Positions 1-64,000 of a stretch of DNA of 64,000 bases are shown here, piece after piece. Origin of the DNA: an uncultured Pseudomonadota bacterium (GTDB lineage: Bacteria > Myxococcota_A > Polyangia > Fen-1088). How positions within the stretch are numbered: position 1 is the first letter of the stretch; every line of letters starts with the position of its first letter. The stretch covers positions 1 through 64,000 of the forward strand of contig CAWKBC010000035.1 of assembly GCA_963847705.1 (NCBI GenBank). The letters are read 5' to 3'. The position numbers were made by a program, and so were the translations under genes. The notes beneath the pieces were generated by a model. The model was given only the letters and a program-made list of their open reading frames with translations, had not been told where the DNA came from and did not search any database.

Positions 1-2329
1 CTCCGCTGTTCTTCACGTTGATGCGGTACTCGGCGCCGCGGCACTTGCGGGTGATGGTGAACTTGCTGACCTCGCCGCCCATGCAGGGGTGCACGCGCAG
101 GCCGTCGAAGTCGGGGCGCACGCCCAGGAGGTACTGGGAGATGGCCACGAAGTTCCAGGCCGCCGTCCCGGTGAGCCAGGAGTTCTTGGCCTCGCCGTGG
201 CGAACGGCGTCCTTGCCGGCGATCATCTGGGCGTAGACATAGGGCTCGAGGCGATGGACCTCGCTCTGCTCCTCGAGGTAGGCCGGCGCGATCTTCTTCC
301 AGTAGTCGAAGGCGCGATCGCCGCGGCCAATCATCGTCTCGGCGATGATCACCCAGGGGTTGTTGTGGCAGAAGATGCCGGCGTTCTCCTTGTAGCCCTG
401 TGGGTACGAGGAGATCTCGCCCAGCTCCACGTGGTACTCGGAGTAGGGGGTGTTGTTGAGGACGATGCCGTACTTGGTGTCGAGCCGCTCCTTGACCGAG
501 TCGAGCGCCTTCTTGGCCTGGCCGCCCTCCACGCCGACGCCGGCCATGACGCAGAAGCCCTGCGGCTCGATGAAGATCTGCGACTCCTTGTTCTCCTTGC
601 TGCCGACCTTGTTGCCGAAGAAGTCGTAGGCGCGCAGGAACCATTCGCCGTCCCAGCCGTGCTTGAGAATGGTTTCGGACATCTTCGAGGACTCGCCCCG
701 CGCCTTCTTCGCCTCCTCGGCGAAGCCGAGCTTCTCGGCCAGGAAGGCGTAGTCGGGCGCCACGCCCACGAACATGCCGGCGATGAAGACCGACTCCGCG
801 GTGCGGCCGGTCTTGTTGCCGGTGGTCTGGAACGATTCGTCGGGCGTCTCCGAGAAGCAGTTCAGGTTGAGGCAGTCGTTCCAGTCGGCGCGCCCGATGA
901 GCGGCAGGCCGTGCGGCCCCAGGTTGTTGAGCGTGTAATTGAAAGACCGCTTCAGGTGCTCGAACAGCGTGGTCTTGGTCTTGGGGTCGTTGTCGAACGG
1001 CACCTGCTCGTCGAGGATCCCGTAGTCGCCGGTCTCCCGGATGTAGGCGGCGACGCCGAAGATCAGCCAGAGCGGATCGTCGTTGAACCCGCTGCCGACG
1101 TCGTTGTTGCCCCGCTTGGTGAGCGGCTGGTACTGGTGGTAGGCGCTGCCGTCGGGGAACTGCGTCGAGGCGATGTCGATGATCCGCTCGCGCGCGCGCT
1201 CCGGCACCAGGTGGACGAACCCCAAGAGGTCCTGGTTCGAGTCGCGGAACCCCATTCCGCGGCCGATCCCCGTCTCGAAGTACGAGGCGCTGCGCGACAT
1301 GTTGAAGGTGACCATGCACTGGTAGGGGTTCCAGATGTTGACCGTCCGGTTCAGCTTCTCGTCGGTCGACTCGATGGAGTAGTTCGAGAGCAGCCGCGAC
1401 CAGTGGTCGCTGAGCCCCTTCATCGCGGCGGCGACCTGCTCCGGGGTGGAGAACTTCTCGATCAGGGCGTGGGCCGGCTTCTTGTTGATGATCCCGGGCT
1501 TCTCCCACTTGTCGGCGCGCGGAACCTCCACGTAGCCGAGGGTGAAGACGAAGGTCTTCTCCTCGCCGGGCGCGAGGTTGACGTCGAGGCCGTGCGAGGC
1601 GATGGGCGACCAGCCGCTGGCGACCGACTTGGACGAGGCCCCCTTGAGCGCGACGTCGGGCGCGCTCCAGTCGTTGTAGAGGCCGAAGAAGGTCTCGCGG
1701 TCGGTGTCGAACCCCGCCACCTCGGCGTTCACGTTGTAGAAGGCGTAGTGATCGCGCCGCTCGCGGTACTCGGTCTTGTGATAGATGGTGCTGCCGCCGC
1801 GCTCGATCTCCACCTCGCCGGTCGAGAAGTTGCGCTGGTAGTTGGTCATGTCGTCGTAGGCGTTCCAGAGACACCACTCGATGAACGAGAAGACCTTCAG
1901 GCTCTTGGGTCCCGCCGAGGTGTTCTTGATCCGCAGCTCGTGAACCTCGGCGGTGTGCCCCTGCGGGACGAACATCAGCAACGAAGCGCGGACGCCCTTG
2001 CGCTCGCTGGTGATGCGCGTGTAGCCGAGGCCGTGCCGGCACTCGAAGCTGTCGAGCGCGGTCTTGGTCGGCGCGAAGCTGGGGTTCCAGACCTCGCCGC
2101 CGTCGTTGATGTAGAAGTAGCGGCCGCCCACGTCGGTGGGGACGTTGTTGTAGCGATAGCGCATGAGGCGCCGCAGGCGGGCGTCGCGATAGAAGCAGTA
2201 ACCGCCCGCGCGATGCGAGACCAGCGCGAAGAAGTTCTCCGACCCCAGGTAGTTGATCCAGGGGTAGGGGGTCTTCGGCGTGGTGATGACGTATTCGCGG
2301 CTCTTGTCGTCGAAGTATCCAAAACGCAT
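1..2329 (-). CDS. cbp: Cellobiose phosphorylase (GH94), runs off the left edge
   Basis: Absent from the ORF track because there is no stop in the window. Reverse strand from ATG 2329 reads [29 protein letters not shown], with later [11 protein letters not shown] and [10 protein letters not shown] motifs typical of GH94. GAGGA RBS upstream. Confidence 0.93.
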
Positions 2330-2354
2330 CGCTGGTCCTCTTTCGAAGGCGGTT

Positions 2355-3173
2355 CTACTCGCAGAAGAACTTCAGGTCGTCGATGTAGATGTCGTAGGCG
2401 GCGCGGGGGATGTTGACCTGGAACTGGATGCCGTAGAGCTTCGATGGCGTGATGTGCGGCTTGTGGGGCGCGCCCCAGTCCGGCATCTGCTTCATGCTCT
2501 TGAACGGAAAGCTGTAGAGCTTCCAGTCGTTGGTGAGGACGATGTTCGCCCCGAAGTCGTTGAAGCACTCCGTGCAGACGCCGCCGTCCGGATCGGTGTT
2601 CACGTCCGGAACCTTCAGCCGCACCTTCCCGGTTGAGTCGGGCCCCTTCTTGGCCCAGAACGAGATCCCGGCGTATTTGGAGGCGTCGTACTGCCCCTTG
2701 GGGTCGATGAAGTTCATCCCCAGGCCTGAAAAGACGATGGCGCCGGTCCCGATGGTCCCGTGATAACGGGCGGCGTACTGCGAGTCGTGGCCCCCTTCGC
2801 TCATCGCGAAGGTGCCCCCCTCTTCACCCGCCGTCGGCTCGACCGTCGTCGTCCCCTTGTCCTTGAACGTGTACCAGTAGCCGCCCCGGCCGTCGTTGGG
2901 CAGGTTCTGGTTGTTCCCGTCCTCGCCGTCGTCGATGAGCGCGTTCGGGCCGCAGTCCTTCCCCACCGCCACGCCCGGCGCTGCGGCCGCGGCCGGCGCC
3001 GCCGCAGCTCCGCCCCCGATCGACGCCGCCGACCCGGGCGCCGCGCTGGGCGCCGTCGCCGACTTGTCCGGGATGATGCACCCGAGCAGCATCAGCGAGC
3101 CGCCCGCCAGCACCAGAAACGCCCGCGTCATGTCCCTCTTGTCGCTCTTCTGAATCTTCATCTGAATCTTCAT
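2355..3173 (-). CDS. Lipoprotein with C-terminal CBM11/CIA30-like carbohydrate-binding domain
   Basis: Lipobox LLGC, Ala/Pro linker, then [40 protein letters not shown]. Start at 3173 or 3131 (both have an RBS); the ORF-track start at 3518 overlaps the upstream gene. Confidence 0.75.
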
Positions 3174-3205
3174 GGGTGAATTCCTCGTCCGACGAAAGGT
3201 GGTGT

Positions 3206-5020
3206 TTAGAACCAGATGATCGCGGCGATCTGCGCCGCGTTCTTGTCGACGCCCAGGTTGGCCGCGCCCTGCTGGCTGTTGTAGGGGAACTGCGACCCGC
3301 TCATGAACCCGGGCATCGGCACGTCGCCTGCCCCGTAGCCGCTCCCGTAGAAGTACCGCGAGTACTGGATCATCACCTGCTCGTGCGTCACGAACGCCGT
3401 CCGGAAGATGATCCGCGGCGAGATGACCGAGAACGACTCCGACGAGTTGTCCAGGTTCGGCTCCACCACGTCGTACCGCGCCCCCAGGCCCAGCCAGGCC
3501 AGCGGCACGTACGTCCACTCCGTCCCGAACTTCAGCTTGTTCAGCGAGAACTGCGGGTTCATCGGCGCGTCCACGTGATTGAACATCCCGAACACCGTCC
3601 CGATCAGATCCGGTCCGTCACCCCAGAACGCCTGCGGGTAGTGGAACAGCTGCCCGAAGCTGAAGCTGTACTGCAGCTCCACGCTGTCGATCGACCCCGT
3701 CACCGGATCGACGCCGCCCGGCGCGCCGAAGTAGTTGTCGTGCAGCTGCCAGCCCCCGAACGAGTGCAGCACCTCGATGGCGTCCGCCAGATAGAGCGCG
3801 TTCGTCGCCGCCAGGTGCGAGTACCCGATGTACCCGTCCCCCAGGACGCCGCCCAGGAGCTTGATGTCCGCGCCGTAGATGGCGATGCTCGGCTTCGGGT
3901 CCGACGGCAGCCGCGCCGGCGACTTCGGGTTGGGCATCCCGTTGACGATGCCGGTGGTCCCGTCCCACGAGGGATTGGTCCCCCCCGAGTACGACCCCGC
4001 CCGTTCGTCGTCGTTCGCGAACACGTAGATGTAGTGCGCCCCGATGATCACCTCTTTCTTGAACACCGCGCCGACGTGCCCGTGCGCCACGAACGTCGAC
4101 TCCTGCGGCACCGGCCCCGGATACGGGTCCCAGGCCGGCAGATTCTGGTTCGCGCTCACGCTCGCCGAATTTCCCTCCGGCGGTCCGTAGAACGGGATCG
4201 GCTCCAGCTTGCCGCCGAACCCCTCCTCGACCTCGAAGGTCCAGTCGTCGACGTCATAGTCGTACGTCGCCGTCTCGCCCGCCGTGTGCGTCCGCCCGAA
4301 CAGGTACGTCTCGTACCGGCCCGCGTCGTAACGACCGGCCGCGCCGTAGCGGTTGGTGTACGCCCCGGCGATCAGCGTCAGCCGCGCGTTCTCGCTGACG
4401 AACTCCGGCCAGGTCATCGAGAGGAACGCCTCGTTGATCCCCAGGTTCGACTCCAGCCGCCGGTACCCCGAGTCGGTGATGTTGTAGGACGCGATCTGCA
4501 CCGTCGCCTTCACCCGGTCGTTGCCGTAGTGGAAGTTGAGCTCGGTCCAGGGGCCGACCATGCTGTTCGTGTAGCGCCAGTCGATGTAGTTGGCGTCCGG
4601 CACCAGCGGCGGCGTCCGCAGTTGCGTCCCCGCGTTCCCGGGCGCGAACGGGTTCTGCGTCGTCGGCGGCCCCCACGAAAAGCGCAGCGGCGCCCGGAAG
4701 TACCCGGTCACGTCGAACTTCCACTCGCCGGTCTCCGGCTCCGCCGGCGCGGCCGGCGCCGACTCCGTCGTGGTGTTCGCCAGGCCCCCCACCTGCGGCG
4801 CCTCCGGGCTGAGCCCCAGCGCCGGCGCGCTGCCGCCCTTCTTCTTCGGCGCCGCGACCGGTGCGGCCGCGGGCGCCGCCGGCGTCACCTCGGGACCAGG
4901 TGCGGCGGCAGGCGGAGGACCAGCCGGAACGGCGGTGGCATCGTCCTGCGCAAGCGCCGGGAAGGACCAGGCCGAAAGCAACAGGAGGCTCGTGAGGACC
5001 AGGGGGTTGGTTTTCTTCAT
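3206..5020 (-). CDS. Putative outer-membrane beta-barrel protein (hypothetical)
   Basis: Signal peptide (ALA|QDD), Pro/Ala linker, aromatic-rich alternating strands, C-terminal ...AAIIWF. Confidence 0.65.
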   Translation of the reverse strand: MKKTNPLVLTSLLLLSAWSFPALAQDDATAVPAGPPPAAAPGPEVTPAAPAAAPVAAPKKKGGSAPALGLSPEAPQVGGLANTTTESAPAAPAEPETGEWKFDVTGYFRAPLRFSWGPPTTQNPFAPGNAGTQLRTPPLVPDANYIDWRYTNSMVGPWTELNFHYGNDRVKATVQIASYNITDSGYRRLESNLGINEAFLSMTWPEFVSENARLTLIAGAYTNRYGAAGRYDAGRYETYLFGRTHTAGETATYDYDVDDWTFEVEEGFGGKLEPIPFYGPPEGNSASVSANQNLPAWDPYPGPVPQESTFVAHGHVGAVFKKEVIIGAHYIYVFANDDERAGSYSGGTNPSWDGTTGIVNGMPNPKSPARLPSDPKPSIAIYGADIKLLGGVLGDGYIGYSHLAATNALYLADAIEVLHSFGGWQLHDNYFGAPGGVDPVTGSIDSVELQYSFSFGQLFHYPQAFWGDGPDLIGTVFGMFNHVDAPMNPQFSLNKLKFGTEWTYVPLAWLGLGARYDVVEPNLDNSSESFSVISPRIIFRTAFVTHEQVMIQYSRYFYGSGYGAGDVPMPGFMSGSQFPYNSQQGAANLGVDKNAAQIAAIIWF

Positions 5021-5029
5021 GGAATGGGC

Positions 5030-5110
5030 TTCCTTTGAGCTGTCTTCGAGCTTTTCTTGGAGCTTCTTTTGGACCTTGTCTCGGAGCTTCTTTGGAACCG
5101 GTCTCGGGAG
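5030..5110. repeat. Degenerate ~12-bp tandem repeat upstream of the OM barrel gene
   Basis: Minus-strand units tccaaagaagc / tccgagacaagg / tccaaaagaagc / tccaagaaaagc / tcgaagacagc / tcaaaggaagc. Confidence 0.5.
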
Positions 5111-5194
5111 GTCTTACGGAGTCCCCACTGCACTTGCCGGACTCCGTTTGCTGCGGGTGCTGCGGTGCTGCTGACTCGCGCGCCGGAGGCGCGC

Positions 5195-7111
5195 CTATCC
5201 GACGCTGCCAATCTTGAACACGTCCCAGGCCGGCGTGAAATTACTGACATCCGGCTTCTGATTCCAGAGATAAACGGCTGGGTAGGTGTGGAGCCCCAGC
5301 TCGGTCTTGACGATCACCGTCATGAAGAGCTGGGCGATCGGCGACCCGTTCGCGTCGACCATCCCTTGCCGCCAGGACGAGAAGATCACCCAGTAGTAGA
5401 GATCACCGTTCGGCGCCGTCTCCACTTCCGGAGACCATTTGGCCCAGGTGTTGTTGATGCCCGGGCTGGCCATCTGCCCGGGGCACTGCGGCGGATCGTT
5501 GGCCGCCAGCCGCGTCCCGGTCCCACCCGCGGTGGGAATCACGAACAGCTCCGTCTGGGGCTGCATGTACATCCCCTCCCAGACGCAGGGCGACGGGTTG
5601 CAACCCGTCGCGGATTTGTCGAGGTTCGCGTGATTGACCGCGGCGGTGCTGGCGGCAACTCGGTCGTAGACGATGAAATCGTCGTCGGCCGAGAGCGTGC
5701 CGTAGTACTGCGCGTACGCGGGATCCGAGCCGTCACCGGGGATCGCCGTGGGGGTCTGAGCCGCCGTCTTCGAATAGGGGACCTGATAGAGGTGCGCCGT
5801 GCCGGTCCCCAGGCGTCCGGACTTCACGTTGCTGGTCATCGTGAAGACGATGAAATCGTCGCCGGGCGCGTGGCTCCAGGAGGGGGCCGCCGCGTACCTC
5901 TTGTTCGTCGTGTCCGGCGGGTAGATCCAGTTCCAGGCCGTCCCTTTGAGCGTGGTGGCCGGATCCGCCATCCCCGTGTAGCTGGAGGCGTTCGACAGGT
6001 CGAACCAGGCCAGTCCAGCCTGCTGATCGCCGTCGATCGAAGAGCCGCTGCTGCAGGGCGCGCCGGTGCCGCAGGTGCCGAGCGGCGCGACCGCGATATA
6101 GTCGTTGGCGGCCCAGTGGTTGATGGAAAACGTGGTGATTCCCACCCACGGCTGGACGAAGGCGTTGTAACCCCCGGCGCCGATATAAGGAACATCGTAA
6201 GGAGGGTCTTTGCCCGGCGAATCGCCCATCAGACCCGGCTGTCCCGAGGCCAGCACGCCGCCCCAGGGATAGGCGTCGTTGAAGGCGATGAAGTTGCCAT
6301 CCGGCGTGGAGGTGTGGCAGCCGATGCAGGTGACGGGGCGTTTGTTGTAGGCGACGTCCATCGTTTCCCAGGTCCCGTTCGTGCTGACGTCAGACGGGAC
6401 CAGGACCTGGGTGACGCTGTCGCCGCCGACCGACATGCCGGAGAGCAACGTATTGCCCACGGGGCCGGTGTTCGCGTTGGTCGAGCCCGTCGGCGACCAG
6501 TAGACCAGGTTCCCCGAGGCGCCCACGGGCGCGATCGAGAAGGCGGCGCCCGTCCCCGCCGAGGGCGCGCCCCCCTGCGACGAGCTGCTGATGGTCACCG
6601 TCAGCGGCATGTCCTGACTGTCGTTGGCCAGCGCCCGCCACATCGCGGCCGGCATCGTCCAGTTGGTCTTGTCGGTGTAGACGACCAGATCGTCCGCCTG
6701 GTTCCCGCCGCTCACGCGCAGCTCGTAGAGATCCCCGGTGGCCGTCCAGCTGAATCGGGGGCGGAGCCAGTTGTTGGGGAGCAGCGTCCCGTCCTGCGGC
6801 TCGAAGAGGCAGGGCCCCCCGCTCCCGCTGCCGCCGGTGGCGAAGATCTGGGGCGCGCCCGACGGGACGGAGCCGGTGCTCCCATCGGGGCCGAAGGGGC
6901 CGCCGCCAAAGTCATCGCACGCGCCGCTGCAGGCGGCAGGCGGCGGATTGGTGCTGCCACCCCCGCCGCTCCCGTGGCTGCCGCCGCTCCCGCTCGACGC
7001 GCCGGAACCACCCCCCGCACCCTTCGTCGGCGACGAGGTTTCTTTGACGCCCGCGCAACCCAGAACCAGCCCCGCGGAGACCAACAACAGAAAAGGGCTT
7101 GGGTGCTTCAT
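5195..7111 (-). CDS. Lipoprotein with TolB/PD40-like beta-propeller
   Basis: Lipobox VLGC after MKHPSPF, Gly/Ser linker, EPQDGTLLPNNWLRPRF, CIGCH, AAAPSWS, NNTWAKWSP, YYWVIFSS. Confidence 0.7.
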   Translation of the reverse strand: MKHPSPFLLLVSAGLVLGCAGVKETSSPTKGAGGGSGASSGSGGSHGSGGGGSTNPPPAACSGACDDFGGGPFGPDGSTGSVPSGAPQIFATGGSGSGGPCLFEPQDGTLLPNNWLRPRFSWTATGDLYELRVSGGNQADDLVVYTDKTNWTMPAAMWRALANDSQDMPLTVTISSSSQGGAPSAGTGAAFSIAPVGASGNLVYWSPTGSTNANTGPVGNTLLSGMSVGGDSVTQVLVPSDVSTNGTWETMDVAYNKRPVTCIGCHTSTPDGNFIAFNDAYPWGGVLASGQPGLMGDSPGKDPPYDVPYIGAGGYNAFVQPWVGITTFSINHWAANDYIAVAPLGTCGTGAPCSSGSSIDGDQQAGLAWFDLSNASSYTGMADPATTLKGTAWNWIYPPDTTNKRYAAAPSWSHAPGDDFIVFTMTSNVKSGRLGTGTAHLYQVPYSKTAAQTPTAIPGDGSDPAYAQYYGTLSADDDFIVYDRVAASTAAVNHANLDKSATGCNPSPCVWEGMYMQPQTELFVIPTAGGTGTRLAANDPPQCPGQMASPGINNTWAKWSPEVETAPNGDLYYWVIFSSWRQGMVDANGSPIAQLFMTVIVKTELGLHTYPAVYLWNQKPDVSNFTPAWDVFKIGSVG

Positions 7112-7268
7112 CAGGCTAGACGTCGACTCCGTGCAACCAGTCCCTGCAACCAGATCCCAGCAGTAAGGCAATAGATGCGCGGGACCCACCGTATGTACAC
7201 CGGGACCGTCTGCACACAACCATAGCGAAAAGCCCTAGTCAAGCAGGCCTCCCGCGCTTGCGCGGGGC

Positions 7269-8660
7269 CTATTGCAGCGTGCCGAGACTCCGGGCCGCCT
7301 CCTGAAAAGTGGCGACCGCCGAGGTCGGCCGCCGGGTCAGAAGGGGGTCGTCGAAATCGATCGAGAAGAGTCCGAAGTGGCCCCGCCTCCCGTGCGACCA
7401 CTCGAAGTTATCGATGAGCGACCAGTAGATGAAACCGATGACGTCGACCCCCTCGGCGCGGGCGCGGTCGACGGCGTAGATGTGGGCGCGCAGAAAATCG
7501 CTGCGCAGGACGTCGCGCCCGTCCGCCACCCCAGTCTCGGTCACGACGAGCGGCCACCCGCGTCGGGCGTAGCGGCGCAGCAGGCGGTAGAGGCCCTCGG
7601 GGTAGACCTCCCAGCCGAGATCGTTGCGCGGGTGATCCGGCACCGCCGCCGGCGTGTAAACGTTCGGTCCTGACAGCGCCCCGACGACCAGATCGCGCGT
7701 GTAGTAGTTGATGCCCAGAAAATCGAGGCTGCCCGCCAGCGGGGGGAAGGGCTCGTCGATGTCGATCACCCGCGGCAGCACCACGCGGACGCGTCCCAGC
7801 GTGACGGCGTCGAGGAACGACTCGTCATAGAAGCCGTCGGCGCCCCCGGCCACGAGCGCGTCGATCGGGTTGGCCGAATAGGGGTCGAAGATGCGCAGGT
7901 TCTGCGCCAGCCCGATCCGGGTGGCGTGCCCGTCGCCGTCGGCGTCGATCCGATCGCTCTGGCGAAGCGCGCCCGCCATCAGACCGTGGGCGCGCATGAG
8001 CGCCGCCAGCACCAGCGCCGCGCGCCGCGGATCGCGCACGCCGGGCGGCCACTGCGCCGCCAGGTAACTCTTGGCCACCAGCACGTTGGGCTCGTTGATC
8101 GTGCACCACCAGTCGACCAGATCGCCAAAGGCGGCACCGGCCCGGCCGGCGAAGGCCGCCAGCGCCGCCGGCGCGCCCGCCCACTCCCAGCCGCCGCGCG
8201 CCGCCACCCAGGTCGGCAGCGTGAAGTGATAGAGCGTGACCATCGGCGAGATGTGGGCCGCGCGCAGCGCCGCGAACATCTCCCGGTAGCGGGCGGCGGC
8301 GGCCTCGTCCCACACCCCCTCAGCCGGCTCCAGCCGGCTCCACTCGATCCCCATCCGGTAGACGTTGGCGCCGAGGAGCTGCAGCGCCGCCAGATCCGAG
8401 CGCCAGAGATTCCACGAGTCGGCGGCGCGGCTGGCGTCCGTTCCGTCGGCGACGTGCGGGGTCCCGTCGGGATAGCGCCCCTTTTCCCAGGCGGTCCAGT
8501 CGTTTCGGTTGCCCCCTTCGATCTGATAGGCGGAGGTGGCGGCGCCGAGCAAGAATCCGGGCGGGGCGCCGGCCAGCATCTGGTGCGCCGCGACCGCGGC
8601 CGGGTCGAAGGCGATCGGTTTCGCGCAACCGCCACCCGCGACGGAGAGGGCGATGGCCAT
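7269..8660 (-). CDS. Glycoside hydrolase family 1 (beta-glucosidase-like), probably exported or lipoprotein
   Basis: FLLGAATSAYQIEG, YRMGIEWSRLEP, TLYHFTLP, TINEP (acid/base), VTETG (nucleophile), WSLIDNFEW. Start approximate. Confidence 0.9.
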   Translation of the reverse strand: MAIALSVAGGGCAKPIAFDPAAVAAHQMLAGAPPGFLLGAATSAYQIEGGNRNDWTAWEKGRYPDGTPHVADGTDASRAADSWNLWRSDLAALQLLGANVYRMGIEWSRLEPAEGVWDEAAAARYREMFAALRAAHISPMVTLYHFTLPTWVAARGGWEWAGAPAALAAFAGRAGAAFGDLVDWWCTINEPNVLVAKSYLAAQWPPGVRDPRRAALVLAALMRAHGLMAGALRQSDRIDADGDGHATRIGLAQNLRIFDPYSANPIDALVAGGADGFYDESFLDAVTLGRVRVVLPRVIDIDEPFPPLAGSLDFLGINYYTRDLVVGALSGPNVYTPAAVPDHPRNDLGWEVYPEGLYRLLRRYARRGWPLVVTETGVADGRDVLRSDFLRAHIYAVDRARAEGVDVIGFIYWSLIDNFEWSHGRRGHFGLFSIDFDDPLLTRRPTSAVATFQEAARSLGTLQ

Positions 8661-8698
8661 CGCCGGGACGAGCGCCTTCCGGAGCCGTCCCTGACCGC

Positions 8699-9802
8699 TC
8701 AGCGGGCGACGGCTTCGCAGATGGAGGGACGCGTCGCGCTCTGCGTGACGTCGATCCAGGTGCCGTCGTTGATCATCGCCAGCCAATGGTCGCAGGTGCA
8801 CATGGCGTTGCCCAAGCCCTGGCAGGTGCAGGTCCCGGTGGGCTCGTCCTGGTGCCAGTTGTGGTAGGCCCATGGCTCGCCGGTCACCCAAGCGTACTGC
8901 CCGGAGCCGCTCTTGTCGTCGCTCGCCTTTCCGTCGGTGGCTCCCAGCGACACCCCGTTCCCCTTGAAGAGATTCGCCTGCAGCAGGAGCTGGAGGACGA
9001 ACGTGTCCTCCTGCGACGAGAGAATCGTCGCCAGCGTCCCACCTTCGCTCACGCACCGGCTCTCGGCGCTGGTCCAATCGGTTGCGTCGCTGTGGATCCA
9101 GTAGCAGTGCAGGAGCCCGTCGGTCGGCGTCATGAACGGGGAGCCCATCGGGAACGACGCGCAGCTGGGGGGCGGCTGACTTCCGCCGGTGCCGGCGGAT
9201 CCACCGGTCCCGATCGCGCCGCCGGTGCCCGGCCCGCCGCCGGTCCCGATCGCGCCGCCGGTGCCCGGCCCGCCGCCGGTGCCCGGCCCGCCGCCGGTGC
9301 CGAGCGCGCCGCCGGTCCCCGCCGCGCCCCCAGTCCCCATCGCTCCACCTGTGCCGGCCGTGTCGCCGGTTCCTGCCGTGCCACCCGTCGCGGCGAGGCC
9401 ACCGCCCGCGCCCGCGCCACCACCCATGCCGTCGCCACCGGTTGCCATGCCCCCGGTCGCCCCCACGCCGCCGGTCGCGCCAGTCGCCTGGCCGCCTGAC
9501 CCCCCAGCCTGTCCAGAACCGCCCGCGATATCGGACCCACCACCGCCGATGCCGCCCGAGCCGATGGTGCCTCCGCCGGTCCCGTTGCCGCCTGACCCGC
9601 CGCCGCCTGACCCGCCGCCAGATCCTAGACCGCCGGTGCCTCTGGACAACAGGCCGCCGCCCGCCCCGCCGGAGGAGACCGAAGCGTCGCCGTTCGACAG
9701 CCCAGCACGATCAACCGAGCACACCGTCCCGAAGACCAAACCCACCGTGACGGTCGAACCGAATGCCAGGGCCGCCCATGTCCCGCGGGCCCGATGCAAC
9801 AT
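8699..9802 (-). CDS. Exported C-type lectin domain protein with long GTGG linker
   Basis: N-terminal hydrophobic segment, Gly/Thr repeats, then CYW..WTSAESRC..GGTLATI..WVTGEPWAYHNW..EP..W.D..ICE. Confidence 0.8.
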   Translation of the reverse strand: MLHRARGTWAALAFGSTVTVGLVFGTVCSVDRAGLSNGDASVSSGGAGGGLLSRGTGGLGSGGGSGGGGSGGNGTGGGTIGSGGIGGGGSDIAGGSGQAGGSGGQATGATGGVGATGGMATGGDGMGGGAGAGGGLAATGGTAGTGDTAGTGGAMGTGGAAGTGGALGTGGGPGTGGGPGTGGAIGTGGGPGTGGAIGTGGSAGTGGSQPPPSCASFPMGSPFMTPTDGLLHCYWIHSDATDWTSAESRCVSEGGTLATILSSQEDTFVLQLLLQANLFKGNGVSLGATDGKASDDKSGSGQYAWVTGEPWAYHNWHQDEPTGTCTCQGLGNAMCTCDHWLAMINDGTWIDVTQSATRPSICEAVAR

Positions 9803-9825
9803 CGCGTGTAGAATAACACGACATC

Positions 9826-10395
9826 ATGGCGCGTAAGCTTTGGGGAGCGTTCGTGTTCTTGCTGGTTCTGGGCAGTCTCGGAGCCTGTGGATATCTTTAC
9901 ACTTTGGTGCGCCAGGAGCAGGCCGCGCGCGCCGCCCTGGAACAGCAGGTCAACGGGTTCGGACCGCGGTTCGACCAGTTCAAGGAAGCCGTTCGGGGCG
10001 TCGACCGGCAGCTTTCGGCCACGGTCTTCCAGGAGGTCGACCTCGGCGCGACGGGCTGGCAGCCGATCACCGGCGGGCTGTATGTGATCGATCTGTCCGC
10101 CTCCGGGGCCGGCAAGGGAATGAAGATCGCCGGGAAGGTCATCAACCCCACCTCGGTGACGCACGAATCGGCGCAGATCTCGGTCCGCTCGGGCGAGCAC
10201 CGGGCGACCTTCACCCTCCCTCATCTGCCGCCCGGCGTCGCCCAGCCGTTCGAGGTGACGTTGCCCGACGTTCCGGCCGCCTCGACACACAAGCTGTTCT
10301 TTGCCCTCGACGGCTCGACGATCAACTTCTCGAGCTCCAGCACGCGGAAGCGCACGGGCGGCGAGCCGGTCGACACCGACAAGCTGCTGCACTGA
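9826..10395 (+). CDS. Hypothetical membrane-anchored protein (TM, coiled coil, beta-rich domain)
   Basis: 189-aa ORF with N-terminal TM helix and GC3-rich codons. Confidence 0.65.
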   Translation: MARKLWGAFVFLLVLGSLGACGYLYTLVRQEQAARAALEQQVNGFGPRFDQFKEAVRGVDRQLSATVFQEVDLGATGWQPITGGLYVIDLSASGAGKGMKIAGKVINPTSVTHESAQISVRSGEHRATFTLPHLPPGVAQPFEVTLPDVPAASTHKLFFALDGSTINFSSSSTRKRTGGEPVDTDKLLH

Positions 10396-10405
10396 GAGGT
10401 CGGCG

Positions 10406-10798
10406 ATGGCGCCAGGGGCGAGCTCGATGGTGGCCGCGTCTCTGGCGGCGACGATGGCGGCCTGGGGCGCCGGATGCGGGGGGAACAGCGCCCTGGTCTC
10501 CTGCGCGCTGTCGCAGAACGAAGGCTCGCTGGGGCTGCTCGAGATCTGCCTCGAGGCACCGGCGAGCACGTTCTCCCAGGGCTGCTCGGCCGTGACGGCC
10601 GACGCCGGAATCGACGTCAGCGTCATGGACGGGCCGTGCTCGCGCGTCGGCGCGGTCGGGGGCTGCCGCATCACCAGCGGCGCCGTCTCCGAGACGATCT
10701 GGTACTACGACGACGGCACCGGCGGGGGGACCGGACCGATGTCGTCGGACATCCAGATGTTGTGTGCCGAGGGGGGTGCGACCTTCGTCGCGCCCTGA
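10406..10798 (+). CDS. Hypothetical Cys-rich lipoprotein
   Basis: GAGG RBS, ATG 10406, lipobox GAGC, motif PCSRVGAVGGC...WYY...C..GG. Confidence 0.6.
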   Translation: MAPGASSMVAASLAATMAAWGAGCGGNSALVSCALSQNEGSLGLLEICLEAPASTFSQGCSAVTADAGIDVSVMDGPCSRVGAVGGCRITSGAVSETIWYYDDGTGGGTGPMSSDIQMLCAEGGATFVAP

Positions 10799-10827
10799 GC
10801 GCCACCGCTGGTTGCGACGCCTGAGCG

Positions 10828-13077
10828 CTACGACTGGCTGCGGGCGACGGTGTAGGCGGTCATGCTGACGATGGTGTCGACGTTCGCGTCGCGCGGCAGC
10901 ACGGTGACCGGCTTGTTGACGCCGAGGAGAATCGGCCCGATGGCGGTGGCGCCGCCCAGCGCGGAGAGGACCTTGTAGGCGGCGTTCCCCGCCGACAGCG
11001 TCGGAAAGACGAGCACGTTGGCCTCGTCGGTGAGGCGCGAGAACGGGAAGAGCTCGCGCATCTTGTCGGGCTCGACGGCGATGTCGGCCTGGACCTCGCC
11101 GTCGATCTCCAGATCGGGGCGCAGCCGGCGGACGATGTCGACCGCCTCGGCCATCTTCCTCGACTCGGGGTGGGGTGCCGAGCCGAAGTTGGAGAACGAG
11201 ATCATCGCGATGCGCGGCGTGACCTGGAAGGCGCGCGCGGCGTCGGCCACCTGGATCGCCGTGTCTGCCAGCGTCTCCGCGTCGGGATCGATGTTGACGG
11301 TCGCGTCGGCGAAGAACTTCACGCCGTTCTTCAGCAGCATCATGTACATGCCGGTGGCGCGCCGGACGTCCGGGCGAATGCCCAGGATCTGCAGCGCCGG
11401 GCGGATGGTGTCGGGGTAGGGCGAGGTCAGGCCGGCCACCAGCCCGTCGGCGTCCCCGGTGCGCACCATCATCATGCCGAAGTGGATGCGCCGGTTGACG
11501 AGACGGGTGGCGTTGGAGGCGGTCACCCCCTTGCGGCAGCGCAAGGCCAGGTATTCGGTGGCGTAGGCGGCGTGCCGGGGTGAATCTTGCGGGTTGATGA
11601 TCTCCACCCCCTCGAGATCCAGATCGAGCTCGGCGGCGCGCTGGCGGATCTTCTTCTCGCTGCCGAGCAGGATGGGGTGCGCGATCATCTCGTCGAGCGC
11701 GATCTGACAGGCGCGCAGCACCTTGATGTTGTCGCCGTCCGGGAAGACGATCCGCTTGGGCGCGCTCTTCGCCCGCTGCACGATCTGGCGCATGATCGTG
11801 TGCTGCGTGCCGCCGATGCGGCGCTGCAGCCGCTCGCGGTACTCGTCGAGATCCAGCGTCAGTCGTGCGGCCCCCGACTTCATGGCCGCCTCGGCCACCG
11901 CCGGCGCGCACCACCAGAGGACGCGCGTGTCGAACGGCTTGGGGATGATGTAGTCCGGACCGAACTTGAAGGCGCTCACGTCGTAGGCCTCGGCGACGGA
12001 GTCCGGCACCGGCTCGTGCGCCAGCGCGGCCAGCGCGTGCGCGGCGGCGATCTTCATCGCCTCGTTGATCTCCTTGGCGCGCACGTCGAGCGCGCCGCGG
12101 AAGACGTAGGGGAAGCCGAGGACGTTGTTCACCTGGTTGGGGAAGTCGCTCCGTCCGGTGGCCACGATGGCGTCGGGCCGCGCCTCCTTCGCCTCGGCGT
12201 AGCCGATCTCGGGATCGGGGTTGGCCAGCGCGAAGACGAGCGGCCGGGGCGCCATCGTCTTCAGCATCTCGGCCGTGCAGAGCCCCGCCTTCGACAGGCC
12301 CAGGAAGAGATCGGCGCCGCGCAGCGCATCGGCGCGCGTCCGGGCGCCGTCGTCCTGGCGCGCGAACCGCGCCTTCCACTGGTTCATCCCCTGCTCGCGC
12401 CCCGCGTAGATCACCCCGATCGAATCGACCATGGTGATGTTCTCCAGGGAGACGCCGAGCGAGACGTAGAAGTTGGCGCAGGCGATCGCCGAGGCGCCCG
12501 CGCCGGAGATGACGACCTTGAGGTCGGCCAGCTTCCTGCCGGTGATCTCGGCGCCGTTGAGCAGCGCGGCGCCCGAGATGATGGCGGTGCCGTGCTGATC
12601 GTCGTGGAAGACCGGGATGGCCATGCGCGCGCGCAGCCCGGCCTCGATCTCGAAGCACTCCGGCGCCTTCAGGTCCTCGAGGTTGATGCCGCCGAAGGTC
12701 GGCTCCAGCGCAGCGACGATGTCGATGAAGCGCGCCGAATCGCGCGCGTCGACCTCCAGATCGTACACGTCGATGTCGGCGAACTTCTTGAAGAGGCAGG
12801 CCTTCCCCTCCATCACCGGCTTGCTGGCCAGCGGCCCGATGTTGCCGAGGCCGAGAACCGCCGTCCCGTTGCTGACGACCGCGACCAGGTTGCCCCGGGC
12901 GGTGTACTCCCAGACCGTCTCGGGGTTGGCGGCAATCTCCAGGCAGGGCTCGGCGACGCCGGGCGAGTACGCCAGCGACAGATCGCGCTGCGTGACCAAC
13001 GGCTTGGTCGGAACCACCTCCAGCTTCCCGGGCCGCCCTACCCGGTGATATTCAAGCGCGTCGTTTTTCCGGATCAT
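10828..13077 (-). CDS. maeB: NADP-dependent malic enzyme with C-terminal PTA-like domain
   Basis: [53 protein letters not shown], followed by a PTA-like domain. Confidence 0.96.
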
Positions 13078-13189
13078 TTTTTCGCCCGGAACCCTAACAG
13101 GCTTCCGCGCCTCCCGCGATCAGGTCGAACCAGCTTTTTGGCGCCGCGCCAGAGCGACCGCAGGGAGCGCGTTCATCGACAGGAGCGCG

Positions 13190-13241
13190 AAGCGCCGAAG
13201 GCGCGAACCGGGAAGCCCCCTTCGCAAGCGCCGAAGGCGCG
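13190..13241. repeat. Two 16-bp direct repeats, each a GCGCC-GAA-GGCGC hairpin (REP-like)
   Basis: aagcgccgaaggcgcg at 13190-13205 and 13226-13241, intergenic. Confidence 0.6.
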
Positions 13242-13242
13242 C

Positions 13243-14499
13243 TCACACGTGCAGATGGCGGCGCTTGGCGCGTCTCGCCTTGAGGACGTACTGGTGGGTC
13301 ATCGTCGCTTGCGGCGGAATCACGAAGTCGCCCAGAGTGCGGAGCGGATTGGTGACGCGGTCGTCGACGCGCACCTCGAAGTGCAGGTGGGGCGGCGAGA
13401 CCTTGACGCCGGTGCGACCGACGTATCCGATCGTCTCCCCCGCCTTCACTTCCTGCCTGTCGGCCACGATGTACGACGACAGGTGCATGTAACAGGAGAC
13501 GATCCGCCTGGGTTCCGGTCTGTGCTCGATGCAGAGGTAGATGCCGCCCACGCCCAGGGTGCGCGTGGCGTAGCGCGCGATCTTGTCGGGCGGGATCGGC
13601 CCCTTGCGGGCGTGTCCCGGCACGTTCGCCCCGGCGAAGATCACCGTTCCGTCGGCGATGGAGCGCACCGGCTCCCCGATCGTCGCCGTGATGTCGAGCC
13701 CGCGATGGCGGCGCGCCCCGCCGTCACGCTCGTCGCCCGGACCGCTGGTCGCCACCCGCGGCGTCCCCTCCAGCGGCGATACGATGGTGATCCCGATCGG
13801 CGCCTCCCGCGTGGCGTCCGGCGTTCCGAGGTAGCTGCAGACCATGCGGCGCCGCGCGGTCAGGATCAGATCCTCGTGCCCGCTCGACCTCACCTCGTCA
13901 CCCCAGATGAAGTGGGAGACGCCCCCGCGGTGGGCCGCGCCGCCGAAGGCTTCATCGAGCTCCTGGTGCTTGGCGTTCCACATGGCGAGCAGCGCTGCCC
14001 CGACCGTCAGGTTGTTCTGCGGATCCAACAGCCGCCGCGAGGTCAGGTCACCCCGATCGACCGGCGGCTCCGGCGCGCCCGGCACCCGGTACATCCCCGG
14101 CTCGATCGCCAGCAGGCCATAGAGACCGTCCTTGTGAAATCCCGGATCGCACTTGCTGCCGAAGTAGCCGAGGGCGGCCAGCGTGAAGGGATCGATCTGC
14201 GCGGCGGCGGCGGCGGTCAGGATCTGCGTCGCGAGCGCCGCCCTGGGCGAATCGGGCGCCACCCGGCACAGGTGCGCGTAGGCGGCCTGGAAGCGCGCGG
14301 CGTCAATCGGCGCCGGCACCTCCGGCTCGGCGGGCCAGGTCGCCGGATCGCGCAGCTGATGGGCCGGTTTCGGCTCGACGCTGGGCGCGCGGGCGGGCCA
14401 GGGGCGGGCCAGCGCCGGGCGCGTGCCGCCCAAGAGCAGCCCTCCGCCGAGAACGAGGGCGTAGCCCAAGAAGCGGCTATGGAGGGGGCCGGGCCTCAA
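13243..14499 (-). CDS. M23 peptidase with N-terminal degenerate SLT-like domain
   Basis: HRGLD and HLHFE M23 zinc motifs; N-terminal IDPFTLAAL..S..GLLAI..LLDPQNNLTVGAALL. Confidence 0.85.
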   Translation of the reverse strand: MRPGPLHSRFLGYALVLGGGLLLGGTRPALARPWPARAPSVEPKPAHQLRDPATWPAEPEVPAPIDAARFQAAYAHLCRVAPDSPRAALATQILTAAAAAQIDPFTLAALGYFGSKCDPGFHKDGLYGLLAIEPGMYRVPGAPEPPVDRGDLTSRRLLDPQNNLTVGAALLAMWNAKHQELDEAFGGAAHRGGVSHFIWGDEVRSSGHEDLILTARRRMVCSYLGTPDATREAPIGITIVSPLEGTPRVATSGPGDERDGGARRHRGLDITATIGEPVRSIADGTVIFAGANVPGHARKGPIPPDKIARYATRTLGVGGIYLCIEHRPEPRRIVSCYMHLSSYIVADRQEVKAGETIGYVGRTGVKVSPPHLHFEVRVDDRVTNPLRTLGDFVIPPQATMTHQYVLKARRAKRRHLHV

Positions 14500-14565
14500 G
14501 GAGGGGAATATAGGCCCGATTCCCGCGGTCGGGTGGGGTAAACGACCTGGGGAAAAGCCCGGATT

Positions 14566-16146
14566 TTACTGCGGGCAGACCACCACGCAGCCGCAGTCGA
14601 ACTCGCCACCCACGATGAGGTTCGAGGTGGGCGAGTAGGCCAGGGCGATGACGTCGTAGGACGTGTCGTACTCCACCCCGACCTCCGACCCGTCGGTCAG
14701 GGTATAGGCGGTCAGGCTGCCGAAGTCCCCTCCGCCCACGGCGAGGTACCCGTAGACCGGACTGAACACGACGGCGCCGACGTGGTCGGAGAGCGTTTGA
14801 CCCGTGATGCTGATCTGCCCGTCGGGGAGGGCGTTCGAGCTGGTCGGGTAGTTCCACAGCGTGAGGATCCCGTCATCTCCACCAGCGGCGAACACGCTGG
14901 CCTGCGGCGAGAACGCCGCTCCCTCGGCCGTCGAGCCATCGCTGGTCACCGTCAGTGACAGCGGCGTCCCGAAGGACTTCGCCGAGGCCGACCAGTCGTA
15001 AATCGAGGCGTCCCCGTTGCCGTCGGTCACGGCGACCGGAACCGCGCCCGACACGTTGACCGGCGCGACGGCCATCCCGAAAGGTGAGGTCAGCGTCAGG
15101 CTGGCGAGCGCCTGCGTGGTTCCGACCGCGTGGGCGTAGAGCGTGCCCGTGACCCCGGCGCCGCTGCTGGGAGCCGTGGTGGTGAAGACCGTCGTCCCGT
15201 CCGCGGAGAACCCCACGGCGTAGGCCTCGTCGCCGGTGGCCGTCGTCAGCGTGCGCGTGAGCGTCCAGGAGGAGACGTTCACGATGTCGACGCCCCCGAT
15301 GCGCCCGACCGCCAGGCTCGAGCCGTCCGGTGAGAACGCGACCGCACCGAGCCCGGTTCCCGAAAGAACCGTCCCCTGCGCCGTCAGCGTGCCGTTGCTG
15401 TTGGTCCAGACCTTGATTCGTCCGTCGGTTCCGCCCGTCACCGCGATGGTCCCGTTCGGCGAGAACGCGACCCCGTACACGCTCACGTCAGCCGTGGTGC
15501 CGTAGCTGCAGCTGGCGCAGGTGCCGCTGCTGCCGTGATCGATCTCGGTGCAGGCCGAGAAGTCCGGCGGCGCCCCTGTGCCACTGCCACCGCCCGTCGA
15601 ACCGCCGGTTCCGGCCGTTCCGCCGGTTCCGCCCGTGCCGCCGGTCCCGCCCGTGCCGCGTGTCCCGCCCGTTCCGCCGGTTCCGCCGGTTCCGCCGGTT
15701 CCGCGTGTCCCGCCCGTTCCGCGCGTCCCGCCAGTTCCGTCGTTCGGACAGGTCATCGCGTCGTCCAGCGTGATCTGGACGTCGACGGTGGCACCAGCTT
15801 CCGCGATGTCGACCGTGGCGCTGCCCGCGTAACCATCGCCACACGCGGCGCCCACCGCCTCCGCCTTGACGGTCTGCGTCCCGGTGGTGCTCGAGGGGAT
15901 GTAGAGCCCCACCGAGACCGGCGTGGTCGAAATGGGCGACGGCAGCTCGAAGACCTGTCTGGTCCCCGCGCAGCTCACGACCAGCGAGCGAAGGCCGGTC
16001 GCGTAGCTGTCGTCCTCCGCGCTGACCGTCACCACGATGAGCGATTCCTTGGTCTGACAGCCGACGAGCGACGCAAATGCCACGAGCGCCGTGGCGACCG
16101 CGACACCCGGGGCCGCCCCGCGAAGGCACCGGCTTGGACGATTCAT
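14566..16146 (-). CDS. WD40-repeat lipoprotein with GTGG linker
   Basis: ATG 16146 overlaps the upstream stop (ATGA). Lipobox LVGC, (GTG)n repeats, VAFSP.G repeats. Confidence 0.8.
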   Translation of the reverse strand: MNRPSRCLRGAAPGVAVATALVAFASLVGCQTKESLIVVTVSAEDDSYATGLRSLVVSCAGTRQVFELPSPISTTPVSVGLYIPSSTTGTQTVKAEAVGAACGDGYAGSATVDIAEAGATVDVQITLDDAMTCPNDGTGGTRGTGGTRGTGGTGGTGGTGGTRGTGGTGGTGGTGGTAGTGGSTGGGSGTGAPPDFSACTEIDHGSSGTCASCSYGTTADVSVYGVAFSPNGTIAVTGGTDGRIKVWTNSNGTLTAQGTVLSGTGLGAVAFSPDGSSLAVGRIGGVDIVNVSSWTLTRTLTTATGDEAYAVGFSADGTTVFTTTAPSSGAGVTGTLYAHAVGTTQALASLTLTSPFGMAVAPVNVSGAVPVAVTDGNGDASIYDWSASAKSFGTPLSLTVTSDGSTAEGAAFSPQASVFAAGGDDGILTLWNYPTSSNALPDGQISITGQTLSDHVGAVVFSPVYGYLAVGGGDFGSLTAYTLTDGSEVGVEYDTSYDVIALAYSPTSNLIVGGEFDCGCVVVCPQ

Positions 16147-16844
16147 GGACAGATCACGCCCGCGGGACAGGCGGGCTTGCTCGTCCCGCTGCTGAGGACG
16201 ACGGCCGTGACCACCCCGCCGACCACCACGGCGCCGACGATCGTCCAGAACCACCACTTGGTGTAGACCGGCCCGGAGGACTCCGGCTGCGGTTGCGTCG
16301 GCTGCGCCACCAGCGCGCCGCTCGGCTGCTGCTGATCGGCCCCGGGCGGGTAGGCCGCCGGAGCTCCGCTGGGGGGGTAGGCGCCGGCCGGCTGGACGGT
16401 GTAGCCGGGCGGCGGCCCCTCGGGCTGCGCCGGCTGGATCTGCTGGACCGGCGGGACGGGCACCAGCACGGGTGGTGTTGCTTGCGGCTTGCCGGCCTGC
16501 TCGTCGCGCAGCGCCTCCATTTCCTTGATGTAGCCGTTGATCTGGGCCTTCTCGTCCGGCGTGAGCTTCTTCGCCTTCTCGAGGTAGTCCCGGAACTTGT
16601 CGATCGCCTTGTCCGGCTGCTTGAGCTTCTGGTAGCAGCGCCCGATGTTGCGCAAGTAGATGGGGTTGAAGGAGTTGGAGTAGAGGGCCGCGTACAGCTC
16701 CAGTGCCTCGTCGTACCGGCCGGCCGCGAATGCCTGGACGGCCTTCTGATCTTCGTGGTCGGCCGCGCGCTCGGCGTCCGCCGTGCCCGCGAAGGCCAGC
16801 GCCATCACGAGAACGGCACCCAGCACCGCTCCCCCCCGTTTCAT
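16143..16844 (-). CDS. TPR protein with signal peptide and C-terminal membrane anchor
   Basis: TPR-like GRYDEALELY..YLRNIGRCYQKL, Pro-rich linker, PVYTKWWFWTIVGAVVVGG. Confidence 0.8.
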   Translation of the reverse strand: MKRGGAVLGAVLVMALAFAGTADAERAADHEDQKAVQAFAAGRYDEALELYAALYSNSFNPIYLRNIGRCYQKLKQPDKAIDKFRDYLEKAKKLTPDEKAQINGYIKEMEALRDEQAGKPQATPPVLVPVPPVQQIQPAQPEGPPPGYTVQPAGAYPPSGAPAAYPPGADQQQPSGALVAQPTQPQPESSGPVYTKWWFWTIVGAVVVGGVVTAVVLSSGTSKPACPAGVICP

Positions 16845-16946
16845 CGAGCGATCCATCAGGGATAAACAGTAAAGCCAGCCCGCCGTCCGAGTCAAAGACC
16901 CGCCCCCTGGCGACGACGCGGGGGTTCGCGGTTACCATGTGTGACA

Positions 16947-18842
16947 ATGGGCGATCTCGGCGACATCGATCTGCACCTCTTCGCCGAAGGGACCCACGCG
17001 CGGGTCTACGAGCACCTCGGCGCCCACCCCACGACGCGGGGGGGGCGCCCCGGCGTCGCCTTCGCGGTGTGGGCGCCCAACGCCGCCCGCGTCGCCGTCA
17101 TCGGCGACTTCGAAGGGTGGGGGACGGCGCCGGTGCCGCTGGCGATGCACGCGGCCTCGGGGATCTGGGAAGGGTTCATCCCCGATCTCGGCAAGGGGAC
17201 GCACTACAAGTATCGAATCGACGCGAGGCAAGGGGGGTACCGCGTCGACAAGGCCGACCCCTACGCCATCCGCAGCGAGCTGCCCCCCGCGACGGCGTCG
17301 ATCGTCTGGGACCTCGACTACGACTGGGGCGACGCCGGCTGGATGCAGGAGCGGCGAGCCAGGAACGCGCTCGACGCGCCCCAGGCGATCTACGAAGTGC
17401 ACCTGGGGTCCTGGATGCGCGTCCCGGAGGAGGAGAACCGCTGGCTCAGCTACCGGGAGATCGCCCCCAAGCTGGCGGCCCATGTCCGGCGCTGCGGCTT
17501 CACCCACGTCGAGCTGATGCCGATCGCCGAGCACCCGTTCTACCCGTCGTGGGGTTATCAGGTGACCGGCTTCTTCGCGCCGACCGCGCGCTACGGCACG
17601 CCGCAGGACTTCATGTTCTTCGTCGATCTGCTGCACCGCGAGGGGATCGGCGTCATTCTCGACTGGACACCGGCGCACTTTCCCACTGACGAGCACGGCC
17701 TCATCTACTTCGACGGCACCCACCTCTACGAGCACGCCGATCCGCGCGAAGGAATCCACGCCGAGTGGGGGAGCGCCATCTTCAACTTCGGCCGCAAGGA
17801 GGTGCGCAGCTTCCTCATCTCCAACGCCAACTTCTGGCTCGACCGCTACCACATCGACGGGCTGCGGGTCGACGCGGTCGCCTCGATGCTCTACCGGGAC
17901 TACGGCCGGAAAGCGGGCGAGTGGGTGGCCAACCAGTACGGCGGCAACGAGAACCTCGAAGCCATCGACCTGCTGCGCACGTTCAACACCTCCGTCTACC
18001 GCGAGCACCCCGACACGCAGACCATCGCCGAGGAGTCGACGTCGTGGCCGGGCGTCTCACGCCCGACCTACACCGGAGGGCTGGGGTTCGGGCTCAAGTG
18101 GGACATGGGCTGGATGCACGACGCGCTGGCGTATTTCGCGACCGATCCGATCGGGCGCCGCTATCACCACCACCAGCTCACCTTCCGCAGCATGTACTTC
18201 TGGAGCGAGAACTACGTCCTGCCGCTGTCGCACGACGAGGTCGTCCACGGCAAGCGCTCGCTCTTGCAGAAGATGCACGGCGATCTCTGGCAGCGGTTCG
18301 CCAACCTGCGGCTGCTCTACGCCTCCATGTGGGCCCAGCCGGGGAAGAAGCTGCTGTTTCAAGGCGGCGAGATCGGCCAGTACAACGAGTGGGCCCACGA
18401 TCGCAGCGTCGACTGGCACCTGCTGGGCGACTCGGAGCTGCACGTCCAGCTCATGGCGATGATCATGGAGCTCAACCGCCTCTACAAGAGCGTGCCCGCG
18501 CTGCACGTTCACGACGTCGGCCTGGCCGGATTCGAGTGGATCGACGCCAACGATGACGACAACAGCGTCTACACCTTCCTGCGCAAGGGGGACGCGCCCG
18601 AGGAGGTCGTGCTGGTGGTCTTCAACTCGACGCCGATCCCCCGCCACGACTACCGGGTCGGCGTCCCGCTGGGCGGCGTCTGGCGCGAGATCCTGAACAC
18701 CGACGCCGCCGCGTTCGGCGGCAGCGGGATGGGGAACCTGGGCGCCGTCACCGCCGACGCCATCCCCTTTCACGCACGGCCGGCTTCGCTGCGCCTCACG
18801 CTGCCGCCGCTGGCCGCGCTCTACCTGGCGCCCGACCGCTAA
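16947..18842 (+). CDS. glgB: 1,4-alpha-glucan branching enzyme
   Basis: FAVWAPNA, IYEVHLGSW, SWGYQVTG, DGLRVDAVASMLY, IAEEST, KWDMGWMHD, LSHDEVVHGK. Confidence 0.97.
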   Translation: MGDLGDIDLHLFAEGTHARVYEHLGAHPTTRGGRPGVAFAVWAPNAARVAVIGDFEGWGTAPVPLAMHAASGIWEGFIPDLGKGTHYKYRIDARQGGYRVDKADPYAIRSELPPATASIVWDLDYDWGDAGWMQERRARNALDAPQAIYEVHLGSWMRVPEEENRWLSYREIAPKLAAHVRRCGFTHVELMPIAEHPFYPSWGYQVTGFFAPTARYGTPQDFMFFVDLLHREGIGVILDWTPAHFPTDEHGLIYFDGTHLYEHADPREGIHAEWGSAIFNFGRKEVRSFLISNANFWLDRYHIDGLRVDAVASMLYRDYGRKAGEWVANQYGGNENLEAIDLLRTFNTSVYREHPDTQTIAEESTSWPGVSRPTYTGGLGFGLKWDMGWMHDALAYFATDPIGRRYHHHQLTFRSMYFWSENYVLPLSHDEVVHGKRSLLQKMHGDLWQRFANLRLLYASMWAQPGKKLLFQGGEIGQYNEWAHDRSVDWHLLGDSELHVQLMAMIMELNRLYKSVPALHVHDVGLAGFEWIDANDDDNSVYTFLRKGDAPEEVVLVVFNSTPIPRHDYRVGVPLGGVWREILNTDAAAFGGSGMGNLGAVTADAIPFHARPASLRLTLPPLAALYLAPDR

Positions 18843-18882
18843 AACGCCGGCGTCGGAGCCCGGGTCGATCGCGTGGGCGAGG

Positions 18883-18941
18883 GCGAGCTTTGCTCGCCGG
18901 AGCCCTTCGCGGGAGGGGTTGGGAACCCTCCCGGGGTTCCC
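18883..18941. repeat. REP-like palindrome cluster between convergent genes
   Basis: gcgagctttgctcgc (reverse complement of 50423-50437) plus hairpin gggaaccc-tccc-ggggttccc. Confidence 0.6.
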
Positions 18942-18944
18942 CAA

Positions 18945-19739
18945 TCAGCCGAAGCGGAGCTGCAGGGCGACGCCGGCGCCGAAGGTGCGCGCCGCTTCGT
19001 TGCGGCTGATGTCGGGGAACAGGATCCAGGTCCGCAGGTCGACCAGGTGGGTGAGCGAGGTGCCCAGCCCGAAGCCGAGCGGATAGCGATCGCCGCCGCC
19101 GTTGCTGTAGACCTGCAGGCCGAACAGGGGCCCCAGCCAGAGCGTCCGCGTCGCCTGGATCCAGAGATGGATCGGCACGCTGACCACCGTCTGGGTCGGG
19201 TTGGTGAAGATGATGGGAACATAGAGGCCGGTGTCGACGCGCAGCGATCCGGCGCGCAGCATGATCGGCAGCCCGAACATCATCCCGAACGACGACCCAT
19301 TTTCGATCGGCAAGTAGGCCCGCCACTCGAGCCCCAGCTCGGCGGTCGAGCCGCGCGCCACCGCCCAGCGGAGGTGAAGCTCGGGGTTGGCCAAGGTGTC
19401 GAAGTCGGTGCCGAAGGTCTCGGTGTCGAACGGCCGGCCGTAGCGATCGGCTTGCGTCGCCTGCCCGGCATCGTCCAGCCGGAGTCCGGTCCGGACGCCA
19501 AACTCCAGCTCGTGGGTGACCCCCACTGACAGCGCCAGGTTCAAACCGAAGCCGGTCACCGAGCCGTCGTCGGGAAGCCCGTCGGGCTCGTGACCGAGAC
19601 CGAGACCGAGATCGACGGCCACCTCGCCCCGGGGCAAGACGATGCTGCGATAGACCCAGGGCGCATCGGCACGGGCGACGCACGCCCAGGCCAAGACCAC
19701 GACCAGGAAAACGGCGGCGGCGGCTCCCTTCCAGCGCAT
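18945..19739 (-). CDS. Hypothetical outer-membrane beta-barrel protein
   Basis: Signal peptide MRWKG...ARA|D, amphipathic strands, C-terminal LQLRFG. Confidence 0.65.
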   Translation of the reverse strand: MRWKGAAAAVFLVVVLAWACVARADAPWVYRSIVLPRGEVAVDLGLGLGHEPDGLPDDGSVTGFGLNLALSVGVTHELEFGVRTGLRLDDAGQATQADRYGRPFDTETFGTDFDTLANPELHLRWAVARGSTAELGLEWRAYLPIENGSSFGMMFGLPIMLRAGSLRVDTGLYVPIIFTNPTQTVVSVPIHLWIQATRTLWLGPLFGLQVYSNGGGDRYPLGFGLGTSLTHLVDLRTWILFPDISRNEAARTFGAGVALQLRFG

Positions 19740-19759
19740 GTGCGGGTTATACATCCACC

Positions 19760-21278
<1,519 letters not shown>

Positions 21279-21298
<20 letters not shown>

Positions 21299-21470
21299 CC
21301 TGGCGGGAAATCCTTCGCGCTGCTGTCGCTGATCGCGGCGCCGGCCGTGCTGACGAACGCGGCCTCGGTGCTGGCGCTCAGCACCAGCAGCAGGTTCCTT
21401 CGCGCCAGCGAGCGGATGCGGGCGCTCTCGGTGCGCACGGAGGACCAGCTCGCCGCCCGTCTGACCGCCC
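21279..21470 (+). pseudogene. Truncated, frameshifted DUF2721-like membrane protein remnant
   Basis: ATG 21279 MPGPPTDLAG(NP), frame break near 21310, then FALLSLIAAPAVLTNAASVLALSTSSRFLRASERMR, which resembles the DUF2721 N-terminus from memory. No downstream TM helices. Confidence 0.55.
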
Positions 21471-21542
21471 CTGGGTCAAGGCCCCGGGAGGCGAAGCGGC
21501 GGTTCTTCGTCTCTCCTGGTGACAGAGGGGAGCCGCAGAATT

Positions 21543-23978
21543 ATGCTGACCGACCTCGTGCAGGACCCGGTTCCCCAAACCACGACGCCGGAGAGATCCG
21601 AGAAGGTCGAAAGCGACGCCGATGCGTCGCTGGACGCCGATGCGCCGCCGATCGTCCGTGAGGAGAAACAGCTCCTCACCGTGGTCCTGCGCAAGCTGGA
21701 CGCCGGCGCTCCCCGCAAGGGCAGGATCCCGGTCGACGACGCCAGCGCGCTCATCGAGCTGCGCGACGCCCTGGCCGAGGCGAAGCCCGAGGACCAGGGC
21801 TCGATCCTGGAGCAGATGCACCGGATCGAGGCGCTGTCGCGACAGCGCGGCAAGGGGGACACGCCGCCGGTCGATCGCAAGTCCCCCTACTTCGGCCACC
21901 TGCGCCTGGAAGAGAACGGCAAGCGCCGCGACGTCCTGGTCGGCGCGCGCAGCTTCGTCGAGCCGGGCGGGGGCGTGCAGATCGTCGACTGGCGCAACGC
22001 CCCGGTGTCACGCCTCTTCTACCGCTACGAAGAGGGGGACGCCTACGAGGAGCGCCTCGGCGATCGGCTGGTGGAAGGCGAGGTGCTGGCCCGCCGCACG
22101 GTCGCCATCGTCGACGCTGATCTGCGCCGGGTCGCCTCGCCGCAGGGGACCTTCTCGCGCGATCTGCGCACGGGCGCCTGGCGCGAGGTCGCCGCCCGGC
22201 AGGCGCGCCTGCAGATCGCCCGTGACGGCTCGGCCGCCGCGCTGGTCCCCGCGCCGAGTCCGGCTTCCAGCGGGGCACCCGCCCCCACGGCCGGGCTCCC
22301 GGCGCCCGCCACGCGCGGCAAGCTCGGCCTCGACGAGAACGGGGCCCGGCGCCCCGACCGTCACCTCCCGGCCATCGCGGCGCTCATCGACCCACGCCAG
22401 TTCGAGCTGATCACGCAGCCCGCCTCTGGCCTCATCGCCGTGCAGGGCTCGGCTGGCAGCGGCAAGACCACGATTGGCCTGCACCGCATCGCCTACCTGG
22501 CGTTCGCCGATCCGCGCCGCTTTCGCCCCGAGAAGATGCTGGTGATCGTCTACCAGCGGGCGCTGGCCGCCTACGTCTCGCGGGTGCTCCCCTCGCTGGA
22601 GGTCCCCGGCGTTCCCGTGATGACGTTCGGCAACTGGGCCGAGACGGCCCGCCGCGCGGCCTTCCCGCTGCTCGACTTCGACCTCACCGACGAGACGCCG
22701 CCGGTCGTCATGCGGGCCAAGGCGCACGGGGCGTTCTTGCGCATCATCGACGATCGTCAGGCGGCGCTCGCCGTCTGGTGTCGCGCGCGCCTGGTCGAGG
22801 ATCTGGCCGGCAAGACGGAGGCCCCTGCCGTGCTGGCGTTCTGGGACGGCACCACCGGGCCCGTCGACGGGCGCCTCACCGCGCTGGCGCAGTGGGTGCG
22901 CGACACGACCCTCGACCCCGCCACCCGCAACGCGGTCGAGAACGCCGGTCGCGCGCTGCGGACGCGCACGCGCGACGCCACCGGCGAGTGGGCGGCCATG
23001 CTGACCGATCGCGCCGCGCTCGGCGAAGGGTTCGCGCGCCACGCGCCCGGTGTGTTCTCGCCCGGCCAGCTCGACGACGTTCACCGCTGGTGCGTCGAGC
23101 GCGAGCGGCTGCGCGGCGCCGGCCGCGGCTCCTCGGTGGCCTCCAGCGACGGCGGCGAGGACGAGCGGTGCGCGCTCGACGCCGAGGACGAAGCGCTCCT
23201 CCTGCGCATCTTCCAGCGCCAGCGCGGACGGATCCCCGATCGGGCCGGCAGCAAGACGACGCTCTCCTACGAGCACCTGATGGTCGACGAGGTGCAGGAC
23301 TTCTCGCCGCTCGAGCTGGCCGTCCTGCTCGACGCCACCAGCGCGCAGCGATCGGTCACGCTGGCGGGCGACACGGCGCAGGCGATCGCCCCCGAGCACG
23401 GATTCTCCGACTGGGCCGCGCTGCTGGATTTCCTGGAGATCGCGCATGAGCGCGTCGAGCCGCTGCGGGTCAGCTACCGTTCGACGCGCGAGATCGTCGA
23501 CGCCGCCGAGCACGTCCTCGGCCCGCTCCTGGGCGACATCCGGCCGGTGGCGCCGCGGGCCGGCGCGCCCGTCGAGTCGTTCCCCTTCAGCTCCGCCGGC
23601 GAGGCGGCCGAGTTTCTTTCGCACGCGCTCAAGGAGCTGGTCCGCGCCGAGCCCGAAGCCTCCGTGGCGCTCCTGGCGCGCCACCCGGAGCAGGCGCGGC
23701 TGTACTACGAGGCGCTGGTCAACTCCGAGGTTCCCAACCTGCGCCTGGTCAGCGACCAGGACTTCTCCTTCACCGCCGGCGTCGACGTCACCGACGTCCG
23801 CCAGTCGAAGGGGCTGGAGTTCGACATCGTGATCCTGCTCGAGGTCACCGAGACCTCGTACCCCGCCACCGATGACGCGCGCCGCCTGCTGCACGTGGCG
23901 ATGACCCGCGCCGCCCACCAGCTCTGGGTCACGTACACCGGCGTCCCCTCGCCCCTGCTGCCCGACGGCCTGCGATAA
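21543..23978 (+). CDS. Superfamily 1 helicase/ATPase (UvrD/HelD-like)
   Basis: SPYFGHLRL, IVDWRNAPVS, GSAGSGKTT, VDEVQD, LAGDTAQ, SYRST, KGLEFD, VAMTRA. Confidence 0.88.
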   Translation: MLTDLVQDPVPQTTTPERSEKVESDADASLDADAPPIVREEKQLLTVVLRKLDAGAPRKGRIPVDDASALIELRDALAEAKPEDQGSILEQMHRIEALSRQRGKGDTPPVDRKSPYFGHLRLEENGKRRDVLVGARSFVEPGGGVQIVDWRNAPVSRLFYRYEEGDAYEERLGDRLVEGEVLARRTVAIVDADLRRVASPQGTFSRDLRTGAWREVAARQARLQIARDGSAAALVPAPSPASSGAPAPTAGLPAPATRGKLGLDENGARRPDRHLPAIAALIDPRQFELITQPASGLIAVQGSAGSGKTTIGLHRIAYLAFADPRRFRPEKMLVIVYQRALAAYVSRVLPSLEVPGVPVMTFGNWAETARRAAFPLLDFDLTDETPPVVMRAKAHGAFLRIIDDRQAALAVWCRARLVEDLAGKTEAPAVLAFWDGTTGPVDGRLTALAQWVRDTTLDPATRNAVENAGRALRTRTRDATGEWAAMLTDRAALGEGFARHAPGVFSPGQLDDVHRWCVERERLRGAGRGSSVASSDGGEDERCALDAEDEALLLRIFQRQRGRIPDRAGSKTTLSYEHLMVDEVQDFSPLELAVLLDATSAQRSVTLAGDTAQAIAPEHGFSDWAALLDFLEIAHERVEPLRVSYRSTREIVDAAEHVLGPLLGDIRPVAPRAGAPVESFPFSSAGEAAEFLSHALKELVRAEPEASVALLARHPEQARLYYEALVNSEVPNLRLVSDQDFSFTAGVDVTDVRQSKGLEFDIVILLEVTETSYPATDDARRLLHVAMTRAAHQLWVTYTGVPSPLLPDGLR

Positions 23979-23995
23979 GCCGGGACCGCGATGAA

Positions 23996-24020
23996 TTCGG
24001 GACCTTCAAAGGGTCCCGAA
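23996..24020. terminator. Palindrome between convergent genes (bidirectional terminator or REP)
   Basis: ttcgggacc-ttcaaag-ggtcccgaa. Confidence 0.6.
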
Positions 24021-24032
24021 GGGGGGGTCAGG

Positions 24033-24362
24033 TCAGGTTACGCTCTGGAAGAACCGGTTCAGGGCCCAGACGTCCTTGGCGCGCAGCCCTTGGAAGCGGA
24101 TCCCGATGCCCGACGCGTCGCTGGTCCCCTTCTTCACGACCCAGCGGACGTCGCCGGCGACCTCCACCGGCTCGGGCTGGGTCGGCAGGGTAAATCTCAG
24201 CTGTACGGTCGTCCCGATCGGCAGCGACGTCAGCGAATCCAGGTAGAGCCCCCCGAGCGAAATGTTACGGGTCTGGGAGGTCTGTTTCTTCCCTTCGTAC
24301 ATCACCTCGACCTCGAGCTGACGTTCGTAGCGGGGATCGATTCGCCTGAAATGCTCTGCCAA
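24033..24362 (-). CDS. Single-domain PilZ protein
   Basis: TTG start with GAAGGA RBS. RRIDPR (RxxxR) and NISLGG motifs, GIGIRF. Confidence 0.88.
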   Translation of the reverse strand: MAEHFRRIDPRYERQLEVEVMYEGKKQTSQTRNISLGGLYLDSLTSLPIGTTVQLRFTLPTQPEPVEVAGDVRWVVKKGTSDASGIGIRFQGLRAKDVWALNRFFQSVT

Positions 24363-24447
24363 GATCGTCCTTCTTCCGCGGTGGGTGAGACCGTATGGTA
24401 CGACAACATCGCACCTCGGATCCAGCCCCACGTAACTAGCTGAATTG

Positions 24448-25383
24448 TTACTGAAAAGCAGGAAGAACGGGGCACAGAGACGGGTCCCCGACGTCTTCGG
24501 TCATCGACCAGGGCTTGTCGTTGTAGGTCGCCTCGAAGGTCGCGTCCCAGCACTCGGTCTGGGTCATCCCCGCGCCGTCGCCCGACGCCACCGAGAGGGT
24601 CGCCCTGCCGGCGCCGGTCGGCAGCCACTGGGCGTTGATGTCGAGGGTCTCGATGGCGGGGCCGGGGATGACGTTGCCGACCAATGTGAAGGCGATCTCG
24701 CCCGAGCCGTCTGTGAGAATCTCGTACATGAACGTTACCTTGGTGACCCCGGTGGTGGGGTCTGCCTTCACGCGATCGATTTCCAGCATGACGCTCACCG
24801 GTGACCCCGGCGTTTGGTAGTTCTGGTAGGTGATCGTCAAGGTCGCGAGCGGTGACGTGTTCGCGTCGAGCGGAAAGCTGGCCGCCGCCAACGCGCTGAA
24901 GTCGGCAGACACCGTGCCGTTCCCCTGCTTGACGCCCCCCGCGAGGTCGAAGGTGCCGGTGACGAAGTCGACCCAAGTCGGCACCGCGGCCTTCGTGTTC
25001 TGAACGCTCAGGTCGTAGTCGAAGGTCGTCCCGTCCGCCTGACGGGTGATGAGGAGCTTCCACTCCCAGCCCGGATGATTCGAGTCAGCGAACGGCCCCC
25101 AGGTGCGGCTGTCGGACGTTCGGCTCGTAGGCTCGTAGGACCGGATCGCGTCGACGAGACCCAGCACCTCGTCGAGCATCGTGTTGACGTTGCTGATCCC
25201 GTTGTGAGTGTCCTGGGCCAGCTCGGCCTGCGTCACGGTCGTCACGGCCGCCGGCAGAACCACCGCTAGCTGCGAGCTGGAGGGGACGGCGCTCATGTAG
25301 AGGAGATCCTCGTTCGAGTAGTCGCCGCAAGCGGCTATGGTCGCGGTGAGCCCGACTACCAAGAAGAGACGCCTAAAAGTCAT
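24448..25383 (-). CDS. Hypothetical lipoprotein (paralogue of 28487-29536)
   Basis: Lipobox IAAC; TWGPF, W..TGAGR, ECWD..F motifs. Confidence 0.75.
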   Translation of the reverse strand: MTFRRLFLVVGLTATIAACGDYSNEDLLYMSAVPSSSQLAVVLPAAVTTVTQAELAQDTHNGISNVNTMLDEVLGLVDAIRSYEPTSRTSDSRTWGPFADSNHPGWEWKLLITRQADGTTFDYDLSVQNTKAAVPTWVDFVTGTFDLAGGVKQGNGTVSADFSALAAASFPLDANTSPLATLTITYQNYQTPGSPVSVMLEIDRVKADPTTGVTKVTFMYEILTDGSGEIAFTLVGNVIPGPAIETLDINAQWLPTGAGRATLSVASGDGAGMTQTECWDATFEATYNDKPWSMTEDVGDPSLCPVLPAFQ

Positions 25384-27100
25384 ACGCCACCATGGTTGCA
25401 AGCTCCCAGTAACCGAGCGAGCGGTTGCCGTCGACGTTGTACAAAAGGTAGTGCAAGCGGGCGCGCGCCACCACGCTGGTCGAGCGCGAAAAATGATACG
25501 CCGCGCCGGCCACCAGCCCGGGCGAGAGCGTGGCGTAGAACTGCGCCGGGAAGGCGTTGTCCTCGAACGTCCGGTTCATGAGCAGCAGCGCCAGCCGCCC
25601 GCCCACGAAGGGCGTCAGGTAGCGGTGCGGCCACTCGACGGTCAGCGACGCGGCCAGCGACGCCTCGGTGAAATGAAAGGGCGTCTCCACCACCGGCGCA
25701 ACGCCGTTGGCGCCGCCGCCCGCCAGGTCGAACCCCAGCACCCAGTCGCGGCGCAGGAAGTCACGCAGCGCGAAGTCGATCTCCACGAGCGCCGTGGGGG
25801 GGAAGAGTCCTGCGCCGTCGGGCGCCTCGAACACCGCCTGGAATCCCAGCCCCGCGCCGACCGACCAGCGCGAGCTCAGGTCGACGCGGCTGCCCCCCTT
25901 GACCGGGTCGGCGGAGAAGGGCGCGTCGCGCAGGCTCCCCTCCTCGAGGGTGACGAGCTCGCCGCGCGGGACGTCGATCTCGCCCACCCGCAGCCGATCG
26001 GCGAGGCGCCGCTTGACCCGGTAACGTCCAGGCGACAGCGCCACGCGGCGATCGACGCCGTCCCCCTTGTTGATCTCGGCGGCCACGAATCCCTGGCGGT
26101 CCACGAGAAAATAGACCCCGCTCGGGGCCTGGCGGGGAAAGTAGATCCCCTCGTGGCGCGCGGCGACGTCGGTCAGCACCAGATCGCCGTTGCCCGCCAG
26201 GTCGTAGCTGAAGGTGGGGTGCTGCGCGCCGGCGGCGCTCTCCGCGGTGTCGGCGACCGTCCGGTCGTAGGCGTAGGCGTAGGCCTCGAACAGGGTCACC
26301 TGACCGTCGCCCGATTTGTCGGCGCCCCCCAAAAGGCCGCTGGCCAGGTGGTGCGAGAAATAGCTGCCGCCGATGGCGTCCGACTCCTGCGAGTCCTCGT
26401 CCGAGGCGCTGGAGGTGAGGATGACCAGGCCCTTGGCGTCGCGCGGACTCTCCGATTCGATGGCGAACGCGGGCGCCTTGCGCGCCCCCTTGCTGCGGGT
26501 GATCGCGCCCGAGCGGCAGGAGTCGAGGATGACGATCCGGACGTCGACCGGCGCGGCGGCGACCAGCCCCTTGAGCGCGTCGATCGGCAGCCGCGATTCG
26601 CCCAGCCGAAGCGCGCCGTCCTTGGCGTGCCCCGAGTAGTAGAAGAAAAGCGCGGTGTGCTCGCCGTGGCGGGCGGCCTCGGCGGCCTGCTTTTCCACCT
26701 TGGCCAGCGCGGAGAGCACGTCGCTGGCGCCGCCGTCGATGATCAGGTTCGCGTCTTCGGTCCGCACGCCGCCCAGGCGGGTGAGGATGTCGTAGACCTT
26801 GCTGGCGTCGGCGCTGGCGTAGAGCAGCGGGCGGGTGTCGGCGCCGCCCGAATCGTTGCCGGCGATGACGGCGAACCGGTGCAGCACGTCGGCGCGCGCG
26901 GTTCCGGCGGCGAACGGCGCCAGGAGCGCGACCAAGATCGCGAGCAAGATCGCGGGCAAGTTCGCGGGCAAGATCGCGGGCCCAATCGGCGGCAAGAACG
27001 CGGGCGAGTTCGCGGGCAAGATCGCGGGCAAGATCGCCGGCAAGAACGCGGGCGAATTCGCGGCGAGGCGGGCGGCCCTTTTCGCCGGCGAACGCATCAC
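25373..27100 (-). CDS. Exported caspase-family (peptidase C14) protein with C-terminal beta-barrel-like region
   Basis: FYYSGH and ILDSCRSG His/Cys dyad, LTSSASDEDSQES, QHP, amphipathic C-terminus ending YDF. Confidence 0.85.
   Translation of the reverse strand: MMRSPAKRAARLAANSPAFLPAILPAILPANSPAFLPPIGPAILPANLPAILLAILVALLAPFAAGTARADVLHRFAVIAGNDSGGADTRPLLYASADASKVYDILTRLGGVRTEDANLIIDGGASDVLSALAKVEKQAAEAARHGEHTALFFYYSGHAKDGALRLGESRLPIDALKGLVAAAPVDVRIVILDSCRSGAITRSKGARKAPAFAIESESPRDAKGLVILTSSASDEDSQESDAIGGSYFSHHLASGLLGGADKSGDGQVTLFEAYAYAYDRTVADTAESAAGAQHPTFSYDLAGNGDLVLTDVAARHEGIYFPRQAPSGVYFLVDRQGFVAAEINKGDGVDRRVALSPGRYRVKRRLADRLRVGEIDVPRGELVTLEEGSLRDAPFSADPVKGGSRVDLSSRWSVGAGLGFQAVFEAPDGAGLFPPTALVEIDFALRDFLRRDWVLGFDLAGGGANGVAPVVETPFHFTEASLAASLTVEWPHRYLTPFVGGRLALLLMNRTFEDNAFPAQFYATLSPGLVAGAAYHFSRSTSVVARARLHYLLYNVDGNRSLGYWELATMVAYDF
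26933..27064 (-). repeat. ~11 degenerate 12-bp repeats in the caspase N-terminus (LPAI/LPAN/SPAF)
   Basis: Plus-strand units caagatcgcggg / caagttcgcggg / caagaacgcggg. Confidence 0.85.
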
Positions 27101-27894
27101 GGCTTGGCGAAGGTCCGCGTGAACTGTTCCCCGGGCAGGTCGAGCCGCGGCAGGCGGCCCAGATCGCCGCCCGCGCGATCGTAGGCCGCGCGCGCCGCCT
27201 GGCGAGCGACCGCCATGTCGACCGGCTCATCCGAGAGCAAAACGATGATCCGCTCGAGGCCGGTCCCCGTCAGCTCCAGGCTGTCGGGGAGAAAGTGCGT
27301 GGCGCTGGAAACGCCGGCCGGCACCGTCAGGCTCGTTCCCTGCTCGGGGTAGAGCGGCGTCACCTCGCCGTGCTCGTCGATCGACAGCGAAAGCAGATAG
27401 CGGTGACCGCCCGTCTGGTAGCCGATGCGCAACCGCTCGCCCGCCGACAGCGGCTCGGCGGCGTCGACGCGCGCCGTTCGCTGTCCCGCGGCGCCCGCCA
27501 CCCGCACGATCACGCCGGCGCCACCCTTGAGGCCGTCGTAGCCGGGAGGATGAACCCGCGTCCCAGGACCATGCAAAGGCCCGTGGAAGGTCACCACCAC
27601 GGCGACCGCTGCGGCCATCGCCAGCGTCGGGACGACCATCCAGCTGCGCATCGGCGCCCGGCGGCGCGCAACGGCGGGCGTGCCGCGCGCGGCGCGTTCG
27701 ACGCCGGCGGCGAAACGATCGAACGAGATCGCCGCCTCGAATCTCCGCTGCTCGTCGTCGAGCGCGCGGATGCGGGCCTTGCACTCGGCGCAGGTCGCCG
27801 CGTGCGCTTCGATGACCGGCGCTTCCGCGCCCAGCGTCTCGCCGGCGCGGCGCCGGCGCAGCTCCAGCTCGCCGATGTGTCCTTCCGTATTCAT
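27097..27894 (-). CDS. Anti-sigma-like protein: zinc-finger HxxxCxxC, TM helix, DUF4384-like extracytoplasmic domain
   Basis: HAATCAEC, TM segment, LKGG..GERLRIGY..LLSLSIDEHGEVTPLYP..LPDSLEL...ERI. Confidence 0.8.
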   Translation of the reverse strand: MNTEGHIGELELRRRRAGETLGAEAPVIEAHAATCAECKARIRALDDEQRRFEAAISFDRFAAGVERAARGTPAVARRRAPMRSWMVVPTLAMAAAVAVVVTFHGPLHGPGTRVHPPGYDGLKGGAGVIVRVAGAAGQRTARVDAAEPLSAGERLRIGYQTGGHRYLLSLSIDEHGEVTPLYPEQGTSLTVPAGVSSATHFLPDSLELTGTGLERIIVLLSDEPVDMAVARQAARAAYDRAGGDLGRLPRLDLPGEQFTRTFAKP

Positions 27895-28436
27895 GTCGTC
27901 CCTCCGTCGGGGGGCAGCTCGCGCCCCGCCAGCGCCGCCACGGCCGCCAGCCGCTTGCGCACCGTCGGCACCGAGCGCCCGATCGCCACAGCGACCTCGT
28001 CCAGCGTCATCTCATCCACAAAATAGTGAATCGCCGCCTGCTGGGTCTCGGGGTCGAGCTCGGCCAAGAGCTTGCGGGCGGCGTCGCGATCCTCGAACAG
28101 CTGCGGGCCGCCGTGCCCCTCGCCGCGGGCGCGCGTCTCGCGGGCGAACCGCTGGTGCCAGGGGGCGCGCTCGGCGCGCAGCACGTTGAGGCAGTGGTGG
28201 GTGGCGATGCGGGTCAGCCAGGTGAGCGGCGAGGCCTCGCTCCGAAACTCGCTCCAGTGGGTGAGCGCCTTGGCGAACACGTCCTGCATGGCGTCCTCCG
28301 CCTTGGTGGCGTCCCGCAGAATGTACTGGCAACGGCCGTACACGGTCCCTCCGTACTTGGTGTAGAGCTCTCGCAGCGCCGCCCGCGAATCGGCCGGCTT
28401 TCCACCGCTCACTATCTCCAACACCGGTTGACTCAT
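27891..28436 (-). CDS. ECF sigma factor
   Basis: AEDAMQDVF, LTWLTRIATHHCLN, MTLDEVA..SVPTVRKRL. Confidence 0.9.
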   Translation of the reverse strand: MSQPVLEIVSGGKPADSRAALRELYTKYGGTVYGRCQYILRDATKAEDAMQDVFAKALTHWSEFRSEASPLTWLTRIATHHCLNVLRAERAPWHQRFARETRARGEGHGGPQLFEDRDAARKLLAELDPETQQAAIHYFVDEMTLDEVAVAIGRSVPTVRKRLAAVAALAGRELPPDGGTT

Positions 28437-28486
28437 GCGAATGCCCGGGAGCCGCTCCCGCGACCCCGGGCCCTCGAGTTGCTTGG

Positions 28487-29536
28487 TTACGGCGACAGCG
28501 AGACCAGCGCCGCGCTGGCGAACGCGCAGCTCGACTCGGACCCCCAGTCCACGGCCGAGTCGTTCGGATCGTACGACGCCGCGCTGTAGACCGAGAAGAA
28601 ATTCGAGTCCCAGCACTCGCTGGAGGTGTCGACCGCCGTTCCGACGTCACCGCCGGTGATCTGGACGTCGGTCCGACCGGCGCCCGTCTCCATCCAGCGG
28701 CTGTGGATCGACATCGTCTCGTTGGCGGCCGTGGTGGTCACGAAGTTCTCCGCCGCGCCGTACTGCAGGTCGCCGCCCGAGCCGGGCGTCGCCGTGTAGG
28801 CGTAGACCCCGTCGAAGATCTGGCCGTGCGTGCTGCAGGTCGACGGGTCGCAGTTGTCGAGAATGTTGGTGAAGGTGACGTTGTTGGTCACCGTCGCCGT
28901 CGGGCTCATCCGCGAGTAAGTGAACGCCATCTGACCGACGTTCGTGTCGTGCTGCGGGAGCGTGTCGGCCGCGTCCCAGTCGATGACGAAGTTGCCGCTG
29001 CCGAACCCCTCCATCGGATTTCCCTGGGCGTCGACCGCCCGGGTGTGCACGCCCGAGAGAATGGTGACGAACGCGCTGTCGTCGGCCGTCTTCCCCTTGC
29101 CGTCGAGCTTCCAGGCGAAGACGTGCGGCGCCTGCCTGTTGACCGTCAGCCGGTAGGTGTTCGCGCTGAGCGGATCGGTGTAGGGGCCCCAGACGCCGGT
29201 GTCACCTTCGACGCTGGTCGGCGGATAGTTGGTGACCGCCTTGACCAGGCCGAGGACGGCCCCGGTGGCAGTGTTGACCACGTAAGCGAGCGTCGCCGTC
29301 AGCACGTAGTCCTTGGCGGTGTCTCCCATCAGCGCGCCCTGCTTCACGGTCACGGCGCCGCTCGAAACGGCGCCGGTCGTCGCGGTGGTCGAGCTGGCGG
29401 CGGGGACCACCAGCGCGACCGTGTCCTTGGTCGGCGTGCTCCCCTCGAACTCGCTGCCGTCGAGCTTCCCGCAGCCGACCAGCGCGAACGCCGCGCCCAG
29501 CATGCCCATCGTCGTCACCAAAGCCGATCGCTCCAT
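28487..29536 (-). CDS. Hypothetical lipoprotein (paralogue of 24448-25383)
   Basis: Own RBS (AAGGGAGA) and ATG 29536, lipobox LVGC, VWGPY, W..TGAGR, ECWD..F. Fused to the kinase in the ORF track only through a 1-bp insertion. Confidence 0.78.
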   Translation of the reverse strand: MERSALVTTMGMLGAAFALVGCGKLDGSEFEGSTPTKDTVALVVPAASSTTATTGAVSSGAVTVKQGALMGDTAKDYVLTATLAYVVNTATGAVLGLVKAVTNYPPTSVEGDTGVWGPYTDPLSANTYRLTVNRQAPHVFAWKLDGKGKTADDSAFVTILSGVHTRAVDAQGNPMEGFGSGNFVIDWDAADTLPQHDTNVGQMAFTYSRMSPTATVTNNVTFTNILDNCDPSTCSTHGQIFDGVYAYTATPGSGGDLQYGAAENFVTTTAANETMSIHSRWMETGAGRTDVQITGGDVGTAVDTSSECWDSNFFSVYSAASYDPNDSAVDWGSESSCAFASAALVSLSP

Positions 29537-29625
29537 TGTGTCTCTCCCTTTCGTCAGTCCCGCGTGTCTGCTCAAACCGACACGGCAGCGGCGAAAAGGA
29601 GAAAGGACCCCGACGTCCGGGCGCG

Positions 29626-31363
29626 TCAGGGGTTTTCGGTGGCTGGCGGCGCGGAGGGTGGCGGATTCGATGTTCTTCACGACCGGCGGGGCCGGCGCAG
29701 GGAGCAGCGACGGATCGGGCGCCATCTTGAGCCCCGCGAGGTCGCGCCCCACGAAGTCCTTGGCCCGCTCGCCACCGTGGTGGCGGGCGACCGTCTCGTG
29801 GCCCGCCTCGTGCGCCGCGGCCGGCTCGCTGTGATGAGCGGGGGCTGGTGCTTCGGCGGTCTCGGGGTCGCGCGCGGCCGCCTGCTTGTCCGTTGGCGGT
29901 ACGCCGGGCGTCGGCGGGGTTCCGGCGGCGTGATCCGTTGCGGCCGCCGGGGTTGCCTGGCCAGCCGGGCCAGCCGAAGTTGCCGGGCCAGCCGAAGTTG
30001 CCGAATTTGCCGGGGCGCCGGCTCCGAACCAGCTCGGGGCGTAGGTCCGGGCGTACTTGCCGGCGAACCAGGCCCCCGCCACCAGCAGGGCGCCAATGAA
30101 GAGGATGGAAAAGCCGCTGCGCCGCCGGGCGGGACGACGGCCCGGCCGTCCCCCTTCCTCTTCGGGGATCGGCAGCGCCAGCTCCGACCGACCAGAGAGG
30201 TTCGACATCGATTCGGCGTCCTCGGGCACCGGGAGCTCCGGCAGGGTCGGGCGCGACCGCGTGCCGCGCGCGCGAGAGATGCCGCCCCCCTTGACCACCG
30301 CCAGCGAGGTCGCCTCTTCTCCGTCGATCACCTCTTCGTCGGTGTCGAGCAGGACGACGTCCTCCTCTTCCAGCTCGCCGGTCCCGGTCTTGGTGCGCGT
30401 CGAGGTGGCGCGCGGGGCGGTGGCGCTCGATTGACTGATCGGCGGGACGCCGTCGCGGGCCGACAGCTCGGTCAGCCAGCGCTTGAGCTCGGTCTGGCCG
30501 ACCGGGCGAAACGCCGTCCGCAGCACCCGTTCGACGTCGCTCAACATCTCGTCGGCGCTCTGGTAGCGCTCGCCGGGCTCCTTGCGCATCGCGCGCGTCA
30601 CGACCGCGGCGACCTCGGGCGGCAGGTCGGGCGCGGTCTCCTGGGGTGGCGGGAAATCCCCTTTTTGAACCCGCAGCAGCGTCTCGAGGTCGCTCGGCCC
30701 CTCGAAAGGCCGCGAGCGCGTGACCATCAGGTAGAGCACCGTCCCCACCGAAAACAGATCGGACCGCTGATCGATCGGCTTGCCCATCGCCTGCTCCGGC
30801 GACATGAAGGCGACCTTCCCTTTGACGACGCCGGTGCCGGTGTGCTCGCGCTTGTTCATCGCCTTGGCGATGCCAAAGTCGGTCAGCTTCACCTCACCTT
30901 GCTCGGACAGCAGGATGTTGTGCGGGCTGACGTCGCGGTGCACGATCCCGAGCGGCGTCTGGCCCTCGGTCTTGGAGTGAGCGTAGGCGAGCGCGCGGCA
31001 GACCTCGGCCGTGATGTACAGCGCGAGCTCACGCGGCAGCCGCACGCCGGCGGTCGCCGCCCGGTGAAGGACCCGCCCGAGATCCCACCCGTCGACCAGC
31101 TCCAGCGCCAGGAAGTAACGACCGGCGCTGACGCCCAGATCCAGCACCTGCGCGATGTTGCTGTGCGACAGGCTCATCGAGATGTGCGCCTCGTCGATGA
31201 ACATGTTGCGGAACTGCGGATCGGCGTAGATGGCGCTGTGGATCCGCTTCAGGATGACCGGCTTGGCGAACCCCTCGCGGCCGAGCTGGGTGGCGAGGAA
31301 GATCTCCGCCATCCCGCCGTCGGCGACGCGTTTGATGATCTTATACCGACCGTGCTGCGCCAT
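29626..31363 (-). CDS. Membrane Ser/Thr protein kinase (apparent +1 indel near the 3' end)
   Basis: GGMAEI, ILK, HRDVSPHN, DFGIAK, MSPEQ, TM helix. Deleting one T at 29666-29667 gives ...KNIDPPPSAPPATENP* with TGA at 29626-29628. Confidence 0.88.
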
Positions 31364-31456
31364 TCCGAACGCACCAACTTACCATTCCTGGCGCCCTCTG
31401 TCCGCCGCGCCTCACCTCGGGCCTGGGCCGGCAGGACGGCCTCTCCCGCCTCCCGG

Positions 31457-31873
31457 TCAGTGTCCCGAAACGTCGCTCCGGAGATCTTCGATCGATTTGC
31501 CGCGCGCGTCCGGGTGCTCACTGAGGTAGAGGTCCAGCAGCTTCGCCAGCTGCTTCGACTGGGCGGCGCTCATCTTGTGCCCCGACGAGGCCTTCGTCGT
31601 CGGGCTCTCCTCGTCGCTGGCGGGCGTCTTGTGCCCGGAGGCGGCCGCCTTCTTGGTCTCGGCGTCGATCTCCTTTTGCAGCGCTTTGTCCCGCTGCTCC
31701 TCGCATCCCTTCGGCTCGCAGTCGCCCGGACAGCCGCACTTCGCCTTCTTGTCGCAGAAACAGGTGGCGCCGTCTCGATAGCAGCCACAGTCGTTGCGCG
31801 CCGGCTCCGCGCCGACGGCGCCGGCGAGACAGACGACCAACACCGACCCGAGCACGAACCCGACGAGTTTCAT
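31457..31873 (-). CDS. Small secreted Cys-rich hypothetical protein
   Basis: GAGGAGG RBS, signal peptide, CGC..CFC..CGC..C...C cluster. Confidence 0.7.
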   Translation of the reverse strand: MKLVGFVLGSVLVVCLAGAVGAEPARNDCGCYRDGATCFCDKKAKCGCPGDCEPKGCEEQRDKALQKEIDAETKKAAASGHKTPASDEESPTTKASSGHKMSAAQSKQLAKLLDLYLSEHPDARGKSIEDLRSDVSGH

Positions 31874-32068
31874 GCCGCGCCTCCTCGCCGATCATGAGAG
31901 CGCGATGCGAGGGGCGGGTCAAGCAAGCTCGTCGATTTTCGCGCGCTCGCCCGCTGATTTGGTGATCTGGGTCATCGGCTCCGCACGGCCGCGGAGCTTC
32001 GCCGGCCGAGGTGCGACTTCGTGGTTTTCCCCCGAGGCCTTTGATACGTTCGAACCGGGTTTGGGCGC

Positions 32069-32872
32069 ATGGATCAGGTGGGAACTTCGGCGAACGCCAG
32101 GTCCGGGGCGACGATCGCGCTCATGTACCACGCGCTCTGGGCCGTGGCCGAAGACAGGGCAGGGGCCGATCCGCACTATGCCGTGGCGATGCCGCGCTTC
32201 GCCGAGCAGCTCGCCCTCTGCCAGCGGATCGGCGGCGGCGCGGTCAGCGCGCGTGACTGGTTGAGCGGGCGGACGGGGATAATCCTGACCTTCGACGACG
32301 GGCACCTGAGCAACCACCGGCTGGGGTTCCCCGCCCTGCGGGCGGCGGGCGCGGGCGCCGATTTCTTCGTGAACCCGGCGCAGGTCGGGACGAGCGGGTT
32401 CGCCAGCTGGCCCGAGCTGCGCGAGATGGCCGAGGCGGGAATGTCGATCCAGTCGCACGGTCTCGATCACCGGAGCTATTTGACCACGCTCTCGCCGGCA
32501 CGCTTGCGCGAAGACCTCCGCCGCGCGCGGCTGGAGATCGAAGAGAAGGTCGGACAGCCGGTGACGCTGCTGGCCCCCCCGGGCGGCCGCGTCCCGCAGG
32601 ACCTCGAGCAGGTCGCCCAGGAGGTCGGCTACACCCACGTCTTCGGGTCGAACCCCGGAACGATCAGCCGCGATGGGCGCCACACCCACGGCCGTTTTCC
32701 CGTGACCGCCGGGCTCGATCAACGCGCCTTCGAATCGCTGCTGCGCGGGGGACGCGCCCGCCTTCGCGCGCAGCTCCGCCATGCGGTGCTGGCGCTGGCC
32801 AAACGGGCCCTCGGCGACGACAGGTACGAGCGCACGCGCGCGCGCTTCACCGGGACGACCGTCGAACACTGA
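32069..32872 (+). CDS. Polysaccharide deacetylase (CE4)
   Basis: LMYH, LTFDDG, IQSHGLDH, APPGG. Confidence 0.88.
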   Translation: MDQVGTSANARSGATIALMYHALWAVAEDRAGADPHYAVAMPRFAEQLALCQRIGGGAVSARDWLSGRTGIILTFDDGHLSNHRLGFPALRAAGAGADFFVNPAQVGTSGFASWPELREMAEAGMSIQSHGLDHRSYLTTLSPARLREDLRRARLEIEEKVGQPVTLLAPPGGRVPQDLEQVAQEVGYTHVFGSNPGTISRDGRHTHGRFPVTAGLDQRAFESLLRGGRARLRAQLRHAVLALAKRALGDDRYERTRARFTGTTVEH

Positions 32873-32874
32873 TC

Positions 32875-34095
32875 TTGCGCCCCCCGCGGCTTCTCTACGT
32901 CGTCTCGCTGTTTCCCTGCTGGTCGGAGACCTTCATCGTGCGTGAGATCGCCGCGCTGCTCGCCGCCGGCGCCGATGTCCGCATCCTTTCGCTGAAGCGG
33001 CCCTCCGAAGAACTGGTGCACCCGGAGGCCGAGCGGCTCCTGCCGCGCGTGCGACATCCCTTGCCGCCGGGGCCGGCCGCGCGGCGACGTGCCGCTGCCC
33101 TCTTGGCGCATCCGCGCGCGCTTGCGTCGCTGGCGCTGGCGCTGGGCCGGTCGCTGGCAAGGCGCCCGCTCGAGCTGGCGAAGTCACTCGAGGCCGTGGC
33201 CCGCGCCGTGGAGCAGCTCGACTGGGTGAGGGGGTTCGATCCCGACCTCATCCACGCCCACTGGGCCAGCTATCCGTCGACGGCGGCGCTGGCGCTGGGG
33301 CGTCTGGTCGGCAAGCCGTTCGGCTTCACCTGTCACGCCCACGACATCTTCGTGCACGATCACCTGTTGCGCGAGAAGCTCGAGTCGGCGGCGGTGCCCG
33401 TCACCGTCTCTCGCTACAACGTCGACTGGCTGGCCGCCCAGGTGACCGCGCGGGCGCGCGATCGGTTGACCGTCATTCATTGCGGCGTCGACCTGCCGAG
33501 CCTCCCGTTTCAAGCTGACGGACGGGAGGAGGCTCTGATCGTCACGGTGGGGCGGCTGGATCCGATCAAGGGATTCGGCGTCCTCATCGAGGCCCTGGCC
33601 GAGCTCAGACGGCAGGGGCGGCGCTTCCGCTGCCAGGTCATCGGCGAGGGGCCGCTTCGCGGCGAGCTGCAGGCCCACATCGATGGCCATGGGCTCTCCG
33701 GGCTGGTGGAGCTGGTCGGCGCCCGCCCCCAGGCAGAGGTGCGCGCGGCGCTGGGGGCGGCGACGATCTTCGCGCTCCCCAGCGTGATCGCCCCGAGCGG
33801 CGACCGGGACGGCATCCCGGTCTCGTTGATGGAGGCGATGGCGGCCGGCGCTCCGGTGGTGAGCACCCGCGTCTCGGGCATCCCGGAGCTGATCGAAGAC
33901 GAACGTGAAGGGCTGCTGGTCTCTCCGCGGGATTGGCGGGCGCTGGCCGGGGCGCTGGCGCGATTGCTCGACGACGGCGTGCTTCGTCGACGGCTGGCGG
34001 TCGGTGCGCGCGCCAAGGTCGAACGGGAGTTCGACGCCGCGCGCGAAGCGAACAAGCTGTTAGAGTTGTTCGCTCATGCTCGCGCCCGCGCCTGA
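32875..34095 (+). CDS. GT4 glycosyltransferase (WcaL-like)
   Basis: FP..SETFIVREI, HAHDIF, VGRLDPIKG, DGIPVSLMEAMA. Confidence 0.9.
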   Translation: MRPPRLLYVVSLFPCWSETFIVREIAALLAAGADVRILSLKRPSEELVHPEAERLLPRVRHPLPPGPAARRRAAALLAHPRALASLALALGRSLARRPLELAKSLEAVARAVEQLDWVRGFDPDLIHAHWASYPSTAALALGRLVGKPFGFTCHAHDIFVHDHLLREKLESAAVPVTVSRYNVDWLAAQVTARARDRLTVIHCGVDLPSLPFQADGREEALIVTVGRLDPIKGFGVLIEALAELRRQGRRFRCQVIGEGPLRGELQAHIDGHGLSGLVELVGARPQAEVRAALGAATIFALPSVIAPSGDRDGIPVSLMEAMAAGAPVVSTRVSGIPELIEDEREGLLVSPRDWRALAGALARLLDDGVLRRRLAVGARAKVEREFDAAREANKLLELFAHARARA

Positions 34096-35347
34096 TTCGA
34101 CCGTCGGTCCAAGCGCGATCGGGGCCGTGCAGGAGCACAGGGTGCGGTCGCTGCGCGTGCTGATGGTCCTGGAGAGCGATTTCACCCCGCGGGGAGGCGG
34201 CGGCGCGGAGTCGCAGGTCCGGACGCTGGCGCTTCACCTGCTGCGGCTCGGGCACCGAGCGACCGTCGTGACGCCGCTCCTGGCCCGTGGTCGGCAGCTC
34301 ACCGCCGAGCGCCGTGATCGCATCCCGGTCGGTCGCATCCGTTACCCGCGCCTGCCGACGATCGGCGCGGCGGTGATGTGTCTCCGCTTCGGGGCGTTTC
34401 TGCTCGGTCACGGCCGGCGCTACGACGCCTGGCATGTTCACATCGGGCATCACCTGGGCGCCGTCACCTGCTTCGTCGGTGCGCTCGTCGGCAAACCGGT
34501 GGTGGTGAAGATCTCGGGCTCCTGGGAGCTCGAAGAAGGGGTCATGGCTCCCGGTGGCCACAAGCTCTTCGACCGTCTGGCGCTCCGCTGGTTGAAACGC
34601 GCCAGCGCCGTGCAGGCGCTCAGCACGCGCATGGCGGCCGAGCTGACCCGGCGAGGGTTCCCCGTCGAGCGCATCCTGGTGCTACCGAATGCCGTCGACA
34701 CCGCGCGCTTCCCGCCCCGGTCAGCCCCGCGCGCGCCTGGCGCGCCGTTCACCGCGGTGTTCGTGGGCCGGCTGGTCCCCGACAAGGATCTGGCCACGCT
34801 GCTCGAGGCCTGGGCGCAAGCGTTCCCGCCGGGGCAAGCGGTCGACGCCCGGCTGCGGCTCGTGGGTGGCGGACCGCTGGAGGGGCGGCTGCGGGCGCAG
34901 GCGGAGCGGCTGGGGCTGGCGCGGCAGGTCGAATTCCTGGGCCACCGCGATCGGGTCGAGGAGGTGCTGGCCGACGCCGACGTCGGCGTGCTGCCCTCGC
35001 GCATCGAGGGCCTTTCGAACACCCTGCTCGAGTTCATGGCCAGCGGGCTCCCCCCGCTGGCCAGCCGGGTGAGCGGGAGCGAAGACTTCGTGGTCCCCGG
35101 GCGCAACGGCTGGCTCTTCGAGGTCTCGGACGTCTCGGCGCTGGCCGAGGCGCTTCGTGAGGCGAAGGCCCTCCCGCCCGAGAGCCTGGCCGTGATGGGG
35201 CGTCAGGCCCGGGCCGACGTGGAGGTGACCGCGTCGCTCGACATCGTGGCGGCGAGGCTGCAGGCGCTCTATGCGGGCGTGCCCCCGCGCGAGCTGTGGC
35301 CGGGGCTGGCGCCCGGTCCCGCTCCCCCTCTCGCGAGAGGTGCCTAG
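34076..35347 (+). CDS. GT4 glycosyltransferase
   Basis: GGGAE, PNAVD, FVGRL, EGLSNTLLEFMASG. Confidence 0.9.
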   Translation: MLAPAPDSTVGPSAIGAVQEHRVRSLRVLMVLESDFTPRGGGGAESQVRTLALHLLRLGHRATVVTPLLARGRQLTAERRDRIPVGRIRYPRLPTIGAAVMCLRFGAFLLGHGRRYDAWHVHIGHHLGAVTCFVGALVGKPVVVKISGSWELEEGVMAPGGHKLFDRLALRWLKRASAVQALSTRMAAELTRRGFPVERILVLPNAVDTARFPPRSAPRAPGAPFTAVFVGRLVPDKDLATLLEAWAQAFPPGQAVDARLRLVGGGPLEGRLRAQAERLGLARQVEFLGHRDRVEEVLADADVGVLPSRIEGLSNTLLEFMASGLPPLASRVSGSEDFVVPGRNGWLFEVSDVSALAEALREAKALPPESLAVMGRQARADVEVTASLDIVAARLQALYAGVPPRELWPGLAPGPAPPLARGA

Positions 35348-35350
35348 CTC

Positions 35351-37249
35351 ATGTGTGGGATCGCCGGCATCGTCGCCAATCCGGGGGGCGGGCTCCCGGA
35401 CCAGACAATCGGACAGGCGATGACCGACGCCATCACCCACCGCGGCCCCGACGACGACGGGATCTACCGCGACGACCAGGCGATGCTGGGCGTGCGCCGT
35501 CTGTCGATCATCGATCTGCTCGGCGGCCACCAGCCGGCGCACAACGAGGACGGCTCCGTGCAGGCGGTCTGCAACGGCGAGATCTACAACTACCGCGAGC
35601 TGCGCGGCGAGCTCGAGGCGCAGGGACACCGCTTCCACACCCGCTCCGACACCGAGGTGATCGTCCATGCCTATGAAGAATGGGGCGACGATGCCTTCGC
35701 GCACCTGGAAGGCATGTTCGGAATCGCGCTGTGGGACAGGCGCGCGCGCGCGCTGGTCCTGGCCCGCGACCGCTTCGGCGAAAAGCCCCTCTTCTACAGT
35801 CTGCAGCCTGGAGAGACGGGAGACAGGGGAGGTCGGCTGCTCTTCGCCAGCGAGCTCAAGTCGCTGCTGGTGGTCCCTGGGTTCAAGCGCGAGATCGACC
35901 CCGCGGCGGTTCGTTCCTACCTCTGTTTCGGCTACGTCCCCATGCCGGGCAGCATCTTCCGAGACGTCCACAAGCTGCCGCCGGGTCATTCGCTCCGTTT
36001 CGTCGACGGGCGGCTCGAGCTGCGGCGCTACTACCACCTCGAGCTCGAGCCCAAGCACGCGCTCGACGAACACGAGGCCGAGGAACAGCTGGCCACCCTG
36101 CTCGACCAGGCGGTGAAGAGCCGCCTGGTCTCGGACGTTCCGTTCGGCGCCTTCTTGAGCGGCGGGCTCGACTCGAGCGTGGTGGTTGCGCTCATGGCGC
36201 GTCACCTCCAGGCGCCGGTGCAGACGTTCTCCCTCGGTTTCCGCGAGTCCCACTACAATGAGCTGTCCGATGCGCGTCGCGTGGCGAGTCACCTCGAGAC
36301 CGAGCACCACGAGCTGATCGTCAAACCCAACGCGGTCGAGCTCCTCGAGCAGCTGGTCTGGTATCTCGACGAGCCTTTCGCCGATTCGTCGGCGGTGCCG
36401 ACCTACCTGGCGGCCAAGCTCGCGCGCCAGCACGTCAAGATGGTGCTCACCGGCGACGGAGGCGATGAGGCGTTCGCCGGCTACGGCCGCTACCTCCGTT
36501 TCTTGGCGCTGGAGCGGGCGGGGTCCCTCCGGCCGGCGGCCGCCGCTGCGGTGAGGTTCGCGGGGCGATGCGTTCCCGGATCGCGGGGCTATCGCCTGCA
36601 GCGCATCGCGGAGCGCCTCCGGCTGGAGTTCCCCGAGAGCTACCTCTCGGGCGTGGCGCTGACCCGCGCCGACGTCGCCGATCACATCTTGGGCGACGCC
36701 GTCCGCGCCGACGGCGGGGGGCACTACGGCGGGCTCGCCGAGGTGGCCAGGGCGTTCTCCTCTCTTCACCCTCTCGATCGCTGCGTCTCGATCGACTTTG
36801 CCAGCTATCTGCCGGACGACATCCTGGTGAAGTTGGATCGCATGACGATGGCGAACTCGCTCGAAGGACGTGCGCCGTTCCTGAGCCATCACCTGGTGGA
36901 GTTCGCGGTCCGACTCCCCGATACGCTGCGCGTCCGCGACGGACGAGGCAAACATCTGCTCCGCCGCACGGCGGCCCGGTGGCTTCCGCCCGAGGTGCTG
37001 AACAAACCCAAGCAGGGTTTCGCGATCCCGCTCGGACAGTGGTTTCGAGGCCCCTTGGCCGCGCTGGCGGGGGACCTCTTTGCCAGTCGGGCGTTTCGCG
37101 ATCGCGGCCTGCTGCAGCCGGAGGCGGCGCGCCGCTATCTCGACGGTCACCTGCGCGGCGACGCCGATCATGGCGAGCTGCTCTGGTCGATGGTCTCGCT
37201 CGAGCTCTGGGCGCGGCGCTATCTCGACGCCGGGTCGAGTCCGACATAA
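35351..37249 (+). CDS. asnB: Glutamine-hydrolysing asparagine synthase-like amidotransferase
   Basis: MCGIAG, HRGPD, NGEIYNY, LSGGLDSS, LTGDGGDE, KQGFAIP. Confidence 0.92.
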   Translation: MCGIAGIVANPGGGLPDQTIGQAMTDAITHRGPDDDGIYRDDQAMLGVRRLSIIDLLGGHQPAHNEDGSVQAVCNGEIYNYRELRGELEAQGHRFHTRSDTEVIVHAYEEWGDDAFAHLEGMFGIALWDRRARALVLARDRFGEKPLFYSLQPGETGDRGGRLLFASELKSLLVVPGFKREIDPAAVRSYLCFGYVPMPGSIFRDVHKLPPGHSLRFVDGRLELRRYYHLELEPKHALDEHEAEEQLATLLDQAVKSRLVSDVPFGAFLSGGLDSSVVVALMARHLQAPVQTFSLGFRESHYNELSDARRVASHLETEHHELIVKPNAVELLEQLVWYLDEPFADSSAVPTYLAAKLARQHVKMVLTGDGGDEAFAGYGRYLRFLALERAGSLRPAAAAAVRFAGRCVPGSRGYRLQRIAERLRLEFPESYLSGVALTRADVADHILGDAVRADGGGHYGGLAEVARAFSSLHPLDRCVSIDFASYLPDDILVKLDRMTMANSLEGRAPFLSHHLVEFAVRLPDTLRVRDGRGKHLLRRTAARWLPPEVLNKPKQGFAIPLGQWFRGPLAALAGDLFASRAFRDRGLLQPEAARRYLDGHLRGDADHGELLWSMVSLELWARRYLDAGSSPT

Positions 37250-37269
37250 CATCGGTCGCGAGGAGATCG

Positions 37270-37545
37270 ATGGGGATCGACGGAAAATCACTGTCAGAGA
37301 AGGTCACGCGCCTGGTGTTGGAGTACGCACAGACGCCCCCGCCCGAGGCGTCAGCGGGTGCGCCGCTCGATGGAAAGCTGACCTTGCGCGGAGATCTCGC
37401 CGTCGACTCGCTGGCCCTCGTCTCGCTGACGATTCGGCTGGGAGAGGAGCTGGGGGTCGACGTCGTCGAGAGTGGTCTCGATTTCAGTCAACTGGAGACG
37501 ATGGGAGATCTCTTGGCCGTCGCCGAGAAACTCAATCGCCATTGA
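37270..37545 (+). CDS. Acyl carrier protein
   Basis: AGGAG RBS, ATG 37270, 91 aa, DLAVDSLALVSL (Ppant Ser), TMGDL. Confidence 0.85.
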   Translation: MGIDGKSLSEKVTRLVLEYAQTPPPEASAGAPLDGKLTLRGDLAVDSLALVSLTIRLGEELGVDVVESGLDFSQLETMGDLLAVAEKLNRH

Positions 37546-37657
37546 CCGTTTGCGCGTCCTGACCGCCCTCTCCCCCGTCGCACTCAACCTGCCGTAATTG
37601 CTGTTTAATGTCCGGACGTCGGACCCGGAAACCTGGCGTGGCCGTGAAAATCTCCGA

Positions 37658-37687
37658 TTGACCGGGGAGGCCAAAGAATGGTACGAG
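37658..37687 (+). promoter_or_regulatory. Putative sigma70-type promoter for peptide 1
   Basis: TTGACC-N18-TACGAG in a lower-GC intergenic region. Confidence 0.35.
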
Positions 37688-37745
37688 TATGTGCTGGCAG
37701 GTGGTTGTTCAGAGGTCAGCAAACTCGAAGGGGACCAGAGAAATC

Positions 37746-37907
37746 ATGGACGCGAACAAAGACACGGTGACCGAGGGCAGCGAGAAGATCGGCCGGAACT
37801 CTGATGTGGCACCAGTCGCGGGAAACGCCGCCGACGAGGGTGAGTTCAAGATCGAGATCCGAAAGCTGGAAGTCCCGGTCCGCCCGCGCGGCGTCCTGGC
37901 TGAATAG
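37746..37907 (+). CDS. Putative RiPP precursor/scaffold peptide 1 (53 aa)
   Basis: MDANKDTVTEGSEKIGRNSDVAPVAGNAADEGEFKIEIRKLEVPVRPRGVLAE. Last 21 aa identical to the peptide at 42640. Confidence 0.85.
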   Translation: MDANKDTVTEGSEKIGRNSDVAPVAGNAADEGEFKIEIRKLEVPVRPRGVLAE

Positions 37908-37919
37908 GCTCGCCTCAGC

Positions 37920-37949
37920 GCCGCGCCGGCGCAAGGGCGCGGCAAAAAA
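37920..37949. terminator. Stem-loop immediately after peptide 1
   Basis: gccgcgcc-ggcgcaag-ggcgcggc followed by an A-run. Confidence 0.5.
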
Positions 37950-37964
37950 TCGAATGAGGGTTGG

Positions 37965-39905
37965 ATGACCGCGACGAACCTCGCGAAGGCGCCGGTTTAC
38001 TTTGGGACACCCGAGCGGCCTCTGTTCGGGTTCTACCACCCTCCCGCTGGCTCCCGGGTGCGCGGGACGGCGGTGTTGCTCTGCAATCCGCTGGGAGATG
38101 ATCTGATCCGCGCGCATCGTCCCTTCCGGCACCTGGCCGAGGATCTGTCTGCCGCGGGATTCCCCGTCCTTCGGTTCGACTTCGACGGGACGGGAGACTC
38201 GTCGGGAGACGAGCGGGATCCGAATCGCGTGGCCACCTGGCGCGCCGACGTCGGCCGCGCCGCGGCCGACTTGCGCGCGCGCAGCGGCGTGGAGCCGCTG
38301 GCCCTGGTCGGTCTCAGACTGGGGGGAACGTTTGCTGCGTTGGGCGCGGCGGATCTGGGCGGCGTCGACGCGCTCGTTCTGTGGGGCGCTTACGACAACG
38401 GCGGCGCGTTCGTTTCGGAGGCCACGAAAGCTCACAAGATGCACGTGATGCTGCAGCCGACCAGCTTCTCCGGTGGACCGCCGGCCAGCGACGGGCAAGA
38501 GGCGCTCGGCTTCCTGCTGGCGACGCAGACGATCGCCGATCTCGAGGCGATCGATCTCCTGTCGCTGCCCCGCTCGCCCGCCAGACGGACGCTGGTCCTC
38601 GACACCGCGAACGTCGAAACCGACAGCCCGCTGGTGGCGAAGCTGCGGGAGCTGGGTGGGGCGGTCACCCACCGTCACATCCCGGGCAACAAGTTCTTGA
38701 TCATCTCACCCCACCAGTCGGAGGTCCCCACGGCGGCCCTTTCGGCGATCACGGGTTGGCTTTCCGAGGAGTGCCCGTTCGCCGACCGCAGCTCGGCGAC
38801 CAGCGCGATGGCCGGTTCGGCGACCAGCGCGATGGCCGGTTCGGCGACCAGCGCCATGGCCGGTTCGGCGACCAGCGCCATGCCCGGCGTGGCGACCAGC
38901 GCGAGGCCCGGCCAGGCGTCCAACGACGCGAAGACGCCCCCGGCATGGGACGCGGCCCGCACGGTGAACAACCTGCGCGAGCGCCCCGTGTTCTTCGGGG
39001 GGCCTCGAAAACTGTTCGGGATCCTCACGGTGCCGCCGTCGAGCACCGCCCGACCCGATCTTCCGGCCATCATCCTGCTCAACGCCGGCACCGTTCATCG
39101 GGTGGGCTCGCACCGGCTCTACGTGCCGATGGCGCGCAAGTGGGCGGCGCTCGGGTTCCACGTGCTCCGCGTCGATCTCTCGGGGATTGGCGACAGCCCG
39201 GTTCCCGAGGGTCACCCCGAGAACCTCACCTACCCGCGCGAGGGCCTCGAGGACGCACGCGCCGCGATGGACTTCCTCGAGGACACCACGACGAGCGGGA
39301 AGTTCGTCGTCGCCGGTCTCTGTTCGGGCGGCGACATCGCCTTCCAGCTGGGGTTCAAGGAGCCGCGCGTGGCGAGCGCCATCATGATGAACCCGCGCAC
39401 TTTCTTGGTGAACGACCTGAGCATGGTCGATTCGTACGAACGGGCGCGCTGGTCCCAGCAGGCCGTGGCCCACAGCGACTCCTGGAAGGATCTTCTGAGC
39501 GGTGACGTGAACCTCACCCGCGCGTTCAAGCTGGCTGCACCGAAGGTGAAGGACCTGGTCGTGAGGCGTGCGAAACGAGCCATCACGGACCTCATGGGCG
39601 CCGTGCTCCCCAACGCGCCGGCCACCGAACAGCGTCGGGAGACCGACGTTCCCTACTGCCTCCGGTCGATGGCCGAACGCGGGGTCGACACCTACCTGTT
39701 CGTCACCGAGCACGACCCCGGCGTCGACTACGTCGATGCGAACTACGGACCGGCCATGAGCGCGCTCGCGTCGATCCCCAACTTCCGTCGAACCGACGTC
39801 AAGGGGACCGACCACACCTTCACCGCGCGCTGGGCACAGGAGCAGGTCAGCGCGATGATCACCGAGCACCTGACGCGACGATTCTTGGCGGCCCGGGCCG
39901 CGTAA
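37965..39905 (+). CDS. Tandem alpha/beta-hydrolase (putative acyltransferase, EPS-associated type)
   Basis: Domain 1: LRFDFDGTGDS, LVGLRLGG. Domain 2: NAG..HRVG..RLYV, RVDLSGIGDS, GLCSGG, DHTF. Confidence 0.85.
   Translation: MTATNLAKAPVYFGTPERPLFGFYHPPAGSRVRGTAVLLCNPLGDDLIRAHRPFRHLAEDLSAAGFPVLRFDFDGTGDSSGDERDPNRVATWRADVGRAAADLRARSGVEPLALVGLRLGGTFAALGAADLGGVDALVLWGAYDNGGAFVSEATKAHKMHVMLQPTSFSGGPPASDGQEALGFLLATQTIADLEAIDLLSLPRSPARRTLVLDTANVETDSPLVAKLRELGGAVTHRHIPGNKFLIISPHQSEVPTAALSAITGWLSEECPFADRSSATSAMAGSATSAMAGSATSAMAGSATSAMPGVATSARPGQASNDAKTPPAWDAARTVNNLRERPVFFGGPRKLFGILTVPPSSTARPDLPAIILLNAGTVHRVGSHRLYVPMARKWAALGFHVLRVDLSGIGDSPVPEGHPENLTYPREGLEDARAAMDFLEDTTTSGKFVVAGLCSGGDIAFQLGFKEPRVASAIMMNPRTFLVNDLSMVDSYERARWSQQAVAHSDSWKDLLSGDVNLTRAFKLAAPKVKDLVVRRAKRAITDLMGAVLPNAPATEQRRETDVPYCLRSMAERGVDTYLFVTEHDPGVDYVDANYGPAMSALASIPNFRRTDVKGTDHTFTARWAQEQVSAMITEHLTRRFLAARAA
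38793..38912 (+). repeat. 5 x 24-bp repeat in the hydrolase interdomain linker (SATSAMAG)
   Basis: tcggcgaccagcgc[g/c]atggccggt units, degenerating toward the 3' end. Confidence 0.9.
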
Positions 39906-40909
39906 TGGCCTTCAAGGCGCAAGCTGCGCTCGTCAAGGCGGGACCCCTCGAGCCGTTCGAATACGAGCCGCAGGAGCTGGGCGCGACGGACGTCGAGATC
40001 GAGATCTCGCACTGCGGCCTCTGCCACAGCGACATCCACCTGATCGACGACGGCTGGGGGCGCAGCAAGTACCCGCTGGTCCCGGGCCACGAGATCGCCG
40101 GGACTGTCGCGGCCGCAGGCTCGGCCGTCACTCACCTCACCGTCGGCCAGCGGGTCGGCGTCGGCTGGCAGCGAAGCGCTTGCCTGGAGTGCGATCTCTG
40201 CCTGGGCGGCGAAGAGAACCTGTGTCGCAAGCAGCAGGCGACCTGCATGGGCCATCACGGCGGCGTGGCCAACCGGATTCGCCTCGACGGCCGGTTCGCC
40301 TTCGCGCTGCCCGAGACGATGGACAGCGCCGTGGCCGCGCCGCTCCTCTGTGGCGGCGTCACCGTCTTCGCGCCGATGCGGCGCTTCGGGATCGGCGCCA
40401 CCAGCAGCGTGGCGGTGATCGGGATCGGCGGCCTCGGGCACATGGCGCTGCTGATGCTGCGCGCGCTCGGCTGCGAAACGACCGCCTTTTCGACCTCCGC
40501 CGCGAAGAAGGACGAAGCGCTGGCGATGGGAGCTGACCACTTTGCCTCCTCGACCGATCCGAGCGACATCCGTAAACACTTCGGCCGCTTCGATCTGGTG
40601 CTGTCGACCGTTCACGCCCGGCTCGACTGGACCACCTATCTCCAGACGCTGAGGGCCAACGGGACGCTCTGCCTGCTGGGGATGCCGCCGGGTGTCATTC
40701 AATTCCCGCCCGCCCTGCTGGTGACCGGCCAGCGCTCGATCACGGGCAGCGACATCGGCAGCCGGAAGGTCATTCGGGAGATGCTCGCCTTCGCGGCGCG
40801 CCACAAGGTGGCCCCGCAGATCGAGCGGATGCCGATGGCCGAGGCCAACGCGGCCTTGACGCGGCTGCGGCAGAACCAGGTGCGGTACCGCGTCGTCCTG
40901 GAGAATTAG
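39905..40909 (+). CDS. Zn-dependent NAD(P) alcohol dehydrogenase (cinnamyl-alcohol DH / YahK-Ahr family)
   Basis: CGLCHSD, PGHEI, CLECDLC..NLC, APLLCGG, GIGGLGH, YRVVL. TAATG coupling to the hydrolase. Confidence 0.92.
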   Translation: MAFKAQAALVKAGPLEPFEYEPQELGATDVEIEISHCGLCHSDIHLIDDGWGRSKYPLVPGHEIAGTVAAAGSAVTHLTVGQRVGVGWQRSACLECDLCLGGEENLCRKQQATCMGHHGGVANRIRLDGRFAFALPETMDSAVAAPLLCGGVTVFAPMRRFGIGATSSVAVIGIGGLGHMALLMLRALGCETTAFSTSAAKKDEALAMGADHFASSTDPSDIRKHFGRFDLVLSTVHARLDWTTYLQTLRANGTLCLLGMPPGVIQFPPALLVTGQRSITGSDIGSRKVIREMLAFAARHKVAPQIERMPMAEANAALTRLRQNQVRYRVVLEN

Positions 40910-40972
40910 ACGTCGGGCGGCCGCCCGGTGGTGGGCGGGGCACGACTCGCGTAGATTCTCGCTTCCGGGAGC

Positions 40973-42560
40973 ATGGAAATGAACGTTCAACTCTTCGACA
41001 GCACGTTGCGTGACGGCACGCAGAGCGAGGGTCTCTCCCTCTCCGTGGAGGACAAGCTCAAGATCTCGCGCCTGCTGGACGGCTTCGGCATCCACTACAT
41101 CGAGGGGGGCTACCCCGGGTCGAACCCGAAGGACGTCGAGTTCTTCCAGCGCGCCAAGTCGGTCACCTTCCGCCACGCCAAGCTGACCGCATTCGGGATG
41201 ACCCGCAAGCCGGGCGGGCGCGCCGACAGCGATCCGATCCTGGCGGCGATGGTGGCCGCCGAGACCCCCGCGGTCGCCGTGGTCGGAAAGACCTGGACGT
41301 TGCACGTCACCAAGATCGTCGGCACCACGCTGGAAGAGAACCTGGCGATGGTCGCGGACAGCGTCGCCTTCCTCAAGCAGAAGGGGCGCGAGGTGGTGTT
41401 CGACTGCGAGCACTTCTTCGACGGCTTCCGCGCCGATCCCGACTACGCGCTGGCGGTGGTCAAGGCCGCCTCGGCGGCGGGGGCCGACTGGATCGCCATG
41501 TGCGACACCAACGGCGGCAGCCTGCCGGGGACGATCACCGAGGTGGTTGGCGCGGTCAAACGGGCGGTCCTCACCCCGCTCGGGATTCACACCCACAATG
41601 ACTGCGACGTGGCGGTGGCCAACGCCTTCGCCGGGATCGAGGCCGGCTGTACCCAGGTGCAGGGGACGATGAACGGCTGGGGCGAGCGGTGCGGGAACGC
41701 CAATTTGATCTCGGTCATCGCCGGGCTGCAACTGAAGATGGGCCGGCGCTGCGTGCCGGAGGAGAACCTGGCCCGCCTCACCGAGCTCTCGCGGGCGGTC
41801 AGCGAGATCGCCAACATTCGCCCGCGCGCGCACGCCCCCTACGTGGGTCACTCGGCGTTCGCGCACAAAGGGGGGATGCACGTCGCCGCGGTGGAGAAGA
41901 TCCCCGCCAGCTACGAGCACATCGTCCCCGAGCGGGTCGGCAATCGGCGCCACATCGTCGTCTCGGAGCTGTCGGGGCGCGGCAACGTCCGCATGCGCGC
42001 CGGGGAGCTGGGAATCGACGTGCAAGGGAACGAAAAGCGCGTCCTCGAGCACATCAAGGAGCTGGAGAGCCAGGGCTACCAGTTCGAGGCGGCCGAGGGG
42101 TCGTTCGAGCTGCTCGGGCGACGCAGCCAGCCAAGCTACGTGGCCCCCTTCGACGTCCTCGACCTGGTCGTCATCTCGGAGCGGCGCCGCGGCAACTCGA
42201 TGTTCGCCGAGGCGACCGTGAAGCTGAAGATCGGCAACGAGAATCGTCCACGAGGTCGCGGAGGGGTCCGGGCCGGTGCACGCGCTCGACGGGGCCTTCC
42301 ACAAGGCGTTGAACCCTCACTTTCCGACGCTGCGCGACGTTCGCCTGGCCGACTACAAGGTTCGAATCCTAGATCCTGACGCGGCGACCAGCGCCAAGAC
42401 GCGCGTCCTCATCGAGGCGGCGCGCGGCGAGGAGCGCTGGAGCACCATCGGCGTGTCGCAGAACATCATCGAGGCCAGCGCCACAGCCCTGGCGGACGCT
42501 CTGGAGTTGCCGCTGGCCCGCCTCGCCTCCGCCCGGATTCCCGAGAGTGCCGCCGGCTGA
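40973..42560 (+). CDS. cimA: Citramalate synthase (LeuA family), apparent +1 indel at 42242-42243
   Basis: DSTLRDGTQ, YIEGGYPGSNPKD, GIHTHND, GERCGN, AFAHKGGMH. Removing one A joins ORFs 40973-42379 and 42276-42560 as NEIVHEVAEGSGPVHALD..DYKVRIL..WSTIGVSQNIIEAS (528 aa). Confidence 0.88.
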
Positions 42561-42639
42561 ATGCGCGGTTCCGGGGAAGAAAATGGTCAGCACTCCGTTG
42601 GTTGATTGGTTAGAATTCCAATACCACGGGGGAGCTCAA

Positions 42640-42795
42640 ATGGACGCCAACAAGAACCAGACCACCGACACCAAAGACACCATCATCCCGACCGACGGCG
42701 CGCCAGCGCCCGCGACCGGAGATGACGCCGAGTTCAAGATCGAGATCCGGAAGCTGGAAGTTCCGGTCCGCCCGCGCGGCGTCCTGGCAGAATAG
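42640..42795 (+). CDS. Putative RiPP precursor/scaffold peptide 2 (51 aa)
   Basis: GGGAG RBS. MDANKNQTTDTKDTIIPTDGAPAPATGDDAEFKIEIRKLEVPVRPRGVLAE. Confidence 0.85.
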   Translation: MDANKNQTTDTKDTIIPTDGAPAPATGDDAEFKIEIRKLEVPVRPRGVLAE

Positions 42796-42809
42796 TCGCC
42801 TCGATCTCA

Positions 42810-42834
42810 CGCGGGATCCTCAAGGGATCCCGCG
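42810..42834. terminator. Palindrome after peptide 2, between convergent genes
   Basis: cgcgggatcc-tcaag-ggatcccgcg. Confidence 0.6.
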
Positions 42835-42849
42835 CCCTCGCAACACGCG

Positions 42850-44538
42850 TCAGTCCGCGCGCTCGATCCGGAGTGCTCCGCGGGAATTTCGAAACGGGGC
42901 GAACGCAGCGTGAAGCTTGCGCCGCTGGATCTTGCCGGTGTGCGTGCGGGGAATCGGCGTCGTGCCGTAGAGAATGATCTTGGGGCGCGCGTCGAGCGGC
43001 ATCTCGCCCACCACCTTGGTGAGGCGGGCGCGCAGCTCGTCGGCGAGCTCTTCATTCTCGAGGTAGAGGCCGATCTCCTCGCCGTGAACGTCGTGCGGAA
43101 ATCCGAGCGCGACCAGCCGGCCCTCGATCTCCGGCAGCTCGGTCACGATCCGCCGCTCGATCGCCAAAGGGCTGAACTTGTCGCCGTCCCGGATGATCGT
43201 CTCCTTGATCCGTCCGGTGATGAAGAACGCCGGCCCGCCCGCCGAGGCTTGGGGCTCGCCGGCTTGCTGTCCGCCTGCGGAGGCGAGGGGCCCGCCCGCG
43301 GAGCCTCGAGGCTGGCCTGCCTGCTGAAAGAAACCCTCGTCGCCCGTCCGCAGCCAGCCGTCTGCCCCGAGCGTCGCCGCCGTCGCGCCTTCATCACGAA
43401 AGTAAGACAGCATGGTGCTGTGGCCGCGCACGCACAGCTCGCCGCGCTGGTCGGCCGGCAGCGTCGCCCCATCGGCGCCGACGACCTTCACCTCGGTCCC
43501 CGGCAGCGGGCTCCCGATGCAGGTCAGCTCTCCGCCGTAAAGGAGCCGCCGTCGTTCATCCTCGGCCAGATCGGCCGGAAGGCAGCAGGCGAAGTTGGTG
43601 TACTCGGACAGCCCCCAACCTTGCAGCAGACGGAGGTTGGTCTTCTCCTCGAAGGCGCGGGCCAGACTCACGGTCAGGGGCGCCGACGAGACGAGAACTG
43701 CGCGCAGCGTCGGGAGCTTCTCGGCGCGGACGCCGAGCTGCAGGAGAGGCTGCAGCAGCGTCGGGACCACGCTGGTCAAGGTGACCGACTCGACCCGGAG
43801 GACCTCGCCCCAGGCGAACGGATCGAACCGCTCCATGAAGACGAGGTGCCCGCCGGTGGTCAGCGTGGTCATCAGGCCGAACCCCAGCGCGTGCGCGTGG
43901 TAGAGCGGCAGCACCGCCAGCTGCGTCTCGTCCTCGAAGCGAAAATTGAGCGCCATGCTCCAGGCGTTGGCGAGCAGGCTCCCTTGCCCCAGCGCGACGC
44001 CTTTGGGATTCCCGGTGGTCCCGGAGGTGTAAAGGACGATCGCCATCTGCTTCTCCAGCGACCTCGCGGCCGCGGGCGCCGCCGCCGCGGGAGGCGGTGA
44101 CGCGCCGCCGCCGCCGGCATCGGGCACCGTCTCGTCCTCGAAGGCACAGACGACGGCGGGACGGGCCACCAGCCAATCGAGCAGCTCACGCGCGCCGAAG
44201 ACGAGACGCGCCTCCGAGTGCGCCAGGATGTAGTCCCAGTCCGCGGGCGGCGTCGTTGGATTGAGCGGGACGACGGCGGCGCCGAGCTGCATGGCTGCCA
44301 GAAAGAGCGCTGGGACCTCCAGCCGATTGGGCGAGAGGACCGCGACGCAATCTCCCTGCCGCACGCCGAGCTCGTCCCTCAGCCGGCGCGTGAATCGCTC
44401 GACAGCGCCGAGCAGCTCCCCGTAGGTCCAGTGCCCCGCGCGTGTCTTGCCTTTGTAAAAGGTGAGCGCCGGCCGTCCCGCAGGGAGGCGGGCGAGACCG
44501 TCCAGCAGGGCGGGGATGTCCTCGAAGCGTGTCGTCAT
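42850..44538 (-). CDS. Adenylate-forming (ANL) acyl-CoA/acyl-ACP ligase
   Basis: LYTSGTTGNPKG, QGWGLSE, WLRTGD, ITGRIKE, PRTHTGKIQR. Confidence 0.92.
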   Translation of the reverse strand: MTTRFEDIPALLDGLARLPAGRPALTFYKGKTRAGHWTYGELLGAVERFTRRLRDELGVRQGDCVAVLSPNRLEVPALFLAAMQLGAAVVPLNPTTPPADWDYILAHSEARLVFGARELLDWLVARPAVVCAFEDETVPDAGGGGASPPPAAAAPAAARSLEKQMAIVLYTSGTTGNPKGVALGQGSLLANAWSMALNFRFEDETQLAVLPLYHAHALGFGLMTTLTTGGHLVFMERFDPFAWGEVLRVESVTLTSVVPTLLQPLLQLGVRAEKLPTLRAVLVSSAPLTVSLARAFEEKTNLRLLQGWGLSEYTNFACCLPADLAEDERRRLLYGGELTCIGSPLPGTEVKVVGADGATLPADQRGELCVRGHSTMLSYFRDEGATAATLGADGWLRTGDEGFFQQAGQPRGSAGGPLASAGGQQAGEPQASAGGPAFFITGRIKETIIRDGDKFSPLAIERRIVTELPEIEGRLVALGFPHDVHGEEIGLYLENEELADELRARLTKVVGEMPLDARPKIILYGTTPIPRTHTGKIQRRKLHAAFAPFRNSRGALRIERAD

Positions 44539-44545
44539 CGTCTCA

Positions 44546-45137
44546 TCACCGCGCGGGCCCGAACGCGTAGGCGTAGGAGGCCTGAATCCGCTCCGAGAGG
44601 ACGCTCAGAATCCTCCATCGAGTTTCTCCAGTCGATGTCGGGCGCCGCCTCTTCCAGCGTGGTGACGCCGAAGTAGAGCGGTTGGAAGCCCATCTTGACG
44701 TAGGCCTTGGCGTAGTCGGCGGCGACGGCCATCTCGTCGTCGAACACGGCCGCCCGGTGGCCGAGGCCAGGATAGTTGGACTTGGCGAACAATCCGACCT
44801 TACCGGCGTCGTTCCAGTGCAGCGCCACGCAGTGGCCGCACTCCTCGCCCGACACGGGATCGATGCGATGGATGGCCAGGAGGCGCCGTTTGACGTCGCC
44901 GAAGAGAAGCTCCAGCAGCCCGTAGGCGAGGATGGCGGAGTCGATGCAGGTGATCTTGGGGGCGTGCAGGGACGACCGGACCGACTGCACGCGGTAAGCG
45001 GTCCGCCAGTCCTCCAGATAGCCGATTCCGTCCAGCACGCGCCGGATGTCCTCTGGCGACTCGAACGGCCCGCCGCCGCCGAGCTCCCGAATGCGGCGGA
45101 ACTCGGCCTCTCCGTACGTGAGCGGCCCTGAGGACAA
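44546..45137 (-). CDS. Transglutaminase/papain-like Cys-His protein (apparent +1 indel at 44609-44610)
   Basis: ITCIDSAILA, ECGHCVAL, GLFAKSNYPGL. Removing one base gives ...DWRNSMEDLSVLSERIQASYAYAFGPAR* (TGA 44546-44548). Confidence 0.6.
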
Positions 45138-45146
45138 GCCCGCGGC

Positions 45147-46145
45147 CTACTCGGAGAGCAGATCGCTCGGCGCGCGCGGCATGGTCGGGAAGCGGGCGTA
45201 GAAGGTGTCGATTCCGTCCATGAAGAGATAGAGGTGCTCGGCCATCGAGCGGACGATGTTGAGCGCGTCGTCCACCTCGGCCCGCGTGAGCGGCGGAATG
45301 CTCTGGCACATCTCCAGGAAGACGTTCTCGTGCCCGAGCTTCTGGTCGGCGTTGGTGTGCGCGATGAAGGAGTCGATCACCTTGTCGGTGTACGGGTAGT
45401 GCTTGCGCATCGCCGCGTAGAAGTCGTCGATCGAGCTGGCGTCCTTGTCGTCGCCGGTGTTCTCGGTCATCTGCAGGAGCTCGTTCCCGGCGTAGTAGCC
45501 GAACGAGTTGCGCCCGGCCGACTCGCTGAGGAAGTTCACCAGCGCGCGCGTGCTCGGCAGCGGCTGCGCCCGCAGCACGGTGTCGTCCGGGAAGAGGCTG
45601 CGCAGCCCCTTGCGGTAGATGTCGCCGTGGTTGTACTCCTCGATGAAGTGCCGCGCGAGGTGCGGCATCATCTCGGGCGTGGCGTTGGCGGCCGCGATGG
45701 CCATGTGCTCGAACGCCCCCTCGATGTAGTGGTACTTCTCGAAGGCGAACCCCAGCACCTGCGCGCGCGAAGCCTTGCCGGTCACGATCTTCTCCCACAG
45801 CGGGTGGTCGTAGATCGGCTGCAGCCAGTGGGTCACGTACTTGCGGTGGATCTCGTAGAACTGCTCGCCGGAGATCCGCTCACCGTCGTCGTCCTTGAAC
45901 GCCAGCACGCCGGTCTGACCGAGCTGCTGCGAGAGCGACTGGACCCGCTTGGGTGACTCCGCGATCCGCTCGGCGATGCTCCCCACGCCGGTGGAGCCGT
46001 CGAGATAAGGCAGCATCTTGTCGAGCAGCCGCGCGGCCGCCCCCTCGAGCAAGACCTCTTGACCCATGTACTCGATGGCCAGCTTGTCGGCGTCACGTCG
46101 CACGACCTTGGCCGTGCGCTTCAGAACAGGTAATTGCGTCTGCAT
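45147..46145 (-). CDS. RRE-like wHTH domain fused to heme-oxygenase-like diiron oxidase (PqqC/CADD-like) #2
   Basis: N-terminal beta-strands plus LDGSTGVGSIAERI..VQSLSQQLGQTGVL; HPLW, EKYHY, HFIEEYNH, AHTNADQKLGH. Confidence 0.8.
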   Translation of the reverse strand: MQTQLPVLKRTAKVVRRDADKLAIEYMGQEVLLEGAAARLLDKMLPYLDGSTGVGSIAERIAESPKRVQSLSQQLGQTGVLAFKDDDGERISGEQFYEIHRKYVTHWLQPIYDHPLWEKIVTGKASRAQVLGFAFEKYHYIEGAFEHMAIAAANATPEMMPHLARHFIEEYNHGDIYRKGLRSLFPDDTVLRAQPLPSTRALVNFLSESAGRNSFGYYAGNELLQMTENTGDDKDASSIDDFYAAMRKHYPYTDKVIDSFIAHTNADQKLGHENVFLEMCQSIPPLTRAEVDDALNIVRSMAEHLYLFMDGIDTFYARFPTMPRAPSDLLSE

Positions 46146-46157
46146 GGGGTCCCCTTA

Positions 46158-47153
46158 CTAATCGAGCAACTTGCTGAACTTCGGCCGCGGCATCGGGTTC
46201 GACTCGACGCCGTAGTACTTCTCGATGCTGTCCGTCCAGAGCCAGATGTGCTCGATGAGCTGGTGGCCGTACTCGAGGACGCGCCCGGCGCGCGTAGCCG
46301 GGATCTCCTTGACGGTGCTGAGGATGTCGAGGAACAGATCGGAGTGCTGGTACTGCACGTCCAGGTCGAGGTGCGCGTAGATGGGCGCGATTGACTCCGG
46401 CGGCAGCTTGTAAAGCTCGGCGCACTTTTCGTAGTACGGGTTGTAGGCGCCGCGGTTGACGGTGGTCCCCTCGAGAACTGCCGAGCAGATCGAGTAGGCG
46501 AGGATGTCTTCACGGGCGGCCTGGCGCATGAAGTTCGACAGCGCCAGCGACATGGGAAGCGGGACCGAGTTGATCACGCTCTCCTCGCTGAAGCCGAGCG
46601 CCTTGAGCGCCTTGAGGAAGTAGTGGTAGTGGTTCCACTCCTCCGCGTAGTGCTTGGCGCGCATGTTCTTGATCGACTTCTCCTTGGTGTGAGCACAGGA
46701 GAGCGGCATGTGGCGGTTGGCGTTCCGCGTGTAGTGATAGAGCTCGATGAGCCACCCCGAGTACATGCGGCGCGAGCCGTTCCCGCTGGTCATCCGCTCC
46801 CAGAACGGATGCGAGAACGCCTCGTCGAGCCAGCTCGGCAAGATCTTGTTGAAGAGCGTGTGGAGCTCGACGCCGCTCAACGTCGCCGGAACCGCGTCCT
46901 GGCGATAGAGGAGACCGGCGCTCTCCAGCGCCTTCGTCAGCCGGCCGAGGCGCGCCTCGTCCATCCCCAGATCGGCCGCGATCTCCTTCTGCGACTGGAC
47001 GCTCGGAACCCGCTCCGCCAACTTTTCGTAAAGGGCAAACTCACGGTTGCCGAGCTGGACCTCGCGGTCGCTCAGTCTGACGGATACGCTGTCCCCCTTC
47101 GGAGCCGCCTCATAGACTCTCCGAACCCCAAATTCTTGACCCATGGTTGCCAT
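46158..47153 (-). CDS. RRE-like wHTH domain fused to heme-oxygenase-like diiron oxidase (PqqC/CADD-like) #1
   Basis: N-terminal SQKEIAADLG..LGRLTKALESAGLL; HPFW, ELYHY, HYAEEWNH, VLE, AHLDLDVQYQH. Confidence 0.8.
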   Translation of the reverse strand: MATMGQEFGVRRVYEAAPKGDSVSVRLSDREVQLGNREFALYEKLAERVPSVQSQKEIAADLGMDEARLGRLTKALESAGLLYRQDAVPATLSGVELHTLFNKILPSWLDEAFSHPFWERMTSGNGSRRMYSGWLIELYHYTRNANRHMPLSCAHTKEKSIKNMRAKHYAEEWNHYHYFLKALKALGFSEESVINSVPLPMSLALSNFMRQAAREDILAYSICSAVLEGTTVNRGAYNPYYEKCAELYKLPPESIAPIYAHLDLDVQYQHSDLFLDILSTVKEIPATRAGRVLEYGHQLIEHIWLWTDSIEKYYGVESNPMPRPKFSKLLD

Positions 47154-47159
47154 CTCTAA

Positions 47160-47189
47160 ACGTTACAGCATCGGCAGAATTCCGGTCAA
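47160..47189 (-). promoter_or_regulatory. Putative sigma70-type promoter for the oxidase operon (near-leaderless)
   Basis: Minus strand TTGACC-N18-TAACGT, 6 nt before ATG 47153, with no SD. Confidence 0.4.
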
Positions 47190-47207
47190 CCTGTGGAGAA
47201 GCGGAAT

Positions 47208-47807
47208 TCATCGAACAATTTTGAGGCGGGACTCCAAATCCCTCTTCACCTCCGGCCACTCCGCATCGAGGATGCTGTAATAGACCGAATCTCGAACCCT
47301 CCCGCTGGACGTGATCATGTGACTGCGCAGAGTGCCCTCTTCCCGGGCGCCGATTCGGCGGATGGCGGCGCGGGAGCGCTCGTTCAGGGCGTCGGTCTTG
47401 AGCTCGACGCGAATGCAGCCGAGAGTCTCGAAAGCATGCTGCAAAAGCAGGTACTTAGCCTCGGTATTGGCGGCGGTGCGCTGCCAGGCTCGCCCGAGCC
47501 AGGTCCAGCCGATCTCGACCCGGCGGTGCGCCGGTTCGATGGCGGCAAATCGGGTGCTGCCGATGGCCTGGCCGGTCGCCCTGTCGATGACGGCGAAGGG
47601 AAGGGCCCGGCCCGCCGTCCTCTCGGCGAGGGCGAACGTGATGTAGGCACCCATGTCGGCGGCCGTCTGGACCGGTTTGGGGGCCCATTGCCACAGAGCG
47701 GCATCCAGCCCGACGGCGCAAAGCGCCCCGTGGTGGGCCTCGGCGAGCGGCTCCAGCCGAATCCGCGCCCCCTCGAGCGTCGTCGCTGTCAACCCGGTCT
47801 CCTTCAT
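47208..47807 (-). CDS. GNAT acetyltransferase (RimJ/RimL family)
   Basis: GGAGG RBS; LEGARIRLEPL, IGSTR, VEIGWTWL, NTEAKYLLL, EEGTLR, RDSVYYSI. Confidence 0.9.
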   Translation of the reverse strand: MKETGLTATTLEGARIRLEPLAEAHHGALCAVGLDAALWQWAPKPVQTAADMGAYITFALAERTAGRALPFAVIDRATGQAIGSTRFAAIEPAHRRVEIGWTWLGRAWQRTAANTEAKYLLLQHAFETLGCIRVELKTDALNERSRAAIRRIGAREEGTLRSHMITSSGRVRDSVYYSILDAEWPEVKRDLESRLKIVR

Positions 47808-47840
47808 GCGAGCCTCCCTTTTTAACAGCTCATGCCATCC

Positions 47841-49364
47841 ATGAGATCCACCATCACCTCCCTCGGGCATTCCGGGCTGGACATCCGTCTTGGATCCGCC
47901 CGGATCGTCTGCGACCCCTGGCTCTCCCAGCGTGGCGCCTACCTCGCCAGCTGGCACCAGTTTCCCCGCAACGATCACCTGGTGGCGAGCGATCTGCACG
48001 ACACCCCGAACCTCTTCATCAGCAGCCCCCGTCCGGATCACTTCGACGTCGAGACGTTGCGCGGATTCCCCAGGACCGTGCGCGTCATCCTTCCCAGGCT
48101 GGCCTCCCCCACGCTGGCCCAGCAGGTGCGTGCGCTCGGGTTCAGCCAGGTCCTGGAGCTCGGCGATGGCGAGCCGGTCGACCTCGGGGAGGGCGCGCGG
48201 CTTTTTCTGTTGGCCTCGCGGGCCCAGCACCTCCTGGGCGCCGCGCTGGTGATCGAACGCGAGGGCCAGGTGATCGTCGATCAAAACGACTGCCCGCTGG
48301 ATGATGCGGCGCTCGACCGGATCGCGGCGTTGAAGCCGGCCGTCCACCTCCTTCAGTTCTCGGGCGCCTCTTACTTCCCCGCGGTCTACGACTTCTCGCC
48401 GGAGCGAATGAAGACGGAGGTCGAACGGGAGGTCGCTGTCATCGCGCGGCGTTTCTTCGACACGGCCACGCGGGCCGGCGCGCGCCACGTCGTCCCCTCG
48501 GGGGGCCCCCCCTGCTTCGTCGACGAACGCGGGTTCGAGCTGAACTTCGGGGGGAGCATCTTCTTCGACGCCGACGAGCTCCTGGCGCGCGCCGCGCGCG
48601 AGGCGCCGCAGCTCCGCGACCGGCTGCACCCCCTCTATCCCGGAGACGTCGCCGCGCGCGACGGCGGAGACTGGAGCTTCGCCGGCCACAGACCGTATGA
48701 CGACAAGCGCAGCTACCTCGCTGCCCACCGCGACCTGCGGGGCCCGGTGCGCCAGAGCTACCTGACCGAGCGGCGCGCGGAGGCGGAGCCGGTCGACAGC
48801 AAGGACTTCCGATCTTACTTGCGCGATTTCTTCCAGTTCGAGGACATGACCGCGGACCTGAGAACCATCATTCAGTTTCGCCTCACCGACGGGCCGTCGG
48901 TCTGGATCGACTTTCGAAAAAAGCCGTACCGCTACCTGACGGAGTGCGAGGAGCCGGCCGCTCACGTCCTGACCCTGGAGAGCGCCTGGGTGAGCCTGGT
49001 GTTGCAGGGGAAGCTGACCTGGCACGAGCTTCTGATGAGCCGGGAGGTGACCATCACGCGCGATCCCGATCGCGAGGTCCCCAAGCTGATGCAACACTTC
49101 GACTACCGTCACGACGAGGCGCTGTTCGATCTGGTGCGGCTCCTCGATCCCGCGCTCATCACGGTGCAGGACGAGCAGATGGAGTACGTCTGCCAGCGCT
49201 TCTGTCCTCATCGCGGGCGCGACCTCGAGTACGCGGTCATCGAGCGCGGCGTGCTCACCTGCACCGCCCACGGCTGGCGGTTCGATCTCCGAAAGGGGGG
49301 GCGCTGCCTCTGGGGCGGTGAGACGCCGCTGCTGGTGAAAGAGATTCGCCCGCTCAGCCGGTAG
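47841..49364 (+). CDS. MBL-fold protein with C-terminal Rieske [2Fe-2S] domain
   Basis: LGHSG, CDPWL, SW.QFP, DQND, PSGGPPCF; Rieske CPH...CTAHGWRFD. Start 47841 or 47832. Confidence 0.8.
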   Translation: MRSTITSLGHSGLDIRLGSARIVCDPWLSQRGAYLASWHQFPRNDHLVASDLHDTPNLFISSPRPDHFDVETLRGFPRTVRVILPRLASPTLAQQVRALGFSQVLELGDGEPVDLGEGARLFLLASRAQHLLGAALVIEREGQVIVDQNDCPLDDAALDRIAALKPAVHLLQFSGASYFPAVYDFSPERMKTEVEREVAVIARRFFDTATRAGARHVVPSGGPPCFVDERGFELNFGGSIFFDADELLARAAREAPQLRDRLHPLYPGDVAARDGGDWSFAGHRPYDDKRSYLAAHRDLRGPVRQSYLTERRAEAEPVDSKDFRSYLRDFFQFEDMTADLRTIIQFRLTDGPSVWIDFRKKPYRYLTECEEPAAHVLTLESAWVSLVLQGKLTWHELLMSREVTITRDPDREVPKLMQHFDYRHDEALFDLVRLLDPALITVQDEQMEYVCQRFCPHRGRDLEYAVIERGVLTCTAHGWRFDLRKGGRCLWGGETPLLVKEIRPLSR

Positions 49365-49471
49365 CGGCCGCTGCCGTCTGCAAGGGGGTTGGTCGGCGAC
49401 GGCAAGAGGCGGTAGATTCGCTCCGTCCCGAGACGAGAGCGCCGCGTGATCCGCCCAGACAAAAGGTTCGT

Positions 49472-50377
49472 GTGACGTCGACCAGACCGTCCCGGCTGAA
49501 GGCAGCCCTGAAGGTGATCCGGCTGCACCAGTGGTCGAAGAACGCGCTGGTCGTGGTGCCCTTGCTCCTGGCGCCGCACGGCCTGTCGTCGATCCAGGTG
49601 GCGCACGCGGCGCTGGCGGCGCTGGCGCTCAGCCTGTGCGCCTCCGCCGGCTACGTCTTCAACGACCTCATGGACGTGGCGGCCGATCGCGCCCATCCCA
49701 CCAAGAACCGGCGGCCGTTCGCCTCCGGCGCGCTCCCGACCAGCTATGGTCCGCCGCTCATCCTCGGGCTCCTGGCGGTCAGCGTGGCCATCTCGCTTTA
49801 TGCCCTGCCGAAGTCGTTCTTCGCGATGCTGGTGCTCTACTTCGCTATCACGCTCAGCTACTCGTTCTACCTGAAGAGCCTGCTGCTGATCGACGTCATC
49901 GTCCTGGCCTGGCTCTACACCCAGCGCGTGCTGGCGGGGGGATTCGCCACCGGCGTCTCCATCAGCGCCTGGTTGCTGGCCTTCTCGATGTTCATCTTCC
50001 TGAGCCTGGCTTTTGCGAAACGCCACATCGAGCTGCGCCACGCCCTCGATGAGTCCGGGAAGCTGCGCAGCCGCGGCTACTACGCGCAAGATCTGAGCAT
50101 GGTCGTTTCGATGGGAACCACCGCCGGCTACCTGGCCGTGCTGGTGTTCTGCCTCTACATCGAGAGCAGCGCGGGGAACGTCATCTATTCACAGCCGAGG
50201 ATCCTCTGGCTGATCAGTCCGGTGTTGCTCTACTGGATCAGCCGCGTCTGGTTCCTGACCCATCGCGGGGAGATGCACGACGACCCCGTGAAGTTCGCTC
50301 TCACCGACCGCCGGAGCTGGCTCTGCGCGCTGGCCGTGGGCGCCATCGCGATCGCCGCCCGCTTCTGGCCGGCGTAG
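49472..50377 (+). CDS. UbiA-family prenyltransferase (decaprenyl-phosphate phosphoribosyltransferase-like)
   Basis: RLHQWSKN, YVFNDLMD..ADRAHPTK.RRPFASG, LAFAKR, HDDPV.FA. Confidence 0.88.
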   Translation: MTSTRPSRLKAALKVIRLHQWSKNALVVVPLLLAPHGLSSIQVAHAALAALALSLCASAGYVFNDLMDVAADRAHPTKNRRPFASGALPTSYGPPLILGLLAVSVAISLYALPKSFFAMLVLYFAITLSYSFYLKSLLLIDVIVLAWLYTQRVLAGGFATGVSISAWLLAFSMFIFLSLAFAKRHIELRHALDESGKLRSRGYYAQDLSMVVSMGTTAGYLAVLVFCLYIESSAGNVIYSQPRILWLISPVLLYWISRVWFLTHRGEMHDDPVKFALTDRRSWLCALAVGAIAIAARFWPA

Positions 50378-50380
50378 AGT

Positions 50381-50490
50381 GTGGGACCCTGGGAGGGTCC
50401 CACGCCCCCCGCGATGGCTCGCGCGAGCAAAGCTCGCGGTCCCCCTGCGCGATCAGCTCGGGTCCCTCCGAGGGTCCCGCGCCCCCCGCG
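50381..50490. repeat. REP-like palindrome cluster between convergent genes
   Basis: gtgggaccct-ggg-agggtcccac, gcgagcaaagctcgc, and a second imperfect gggtccctccgagggtccc. Confidence 0.6.
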
Positions 50491-50491
50491 C

Positions 50492-52045
50492 TCAGGAGGT
50501 CGCGGCGCCGCGGAGCTTTCGCAATCCGGCGCGCCCCTTCATCACCAGGATGCGGGCGTCCGGGTCGATGAGAGCGATCAGCACGAGATAGACCGGGGGA
50601 CCGACCAGCGCGCGGACGACGACCGTCAGCAGGTGGCGGTCCGGACAGAGATAGGCGAGCGCCGCGTACATCGCGCTGGCGGCGAGCGACGCGCGCGCCA
50701 TCGTCGACCAGGGGAGCGTCACCGGCAGAAAGCGGCGGGCGGTGAACGCGAGCGCGCAGGAGGAGACCGCGTAGCTCACCAGCGTGGCGATGGCCGCGCC
50801 CATGATCCCGATGCGCGGCACCAGAATGAGGTTGAGGATCAGGTTGAGAAGGGCCGAGCTGAACACCACCGCCCCGATGTGCTTCGTCTTCCGGTGAATG
50901 AACAGCCCCGCGGCCACCATGGCGTTGGCCCCTTCGAGCACCATCCCGGCGATGACCCAGGGGAGGATGGCCGCCGCGCTGGCATATCGTTCGGAGGCCA
51001 GCGAGGGGAGCAGCTGCGGTCCCACCGAGGCGAGGCCGGCGATCACAGGGGCCCCGAAGAGGACGTAGGTCCGCAACGAGCGGCCGACGAACGCCGCTGT
51101 CTCCTCGGGTCCTTTCTGATCCCACATCTGGATGTAAAGCGGCATGACCGCCTGACCGACAGAGGCCACGAAGGTGGATTGCACGTAGGTGCAGAGGTTG
51201 TAGGCGGCCGAATAGAGGCCCAGGGCCGTGGCCCCGATCGCCCCGTGAATGACGTACCGGTCACCGACGGCCAGGATGATCCCCGACATCTCATACCCGA
51301 TCATCATCGGGATCCCGAACCCCAGCAGCTCATAATAGAGCGGCCGGGAGAAATCGCCGCGGTCGATGCGAATGCCGCCCTCGCGGCGGAAGAACACCGT
51401 CGCGAGGACGACGATCGCCAGCGCCTCCGTGGCCACCGTCGCCCAGTAGAACGCCATCAGGCTCCTGGAGATCACGAACAGCGTCAGCAGGACCAGGGTG
51501 AGGCCCAGGTACCTCTTGCCGACCTGGTACTTCATGAGCACCGTGGTCTCCTGGTCGGCGCGCAGAAAATTGAAGAGCACGCTCTCGAAGACCTGAATCA
51601 CGATGACCAGCGCACCGACAGCGAACAGCCCTTTGAGACGCGGATCGCCCAGCCAACGGCCCGGAAGCAGCACGATCGCGACGATCAAGCTGAACGTGAC
51701 GGCGAGCCCGCTGGCGGTCATCCCGAAGAAGGTCGTCGAATAGAGCTGCGCGGTGCTGAACCGCCCCTTGCCGGCGGTGATCTCGGAGCGGTACCGAATG
51801 ATCGAGTGCTGAACACCGAACTTTCCCAGCGCCACCGAGACCGTCAGCGTCGCGGAGATCAGGTTCATCACGCCGTAGTCGGCCACGGTGAAGATCCGCG
51901 TCATGAGCGGAAAGGTGATGAGCCCCGCCGCCGTCGTCAGCAGGTTCGCCACGGAGTAGTGGGACGCCTGAACGAACAGGCGTCTGATGGGAGACTGCGC
52001 CGCTTTCACGGCGGTCACTGGTGGCCAAGTTGGAGGGTCGGCCAT
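50492..52045 (-). CDS. Wzx-type oligosaccharide flippase (MOP family)
   Basis: Many TM helices; PLMTRIF..DYG, FGIPM, DRYVI, GLYSAAY, NLILVP.IGIMGAAIAT. Confidence 0.88.
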   Translation of the reverse strand: MADPPTWPPVTAVKAAQSPIRRLFVQASHYSVANLLTTAAGLITFPLMTRIFTVADYGVMNLISATLTVSVALGKFGVQHSIIRYRSEITAGKGRFSTAQLYSTTFFGMTASGLAVTFSLIVAIVLLPGRWLGDPRLKGLFAVGALVIVIQVFESVLFNFLRADQETTVLMKYQVGKRYLGLTLVLLTLFVISRSLMAFYWATVATEALAIVVLATVFFRREGGIRIDRGDFSRPLYYELLGFGIPMMIGYEMSGIILAVGDRYVIHGAIGATALGLYSAAYNLCTYVQSTFVASVGQAVMPLYIQMWDQKGPEETAAFVGRSLRTYVLFGAPVIAGLASVGPQLLPSLASERYASAAAILPWVIAGMVLEGANAMVAAGLFIHRKTKHIGAVVFSSALLNLILNLILVPRIGIMGAAIATLVSYAVSSCALAFTARRFLPVTLPWSTMARASLAASAMYAALAYLCPDRHLLTVVVRALVGPPVYLVLIALIDPDARILVMKGRAGLRKLRGAATS

Positions 52046-52182
52046 CCCCACGGATCGATCATGGGAATGACGACGCTGGAGAGCGGCGCACGCACGTGGC
52101 CAGGGCACAATAGCAGACAAACGGGCGGCTCCCGCCGAACCTGAGGCGTGGGCGCTGAGCTTCTCGTCCTTATCTTTGCCGC

Positions 52183-53328
52183 ATGCCCGTCGTGAATCCG
52201 GCCGGAATGAGCAACAAGCCCGCCGAGCGCCCCGGCGGGCCTCCGGCGGCCCTGGAGAGCCTGGCACCCGTGTCCGGTGGCCGGGGCCGGTTCGCGGCGC
52301 TGGCCAGATCGATCGTCGACCTGGCGGCCGTGGCCTATCTGCTCGCGCTGCTGACGGTGGTGGCCGCGCTTCGGCTGATCGGAGAGCGCTGGTGGGTCAC
52401 GACGATTGCCCTCTACCTCCCCCGGATCGGCTTCGCGCTGCCGCTGCCGCTCTTGCTCGTGGCGCTCTCGCTCGCGCGCTCCTACCGGCTGCTGGCCACC
52501 CAGCTCGTGGCGGCGTTCGTCCTTCTCTTTCCGCTGATGGGCCTGCACCTGGGCGGGGCGCCCGCCCACACGCCCGGGGCGTTGCGTTTTCGCCTGTTCA
52601 CCCTGAACACCGGTCTGGGAAAGAACGGCACCGGTGAGATCCTCGATCGCATTCAGGGCGCCAACCCCGACCTGATCGCGCTCGAGGAGGTGGCCGACGA
52701 CGAGGTGGAGGCACTCCGCCTGGGCTTGCCAGGCTATGCCTTCCGGCACCTCGACCAGTTCGTGGTCGCCAGCCGATTTCCCATCGAGGAGGAGGCGGTG
52801 CCCCCGCCGATCCGGAGCGATGGCCGGACAGAGTCGGCCCAGTACACGTCCTGGCGGCTGATCACACCTGCCGGACCGATCCGCCTCTTCGCGGTCCATC
52901 CCGTCTCGCCCCACGACGCCTTCAATCAGCTGCGCGGCCGAGGGCTCCGATACGAGCTCCTGGGCGGCGGGATCCTCGGGTCTGCCTCCGCCCGGGCGAT
53001 GGAGGCGAACACCGAGGAGCGGCTCGAGCAGGTCCGGGCGCTGGCGGCCGCCGCCGCGACGCCCGCCGAGCCCGTGATCATCGCCGGTGACACCAACCTG
53101 CCCGGTCTGAGCTGGGCCTTCTCGCACTGGTTGGGCGGGTTCAGCGACGGCTTCGCCGAGGTGGGACGCGGATTCGGCTACAGCTACCCGGCGCAGAGAA
53201 TGGCCTGGATGCGCATCGACCGCATCCTGGCCGGGCCGCGCTTCCGCTTCCTCCACGTCGCGCCGATCTCGCCCCGCGTCTCCGATCACCTGGCGGTCGC
53301 CGCCGACCTCGAGCTCTTGCCGGACTAA
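52183..53328 (+). CDS. Membrane-anchored endonuclease/exonuclease/phosphatase family protein
   Basis: Three TM helices, then TLN, PDLIALEE, IIAGDTN, RIDRIL, SDH. Confidence 0.85.
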   Translation: MPVVNPAGMSNKPAERPGGPPAALESLAPVSGGRGRFAALARSIVDLAAVAYLLALLTVVAALRLIGERWWVTTIALYLPRIGFALPLPLLLVALSLARSYRLLATQLVAAFVLLFPLMGLHLGGAPAHTPGALRFRLFTLNTGLGKNGTGEILDRIQGANPDLIALEEVADDEVEALRLGLPGYAFRHLDQFVVASRFPIEEEAVPPPIRSDGRTESAQYTSWRLITPAGPIRLFAVHPVSPHDAFNQLRGRGLRYELLGGGILGSASARAMEANTEERLEQVRALAAAAATPAEPVIIAGDTNLPGLSWAFSHWLGGFSDGFAEVGRGFGYSYPAQRMAWMRIDRILAGPRFRFLHVAPISPRVSDHLAVAADLELLPD

Positions 53329-54149
53329 GCCAGCTCGAAGCGGAGCAGGACGTTGCCGATTCGCATGACGTCGCCTGGAACGAGGAGGTGATCGTCGCGC
53401 AACCGCACGAACGTTCCGTTCGAGCTCCCCAGGTCTTCCAGCCGCACGTCGGAGCCCTGCAGCGAGAGGTGGGCGTGCCTGCGCGACATGAACTGGTCGT
53501 CGGAGAAAACGATGTCCCCCTGTTCACGCCCGATCACCACCCGATCGCGGCTGAGATGGAACACGTCGTGGGCCACGCCGGTGGGCCCAACCTGCCGCAG
53601 CCGCGCCCAGGAAGGGCGGCAGTTCGTTCCGAACTGTACGACGTTGTGTTGAACCGCGGGGCGAAGGTCCTTCTCGAAGTCGGGAATCAGCTGGAACTCC
53701 AGCACCTGCCGGCCGACCAGGATCAGATCGCCGTCTCGCAGCAGTGCGCCGGCACGCAGTCGGATGTAGATGCCGTTCTTGCTTTGCAGGTCGCTCAGCA
53801 CCTGGCCCGTCGGGGCCGACACGATGCGCGCATGCCGCGGCGACAGATAGGCATCCTCGAACAGGAGGTCGCCCTCGGTTCGCCCGATGTCGATCTGATT
53901 GCCGCGCAGGACGTAGCTGGCGCCGTCCGTGCCGTCGTGGTGCACGAAGATCAGGCGAAAGCCGCCCGGTGCCAGCGGCCGTTCGGCCATCCGGTGCGCC
54001 GCCAGGTGGTCCAACGCCGCGCGCAGCCTGGCCGCGCTGGCGTCCCCGTTCTGATCACGCCGCGGAGCGCCGGTGGCCAGGCGCGTCCCGCAAGCGAGGC
54101 AAAAGGACGCCTCCTCGGGGTTTTGCGTTCCGCACTGGCCACAGATCAT
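53325..54149 (-). CDS. Zinc-ribbon plus double FHA domain protein
   Basis: CGQCG..FCLACG; two FHA domains (IGR..LSPRHA..SKNG; IGR..MSRRHA..SSNGTF). Confidence 0.9.
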   Translation of the reverse strand: MICGQCGTQNPEEASFCLACGTRLATGAPRRDQNGDASAARLRAALDHLAAHRMAERPLAPGGFRLIFVHHDGTDGASYVLRGNQIDIGRTEGDLLFEDAYLSPRHARIVSAPTGQVLSDLQSKNGIYIRLRAGALLRDGDLILVGRQVLEFQLIPDFEKDLRPAVQHNVVQFGTNCRPSWARLRQVGPTGVAHDVFHLSRDRVVIGREQGDIVFSDDQFMSRRHAHLSLQGSDVRLEDLGSSNGTFVRLRDDHLLVPGDVMRIGNVLLRFELA

Positions 54150-54232
54150 CGCGCAATCCGTATGTAACCGCGACGATGTGGTCGGTCAAATGCCGGCCGC
54201 GCCGTCGTCTCTGGTAGTTTCGCGCCGAAGAC

Positions 54233-55393
54233 ATGATCCCGGTCGGTTCAAACGAGCGGCTGGCGCTGTTTCTTCCCACCCTCGACGACGGCGGAGCGGA
54301 ACGGGTGATGTTGCAGCTCGCGGCCTCCTTCTCGGCGCGCGGTCGCGCGGTCGACCTGGTGGTCGCCGTCCCGGGAGGCCCGCTCGAGGCGCAGGTTCCG
54401 CCGGGACCCCGTGTCGTGAGCCTGGGCGCGTCCCGCACCGTCCTGGCTCTCCCGGCGCTGATTCGTTACCTGCGGGGGGAGCGTCCGGCGGCGCTCCTGT
54501 CGACGCTCGAGCACGCCAACGTCCTCGCCGTCGGCGCCGGCGCGCTCGCTGGCGCCGGGGTTCCGATCGTCCTGCGGGAGGCCAACGTGCTGTTGCCGCG
54601 CGCCAGGCTCGGGCGGCAGGCGCGCCTGCTGCGTGGCCTCATGCGGCGGGCGTACCGAATGGCGGACCGAATCGTCGCGGTCTCGAGAAGCGTCGCCACC
54701 AGCTTGACCGCGGAGCTCGAGCTCGACGCGGGGCGCATCCGCACCATCTACAACCCCATCGTGACCGCCGTGCTGCACGAGAAGGCGAAGGCGCCCCTCG
54801 ACGATCCCTGGTTCGCGCCCGGTGCCCCCCCCGTCGTGCTCGGCGTCGGGCGGTTGGCTCCCCAGAAGGACTTCTCGACGCTGATCCGTGCCTTCGCCCA
54901 GCTCCGCGCCGGACGCCGGGCGCGACTGGTGATTCTGGGCGAGGGCCCCCAGCGCCGCCCCCTCGAAGAGCTGACCCGCCAGCTCGGCGTCGCCGCCGAC
55001 GTCAAGCTCCCCGGCCACGACCACAACCCATTTCGTTACATGGCGCGCGCGTCGGTCTTCGCGCTGTCGTCCCTCTACGAGGGTCTCCCCGGCGCGCTGA
55101 TCCAGGCGATGGCTTGCGGCTGCCGTGTCATCAGCACCGATGGCCCCGGCGGCGCGCGCGAGGTCCTCGAGGATGGCGAGAGTGGCGGCGACGGCAGGCG
55201 TGGCGAGAACAGAACGGCCGGTCCGCTGGTCCCGCCGGGTGATCCCGCCGCGCTGGCGCGCGGCCTCTCCGCCTTGCTCGACGACGCAGGCACCGGTCCG
55301 GCGCGCGTCCCTCATCGGGTGGACCGCTTCTCGGAGAGGGCCGCCGTCGACGCCTATCTCGACGTCCTCGGCGCCGACCGCGGCTCCTCCTGA
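54233..55393 (+). CDS. GT4 glycosyltransferase
   Basis: GGAERV, IYNP, VGRLAPQKDF, NPFRYM, YEGLPGALIQAMACG. Confidence 0.9.
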   Translation: MIPVGSNERLALFLPTLDDGGAERVMLQLAASFSARGRAVDLVVAVPGGPLEAQVPPGPRVVSLGASRTVLALPALIRYLRGERPAALLSTLEHANVLAVGAGALAGAGVPIVLREANVLLPRARLGRQARLLRGLMRRAYRMADRIVAVSRSVATSLTAELELDAGRIRTIYNPIVTAVLHEKAKAPLDDPWFAPGAPPVVLGVGRLAPQKDFSTLIRAFAQLRAGRRARLVILGEGPQRRPLEELTRQLGVAADVKLPGHDHNPFRYMARASVFALSSLYEGLPGALIQAMACGCRVISTDGPGGAREVLEDGESGGDGRRGENRTAGPLVPPGDPAALARGLSALLDDAGTGPARVPHRVDRFSERAAVDAYLDVLGADRGSS

Positions 55394-55467
55394 CGAGAGG
55401 CCGGGCTCAGCCGCCGCGTCCATCGAGGGCGAGGGACCGGCGCCATCCGAATGAGGACACACCGGCG

Positions 55468-56556
55468 GTGATTACCTTTACGGACGTGGTGGTGGACGGG
55501 GCGGCAAGGCGCACGGCGCAGATGGTGGTGACGGGCGCGGCGACGGCGCTCATCATCGCCGTCGCCTTCCCGCTGTGGCGGCCGTTGCTGGTCGCCACGG
55601 TGCTGGCGGGCACACTTTCGCCCCTCTACGAATCCGCGGTGCGGCGCCTGGGCGGCCGGCGGTCCTTCGGGGCGGCGCTGTTTACGGCGGCCACTGTCAT
55701 CCTGATCCTGATTCCGGTCGCGCTGCTCGCGACCATCGCCGTCCGCGAGGCAGCGCAGGTGGTCGGGCTCGCTCGCGACATCATCGCCTCCGAGGGGATC
55801 ACGGGGCTGATCGCCAGAGCGCCCGATCCGATCGAGGGCTGGTTGCATCGCCTGGTGAAGTTGCTTCCGGGCGGGATCGATCGGGCGCAGTCGCCGTTCG
55901 CCGCCGGCGGGCGCTGGGCCCTGGGGGCGCTGTCGGGGGCGCTGGCGGTGCTGGCCCTGTTCGGCCTCCGGTTCTTGCTGATGTTGATCGCGCTCTTCTT
56001 CCTGTTGCGTGACGGCCCCGCGCTCGTCGACTGGTTCATCGGCGCGACACCGCTCGCACCCGAGCGCGTGCGCGCGATGATGCGGGAGTTTCGGGTCGTC
56101 GCCCGCTCCGTGGTGGGCGCCAACTTCATCACCGCGGCGGCGCAGGCCGCCGTCGCCACGATCGGATTCGCCATCGGCCGCGCTCCCAGCCCGATCTTCT
56201 TCGGGCTGCTCTGCCTCTTCTCGTCGCTGATTCCCTCGGTGGGGACCACGCTGGTGACGCTCCCCGTGGCCGGGCTGGTGCTGCTGCTCGGTCACCCCTG
56301 GTCGGCTCTCTTCCTGGCGGTGTGGGGGGCGGTGGTCGTTGGCCTGATCGACAACCTCCTGCGGCCGATGCTCATCCGAGGCGAGGACCAGCACAGCGCG
56401 CTGGTCTTCTTCTCTCTCATCGGCGCCATCAGCGCCTTCGGCGCCGCAGGCCTGTTCCTCGGACCGCTGGCGCTGGCCTTCTTTCTGGCCGTCGTTCGCA
56501 CCAGGCGGCGGGAGCGGGAGACGCCTGCCTCGGGGGGGCTGCGGCTGGACGGCTAG
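55468..56556 (+). CDS. AI-2E family transporter
   Basis: Multi-TM; LFFLLRDG, SLIPSVG, IDNLLRP, FG..GLFLGP. Confidence 0.88.
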   Translation: MITFTDVVVDGAARRTAQMVVTGAATALIIAVAFPLWRPLLVATVLAGTLSPLYESAVRRLGGRRSFGAALFTAATVILILIPVALLATIAVREAAQVVGLARDIIASEGITGLIARAPDPIEGWLHRLVKLLPGGIDRAQSPFAAGGRWALGALSGALAVLALFGLRFLLMLIALFFLLRDGPALVDWFIGATPLAPERVRAMMREFRVVARSVVGANFITAAAQAAVATIGFAIGRAPSPIFFGLLCLFSSLIPSVGTTLVTLPVAGLVLLLGHPWSALFLAVWGAVVVGLIDNLLRPMLIRGEDQHSALVFFSLIGAISAFGAAGLFLGPLALAFFLAVVRTRRRERETPASGGLRLDG

Positions 56557-56557
56557 G

Positions 56558-57169
56558 TCAGCTGCCGGCGCCCTTGCGCAAGTCCACGGCCACCGGCTCG
56601 GCGTAGGTGAGCACCACCGTGTCGCCGGGGGCGAGCGACCGCAGCTGCCGGCGCCCCGCCGGATCGCGCACCAGCAGGGTCTGCGGCAGCCCGTCCGGGG
56701 TGATGATCTGAAGCGCCCCTCCGTTCTTGTCGACCGCCGTCACGCGCGCCGCCGTGGTGATCGGCGGCGCGCCCACGGCGCCAAGGGCTGGAGCGCTGGC
56801 CCGGGTGGGCGTCTCTGGCGCTTCATCGGCGGGAGCATTGGTGGGACCAAAAGAAAGAACGGTTGACGGGTAATAGTCGAGCTCGACCTGATCGCCCTTC
56901 TCGAGCTTGTCGAACCCCTCGACGGTCGGGGCGACCCTGACCGTCATTTGAGAACCGTCCTGGCCTTGCACGACCATCGATCGATTCGACCGGTCAATCC
57001 TTTCGACCGAGAAGGAAGCCGTGGTGGCCTCGCTCGCCGACGGTCCGTCGACCGACGACGGTTGTAGCGTTGCGGTCGCCGCACTGTCAGCGCCGGTGTA
57101 GGCATCGGCCGCGACCGGAAAACCGATCCCCAAACTCAACAGCGCCGCCATCACACCGGCTCCGCTCAT
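56558..57169 (-). CDS. Exported hypothetical protein with two OB-fold-like repeats
   Basis: GGAGG RBS, signal peptide; V..ID..NR..V..G.DG..LEKGDQV..Y and V.AVD....L..GDTV...Y.E.VAV. Confidence 0.65.
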   Translation of the reverse strand: MSGAGVMAALLSLGIGFPVAADAYTGADSAATATLQPSSVDGPSASEATTASFSVERIDRSNRSMVVQGQDGSQMTVRVAPTVEGFDKLEKGDQVELDYYPSTVLSFGPTNAPADEAPETPTRASAPALGAVGAPPITTAARVTAVDKNGGALQIITPDGLPQTLLVRDPAGRRQLRSLAPGDTVVLTYAEPVAVDLRKGAGS

Positions 57170-57269
57170 GTGAGCCTCCGTTGTCAATATGCTGGCCGGA
57201 TGGTTTTCGGCAAGCAGAGGCGCGTGGTCGTCGTCACGACGGCGCGGCGGCGGATCGACCGCTCACGGA

Positions 57270-59105
57270 TCAGTGGAAGGCGGCGGCGCCGTGGCCGAGC
57301 ATCGGCTCGTCCAGCGAGCGCTTTTGCGACGCGCTCTCGATGATGCGCGCGGTGAGGATCAGCGCCAGGTGCGAGAACGCCTGGGGGAAGTTGCTGATCA
57401 GGCGCTGCAGCTTGGGGTCGTACTCCTCGGAGAGCAGCCCCAGGTGGTTGCGCAGGGAAAGCAGGCGCTCGAACAGCTCCTCGGCCTCGGCGATCCGCCC
57501 GGCGAAGGCGTAGTTGTCGGCGAGCCAGAAGCTGCAGGCCAGAAAGGCCCCCTCCGTCCCCGGCAGCCCGTCGGTTCCGTGCTCGGTCCCGTAGCGGAGC
57601 ACGAACCCGTCCCGGAGCAGCTCCTTCTCGATGGCGGCCACGGTCCCTCGCATGCGGGGATCGGTGCCGGGGAGAAACCCGTAGTGCGGAATCACCAGCA
57701 CGCTGGCGTCGAGCGCCTCCGCGCCATACGACTGGGTGAAGGCGCCGACGCGCGGGTTGAAGCCACGCTCGCAGACCTCGGCGTGGATCCGCTCCCGCAG
57801 CGCGCTCAGGTGAGCCAGCATCTTCTTGCCCTCGTCGCCGCCCAGCCCGAACTCGGCGATGGCCTTGACCAGGCGATCGAAGGCGACCCAGGCCATGACC
57901 TTGGAGTGCGTGAAGTGCCGGCGCCCGCCGCGCACCTCCCAGATGCCATCGTCGGGTTTCTGCCAGGCCTCCTCGAGGAAGGCGATCAGGTCCTTGGTGG
58001 CGCGCCACCCCGCCTCGGTCCCCTTCATTCCCATCCGGTACGCCGCGTAGATGGAGGCCATGACCTCGCCATAGACGTCGAGCTGGAACTGGCCCGAGGC
58101 CGCGTTGCCCACGCGGACCGGCTTCGAGCCCTCATACCCGGGCAACCAATCGAGCTCGAACTCGGTGAGGCGCCGCGCGCCGGAGATGCTGTACATGATC
58201 TGCAGGTCGGCCGGATCGCCCGCCACGGCGCGCAGCAGCCAGTCGCGGAAGGCCCGCGCCTCGTCGAGGTAGCCGCCGATCAAGAAGGCGTCGAGCGTGA
58301 GGCTGGCGTCGCGCAACCAGCAGAAGCGATAGTCCCAGTTGCGGACGCCGCCGATCGACTCCGGCAGCGAGCTGGTCGGCGCCGCCACGATCCCACCCGT
58401 GGGCGCGAAGGTCATCGCCTTGAGCGTGATCAGCGACCGCAGCACGGCATCGCGCCAGCGCCCTTCGTAGGTGCAGCGTGCCGCCCAGGTCTGCCAGTAC
58501 GACTCCGTGGCCGCCAGCGCCTTGTCGACGTCGAGACCTTGCGGGGGGCCCTCGTGCGAAGGGAACCAGGTCAGCTGCAGCGGGATGCGGTCCCCCTTCT
58601 TGACGTTCAGATAGGCTGACACGCGTTTGCCCTCGAACTGAAGGGGCGCCGGGCCCCGCAAGACCAGGGCGTCCGGCCCCGCCATGAAGCAGGTGCCCCC
58701 GTCGGGCGTCTTGTCGATGAGGGGCGCGTCGGCGCCGAACCCGAAGCGGACGTTCAGCAGCATCTCGATCGGCACCTCGCCCTCGAGCCCTTCGATGATC
58801 CGGACGACATCACACCGGCCGGTCCCCGTCGGCATGAAATCGATGAGGCGGGCCGCGCCGCCGTCGCAGGCGAACTCGGTCTCCAGGATCAGCGTCTCGT
58901 CCCGGTACCGCTGGCGCGTCTCGCGGATGCGCACCGTGGGCCGGATACCCCAGCGGCCGTGCTCGTCGTACCCGACGAGCGCCGTGAAGCAGGCGTCCGA
59001 GTCGAAGCGCGGCGCGCACAGCCAGTCGATCGACCCGCTGCGCGAGACCAGCGCGGTGGTGAGGGTGTTCCCGATCAACCCGTAGTCCTCGATTTTTGAT
59101 GCCAC
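57270..59105 (-). CDS. GH15 glycoside hydrolase (trehalase/glucoamylase)
   Basis: GTG start with GGAGG RBS; IEDYGLIG, IDWLC.PRFDS, RNWDYRFCWLRD, QLDVYGE, GIWEVR, LLSEEYD, NFPQAFSH. Confidence 0.93.
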   Translation of the reverse strand: MASKIEDYGLIGNTLTTALVSRSGSIDWLCAPRFDSDACFTALVGYDEHGRWGIRPTVRIRETRQRYRDETLILETEFACDGGAARLIDFMPTGTGRCDVVRIIEGLEGEVPIEMLLNVRFGFGADAPLIDKTPDGGTCFMAGPDALVLRGPAPLQFEGKRVSAYLNVKKGDRIPLQLTWFPSHEGPPQGLDVDKALAATESYWQTWAARCTYEGRWRDAVLRSLITLKAMTFAPTGGIVAAPTSSLPESIGGVRNWDYRFCWLRDASLTLDAFLIGGYLDEARAFRDWLLRAVAGDPADLQIMYSISGARRLTEFELDWLPGYEGSKPVRVGNAASGQFQLDVYGEVMASIYAAYRMGMKGTEAGWRATKDLIAFLEEAWQKPDDGIWEVRGGRRHFTHSKVMAWVAFDRLVKAIAEFGLGGDEGKKMLAHLSALRERIHAEVCERGFNPRVGAFTQSYGAEALDASVLVIPHYGFLPGTDPRMRGTVAAIEKELLRDGFVLRYGTEHGTDGLPGTEGAFLACSFWLADNYAFAGRIAEAEELFERLLSLRNHLGLLSEEYDPKLQRLISNFPQAFSHLALILTARIIESASQKRSLDEPMLGHGAAAFH

Positions 59106-59359
59106 GTTCCCCTCCTTGCAGCCTCCGGAGAGCTGCGAAAACGAAGCGCGAGCGGACGAATCACACGCTCGTGCACCGGCAACCAATCAAGAACCTAAGT
59201 CACACGGAGGGGCGGGCAATCGATTCGACCGCTGCCTGAGTCAAGCTGGGCCGCCGGTTCGTTGCGCCGAATCAGCGCTTCCGTGGCGATCGTAAGCCGC
59301 TCGCTCAACTCGCGCGCTGCCCCGCTGCTGGGCGCGACGGCGGCCTCATATTTCCGTTC

Positions 59360-60805
59360 ATGCTCGACCTGGTCGACGTCGGTGAGTCGTCCCTGTCGTC
59401 CTACGCGGGGGTCGCCCCCGGCGATCTTCTCGACGCTGTGTCGCGCACCGCGCAAGCGCTCCGCGGCGCGCGCGTGCTGCACGTCAACGCCACACCTTAC
59501 GGCGGAGGTGTCTCGGAGCTGCTCCGCTCCGTGGTGCCGCTGCTCAACGATCAGGGCCTCTCGGCCGACTGGCGGATCATCAGCGGCGACGAGCCATTCT
59601 TCCAGGTGACCAAGGCGATCCACAACGGGCTGCAGGGGGCGAAGGTGCAGCTCTCCGACGCCGACAAGGCGCGCTACCTGGCGACCTCGCGCGCCAACGC
59701 CGTGGGCTTCGACCTGGGCTACGACTTCATCTTCATCCACGATCCGCAGCCGGCCGCGCTGCTGGGGTTCACCGGCAAGGGAGGGGCGCGGTGGATCTGG
59801 CGCTCGCACATCGACACCGCGAACGCGAATCCGGAGGTCTGGAGCTTTCTGCGCCCGTTCCTGGCCGAGTACGACGCGTCCATCTTCACGATGGCCGAGT
59901 TCGTCCCCGCCGACCTGCCCACGCCGGTCGTCGAGATCATCCCCCCCGCCATCGATCCCCGGAACCCGAAGAACCTGGCGCTCCCGGTGGCGACGGCCCG
60001 CCAGGTCCTGGAGTGGATCGGCGTCCGCACCGCGCACCCGCTGGTCACGCAGGTCTCACGCTTCGATCCCTGGAAGGATCCGCTGGGCGTCATCGAGGCC
60101 TGTCGGCTGGCCCGCCAGGAGGTGCCCGAGCTGCAGCTGGCCCTGGTGGGGTCGATGGCCTCCGACGATCCCGAGGGCTGGGACATGTACCGCGCCATCC
60201 GGAGCGCGATCGCCGGCGACAAGCGCACGCACCTGTTCACGAACCTGGTCGGCGTCGGCAACGTCGAGGTCAACGCCTTCCAGGCGCTGTCGAAGGTGGT
60301 GGTCCAGAAGTCGCTGCGCGAGGGGTTCGGGCTGGTCGTCGCCGAGGCGTTGTGGAAAGGGACGCCGGTCGTCGCCGGTCGGGCCGGCGGCATCCCCCTG
60401 CAGATGGCCGACGGGACGGGCGGCATCCTGGTCGACAGCGTCGAGGAGTGTGCGCGCGCGCTGGTCACACTGCTGCGCGACCAGGAGCGCGCACGCGCGC
60501 TGGGCGCCAGCGGCCGCGAGCGCGTGCGGCGGCACTTCCTGACCCCGCGGCTGGTCCTCGACGAGCTCTCGCTCATGCGGCGCATGGCGACCGGCGCCCC
60601 CGCGGGCCGCGCCTACGAGCTGGGGTCCCACCGCGATCCGGTCTGCGGCATGGCGGTCGAGGCGGGCGAGCAGACCACCACCCTCGACGGGTTCACGCTC
60701 AGGTTCTGCTCGTCCCAGTGTCGCGCGACCTTCGCGCGCGACCCCGAGCGCTACCTGGGCGCGACGGGGGCGCAGGCACTTGGCGCCGGAGCGACCGCCG
60801 GCTGA
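59360..60805 (+). CDS. treT: TreT-like trehalose glycosyltransferring synthase with C-terminal YHS domain
   Basis: HVNAT.YGGGVSELL, IHDPQP, WRSHID, QVSRFDPWKD, QKSLREGFGL; C-terminal DPVCGM..FCSSQC..F..DPERY. Confidence 0.82.
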   Translation: MLDLVDVGESSLSSYAGVAPGDLLDAVSRTAQALRGARVLHVNATPYGGGVSELLRSVVPLLNDQGLSADWRIISGDEPFFQVTKAIHNGLQGAKVQLSDADKARYLATSRANAVGFDLGYDFIFIHDPQPAALLGFTGKGGARWIWRSHIDTANANPEVWSFLRPFLAEYDASIFTMAEFVPADLPTPVVEIIPPAIDPRNPKNLALPVATARQVLEWIGVRTAHPLVTQVSRFDPWKDPLGVIEACRLARQEVPELQLALVGSMASDDPEGWDMYRAIRSAIAGDKRTHLFTNLVGVGNVEVNAFQALSKVVVQKSLREGFGLVVAEALWKGTPVVAGRAGGIPLQMADGTGGILVDSVEECARALVTLLRDQERARALGASGRERVRRHFLTPRLVLDELSLMRRMATGAPAGRAYELGSHRDPVCGMAVEAGEQTTTLDGFTLRFCSSQCRATFARDPERYLGATGAQALGAGATAG

Positions 60806-60808
60806 CGG

Positions 60809-61108
60809 CTACAGCTTGCCGCGCGGCGAGCGCTCGCCGGCCTCCCGTCGGGCGGCGTGCTCTTCGGAGGCCGCCTCGATGTCCTCGTCGTCCCCATCAC
60901 CAGCGTCCCGGGGCTTGGAGACCTGCGGCTGCTCGTCCAGGGAAGGGTGATGCAGACGGCGACTCTCCACGTCGGCGCGAACAGGGGCACTGCCCTCCGC
61001 ACGGTCGGCGGCACGTTCCGCTTGGTCGCCCGGTTTTTCCTCCACGGCGTCACCTTTCCAGTGCGATGGCTGCTCCCTGCTGGCCTTCTTGCCGCTCTTC
61101 TTCGCCAT
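60809..61108 (-). CDS. Small hydrophilic/acidic hypothetical protein
   Basis: MAKKSGKKAS..., 99 aa, low complexity. Confidence 0.5.
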   Translation of the reverse strand: MAKKSGKKASREQPSHWKGDAVEEKPGDQAERAADRAEGSAPVRADVESRRLHHPSLDEQPQVSKPRDAGDGDDEDIEAASEEHAARREAGERSPRGKL

Positions 61109-61215
61109 GCCCGGAAGCTGTCCACCCGAGCAGAGTTCGTCAACTCGTGCCCCTCCGGGTCGAACCAGGTCGGCCGGGTTGCCGACCACGGCCGGCGGTC
61201 CTAAGCTCGAAGCCC

Positions 61216-61458
61216 ATGGGGCACCTCATGGACCGCTGCGATGTGATCGACGTGCTGGAAGAATCGGTGACGTTGCGCCGGCCGGTCACGGTCGAGCTGA
61301 AGGGGGGCAAACACTTCGTCGATCAACCGAAGGACGTCGTGACCGCCGACCACCGCGAGTGGGTGCAGTTCCACCAGCACGAGCAGATCGCCGTCGACGA
61401 CATCGCCTTCTGCGCGCCGGCGTCGCCGCCCGAGGCGACCTACCGCGGCAAGACCTAG
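61216..61458 (+). CDS. Rof/YaeO-like (Rho-binding antiterminator-like) small protein
   Basis: CDVIDVLE..VTVELKGG..KDVVT..REW..IAVDDI matches the remembered Rof pattern CD.YD.LE..L.LEL..G..A.D....EY..RLD.I. Confidence 0.55.
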   Translation: MGHLMDRCDVIDVLEESVTLRRPVTVELKGGKHFVDQPKDVVTADHREWVQFHQHEQIAVDDIAFCAPASPPEATYRGKT

Positions 61459-61473
61459 GTCCGGTTCAACCAG

Positions 61474-61615
61474 CGACCAGCGTGGGACGGTCCGAAACGA
61501 CCAGCATGGGACGGTCCGAAACGACCAGCATGGGACGGTCCGAAACGACCAGCATGGGACGGTCCGAAACGACCAGCATGGGACGGTCCGAAACGACCAG
61601 CGTTGGACGGTCCGA
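61474..61615. repeat. 6 x 24-bp intergenic tandem repeat
   Basis: cgaccagc[a/g]t[g/t]ggacggtccgaaa, contiguous, no spacers. Confidence 0.95.
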
Positions 61616-61735
61616 GGTGATGCAGGTGTGGCCGCGGCGGAGCTCGAACCACTGCCCCCGCGTCGTATATCGGTGAGCGTGCCAGAGGCACAGCCAGGCG
61701 TTGCATTTTCGGGCATGAGGACCACTCTTGCGTGG

Positions 61736-62206
61736 ATGCGTGCATTTCACGGGCGTCTCATCGGTGCCACCTGCTTGCTTGCTTCGGCGTCGTTCGGATG
61801 CACGCGTGCGTCCGAAAGCTCGACGCCTGGCGCAGCAGGGACGGCCGGGAGCGTCGTGCGCGACGACATGAGAGGCGTGGCCAAAACGACCGAGAAGACG
61901 GCGAAAGACATCGGCCACGCCGCCGTCGACCTCGCCGACAAGGCGGGCAGCGGCCTCCAGGACGCGACCCACAAAGCCAGCGCCGGCGGCCAGGACGCCT
62001 GGATCACGACAAAGGTCAAAAGCGCGCTGACGAGCGATGGCTTGGACCCCCTCCACATCCACGTCGACACCGACGCCGAGGTCGTCACGCTCTCCGGTTC
62101 CGTCGATTCGGCGGCCAACAGAGAGAAGGCGGTCAGCGTGGCCAGGCACGTCACTGGCGTGCTCGGGGTGAAGGACCACCTGTTCGTAAAGCCCGATACC
62201 CGTTAG
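61736..62206 (+). CDS. BON-domain (OsmY-like) lipoprotein
   Basis: Lipobox SFGC; DAWITTKVKSAL..IHVDT..VVTLSG.V..AVSVAR.VTGV..VKDHL. Confidence 0.88.
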   Translation: MRAFHGRLIGATCLLASASFGCTRASESSTPGAAGTAGSVVRDDMRGVAKTTEKTAKDIGHAAVDLADKAGSGLQDATHKASAGGQDAWITTKVKSALTSDGLDPLHIHVDTDAEVVTLSGSVDSAANREKAVSVARHVTGVLGVKDHLFVKPDTR

Positions 62207-62254
62207 GCGCCGCGAAGGCCCGGTGCTGTGCCCAGTTCAGATGACTTCGACTTG

Positions 62255-62296
62255 TGGGCGCGGCGGGACTCGAACCCACTACCCCCGGCTTCGGAG
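62255..62296 (-). tRNA. 3' half of tRNA-Arg(CCG): att-site remnant, not a complete tRNA
   Basis: Minus strand CTCCGAA-GCCGG-GGGTA-GTGGG-TTCGAGT-CCCGC-CGCGCCC-A (anticodon loop to acceptor). The 5' half is absent. Confidence 0.8.
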
Positions 62297-62479
62297 TTAT
62301 CGAAAATCCATCAGCAACGCGTTGCAAGCGTTAGCAAGGGCGCGACAGTATTGCATTTACTTGGCGCGTCAGAGCTTGACCAGTTGCAGCAACAAGCACC
62401 GTTTAGCAGTCCGTTTGCTACATCTGTGCTACAGGCGGCTGTAGCAAATCGAGCCGGGGGTAGTGGGTCTGGGGGACCC

Positions 62480-62644
62480 TTGCTGACCGTGCGGGAGGTG
62501 GCCGAGCGGCTACGCGTCTGTACCGCGACGGTGTACCGACTGTGCGAGTCGGGAAGGCTCTGGCACCTCCGCGTCTCGAACGCCGTGCGGGTGCCAGAGA
62601 TGGCGCTACAGGCGTTAATGGGCCCGACGGCGCCTGGTCCATAG
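62480..62644 (+). CDS. Excisionase-like HTH_17 protein
   Basis: LLTVREVAERLRVCTATVYRLCESGRL..RVSNAVRVP. True start uncertain. Confidence 0.75.
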   Translation: MLTVREVAERLRVCTATVYRLCESGRLWHLRVSNAVRVPEMALQALMGPTAPGP

Positions 62645-62776
62645 CTAAGACGGCTGAGAGGCGGCGACCACCCGACTATCGTTCCCTGTCGGGAAGGTAG
62701 AGGGCACGAAGCACCTCCTCAATCTGCTGCAGCGTCCAGGGCTTCAGCATGCCTGAATTCTAGTACGCTGCCCCTC

Positions 62777-63499
62777 ATGGGCGACGTAGATCAGGAATCG
62801 TTTTCGGGCGTGCCGAACGCGGTCCTGGACACGAATGTCGGCCTCACGATCTATTCGTGGCACGACCTGCTCGATGCGCTGAGGGCGCTCTTGGACCAAG
62901 ACCAGAACGCGACGCTGGCGCACCCGGCCCTTGAATTTCGGCGACGACGGGCACGCAACGCCTTCTTGCTGGCTCTGTTTTTTCACCAAAACGAGTGGAA
63001 GGCCCTCGTGCCACTCAACGAGTTGCTTAGGATTCTGCTTGCGAAGGTGCCCCCGACCGGCGCCGAGCACGGCTACAAGTCCAACTTTGTCCGGCTGTAC
63101 CTGTACTTCGTCAAAGACAAGCTACTGTCAGGATGGGAAGCGGGCGGAGACCTCAACAGCGATGCGACCCTCAAGGGCAGCGATGTCGACCGGCTCTGCC
63201 TCGACCTGGCGGCACACCACCAGATCCCGCTCATCAGTTGGGAGGGCGACGGGCCTACCGGCCCCGATCCTTCTAAGCTGATCCCTCGCGAAGCGAGGGC
63301 GCGAGGGATCAATCTGGTCACACCGGAGGAGCTGTTGCTAAGGCACAAATTCGACCCGGCCCCGGCTGCCGCCCGGTTTCTCTCAGACTGGGACCGACAC
63401 GTGGCCGACTACGTATCGGAAAGCCCAGATGCGCGAGAAACGCTGGAATACGCTCGCCCGTTTTTCCAACGCTTGGCAGAGAACGATTGGACACCCTGA
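62777..63499 (+). CDS. PIN-domain-like protein
   Basis: AVLDTNV at the N-terminus, LNELL, DVDRLCLDLA..IPLISWE, INLVTPEE. Confidence 0.6.
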   Translation: MGDVDQESFSGVPNAVLDTNVGLTIYSWHDLLDALRALLDQDQNATLAHPALEFRRRRARNAFLLALFFHQNEWKALVPLNELLRILLAKVPPTGAEHGYKSNFVRLYLYFVKDKLLSGWEAGGDLNSDATLKGSDVDRLCLDLAAHHQIPLISWEGDGPTGPDPSKLIPREARARGINLVTPEELLLRHKFDPAPAAARFLSDWDRHVADYVSESPDARETLEYARPFFQRLAENDWTP

Positions 63500-63500
63500 C

Positions 63501-63911
63501 TTATCGGGAGAGGCGCCGCTTCAGCTGTAGACGCGATCCCAGGTCTTCTTCTATCTGAAGTCCGCACGCCTGAAGCATGCTTGCGACGAGAGCGCGTCGT
63601 TCCTCGAAGCGATCGAACACGTCGTCATTCACCTTCCGACATCGGCGGACGTAGCGCTTCAACTGTTCCAGGGGCATCGCTTCAACGAGGGAGCGGTGAA
63701 GCACGACGTGCCTAGAGTTCGAGTTCCCGAAAGATCGCAGCGCGAGAGAATCCGCCACCGTCGAAAGATCCGTCCTGCTCGGGTCATCGAGGGGCATGGC
63801 GACGAGCGCGCGCGTCGGATGGACCGGCAGAGCCGCTCCAACTCCCAACCCGGAAAGGCAGCGGTGATCGGTGAAATAGACCGAGAAGATGCCTGTGGAG
63901 GGCACCGCCAT
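63501..63911 (-). CDS. Hypothetical protein (element cargo)
   Basis: 136-aa ATG ORF convergent with the PIN-like gene, no recognised motif. Confidence 0.4.
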   Translation of the reverse strand: MAVPSTGIFSVYFTDHRCLSGLGVGAALPVHPTRALVAMPLDDPSRTDLSTVADSLALRSFGNSNSRHVVLHRSLVEAMPLEQLKRYVRRCRKVNDDVFDRFEERRALVASMLQACGLQIEEDLGSRLQLKRRLSR

Positions 63912-64000
63912 AGGGGTCGACGCGACTACTAGACTTAGCGAGACTTGCTCGAGGTATTGGCGAACAAACTCGTCGATCTCATCGAGTGGCCACGTGGCTA

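Follow-up and report, generated by a model that had tools for sequence, protein, structure and literature searches.

A gene cassette of uncultured soil myxobacteria, apparently undescribed, brings together a short peptide, two RRE-HDO proteins, a cysteine protease, an ANL ligase, an alcohol dehydrogenase (ADH), a double hydrolase, and an acyl carrier protein (ACP). Our tentative reading, to which we give somewhat less than an even chance, is that the cassette makes an unusual acyl group on a peptide scaffold and that this group decorates a surface polysaccharide. The cassette was studied in a 64,000-nucleotide stretch of DNA, referred to as the window, where it has the following layout.

32069..37249 (+): left glycan block, with polysaccharide deacetylase, two GT4, and AsnB-type amidotransferase genes
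37270..37545 (+): ACP with a DSL motif (PF00550, E 0.0023)
37746..37907 (+): precursor/scaffold peptide 1, 53 aa, C-terminus EFKIEIRKLEVPVRPRGVLAE (sequence)
37965..39905 (+): fused double alpha/beta-hydrolase (TIGR03101-/TIGR03100-like halves, motifs)
39905..40909 (+): Zn-dependent alcohol dehydrogenase/aldehyde reductase (ADH), Ahr-like (NF047908, below cut-off)
40973..42560 (+): cimA, citramalate synthase, frameshifted at 42241 in the assembly (TIGR00977, above cut-off)
42640..42795 (+): precursor/scaffold peptide 2, 51 aa, same tail EFKIEIRKLEVPVRPRGVLAE (sequence)
42850..44538 (-): ANL (AMP-forming) ligase, acyl-CoA-ligase type (PF00501)
44535..45137 (-): CPR-C4/vasohibin-fold cysteine protease (fold matches, invariant Cys/His)
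45147..46145 (-): RRE-HDO 2, N-terminal RRE-like and HO-like diiron domains (PF14518/PF03070)
46158..47153 (-): RRE-HDO 1, N-terminal RRE-like and HO-like diiron domains (PF14518/PF03070)
47208..47801 (-), start approximate: RimJ/RimL-type GNAT, accessory (PF13302)
47832..49364 (+): MBL-fold/SCP2/Rieske protein, accessory (profile matches, locus counts)
49472..52267: right flank, with UbiA-family prenyltransferase (+) and Wzx flippase (-) genes

Every gene listed in the original prediction was found in the window at its place and in its orientation. The flanks named there were re-found as well: deacetylase, two GT4, and AsnB genes on the left, and UbiA-family, Wzx, and GT4 genes on the right. 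The GNAT and MBL-fold/SCP2/Rieske genes that flank HDO1 had been missed; their orthologues occur in 10/30 and 8/30 loci, respectively, and the GNAT is also retained by relatives that lack the cassette. Compared with two relatives, cimA (at 42241) and the protease (at 44609) each contain a single extra base, the second of which shifts the final ~20 protease codons. Judged by these comparisons, both are probably assembly errors. The proposal that cimA belongs to the pathway was rejected, because it is a single-copy housekeeping gene (one copy in 26/26 genus genomes) present as a passenger at 8/30 cassette loci.

The two short peptides share an identical tail. The tail (...RKLEVPVRPRGVLAE) terminates a single-core peptide that contains no Tyr in the window and carries a beta-strand motif, EFKIEIRKL. 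Among 23 sequences, the third position of the last nine codons varies in 9/9 columns and the residues are invariant in 7/9. The peptide genes are more than chance ORFs because the tail varies at codon position 3 with its residues kept, and to judge from these codons, RPRGVLAE is under purifying selection. In these E-type peptides, RPRGVLA is invariant and the final residue is not: it is mostly E, but D in three loci (L010, L019, and L200) and DG in one (L012). Glu itself is therefore a poor fit as the product. A short precursor gene with a conserved core thus stands beside enzymes, as in RiPP and peptide-scaffold systems.

The peptide and the enzymes travel together. The HDO pair, the protease, and the ligase occur in an identical set of 13 of 89 family genomes, and the peptide occurs in the same 13 plus one orphan; these genomes are related, so the counts are not independent. 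The linkage of HDO and peptide, set beforehand as a test, was also seen in GTDB, where 28 of the 29 genomes carrying the HDO have the peptide. In assemblies that split the cassette, the peptide still adjoins the ACP and/or the hydrolase. All 30 GTDB loci come from MAGs, none of them from a cultured organism, and a 400-genome phylum sample gave no HDO match.

The original reading of both HDOs as RRE-bearing diiron proteins is supported by sequence and fold comparison. HDO1 matches PF14518 above the cut-off and HDO2 just above it. The fold of HDO1 resembles that of CADD (Z 20.4, rmsd 2.5, 206 aligned), 3dde (Z 23.5), PqqC (Z 18.5), and the PqqCD fusion 5vrd (Z 17.3). The residues of E-x2-H, E, and H-x3-D-x4-H, which from motif knowledge we take to be diiron ligands, are (near-)invariant in 36 HDO1 and 28 HDO2 sequences. 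In the window they correspond to the putative ligands E172, H175, E228, H261, D265, and H270 of HDO1 and E170, H173, E222, H263, D267, and H272 of HDO2; the alignments thus show a full set in both proteins. In other words, both marks of the HDO family, an HO-like helical bundle and a conserved His/carboxylate set, are present. The N-terminal domain has a beta3-alpha3 topology in the structure model. Its profile matches to the PbtF RRE (E 1.1e-4) and PqqD (E 0.0077) have weak scores, and these are the only solved chains that match across both strands and helices, which points to an RRE (PqqD-like) domain on a modifying enzyme. Pfam and NCBIfam RRE and PqqD models did not match the HDO N-terminal domains. 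In the ESM Atlas, the domain led to unnamed PF14518/PF03070 clusters and, at 0.81, to a PqqD-HDO cluster.

A different view of these domains is that the peptide is a binding partner, as SVBP is for vasohibin, or a regulator, and that the HDOs, like the majority of characterised HDOs, oxidise a free metabolite. Most of the solved fold relatives (UndA, BesC, HrmI, and FlcD) act on small molecules, and the N-terminal domain has matches to winged-helix DNA-binding proteins as well. However, these regulators match its helical half only, peptides accompany HDO pairs that have no protease, and in each subfamily the peptide is conserved right up to its stop codon. We consider a mere binding role very improbable.

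The protease had been proposed to be a transglutaminase-like cysteine protease. It is a cysteine protease, but of the carboxypeptidase-like CPR-C4/vasohibin fold rather than a generic transglutaminase: it matches 7ob6 (E 2.7e-10), VASH1 (E 8e-9), and CPR-C4 (TM 0.76). Cys64 and His102 (L001 numbering) are invariant, as are many basic residues, so that the fold and the Cys-His dyad of this family are both found. According to PMC9108980, removal of a C-terminal residue is known within this family for vasohibins only, and CPR-C4 cleaved casein, so that exo-action is not a necessity for the protease.

The solved structures nearest to the ANL ligase are oxalate- and malonyl-CoA ligases, and the ligase is predicted to load the ACP. 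The ACP matches NCBIfam ACP models below cut-off; its orthologues, found in 21/30 loci, retain a [DE]S motif. The ADH is nearest to Ahr (NF047908, 418 bits against a cut-off of 470) and has orthologues in 24/30 loci. The double hydrolase, with orthologues in 22/30 loci, consists of one half that resembles TIGR03101 and one that resembles TIGR03100, neither of which reaches the cut-off. Motifs read across 23 orthologues and paralogues show an N-terminal-half elbow, GLRLG, that has no nucleophile, and a C-terminal half with GLCSG and DHTFT, indicating a Cys nucleophile. The protein is predicted to be an acyl-ACP transferase.

How might these proteins act together? We infer each chemical step, and the acceptor, from the genes present. 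The RRE domains would bind EFKIEIRKL and present RPRGVLAE to two non-redundant diiron oxidases. The oxidases would act at the last residues and free a small carboxylated fragment in aldehyde form; the vasohibin-like protease would either remove the acidic final residue beforehand or set the product free at a later stage. The ADH would then reduce the aldehyde to a hydroxy acid, perhaps, most simply, a C4 unit derived from Glu. The ANL ligase would adenylate the hydroxy acid and load it onto the ACP, and the Cys-nucleophile half of the hydrolase would move the acyl unit to a glycan or a lipid-linked repeat unit, for which the left glycan block is a candidate acceptor pathway. That the whole chain runs from a sacrificial peptide tail through a small acid and an acyl-ACP to a glycan is plausible, although we would place it somewhat below even.

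The same enzymes could serve an acylated or carrier-linked RiPP. In that case the HDOs would modify internal residues, for example by desaturating an Arg of RPR, the protease would excise a short core, and the ligase, ACP, and hydrolase would acylate the core or attach it whole to the envelope. A ligase, an ACP, and a transferase are the logic of lipidated RiPPs too. An invariant RPRGVLA before a variable last residue, the Arg desaturation in APR/GPR attributed to VarO, and the casein cleavage by CPR-C4 fit this view. On the other hand, the conserved core has no exporter, the ligase is nearest to small-acid ligases, and related peptides described below lack RPR yet share the strand motif and tail. 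This alternative is unlikely, though it deserves weight. A second alternative is a reusable carrier peptide of the LysW/AmCP kind, where the ligase would couple a substrate to the carboxylate at the peptide's end, the HDOs and ADH would convert it in place, and the protease would cut it off and so restore the peptide. LysW, with its known chemistry on a terminal Glu, offers a precedent, and the E-type peptide has an acidic C-terminal residue and an acidic leader. The ligase and the vasohibin-like protease are also confined to E-type clusters. But each cassette has one ligase and the ACP needs loading as well, D and DG tails occur, and K-type clusters, which rely on the same HDO pair, showed neither a ligase nor a protease of this kind. 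We regard a reusable carrier as improbable.

Distant HDO pairs carry equivalent peptides that end in K, HL, or CG. K-ending peptides were found at 55/68 metagenome loci, a count that was not blind (ORF inspection and a pattern written after the first examples); the E-type peptide profile found nothing real in 73 distant loci. The K-, HL-, and CG-type peptides contain no RPR but do have the strand motif, as well as a tail of the G-V-x-x-X type. Partners at the distant loci include class III aminotransferases (21 loci), aldehyde dehydrogenases (12), and aldo-keto reductases (4); such aldehyde-handling enzymes go with the K-type, and aldehyde handling is a thread common to E-type and distant pairs. 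In a quick tree (SH-aLRT 84 and 94), the HDO1/HDO2 divergence appears older than the E-type/K-type split. Fused double HDOs in the ~710-aa size range also belong to the family. Cultured bacteria are represented among its clusters by the Tistrella mobilis and Rhizobium etli plasmid clusters. A broader reading, possible but held with real doubt, is that the peptide is sacrificed as a template for a polysaccharide substituent and that tandem RRE-diiron oxidases form a family that cuts building blocks off peptide C-termini. The E-type cassette would then, with the same reservation, be a single branch of a family that is widespread and as yet uncharacterised. Its members would have tails of the E, K, HL, and CG types, and it might take in the GvgB/GvgC step, so far unexplained, in the biosynthesis of FVG. 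If so, the cassette would be the first link of RiPP chemistry to carrier-protein-dependent glycan acylation. Even on a cautious reading, it would represent peptide-directed diiron chemistry of a class not described before, with a testable substrate at hand.

The link to glycans comes from the neighbourhood. Glycan genes flank 13/24 loci with at least 10 kb of sequence, compared with 18/441 and 17/261 background windows (about 5%). They vary from locus to locus, and seven long loci (L004, L008, L013, L016, L017, L022, and L025) have no gene for glycan synthesis in the retrieved flanks of about 10 kb. Thus, of the proposed linkage to ligase, ACP, and glycosyltransferase genes, the ligase and ACP parts stand and the glycan part holds at a subset of loci. 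The original idea of a ribosomally templated substituent retains its co-occurrence, RRE/diiron, and glycan-enrichment elements and loses cimA and the protease type. Of the refuting outcomes named beforehand, none was seen among those that sequence comparison could address. Further evidence comes from a genome without the cassette (G416), whose genes include orthologues of Wzx (54%), AsnB (69%), and GT4b (68%) of the window. There they adjoin an aa:carrier-protein-ligase/ACP/GNAT cassette that ends in the same double-hydrolase family, an apparent module swap that backs the glycan link at the level of gene content. Three other genomes (G462, G463, and G468) have neither the cassette nor the left glycan block at the same chromosomal site. 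Double hydrolases of the same family also occur away from glycan genes (L183-L185). One locus (L009) has no ACP, and the ACPs of its genome are only 44% identical; the genome of L013 has its ACP and hydrolases elsewhere, with no glycan-synthesis gene among the genes scanned. AsnB is found at 1/30 cassette loci. It was considered as a lasso cyclase and rejected, as it passes TIGR01536 and fails NF033535; with a protease that is CPR-C4-like rather than B2, a lasso peptide was rejected too.

The glycan genes may instead mark shared insertion hot-spots, with cimA an example of a passenger trapped at the locus, and the product may be a diffusible small metabolite such as a gvg-like antimetabolite or signal. 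The seven loci without glycan genes, and the MFS/EamA exporters and aminotransferases next to distant relatives, agree with this. Against it, the E-type core contains no exporter and keeps its ACP and hydrolase. In addition, the glycan genes alongside are not the same at every locus, and this hydrolase family, together with an ACP, is found beside different loading modules at glycan loci. A diffusible product is, in our estimation, also improbable. If the polysaccharide reading is correct, a gene-encoded peptide sequence would specify a surface-polysaccharide decoration, which would be categorically new.

A search of the open literature, with most subscription journals outside its scope, found no characterised pathway that matches the cassette and no description of RPRGVLAE, of the RRE-HDO pair, or of an HO-like enzyme with a ribosomal peptide of this type, and it yielded nothing useful on exosortase-associated hydrolase 1 or on aa:CP-ligase. 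The RRE-HDO family is unmentioned in the main text of two RRE surveys. HO-like enzymes in RiPP pathways do have a precedent. According to PMC6511847, VarO of Streptomyces varsoviensis is an HO-like protein needed for Arg desaturation in the ribosomal APR/GPR peptide of thiovarsolin; a single HO-like protein, YcaO/TfuA, and a repeating precursor are reported, and no ACP, ligase-ACP, or glycan link is. Compared by description, the likeness is the invariant RPR of the cassette tail; neither a YcaO/TfuA pair nor a repeating precursor was found among the window genes or scanned flank families. PQQ biosynthesis (PqqA, PqqD, and PqqC) likewise joins a short peptide, an RRE, and an HO-like fold, and its peptide is consumed to give a small molecule. 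However, PqqC is cofactor-free and the cassette HDOs have a diiron ligand set. The window HDOs do not match TIGR02111, the window has no PqqB/PqqE and no Glu-x3-Tyr in the peptide, and the conserved core has no radical SAM enzyme.

The gvg cluster, compared by description only, resembles the cassette in having a small ORF with a conserved tail and an HO protein. As described in 10.1101/080572 and PMC8064604, gvgB is a required small Lys-rich ORF whose last 8-9 residues align between species, and the cluster encodes the ~710-aa HO-domain protein GvgC, an esterase, and an aminotransferase. FVG is an exported, homoserine-derived amino acid (review PMC13232609). The gvg core has a carbamoyltransferase and no ACP or ligase, whereas the cassette core has no carbamoyltransferase. 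CPR-C4 has no known natural substrate (PMC9108980). The cassette homologue has the fold and dyad of CPR-C4 and the vasohibins and strictly co-occurs with the peptide and the HDO pair; with this peptide, a bacterial protease of the type has a first candidate for its natural substrate.

Pearlins (TglA/AmmA) and LysW-type carriers act as scaffold peptides that are modified at their C-terminus, from which a protease frees a small product. The cassette shares this logic, but no PEARL/LanB, MNIO, or ATP-grasp enzyme is found in its conserved core (window genes and scanned flanks). Finally, the exosortase-A hydrolase 1/2 set (TIGR03098-03101) and the NF005479/NF005480 cassettes place an ACP and a hydrolase pair with AsnB in polysaccharide loci. 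By analogy, these sets are candidate precedents for glycan acylation. Matches of the cassette to TIGR03098 (130 vs 592 bits), TIGR03100 (122 vs 168), and TIGR03101 (99 vs 203) are all below cut-off. The exosortase-A and aa:CP-ligase systems use a decarboxylase or a tRNA-synthetase homologue, whereas the cassette has peptide/HDO/protease/ANL/ADH loading and fused hydrolases. If the polysaccharide reading holds, the long-unassigned hydrolase-1/2 and ACP sets of polysaccharide loci would become testable as acyl transferases.

All genes that the original prediction had named at 37270-47153 were found in the window, in the order and orientation that it stated. The cassette consists of an ACP, a peptide, a double alpha/beta-hydrolase, an ADH, an ANL ligase, a cysteine protease, and two proteins (HDO1 and HDO2, the HDO pair) with an N-terminal RRE-like domain and an HO-like diiron domain. 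The peptide is encoded twice; the two copies have their last 21 residues in common and differ in their acidic N-terminal halves:

37746-37907, peptide ORF 1
42640-42795, peptide ORF 2

The window corresponds to contig C35 in an assembly of 6.1 Mb and 85% completeness. Relative to loci L001 and L009, one extra base is present in each of cimA (42241) and the protease gene (44609). These are likely assembly errors because L001 also has frameshifts of its own in other genes. The linker between the hydrolase halves (approximately 38790-38940) contains a fourfold SATSAMAG-type repeat, and the window copy is longer than its orthologues. An MBL-fold/SCP2/Rieske three-domain protein (47832-49364) is confined to a close clade of cassettes.

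The cassette is real and conserved. A genome scan with HDO1 yielded 30 loci in 29 MAGs (identity 59-97%), the closest named loci coming from Polyangia/Myxococcota MAGs. In these loci tblastn detected HDO2 in 29/30, the protease and the ligase in 28/30 each, the ADH in 24/30, the hydrolase in 22/30, the ACP in 21/30, and the peptide in 20/30, and contig ends explain most of the missing genes. Nine genomes had a peptide-less locus; the peptide was found on another contig in four of them (genome handles paired with loci via coordinates) and likewise in four of the remaining five; on these contigs it adjoins the ACP and/or hydrolase. The predicted linkage of HDO homologues with peptide and ligase was borne out across genomes, the peptide being present in 28/29 genomes with HDO1 when other contigs are counted. 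Of 89 genomes of the host family, the same 13 carry the HDO pair, the protease, and the ligase; the peptide is found in these 13 and as an orphan in one more, and 39 have double hydrolases. Cassette counts describe rather than test because the genomes are related and incomplete. A phylum sample of 400 genomes gave no further HDO hit. The gene cimA, previously counted with the cassette, is instead a passenger, as it is single-copy in 26/26 genomes of the genus, 14 without the HDO pair among them.

Gene content around the cassette varies. In G463, a genome that is 76% complete, an orphan peptide (L196:5917-6096) whose tail has drifted to RARG in place of RPRG lies between cimA and a GNAT gene, and the rest of the cassette is absent at that site. 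A PaiB/FMN_bind_2 (PF04299) gene occupies the position upstream of HDO1 that GNAT holds in the window's clade in L012, L013, L015, L018, L020, L021, L023, L025, L027, and L028; a gene resembling it is also found in three distant HDO clusters with peptides ending in K (K-type). A one-module NRPS (C-A-PCP), an ACP, and a second double hydrolase lie directly upstream of HDO1 in G461 (L004:4263-9462), and radical SAM and ATP-grasp genes adjoin the ACP-peptide-hydrolase half in G489 (L202:1102-3777).

The predicted model of HDO1 (pLDDT 91.6) comprises an N-terminal domain of three strands and three helices, followed by a helical bundle that matches 3dde (Z 23.5) and CADD (Z 20.4), and also HrmI, PqqC, FlcD, and UndA. 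A profile of the N-terminal domain (32 sequences) matched the PbtF RRE at positions 10-84 (E 1.1e-4) and PqqD (E 0.0077). Matches to winged-helix regulators fall mainly in the helical half, one of them with a slightly better E-value, and Pfam and NCBIfam searches of the HDO N-terminal domains returned HTH families only. HDO1 and HDO2 are 25% identical, and E-x2-H, E, and H-x3-D-x4-H are kept in both. A quick tree with 56 rows groups HDO1 of window-like (E-type) loci with the first HDOs found in distant clusters (SH-aLRT 84) and HDO2 with the second HDOs (SH-aLRT 94), so the two roles are probably old.

What do the HDOs act on? In 23 peptide sequences, which exclude L012 (tail ending DG), the tail R-P-R-G-V-L-A is invariant except that V is replaced once, the peptide ends in E (21 sequences) or D (2), and the third position of the last nine codons varies in 9/9 columns. 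A strand-like motif, EF[KRQ]x[ET][IV][RK]KL, lies upstream of the tail. A profile search identified 692 HDO relatives at 50% clustering, fused doubles among them; P0127, P0130, P0133, P0138, P0141, and a ~600-aa group from P0182 onwards are fused double-HDOs (600-716 aa) that retain both ligand sets, with genomic context available for the Tistrella protein. At 68 metagenome loci of distant HDOs, a short ORF near the HDO fits the tail pattern, drawn up after examples were seen, in 48, and inspection added 7 peptides. Every one of these peptides ends in K (GVIVK, GGIAK, GALVK), preceded by a strand motif such as EITVRVS. Accompanying enzymes include class III aminotransferase (21 loci), aldehyde dehydrogenase (12), B12 radical SAM (8), and aldo-keto reductase (4); window-type protease, ligase, ADH, ACP, and hydrolase were not detected at the 68 loci. 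The K-type kit of K-tail peptide, RRE-HDO pair, and GSAM-like class III aminotransferase, sometimes with a third HDO or a 2OG dioxygenase, is widespread (L036-L103). Five plasmid loci have VHL or MCG tails. VHL peptides (L105:7492-7575, L107:7491-7562, L108:5525-5707; Robbsia, Rhodococcus, Tistrella) and MCG peptides (L104:6823-6906, L106:7447-7650; Bacillus cereus, Rhizobium etli) precede HDO genes on plasmids that come from cultured bacteria, and most are unannotated. The presence of equivalent tailed peptides at distant HDO loci supports the peptide as a putative HDO substrate with its business end at the C-terminus, and it is highly improbable that the peptide is a non-substrate partner. 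The distant partner genes further suggest that the HDO product is an aldehyde.

The protein initially labeled transglutaminase-like proved to be a CPR-C4 relative (E 2.7e-10) with a vasohibin fold, in which Cys64, His102, and many basic residues vary little or not at all. According to PMC9108980, vasohibins take off a C-terminal Tyr, and CPR-C4 has a positively charged pocket and cleaves casein, its substrate not being known. The nearest relatives of the ligase are oxalate- and malonyl-CoA ligases. We take its LP[LF][YF]HAHA motif to be of the acyl-CoA-ligase type and to lack the Asp with which NRPS A domains bind the amino group. The double hydrolase has Arg at the first nucleophile elbow and conserved GxCSG and DH in the second half, so it appears to have one Cys active site. 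This arrangement also occurs in acyl-transferring alpha/beta enzymes, e.g. PHA synthase.

We tentatively rank first a pathway, its chemical steps all inferred, from peptide-tail oxidation through a small acid and the ACP to a glycan. The peptide would be held by the RRE and oxidized at its tail; a small aldehyde-acid would be freed with the protease assisting, reduced by the ADH, loaded onto the ACP, and transferred to the glycan. Given the E/D/DG variation, the acidic last residue may be either the product or a cap that is trimmed first. An acylated short RiPP with an internal change is fairly unlikely; its model would be VarO, the HO-like protein whose deletion abolishes the Arg double bond of thiovarsolins (PMC6511847). 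Use of the peptide as a reusable carrier, in a cassette with an ACP of its own, is quite unlikely.

The glycan end of the preferred pathway draws on gene neighborhoods, and the proposed cassette-glycan linkage held in part. With the own genes of each locus removed from the query set, a glycan-gene hit was obtained in 13/24 loci of 10 kb or more, against host-genome backgrounds of 18/441 (13-kb windows) and 17/261 (21-kb windows), but L004, L008, L013, L016, L017, L022, and L025 have no glycan gene within the sequence in view. A manual Pfam tally placed glycan genes in 17/30 loci. They differ among loci (GT2, GT4, Wzx, Wzy_C, MBOAT/AlgX, sugar-nucleotide enzymes, export proteins), and orthologues of the window's AsnB, Wzx, and deacetylase occur in 1/30, 2/30, and 1/30. 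The separate half-cassette of L024 likewise adjoins deacetylase, export, and PF02719 genes. That the product is an exported metabolite and its glycan neighbors incidental is improbable.

At the same chromosomal site in G462, G463, and G468, the deacetylase/GT4/AsnB block and the cassette are both absent, and G463 and G468 retain Wzx and GNAT. The cassette is also missing from G416, where orthologues of the window's Wzx, AsnB, and GT4b lie beside an ACP-loading cassette of another kind. Its last gene belongs to the same double-hydrolase family as the window's, and its GNAT is ~40% identical to the window GNAT. The matching G415 cassette is annotated with an amino acid:carrier-protein ligase (NF005479, above cut-off), ACP, DUF1839, and acyl-CoA dehydrogenase. 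We read these comparisons as putative interchangeable acyl-generating modules that would feed one proposed ACP/hydrolase transfer step. Cassettes of acyl-CoA dehydrogenase, NF005479 ligase, DUF1839, GNAT, AcpS, ACP, GH2-like, and double hydrolase genes (L185-L189) occur in several family genomes and adjoin glycan genes in G416 and G415. The window's genome encodes a second double hydrolase (L034:10820-12703, G000:C30) inside another polysaccharide locus, together with an ACP of its own and two hexapeptide acyltransferases.

In agreement with the original prediction of no characterised pathway, a search of the open literature, with subscription journals mostly outside it, found no description of the RRE-HDO pair or the window peptide, and the cassette is apparently undescribed. 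The title of a cited paper points to N-Calpha cleavage by an iron enzyme in a RiPP. UndA chemistry is covered in a review (PMC11350588). The gvg cluster (10.1101/080572, PMC8064604) has a Lys-rich ORF of 27 aa, which is required, and an HO-domain protein of ~710 aa; possible kinship with the cassette may bear on novelty. The cassette does not qualify as a PQQ, lasso, pearlin, thiovarsolin, or exosortase-A system. Both folds of the HDO pair are common to it and PqqC/PqqD. The cassette files under peptide-scaffolded (RiPP-type) biosynthesis; confirmation of the glycan step would make it categorically new.

Follow-up and report, generated by a model that had tools for sequence, protein, structure and literature searches.

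Gene content of the locus

The 64,000-nt window, the whole stretch of DNA analysed here, carries a conserved eight-gene cassette for an acyl carrier protein (ACP), a small peptide, a double alpha/beta-hydrolase, a Zn-dependent alcohol dehydrogenase (ADH), an AMP-forming ligase, a vasohibin/CPR-C4-like protease and two heme-oxygenase-like diiron oxidases (HDOs). The forward strand encodes the ACP (37270..37545), which has an invariant serine in a D/E-S-L motif and is matched by weak ACP models (E 6e-5), precursor peptide A (37746..37907), the double hydrolase (37965..39905), the ADH (39905..40909), closest to the aldehyde reductase Ahr, the citramalate synthase CimA (40973..42560), whose reading frame is interrupted by a one-base insertion near 42243, and peptide B, a paralogue of A (42640..42795). 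The cimA gene adjoins the cassette in the genus and close relatives and lies outside its core. The double hydrolase, a predicted acyltransferase with a GLCSG motif in its C-domain, resembles fused exosortase-A-associated hydrolases 2 and 1, both models scoring below their curated cut-offs. The reverse strand encodes the ligase (42850..44538), assigned to the acyl-CoA-ligase type by family models and matching no solved structure at the strict cut-off of E 1e-40, the CPR-C4/vasohibin-like Cys-His protease (44535..45137), HDO2 (45147..46145) and HDO1 (46158..47153), each HDO combining an RRE-like N-domain with a heme-oxygenase-like domain. An earlier sequence-only reading of this DNA had missed the protease as well as the peptide's other companion genes, those for the ACP, ligase, hydrolase and ADH.

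Peptides A (53 aa) and B (51 aa) share an MDANK start and their last 21 residues, and match each other with an E value of about 1e-20. In peptide A, an acidic, variable N-part precedes a beta-strand motif, predicted to be an RRE-binding leader, and the core P-R-G-V-L-A-E. Translations and codon comparison confirmed that, over the 21 conserved codons (with the stop, 37842..37907 in A and 42730..42795 in B, both on the forward strand), the sole differences are three synonymous changes (CGA/CGG, GTC/GTT and GCT/GCA). The two are near-identical-tailed peptides of one small-protein family and the only copies in this 6.1-Mb genome. The description of the peptides as twins is accurate here, but nine of the 13 carriers within the genus have one copy; the arrangement is incidental and one copy is enough in most genomes.

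The lower GC content reported upstream of both genes was borne out (57% 5' of A, 37600-37799, and 54% 5' of B, 42600-42699, vs 68.5% for the window), and a purine-rich ribosome-binding-like stretch lies 5' of gene A. Stem-loops had been described after both stops. The 11-bp hairpin between the convergent genes after B (42810..42834, forward strand) was significant (z -3.2; equally good folding in 2 of 200 shuffles) and is likely to be a terminator or RNA stabiliser, whereas that after A was not (z -1.3; 22 of 200 shuffles) and was not recognised as a terminator by a consensus scan. The expectation that gene callers would easily miss both genes did not hold, as both peptides are already in the protein collection; Pfam and NCBIfam assigned them no family.

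Conservation and selection of the peptide tail

The proposal had depended on the existence of homologues with a conserved C-terminus, and these were found in a small-protein family with about 1,000 members: G-V-L-A was invariant in all 124 diverse homologues compared (sequences from 50%-identity clusters). The core is shorter than the VPVRPRGVLAE initially proposed, since the position following LE can hold L, M, V, I, R or F and invariance begins at P-R-G-V-L-A. The leader tolerates I/V/L exchange; the core does not. The three synonymous sites by themselves constitute thin evidence of the purifying selection claimed for the tail, but the tail is under protein-level selection, with the family data adding support: across 87 distinct coding segments, the non-consensus fractions at codon positions 1, 2 and 3 were 0.08, 0.03 and 0.30, the RGVLA columns being ascertained because the search pattern fixed them. 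The identical tails are not attributable to gene conversion: copies A and B differ about as much within a genome (3-5 of 63 nt in six loci, mean 4.2) as they do between genomes (mean 4.4). A loose SD-like motif was present in 71 of 75 peptide genes (a count without a shuffle control); in 35 of the 75 examined, the ACP gene lies directly upstream, its stop overlapping the peptide start in 10 of these 35 adjacent pairs. As a short translated ORF under protein-level selection, the peptide shows one of the properties expected of an RRE-dependent RiPP precursor.

The terminal glutamate had alternatively been regarded as a handle, the peptide serving as a carrier of the LysW/AmCP or PEARL type on whose acidic terminal residue another metabolite would be built and later released. 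LysW/AmCP carriers have an invariant terminal Glu. Here the 124 homologues end in E (107), D (10) or DG (7), and the peptide lacks the Cys residues for a LysW zinc site. No ATP-grasp (LysX/RimK) or LanB-like PEARL enzyme was seen among the cassette genes, the genome's three RimK-like hits and single PF04738 hit (contig C9) being located on other contigs. The acidic, variable N-part, the predominance of a terminal Glu and the presence of a carboxypeptidase-like enzyme in the cassette would suit a carrier, as would three predicted ACP-peptide fusions among 13 longer hits. The predicted fusions are weak evidence, however: overlap of ACP stop and peptide start is frequent, and adjacency can give rise to such fusions, as an unrelated upstream gene, an epimerase gene, is fused to the peptide likewise. 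A LysW or PEARL handle is thus unlikely, given the variable terminus and the lack of an ATP-grasp or PEARL enzyme in the cassette, and we give a carrier role of this kind very little credence.

HDOs with RRE-like N-domains

The alignment-based fold model of HDO1 (pLDDT 90.8) has an N-domain of three strands and three helices and an HO-like helical bundle matching 3dde (Z 23.7, rmsd 2.5, 224 aligned), CADD (Z 21.1, rmsd 2.4, 206 aligned) and the PqqC fold; these structure-search matches cover the HDO domain, which filled the list. The HDO1 profile matched PbtF, which we take to be an RRE, over residues 8-82, nearly the whole N-domain (E 3.6e-4). In the same search two HTH regulators scored above PbtF, and Pfam PqqD was outside the first 25 families for this domain; Atlas RRE hits at 0.80 were treated as leads only. 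The models therewith give moderate support for a co-clustered modifying enzyme with an RRE-like domain. The candidate metal ligands of HDO1 (E172, H175, E228, H261, D265 and H270) form a complete 3-His/3-carboxylate set, judged by a spacing equal to that in the mangotoxin HDO MboA. HDO2 has the EExxH and HxxxDxxxxH motifs with five ligands, the middle Glu being out of register. MboA is reported to anchor the C-terminal carboxylate of its peptide at Fe1 and to desaturate the terminal residue (PMC13185094), but this substrate is an ATP-grasp-made tripeptide rather than a ribosomal one, and the solved chain (250 aa) aligns only to the HDO domain of the cassette HDO.

An RRE-HDO on a Bacillus plasmid adjoins a peptide with a similar beta-strand motif before an unrelated core; the combination of similar motif and different core was seen beside RRE-HDOs in loci L143/L144 and L145. 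Distant RRE-HDO genes directly follow small peptides with a strand motif and other cores, and in other RRE-HDO branches the peptide ends in K, VHL or MCG. An early idea, that the K-ending distant peptides share a G-V-[LIV]-[AV] motif, held in only two of three. The leader role is supported because a similar strand motif precedes an unrelated core beside the Bacillus RRE-HDO, and the leader motif appears from these comparisons to be separable from the core. The previous suggestion of a leader recognised by the HDO N-domains is therefore favoured by co-occurrence (see below), by the RRE-like fold and profile and by the Bacillus motif, with a narrower core than proposed. We consider it highly probable that the peptide is a substrate of the RRE-HDO pair at all. 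The main text of the RRE-Finder paper contains none of six HDO-related terms.

The vasohibin-like protease

The protease profile matched CPR-C4 (E 1.9e-9) with the catalytic Cys and His aligned; C64 and H102 are invariant in 13 of 13 orthologues. Pfam and NCBIfam assigned no family. The copy in the window is frameshifted over its last ~20 codons by a one-base insertion near 44610, and the gene is intact in relatives. In PMC9108980, vasohibins are described as cutting off a C-terminal residue and requiring a small binding protein, and CPR-C4 as having a pocket that suits an acidic substrate, no partner helices, and neither a known substrate nor an informative gene context; the cassette protease differs from CPR-C4 in being tied to a peptide cassette. 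Its resemblance to vasohibins suggests that it may be carboxypeptidase-like.

The need of vasohibins for a small partner raises the question of whether the peptide, instead of being a substrate, acts as a small subunit, for example by partnering the protease in an SVBP-like manner or by bridging the two HDOs. Its near-total invariance would suit a binding surface, and one genome (G025, 76% complete) keeps an intact peptide alone, the cassette being missing from the contiguous locus. Conservation extends to the free C-terminus, however, the partner helices are absent from the CPR-C4 description, and the strand motif occurs beside RRE-HDOs in three genomes that gave no match to the cassette protease. 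A role as adapter or activator is the explanation to which we attach least probability.

Co-occurrence and distribution

Among 301 genomes of the class, a close HDO pair was accompanied by the peptide in 14 of 14 cases, 13 of these 14 also having a close protease, and only one of 15 peptide carriers lacked the HDO pair; within the genus, pair and peptide occurred together in 12 of 12. The HDO profile had no match in 400 other genomes of the phylum, in which the cassette has a patchy range. The peptide was present in 26 of 28 distinct long loci, which are kin to one another, and all seven protein genes in 22, with reshuffled gene order. Polysaccharide-type genes flank 13 of the 28 loci (10 with non-self queries), compared with 16 of the 586 10-kb tiles into which this genome was divided; by the same test, the remaining 15 have none. 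No exporter was conserved among the cassette neighbours.

The double hydrolase is also present without the peptide, near glycosyltransferases and, in this same genome, on contig C30, and the distant RRE-HDO/peptide loci lack the ACP module, having aminotransferases and aldehyde dehydrogenases instead. Both observations would be expected of two linked modules, in which the peptide, HDOs and protease yield a free small molecule and the ACP, ligase, hydrolase and ADH acylate a polysaccharide with an unrelated acid. The retention of all seven genes despite reshuffling and the overlap of ACP and peptide genes argue against such a separation, which we regard as improbable.

A possible route from peptide to polysaccharide

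The genes, the selection on the tail, the conservation and co-occurrence of the cassette, the folds and the catalytic motifs are shown by the analysis; the binding, the oxidised residue, the order of steps and the acceptor are what we infer. Both iron oxidases are predicted to bind the beta-strand leader through their RRE-like domains, after which HDO1 and HDO2 would oxidise the C-terminal (P)RGVLA[E/D] tail; the reaction that we favour is a desaturation close to the terminal carboxylate. Cleavage by the vasohibin-like protease would then release the modified piece as a small acid. The ADH may reduce this acid and the ligase adenylate it before it is loaded on the ACP, from which the double hydrolase would transfer it to an acceptor, most likely a cell-surface polysaccharide. 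For the chain up to the ACP, in which the peptide is a RiPP-type scaffold that is oxidised, clipped and passed on, we see about even chances. The complete route, in which two RRE-guided diiron oxidases rework the tail, a vasohibin-like carboxypeptidase releases an acyl block and an ACP relay leads to exopolysaccharide, as one branch of a wide RRE-HDO superfamily, is put forward tentatively, as possible rather than probable. The chain is favoured by the co-occurrence of HDOs, peptide and protease, the ACP-peptide overlap, the polysaccharide flanks and the lack of a conserved exporter. Counted against it are the variation among E, D and DG at the terminus, which is difficult to reconcile with a single product should the terminal residue be the substrate, the solitary peptide of G025, the loci without polysaccharide genes, the peptide-free double hydrolase, the frameshift in the window protease, and the ranks of the HTH regulators and PqqD in the N-domain search.

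The same co-occurrence and RRE evidence would apply to a modified lipopeptide, for which the HDOs would oxidise the core, the protease remove the leader, and the ligase, ACP and hydrolase acylate the new N-terminus. The ligase is of the acyl-CoA-ligase type, and the transglutaminase-like proteins include endopeptidases as well as acyl transferases that form amides (lasso B2 and AdmF). Conversely, no exporter or immunity gene is conserved among the neighbours, the core is near-invariant, unlike that of most antagonistic peptides, and the protease's nearest relative of known structure is carboxypeptidase-like. We judge this product rather unlikely.

The cassette resembles known systems in part. 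In the PQQ pathway (PqqA/C/D), a peptide scaffold, an RRE, a protease and an HO-like fold together give a small molecule; the cassette differs in lacking a radical SAM enzyme, its peptide has no Tyr, and its HDOs retain putative metal ligands and each include an RRE-like domain. The exosortase-A-associated hydrolases 1/2 and acyl-CoA ligase (TIGR03100, TIGR03101 and TIGR03098) are related enzymes found beside an ACP, glycosyltransferases and an AsnB-like gene, but the scores were all below curated cut-offs, the cassette hydrolases are fused, and the peptide, HDOs and protease are additional. Thiovarsolin shares an HO-like protein in a RiPP pathway, which desaturates the Arg side chain of APR/GPR peptides (VarA/VarO; 10.1101/494286), and P-R also occurs in the cassette core. 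As presented in that source, however, VarA is a repeat precursor with YcaO/TfuA, a single HO-like gene and no dedicated protease noted, whereas the cassette has two RRE-like HDOs, a Cys-His protease and an ACP module, with a single core per peptide, no repeat precursor and no YcaO/TfuA among the flanking window genes scanned. The FVG gvg cluster (GvgB/GvgC), compared by description, makes a small amino-acid product and combines a heme-oxygenase-domain protein and an esterase/lipase with a small ORF of 27 aa that is required (10.1101/080572, PMC8064604). It differs in that its peptide is rich in Lys and in having carbamoyl-, formyl- and aminotransferases and LysE exporters, with no ACP or ligase among the named genes. 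No paper on this cassette was found in a literature search that covered few subscription journals and, for bioRxiv, the main texts.

HDOs carry out unusual C-H chemistry, and few have been tied to ribosomal peptides. The cassette provides a defined 21-residue candidate substrate together with two RRE-like HDOs, and neighbouring RRE-HDO families, whose peptides end differently, offer a mining handle for further chemistry. The peptide is also a candidate natural substrate for the bacterial CPR-C4/vasohibin family and, if this is true, a bacterial vasohibin-like carboxypeptidase would gain its first assigned substrate. Should the ACP relay deliver the product to a surface polysaccharide, soil myxobacteria would be using RiPP chemistry to decorate the cell envelope and not to make antibiotics.

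Twin peptides and their conserved tail

The two ORFs that the sequence-only reading had singled out for a common C-terminus, peptide A (37746–37907, + strand, 53 aa) and peptide B (42640–42795, + strand, 51 aa), were recovered, with identical last 21 residues and exactly three synonymous differences, and a genome search revealed them to be the sole copies in their own genome. The lower GC content upstream of both genes was also found, and, of the stem-loops proposed after each stop codon, the hairpin 3' of gene B was significant and that 3' of gene A was not. In six two-copy loci, the A–B distance within a genome equals the distance across genomes, which rules out gene conversion as the cause of the identical tails, and paralogue-specific synonymous sites are retained. 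The identity is therefore due to selection, as first suggested.

A 16-sequence peptide profile matched 995 small proteins (E up to 0.01) and, among the 120 matches listed, every source name giving an organism was from Polyangia. An unindexed HMM search yielded 127 representatives at 50% identity, of which 124 were analysed, three with truncated or frameshifted ends being left out. In these homologues, G-V-L-A is invariant (124/124) and is preceded by R in 123 and, one residue earlier, by P in 122; the peptides terminate in E (107), D (10) or DG (7). Hydrophobic and polar residues alternate in the upstream strand motif, where I, V and L interchange freely, and the residue just after the motif varies widely. 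The first 30 residues are acidic and show no conservation. Most variation was at third codon positions in 87 coding segments, a set collected by sequence pattern and thus ascertained. The terminal Glu had also been read as the handle of a LysW- or PEARL-like carrier, which now appears improbable, since two defining features are missing: the terminal residue varies, and the cassette has no linked ATP-grasp or LanB-like enzyme.

Cassette composition and co-occurrence

The window contains genes for an ACP, peptide A, a double alpha/beta-hydrolase, a Zn-ADH, cimA and peptide B, with the heme-oxygenase-like diiron oxidases HDO1 and HDO2, a Cys-His protein and an AMP ligase converging on them. Compared with two close relatives, the window has one extra base at ~42243, which splits cimA, and another at ~44610, which alters the reading frame at the protease C-terminus; both are likely assembly errors. 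Among 28 distinct loci that span 10 kb or more and contain a close HDO, all seven protein genes were present in 22 and the peptide in 26, the genomes of the other two carrying it on another contig. Gene order is shuffled between loci, and cimA, GNAT and an MBL-Rieske gene join the cassette in closer relatives only. The latter (47832–49364) stays next to the cassette within the genus and is absent at distant loci; its product begins with a sequence that by eye resembles metallo-beta-lactamases, ends in a Rieske domain, and could be an electron-transfer partner. Of 75 peptide genes, 35 have an ACP gene directly 5', which in 10 cases overlaps the peptide start. Three predicted fusions to the upstream ACP and one to an NDP-sugar epimerase were observed (P0379, P0380, P0384 and P0385), as were two tandem copies, one ending in E and the other in DG, flanked by genes for a sugar transferase and an acyltransferase-3 (L105:7973–11463) on a contig without cassette genes.

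The following counts are descriptions rather than tests, since the genomes are kin and not independent: in the class, the HDO pair was found in 16 of 301 genomes (14 close, 2 distant), the peptide in 15 and the close protease in 13; in the genus, the pair was found in 12 of 26 genomes and the peptide in 13, four of them with two copies. The peptide was present in all 14 close-pair genomes of the class, and in the close-pair genome without the protease HDO2 sits at a contig end. A search of 400 further genomes from the phylum yielded no pair. The exception to co-occurrence is G025 (76% complete), with a slightly diverged peptide in a contiguous locus and the other cassette genes missing. In its cimA-peptide-GNAT segment (L140:5325–7728), the peptide has exchanged a nearly invariant P for A, in keeping with a relic. 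Two independent modules seem an unlikely description of the cassette.

Enzymes of the cassette

The HDO1 model (pLDDT 90.8) shows a part with three strands and three helices ahead of a heme-oxygenase-like bundle, with 3dde, CADD and PqqC as the closest structures. A profile of 19 HDO N-domains matched PbtF almost end to end (E 3.6e-4); slightly higher scores went to two HTH regulators, which span only part of the domain. Pfam returned generic wHTH matches, and the Atlas neighbours MftB/PqqD (0.80) serve only as a lead. The ligand spacing of HDO1 is that of MboA, and HDO2 has no middle Glu in register. The match of the Cys-His protein to CPR-C4 includes alignment of both catalytic residues; CPR-C4 is described as a protease structurally related to vasohibin carboxypeptidases (PMC9108980). 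The double hydrolase resembles exosortase-A-associated hydrolases 2 and 1, with scores below the cut-off. A low-complexity SATSAMAG-like repeat (~38790–38890) in its interdomain linker is absent from one distant orthologue, and a second double hydrolase (G000:C30:131816–133402; 41% identical) lies in the same genome amid glycosyltransferase genes, without a peptide.

Distant RRE-HDO loci

Distant RRE-HDO genes have their own small peptides just upstream. Lys-ending peptides precede the pairs at three myxobacterial loci (L124:12384–12509, L125:8885–9064 and L137:7622–7750), with class III aminotransferase or aldehyde dehydrogenase neighbours. Two of these loci also have genes for C39-peptidase-type ABC transporters, and the three are candidates for a separate RiPP family. 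MCG-ending peptides occur on two Bacillus plasmids (L143/L144:5499–5582) and one Rhizobium plasmid (L145:5594–5797). The Bacillus peptide, which carries no annotation in its record, has the strand motif IKISVKKLD, close to that of the window peptides. Small VHL-ending ORFs lie 5' of two or three RRE-HDO genes (L147:3517–3657, L148:4612–4695 and L139:10175–10375). Both plasmid loci also have GNAT and transporter genes, and L148 has an aminotransferase gene. Such a peptide was seen beside five of the six plasmid matches, and none at the Tistrella plasmid locus. Varying tails behind a common strand motif are what one would expect if an RRE leader preceded a C-terminal substrate. An adapter subunit is an improbable role for the peptide, about as improbable as a carrier. 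Another RiPP locus is possibly marked by a 66-aa peptide ending in AMCW (L125:1062–6875), which has a TPR protein and a tryptophan-halogenase-like gene as neighbours.

Possible function

Published systems combining an HDO with a small peptide include thiovarsolin VarO (10.1101/494286) and FVG GvgB/GvgC (10.1101/080572, PMC8064604). No description of this cassette was found in a literature search that left most subscription journals out of reach. The core lacks Cys, Tyr, Trp and His, so any product must derive from P, R, G, V, L, A or the acidic end. MboA is reported to grip its peptide by the C-terminal carboxylate and desaturate the last residue (PMC13185094), and VarO to desaturate Arg in APR/GPR. 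Together with the core composition, this favours a scheme in which the HDOs would oxidise, most likely desaturate, the peptide at or near its C-terminus, the protease then releasing the product. The last residue may itself be the substrate, or the protease may first cut after Arg or trim the acidic end; the E/D/DG variation favours prior trimming. The ADH, ligase, ACP and hydrolase could then plausibly hand on a small acid from one to the next. The ligase, ACP and hydrolase might instead serve a lipo-RiPP, a reading to which we give a modest chance, the largest among the alternatives. Polysaccharide-type genes flank 13 of the 28 loci (10 with non-self queries; 5 of the 12 most distant loci), versus 16 of 586 tiles of the own genome; no exporter recurs among the neighbours (54 proteins scanned, most picked from 166 neighbour clusters). 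Every mechanistic step beyond co-occurrence and fold is inferred. The peptides themselves are real and conserved, and very likely the precursor on which the RRE-HDOs act.

Follow-up and report, generated by a model that had tools for sequence, protein, structure and literature searches.

Two adjacent genes in a 64,000-nucleotide stretch of DNA from an uncultured Pseudomonadota bacterium (GCA_963847705.1 CAWKBC010000035.1:1-64000; hereafter the window) appear to encode heme-oxygenase-like diiron oxidases (HDOs) preceded by RRE-type domains, and raise the question of what such proteins act upon and why they come as a pair. According to one account of the family, functional validation extends to about a dozen HDOs, and the only ribosomal-peptide case cited there rests on genetics (PMC13108848). 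The analysis presented here places the two genes in a real and apparently undescribed gene cluster, which looks to be a variant of peptide-scaffolded biosynthesis whose oxidase pair is asymmetric throughout the family. Neither RRE-fused HDO pairs nor the peptide motif reported below were described in the papers reached by a literature search, most subscription journals and supplements lying outside its scope.

A conserved pair of heme-oxygenase-like proteins

The preliminary description of this DNA spoke of two divergent paralogues of ~330 residues, and the pair is real: HDO1 (46158..47153, minus strand) is a protein of 331 aa in which a predicted RRE-type N-domain (about residues 8-86) precedes an HDO domain, and HDO2 (45147..46145, minus strand) is a protein of 332 aa with an RRE fold (residues 1-85) followed by an HDO domain. 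Judging from the ORF coordinates, the genes lie on the same strand with a gap of 12 bases. Their products share 25% identity over 309 aligned columns when aligned end to end (E 1e-37), and profile-profile comparison relates them with a probability of 99.9% over 317 columns. In Pfam, both proteins score above the thresholds of PF14518 (Haem_oxygenas_2) and PF03070 (TENA_THI-4); no fitting NCBIfam equivalog was found for either, and the nearest solved sequence is 3dde, an uncharacterised HO-fold protein.

Scanning with an HDO2 alignment as the query yielded 32 GTDB loci and 139 loci from metagenomes, of which the best 80 were taken. The GTDB loci are labelled mostly as Polyangia, Myxococcales or uncultured (delta)proteobacteria, and further include Dormibacteria and one Cellvibrionaceae genome whose HDOs are 37-48% identical and whose downstream genes differ. 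HDO1 adjoins HDO2 in all 32 GTDB loci and is present in 69 of the 71 metagenome loci with sufficient flank. Only 11 of 24 same-genus genomes carry the pair, which therefore has the character of an accessory module; both genes occur together in each of these 11 positives. The pair was found in none of 400 other genomes of a phylum-wide sample at E 1e-60, nor in any of 16 relatives drawn from outside the genus, both being samples and not proof of absence. On a wider scale, 1.84 billion representatives searched with a profile yielded 847 RRE-HDO clusters (50% identity) at E 0.001, and the best 150 of these 847 clusters include 34 natural two-unit fusions. This constant adjacency in the GTDB and same-genus genomes, together with the natural fusions (34/150), supports the prediction that HDO1 and HDO2 form an obligate pair. 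In three of three RNA runs, both HDO genes are covered by contigs from relatives, and one such contig covers a copy of the peptide gene described below (copy A); level and strand are not readable from these contigs, and neither observation is counted here as evidence. Scanning for promoters and terminators gave no signal above that of shuffled sequences.

The AlphaFold2 model of HDO2 (pLDDT 86) comprises an N-domain and a helical bundle. According to DSSP of this model, residues 13-78 form three strands and then three helices, and the LDG...G.L pattern noted in the preliminary description is located at residues 48-81. The modelled N-domain is closest to the RRE of PbtF (8t19; Z 11.4, rmsd 2.7, 84 residues), by a small margin given that a non-RRE winged domain (8hkr) reaches Z 10.0; the RRE of TbiB1 (5v1u) follows at Z 9.0. 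The HDO1 N-domain gave weak MarR and IclR matches in Pfam, below cut-off, and no PqqD match at E 0.1. Its relationship to the N-domain of HDO2 is much clearer (hhalign 95.8%, E 7e-9, versus 0.03% and 0.2% for two control stretches), and this homology supports its assignment, from sequence, as RRE-type. The earlier proposal of RRE-type N-domains thus fares better than a DNA-binding HTH or another non-RRE fold, since the HTH matches fall below cut-off and the modelled HDO2 domain is closest to an RRE.

Predicted metal ligands of the two oxidases

The C-terminal bundle of the HDO2 model has the seven-helix HO fold and matches 3dde, CADD, heme oxygenases, TenA, HrmI, PqqC and UndA at Z 17-22, with residues 91-332 reaching Z 21.6 against 3dde and Z 20.1 against CADD; across 3dde, CADD, HrmI, UndA, FlcD and BesC the scores span Z 16-21. 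Together with the PF14518 matches of both proteins, this supports the proposed HDO fold. The motifs listed in the preliminary description are present in HDO1 (E137-x-x-H140-Y; H168-x-x-E171-E172-x-x-H175; H261-x3-D265-x4-H270) and in HDO2 (E136-x-x-H139-Y; H166..E170..H173; H263..D267..H272). Judged from alignment only, HDO1 possesses the full canonical set of three His and three carboxylates (E172, H175, E228, H261, D265, H270), which matches the 3-His/3-carboxylate motif of HDOs (PMC13108848) and is invariant in 99-101 aligned copies. HDO2 keeps five of the six ligands (E170, H173, H263, D267, H272) at every locus, and in 112 of 112 loci has Gln225 at the canonical second-site position taken by Glu228 in HDO1. 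The 'VLE versus NELLQ' difference remarked upon earlier is therefore genuine, HDO1 E228 aligning with HDO2 Q225 and not with E222. Two invariant residues of HDO2, E222 and E228, sit one turn from Gln225 and might serve as substitute ligands. Residues E136, H139 and E142 of HDO2 were part of the fetch patterns and were left out of the conservation counts.

The same asymmetry recurs far from the window. The second-site ligand was tallied in the best 150 of the 847 RRE-HDO clusters, dropping gapped rows and counting the two queries among the 98 single units. Glu occupies this site in 35 of 35 N-terminal units of fusions, and the 34 C-terminal units have Gln (28), Arg (4) or Glu (2); single units have Glu (47), Gln (35), His (13) or another residue (3). 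That the Glu/Gln split repeats in distant fusions argues that HDO1 and HDO2 work as an unequal pair, and its ordered occurrence across the family points to an old, ordered division of labour. RRE-HDO clusters associated with peptides ending in VHL mostly lack the split. A further difference concerns a Cys five residues ahead of the Glu, found in 68 of 84 Glu-type units versus 15 of 84 non-Glu units and conserved in HDO1 as Cys223. The catalytic Cys of TenA may occupy the position of Cys223; alignments to TenA-like structures end before the Cys223 helix.

A separate question is whether HDO2 is an enzyme at all. We consider it unlikely that catalysis falls to HDO1 alone and that HDO2, its metal site being incomplete, serves as a structural or peptide-holding partner or as a redox helper. 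Such a role would fit the absence of the canonical second-site Glu from HDO2 at every locus and from 32 of 34 C-terminal fusion units, and the dedicated partner of MboA offers a parallel (PMC13185094). However, 84 of 84 distant non-Glu units retain all five other ligands, the replacements in them being mostly Gln (64) or His (13), both capable of binding metal, and the catalytic domain of HDO2 is as conserved as that of HDO1 (mean column conservation 0.82 versus 0.84). With the five ligands kept both at every HDO2 locus and in these distant units, a bare scaffold is unlikely and an altered metal site is more likely than none. The earlier suggestion that one copy may be structural is weakened accordingly, and survives as the helper role just described; C-domains of the metal-free TenA type do not agree with the conservation of six ligands in HDO1 and five in HDO2.

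A cognate precursor peptide

Two short genes on the plus strand encode the candidate substrate. Copy B (42640..42795) specifies 51 aa, with a variable acidic N-part, a leader-like EFKIEIRKLE and the end PRGVLAE; copy A (37746..37907) specifies 53 aa, the last 21 of which are the same as in copy B. Members of the family have 48-58 residues, in which an acidic variable N-terminus is followed by EFK[ILV]x[IV]RKL and then by an invariant PRGVLA. The search was run on the leader motif alone, so that the C-terminal end was not built into the query. Of 112 loci, 50 gave matches, amounting to 55 peptides, every one of which runs on to PRGVLA followed by E (46), D (2) or DG (7) and then stops. The leader motif has three matches in the own genome, two of which are copies A and B. 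The Cellvibrionaceae locus, in spite of its divergent HDOs, keeps the same peptide end. At distant RRE-HDO loci on plasmids, short ORFs lie upstream; two of these ORFs have a similar leader, and their ends are different (MCG, VHL), which supports the conserved upstream stretch as the putative RRE site and the C-terminus as the putative substrate. A conserved cognate precursor within the cluster also lends support to the earlier idea that both oxidases share a peptide substrate.

The residue that is oxidised can be named only tentatively. Two loci with DG and E ends (L068 and L070, respectively) have nearly identical HDO1 and HDO2 in trees, which argues against the terminal Glu alone as the product and suggests that the target may lie in R-G-V-L-A. 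No position of HDO2 or of the protease tracks the DG end, and at the two loci with a D end the enzyme differences are inseparable from lineage. HDO2 had seemed to drift faster between loci with E ends and those with DG ends, but this reading was dropped because the tree sets L068 beside L070. The terminal Glu or Asp is our first, still doubtful, choice; Val, Leu or Ala comes second as a possible target; and Arg, for which VarO (PMC6511847) and MboA (PMC13185094) provide HDO precedents, seems rather unlikely.

Conserved genes around the pair

On the minus strand, HDO1 and HDO2 are followed by a 200-aa ORF with no Pfam match and an AMP ligase; the facing strand carries an acyl carrier protein (ACP), peptide A, a double alpha/beta hydrolase, a Zn-dehydrogenase, an HMGL-like synthase and peptide B. 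The preliminary description was borne out as to the pair and missed the peptide, the protease, the ligase, the carrier and the hydrolase.

The 200-aa ORF (44535..45137, minus strand) encodes a vasohibin/CPR-C4-like cysteine protease with the triad C64, H102 and L125. In the window, a single additional base near 44610, probably an assembly error, alters the last ~20 residues of this protein, and the fold was taken from an intact copy (L007; model pLDDT 93). The protease matches CPR-C4 (HMM E 8e-13; Z 19.4) and vasohibin (Foldseek E 2e-8), the structural matches of the L007 model scoring Z 19.4 and 13.9, and its fold is transglutaminase-like by structure comparison. The triad is invariant (Cys in 98/98, His in 93/93 and Leu in 92/92 aligned copies). 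Searching plasmids with the protease gave no match. Vasohibins remove one residue from the C-terminus of their substrate, and the pocket of CPR-C4 is positively charged (PMC9108980).

Downstream lies an AMP-forming acyl ligase of the acyl-CoA-synthetase type (42850..44538, minus strand), whose nearest solved relatives, distant ones at a best E of 1.4e-40, are oxalate-CoA and malonyl-CoA ligases, and which is devoid of an amino-acid-binding motif. On the plus strand, the candidate ACP (37270..37545) has a DSL motif and a weak PP-binding match (E 0.0025, below cut-off). The fused double alpha/beta hydrolase (37965..39905, plus strand) resembles exosortase-associated hydrolase 2 plus hydrolase 1, both matches falling below cut-off; the nucleophile position is occupied by Arg in the N-half, which is thus blocked, and by Cys in the C-half, the latter suggestive of thioester transfer. 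It is followed by a Zn-dependent alcohol dehydrogenase/aldehyde reductase (ADH) of the YahK and cinnamyl-ADH type (39905..40909, plus strand) and by an HMGL-like synthase of cimA/leuA type (40973..42560, plus strand), for which cimA is our reading. This last gene is inserted in the window's clade only, probably contains an extra base near 42242 through an assembly error, and is of uncertain membership in the system.

Wherever the flank allows, the protease gene is present in 31/31 GTDB and 64/65 metagenome loci, and the ligase gene in 31/31 and 48/48, respectively. Nineteen GTDB loci extend for at least 9 kb in both directions; in these, tblastn located the peptide in 17 (18 with that of Cellvibrionaceae), the ADH in 17, the hydrolase in 16 and the ACP in 15. 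One locus (L035) has no peptide, ACP, ADH or hydrolase within 10 kb. Rieske/beta-lactamase, GNAT and cimA neighbours were rejected as core members, being present in only 4, 5 and 6 of these 19 loci, respectively; a clustering of flanking ORFs was noisy owing to shadow ORFs and served only as a lead. At L037, two KS-III-like proteins and an SDR replace the hydrolase and the ADH. Ligase and ACP numbers match, with two of each at L037 and an NRPS together with a second ACP at L010. Genes of the ilv/leu type adjoin the cluster in the window's clade and at L024. A PaiB-family gene (PF04299) occurs in 42 of 117 loci, mostly adjoining HDO1; in the own genome it lies on another contig than the HDO cluster. 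NohD, a PF04299 member, dehydrates N-hydroxy amines, and the available part of the same report gives the activity of PaiB itself as unknown (PMC12576811). Neither a recurrent exporter nor a PEARL (stand-alone LanB N-domain) was found, the former having been looked for in the neighbour clusters, the latter in the cluster, and both in 96 of 178 flanking ORFs; most of the distant plasmid RRE-HDO loci carry MFS or EamA genes. The only PF04738 gene of the own genome encodes a full LanB on contig C9.

The wider surroundings point to polysaccharide. In the window, the cluster is bordered by genes that resemble those of glycosyltransferases, AsnB and flippases, as judged by similarity or by eye. At 22 loci, where 96 of 178 flanking ORFs were analysed with Pfam, clear polysaccharide genes were found at 11, only an Acetyltransf_6 GNAT at 5 and none at 6. 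Matches to a polysaccharide query set were obtained at 18 of 36 loci of at least 15 kb versus 23 of the 264 tiles into which the own genome was divided, and two or more matches at 9 of the 36 versus 5 of the 264; this control is crude in that the loci are related, the query set was drawn from those loci and one genome served as background. A polysaccharide is the likeliest, though not the sole possible, acceptor. The ACP and hydrolase may be a general polysaccharide-acylation kit, because such modules occur without HDOs, as on contig C30 of the own genome.

Proposed pathway and alternatives

The company of a peptide, a protease, a ligase, a carrier and a hydrolase favours a small released product over a finished large peptide. 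Our leading reading, which we put a little short of an even chance, is that the HDO pair oxidises the C-terminal end of the peptide, that the protease frees a small acid and that the ligase, carrier and hydrolase pass it on, probably to a surface polysaccharide. The pathway would start from the observed peptide architecture, with its variable acidic N-part, conserved EFKxxxRKL and invariant PRGVLA plus E, D or DG. Going by their fold, the RRE domains would hold the peptide by its conserved stretch and direct its last residues into the helical bundles. The ligands and the fusions suggest that HDO1, with a canonical diiron site, and HDO2, with an altered Glu-to-Gln site, would act as a fixed pair and most likely carry out two oxidative steps. 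HDOs acting on peptides have precedents in VarO (PMC6511847) and in MboA, whose target is the last residue of a tripeptide (PMC13185094). The vasohibin-like protease, again judging from its fold, would cleave at the C-terminal end of the peptide. The gene content is consistent with the AMP ligase loading the freed acid on the ACP and the Cys-type half of the hydrolase transferring it from there; the Zn-dehydrogenase, with the PaiB-family protein where present, could handle an aldehyde or hydroxylamine intermediate or by-product.

Several observations sit uneasily with this leading reading. The last residue of the peptide is not fixed; among the 22 loci scanned (96 of 178 flanking ORFs), 6 have no polysaccharide gene and 5 only a GNAT; L035 lacks the peptide, ACP, ADH and hydrolase within 10 kb; the PaiB gene of the own genome is on a separate contig; and a single-use peptide is a costly source for the decoration of a polymer. 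A bolder version, possible but held more tentatively, is that of a sacrificial ribosomal scaffold on which an asymmetric RRE-fused diiron pair builds a non-standard acyl unit that a vasohibin-like exopeptidase frees and an ACP line grafts onto a surface polysaccharide, the whole being a single branch of an RRE-HDO superfamily that is large and undescribed (847 clusters at 50% identity) and whose peptides have a common leader type and differing cores.

The end product might instead be an acylated short RiPP, which we consider rather unlikely: the HDO pair would oxidise the core, the protease would cut off the leader, and the ligase, ACP and hydrolase (or the KS-III-like proteins of L037) would acylate the remaining 4-7 residues. 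An invariant PRGVLA with a variable last residue would agree with this, as would a ligase without an amino-acid-binding motif that is nearest to small-acid CoA ligases, and the adjoining ilv/leu genes in the window's clade and L024. The transglutaminase-like fold of the protease is also that of lasso leader peptidases, and the two KS-III-like proteins, two ACPs and SDR of L037 resemble the gene set of fatty-acylated RiPP clusters (lipoavitides). The protease, however, is nearest to vasohibin and CPR-C4 and not to the lasso peptidases, and the neighbour clusters and flanking ORFs scanned contain no recurrent exporter, unlike most of the distant plasmid loci with their MFS or EamA genes. Distinctly improbable is a reusable amide carrier reminiscent of pearlin/LysW-type carriers, in which the ligase would couple a small amine to a terminal or side-chain carboxylate of the peptide, the HDO pair would oxidise this cargo, and the protease, as an isopeptidase, would recycle the peptide. 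Recycling would account for the cost of the peptide, an acidic residue follows Ala in 55 of 55 peptides (though as E, D or DG), and the PaiB-family proteins of 42 of 117 loci fit N-oxidation of an amine cargo by analogy with NohD (PMC12576811); yet one ligase and one ACP per cluster would leave the ACP without a loader, and the cluster has no PEARL, the only PF04738 gene of the genome being the full LanB on the other contig. Metal-free TenA/PqqC-type enzymes or DNA-binding regulators with an incidental peptide are very improbable indeed, since the TENA_THI-4 matches, the weak MarR/IclR matches of the HDO1 N-domain, the database labels 'PqqC' and 'thiaminase' and the Cys five residues before Glu in 68/84 Glu-type units are outweighed by a conserved full His/carboxylate ligand set, HTH matches below cut-off next to a modelled N-domain nearest to RREs, no recurrence of pqq or thi genes nearby and a peptide conserved out to Gammaproteobacteria.

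Whichever product is made, the cluster offers an enzyme pair, a defined short candidate substrate and downstream enzymes, so that its chemistry can be tested by simple co-expression. Should the product decorate an exopolysaccharide, RiPP-type chemistry would be linked to cell-surface modification in uncultured soil Myxococcota.

Comparison with known systems

The pair shares with characterised HDOs and PF14518 proteins (CADD, UndA, HrmI, BesC, SznF, MboA) the seven-helix HO fold, as seen in the HDO2 model, and the 3-His/3-carboxylate set of HDO1 (PMC13108848). It differs from them by the N-terminal RRE, the ribosomal precursor, the fixed pairing of paralogues and the H-x3-D-x4-H spacing. HDO2 lacks the second-site Glu of the canonical 3H/3C site, and its Glu-to-Gln site falls outside the variants listed in the available part of the same source (3H/3C, 3H/4C and mononuclear; PMC13108848). 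The family-wide Glu/Gln split would add a new variant of metal site and allow the reason for the pairing of HDOs to be tested.

VarO of the thiovarsolin pathway is likewise a heme-oxygenase-like protein, tied by genetics to Arg desaturation of a ribosomal peptide (PMC6511847). As described in the accessible text, it is a single protein in a YcaO/TfuA cluster with no dedicated protease, ligase-ACP or partner HDO, and the term 'RRE' does not occur there (PMC6511847). Pearlins (TglA/TmoA) resemble the present system in their ~50-residue acidic peptide, RRE-guided C-terminal oxidation and release by a protease (PMC9303977). The present cluster does not qualify as a pearlin system because it has no PEARL, such that its cargo would be ribosomally encoded; in addition, its oxidase is an HDO and not a DUF692 protein, and a vasohibin-like protease is followed by hand-off to an ACP (PMC9303977). 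PqqC and PqqD, including the natural PqqCD fusion (5vrd, 1otv), also combine an HO-like fold with an RRE and yield a small molecule from a peptide. The HDO pair carries its RRE at the N-terminus, has no other pqq genes nearby and keeps its metal ligands, whereas PqqC is metal-independent (PMC13108848). Finally, the protease has the fold and the Cys-His-Leu triad of CPR-C4 and vasohibin (7pjo, 6nvq; PMC9108980). The available part of the CPR-C4 report gives no natural substrate for that enzyme (PMC9108980); the protease described here has a co-encoded candidate peptide, and with it the bacterial vasohibin family acquires a candidate natural substrate.

Genomic neighbourhood and sequence integrity of the cluster

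HDO1, the first of the two paired, predicted RRE-fused heme-oxygenase-like oxidases, is flanked in the window by two genes (47208-49364), one for a GNAT of the RimJ/L type and the other for a beta-lactamase-fold/SCP2/Rieske protein, an arrangement beside HDO1 that is confined to the window's own clade. Two reading frames of the cluster, those of the HMGL-like synthase and of the vasohibin/CPR-C4-like protease, are each interrupted by one extra base (at 42242 and 44610, respectively). Both bases are absent from three close relatives and, in each case, from three contigs of a soil DNA run, so each is probably an error of the assembly. The linker of the double alpha/beta hydrolase carries a short repeated unit resembling ATSAMAGS (38800-38950), in place of which the contigs of relatives have a shorter stretch. 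At another HDO-pair locus, protease and AMP ligase lie in a single frame of 719 amino acids (L035, 11109-13265), which may be either a natural fusion or an assembly error.

Variants of the cluster and related genes elsewhere

A Cellvibrionaceae version (L037, 4042-19471) shares with the window the peptide end, the HDO pair, the protease and the ligase. It further encodes a second adenylation enzyme, two ACPs and two KS-III-like proteins, together with an AurF-like oxygenase, an SDR, an FAD oxidoreductase, a PLP lyase, PaiB (a PF04299-family protein) and two OsmC-like proteins. At L010, the stretch immediately upstream of HDO1 (2381-8732) encodes an NRPS of C-A-T-TE architecture as well as an additional ACP and an additional hydrolase; an NRPS is likewise close to the HDO cluster at L021.

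The window's own genome holds a second double hydrolase, on another contig in a region devoid of HDOs (L118, 9673-12872); an ACP and two hexapeptide acetyltransferases are encoded near it, as are glycosyltransferases. A full-length LanB-type dehydratase is likewise encoded away from the cluster, on a different contig (L125, 508-3411). The genome's PaiB-family gene, on yet another contig (L119, 7870-11091), is preceded by acetolactate synthase genes, and at L024 an ilv/leu-type operon reaches up to PaiB and HDO1 (348-8885); this gene order hints at a long-standing tie to branched-chain amino acid synthesis.

Comparison with distant RRE-HDO loci

Plasmids of B. cereus (L120, 8673-8756) and R. 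etli (L124, 7444-7647) each carry a single RRE-HDO gene with a short ORF upstream. Both ORFs end in MCG and have a K-I-x-[VI]-K leader similar to that of the window's peptides; the B. cereus gene has MFS and Fur genes on its flanks. RRE-HDO clusters of two or three units occur in Robbsia, Tistrella and Rhodococcus (L121, 8618-8701; L122, 5534-5716; L123, 7452-7523), where the upstream short ORFs end in VHL; aminotransferase, EamA, MFS or GNAT genes accompany those of Robbsia and Rhodococcus. Most units of these VHL-type clusters retain the canonical ligand Glu, so the split between Glu in HDO1 and Gln in HDO2 is not universal.
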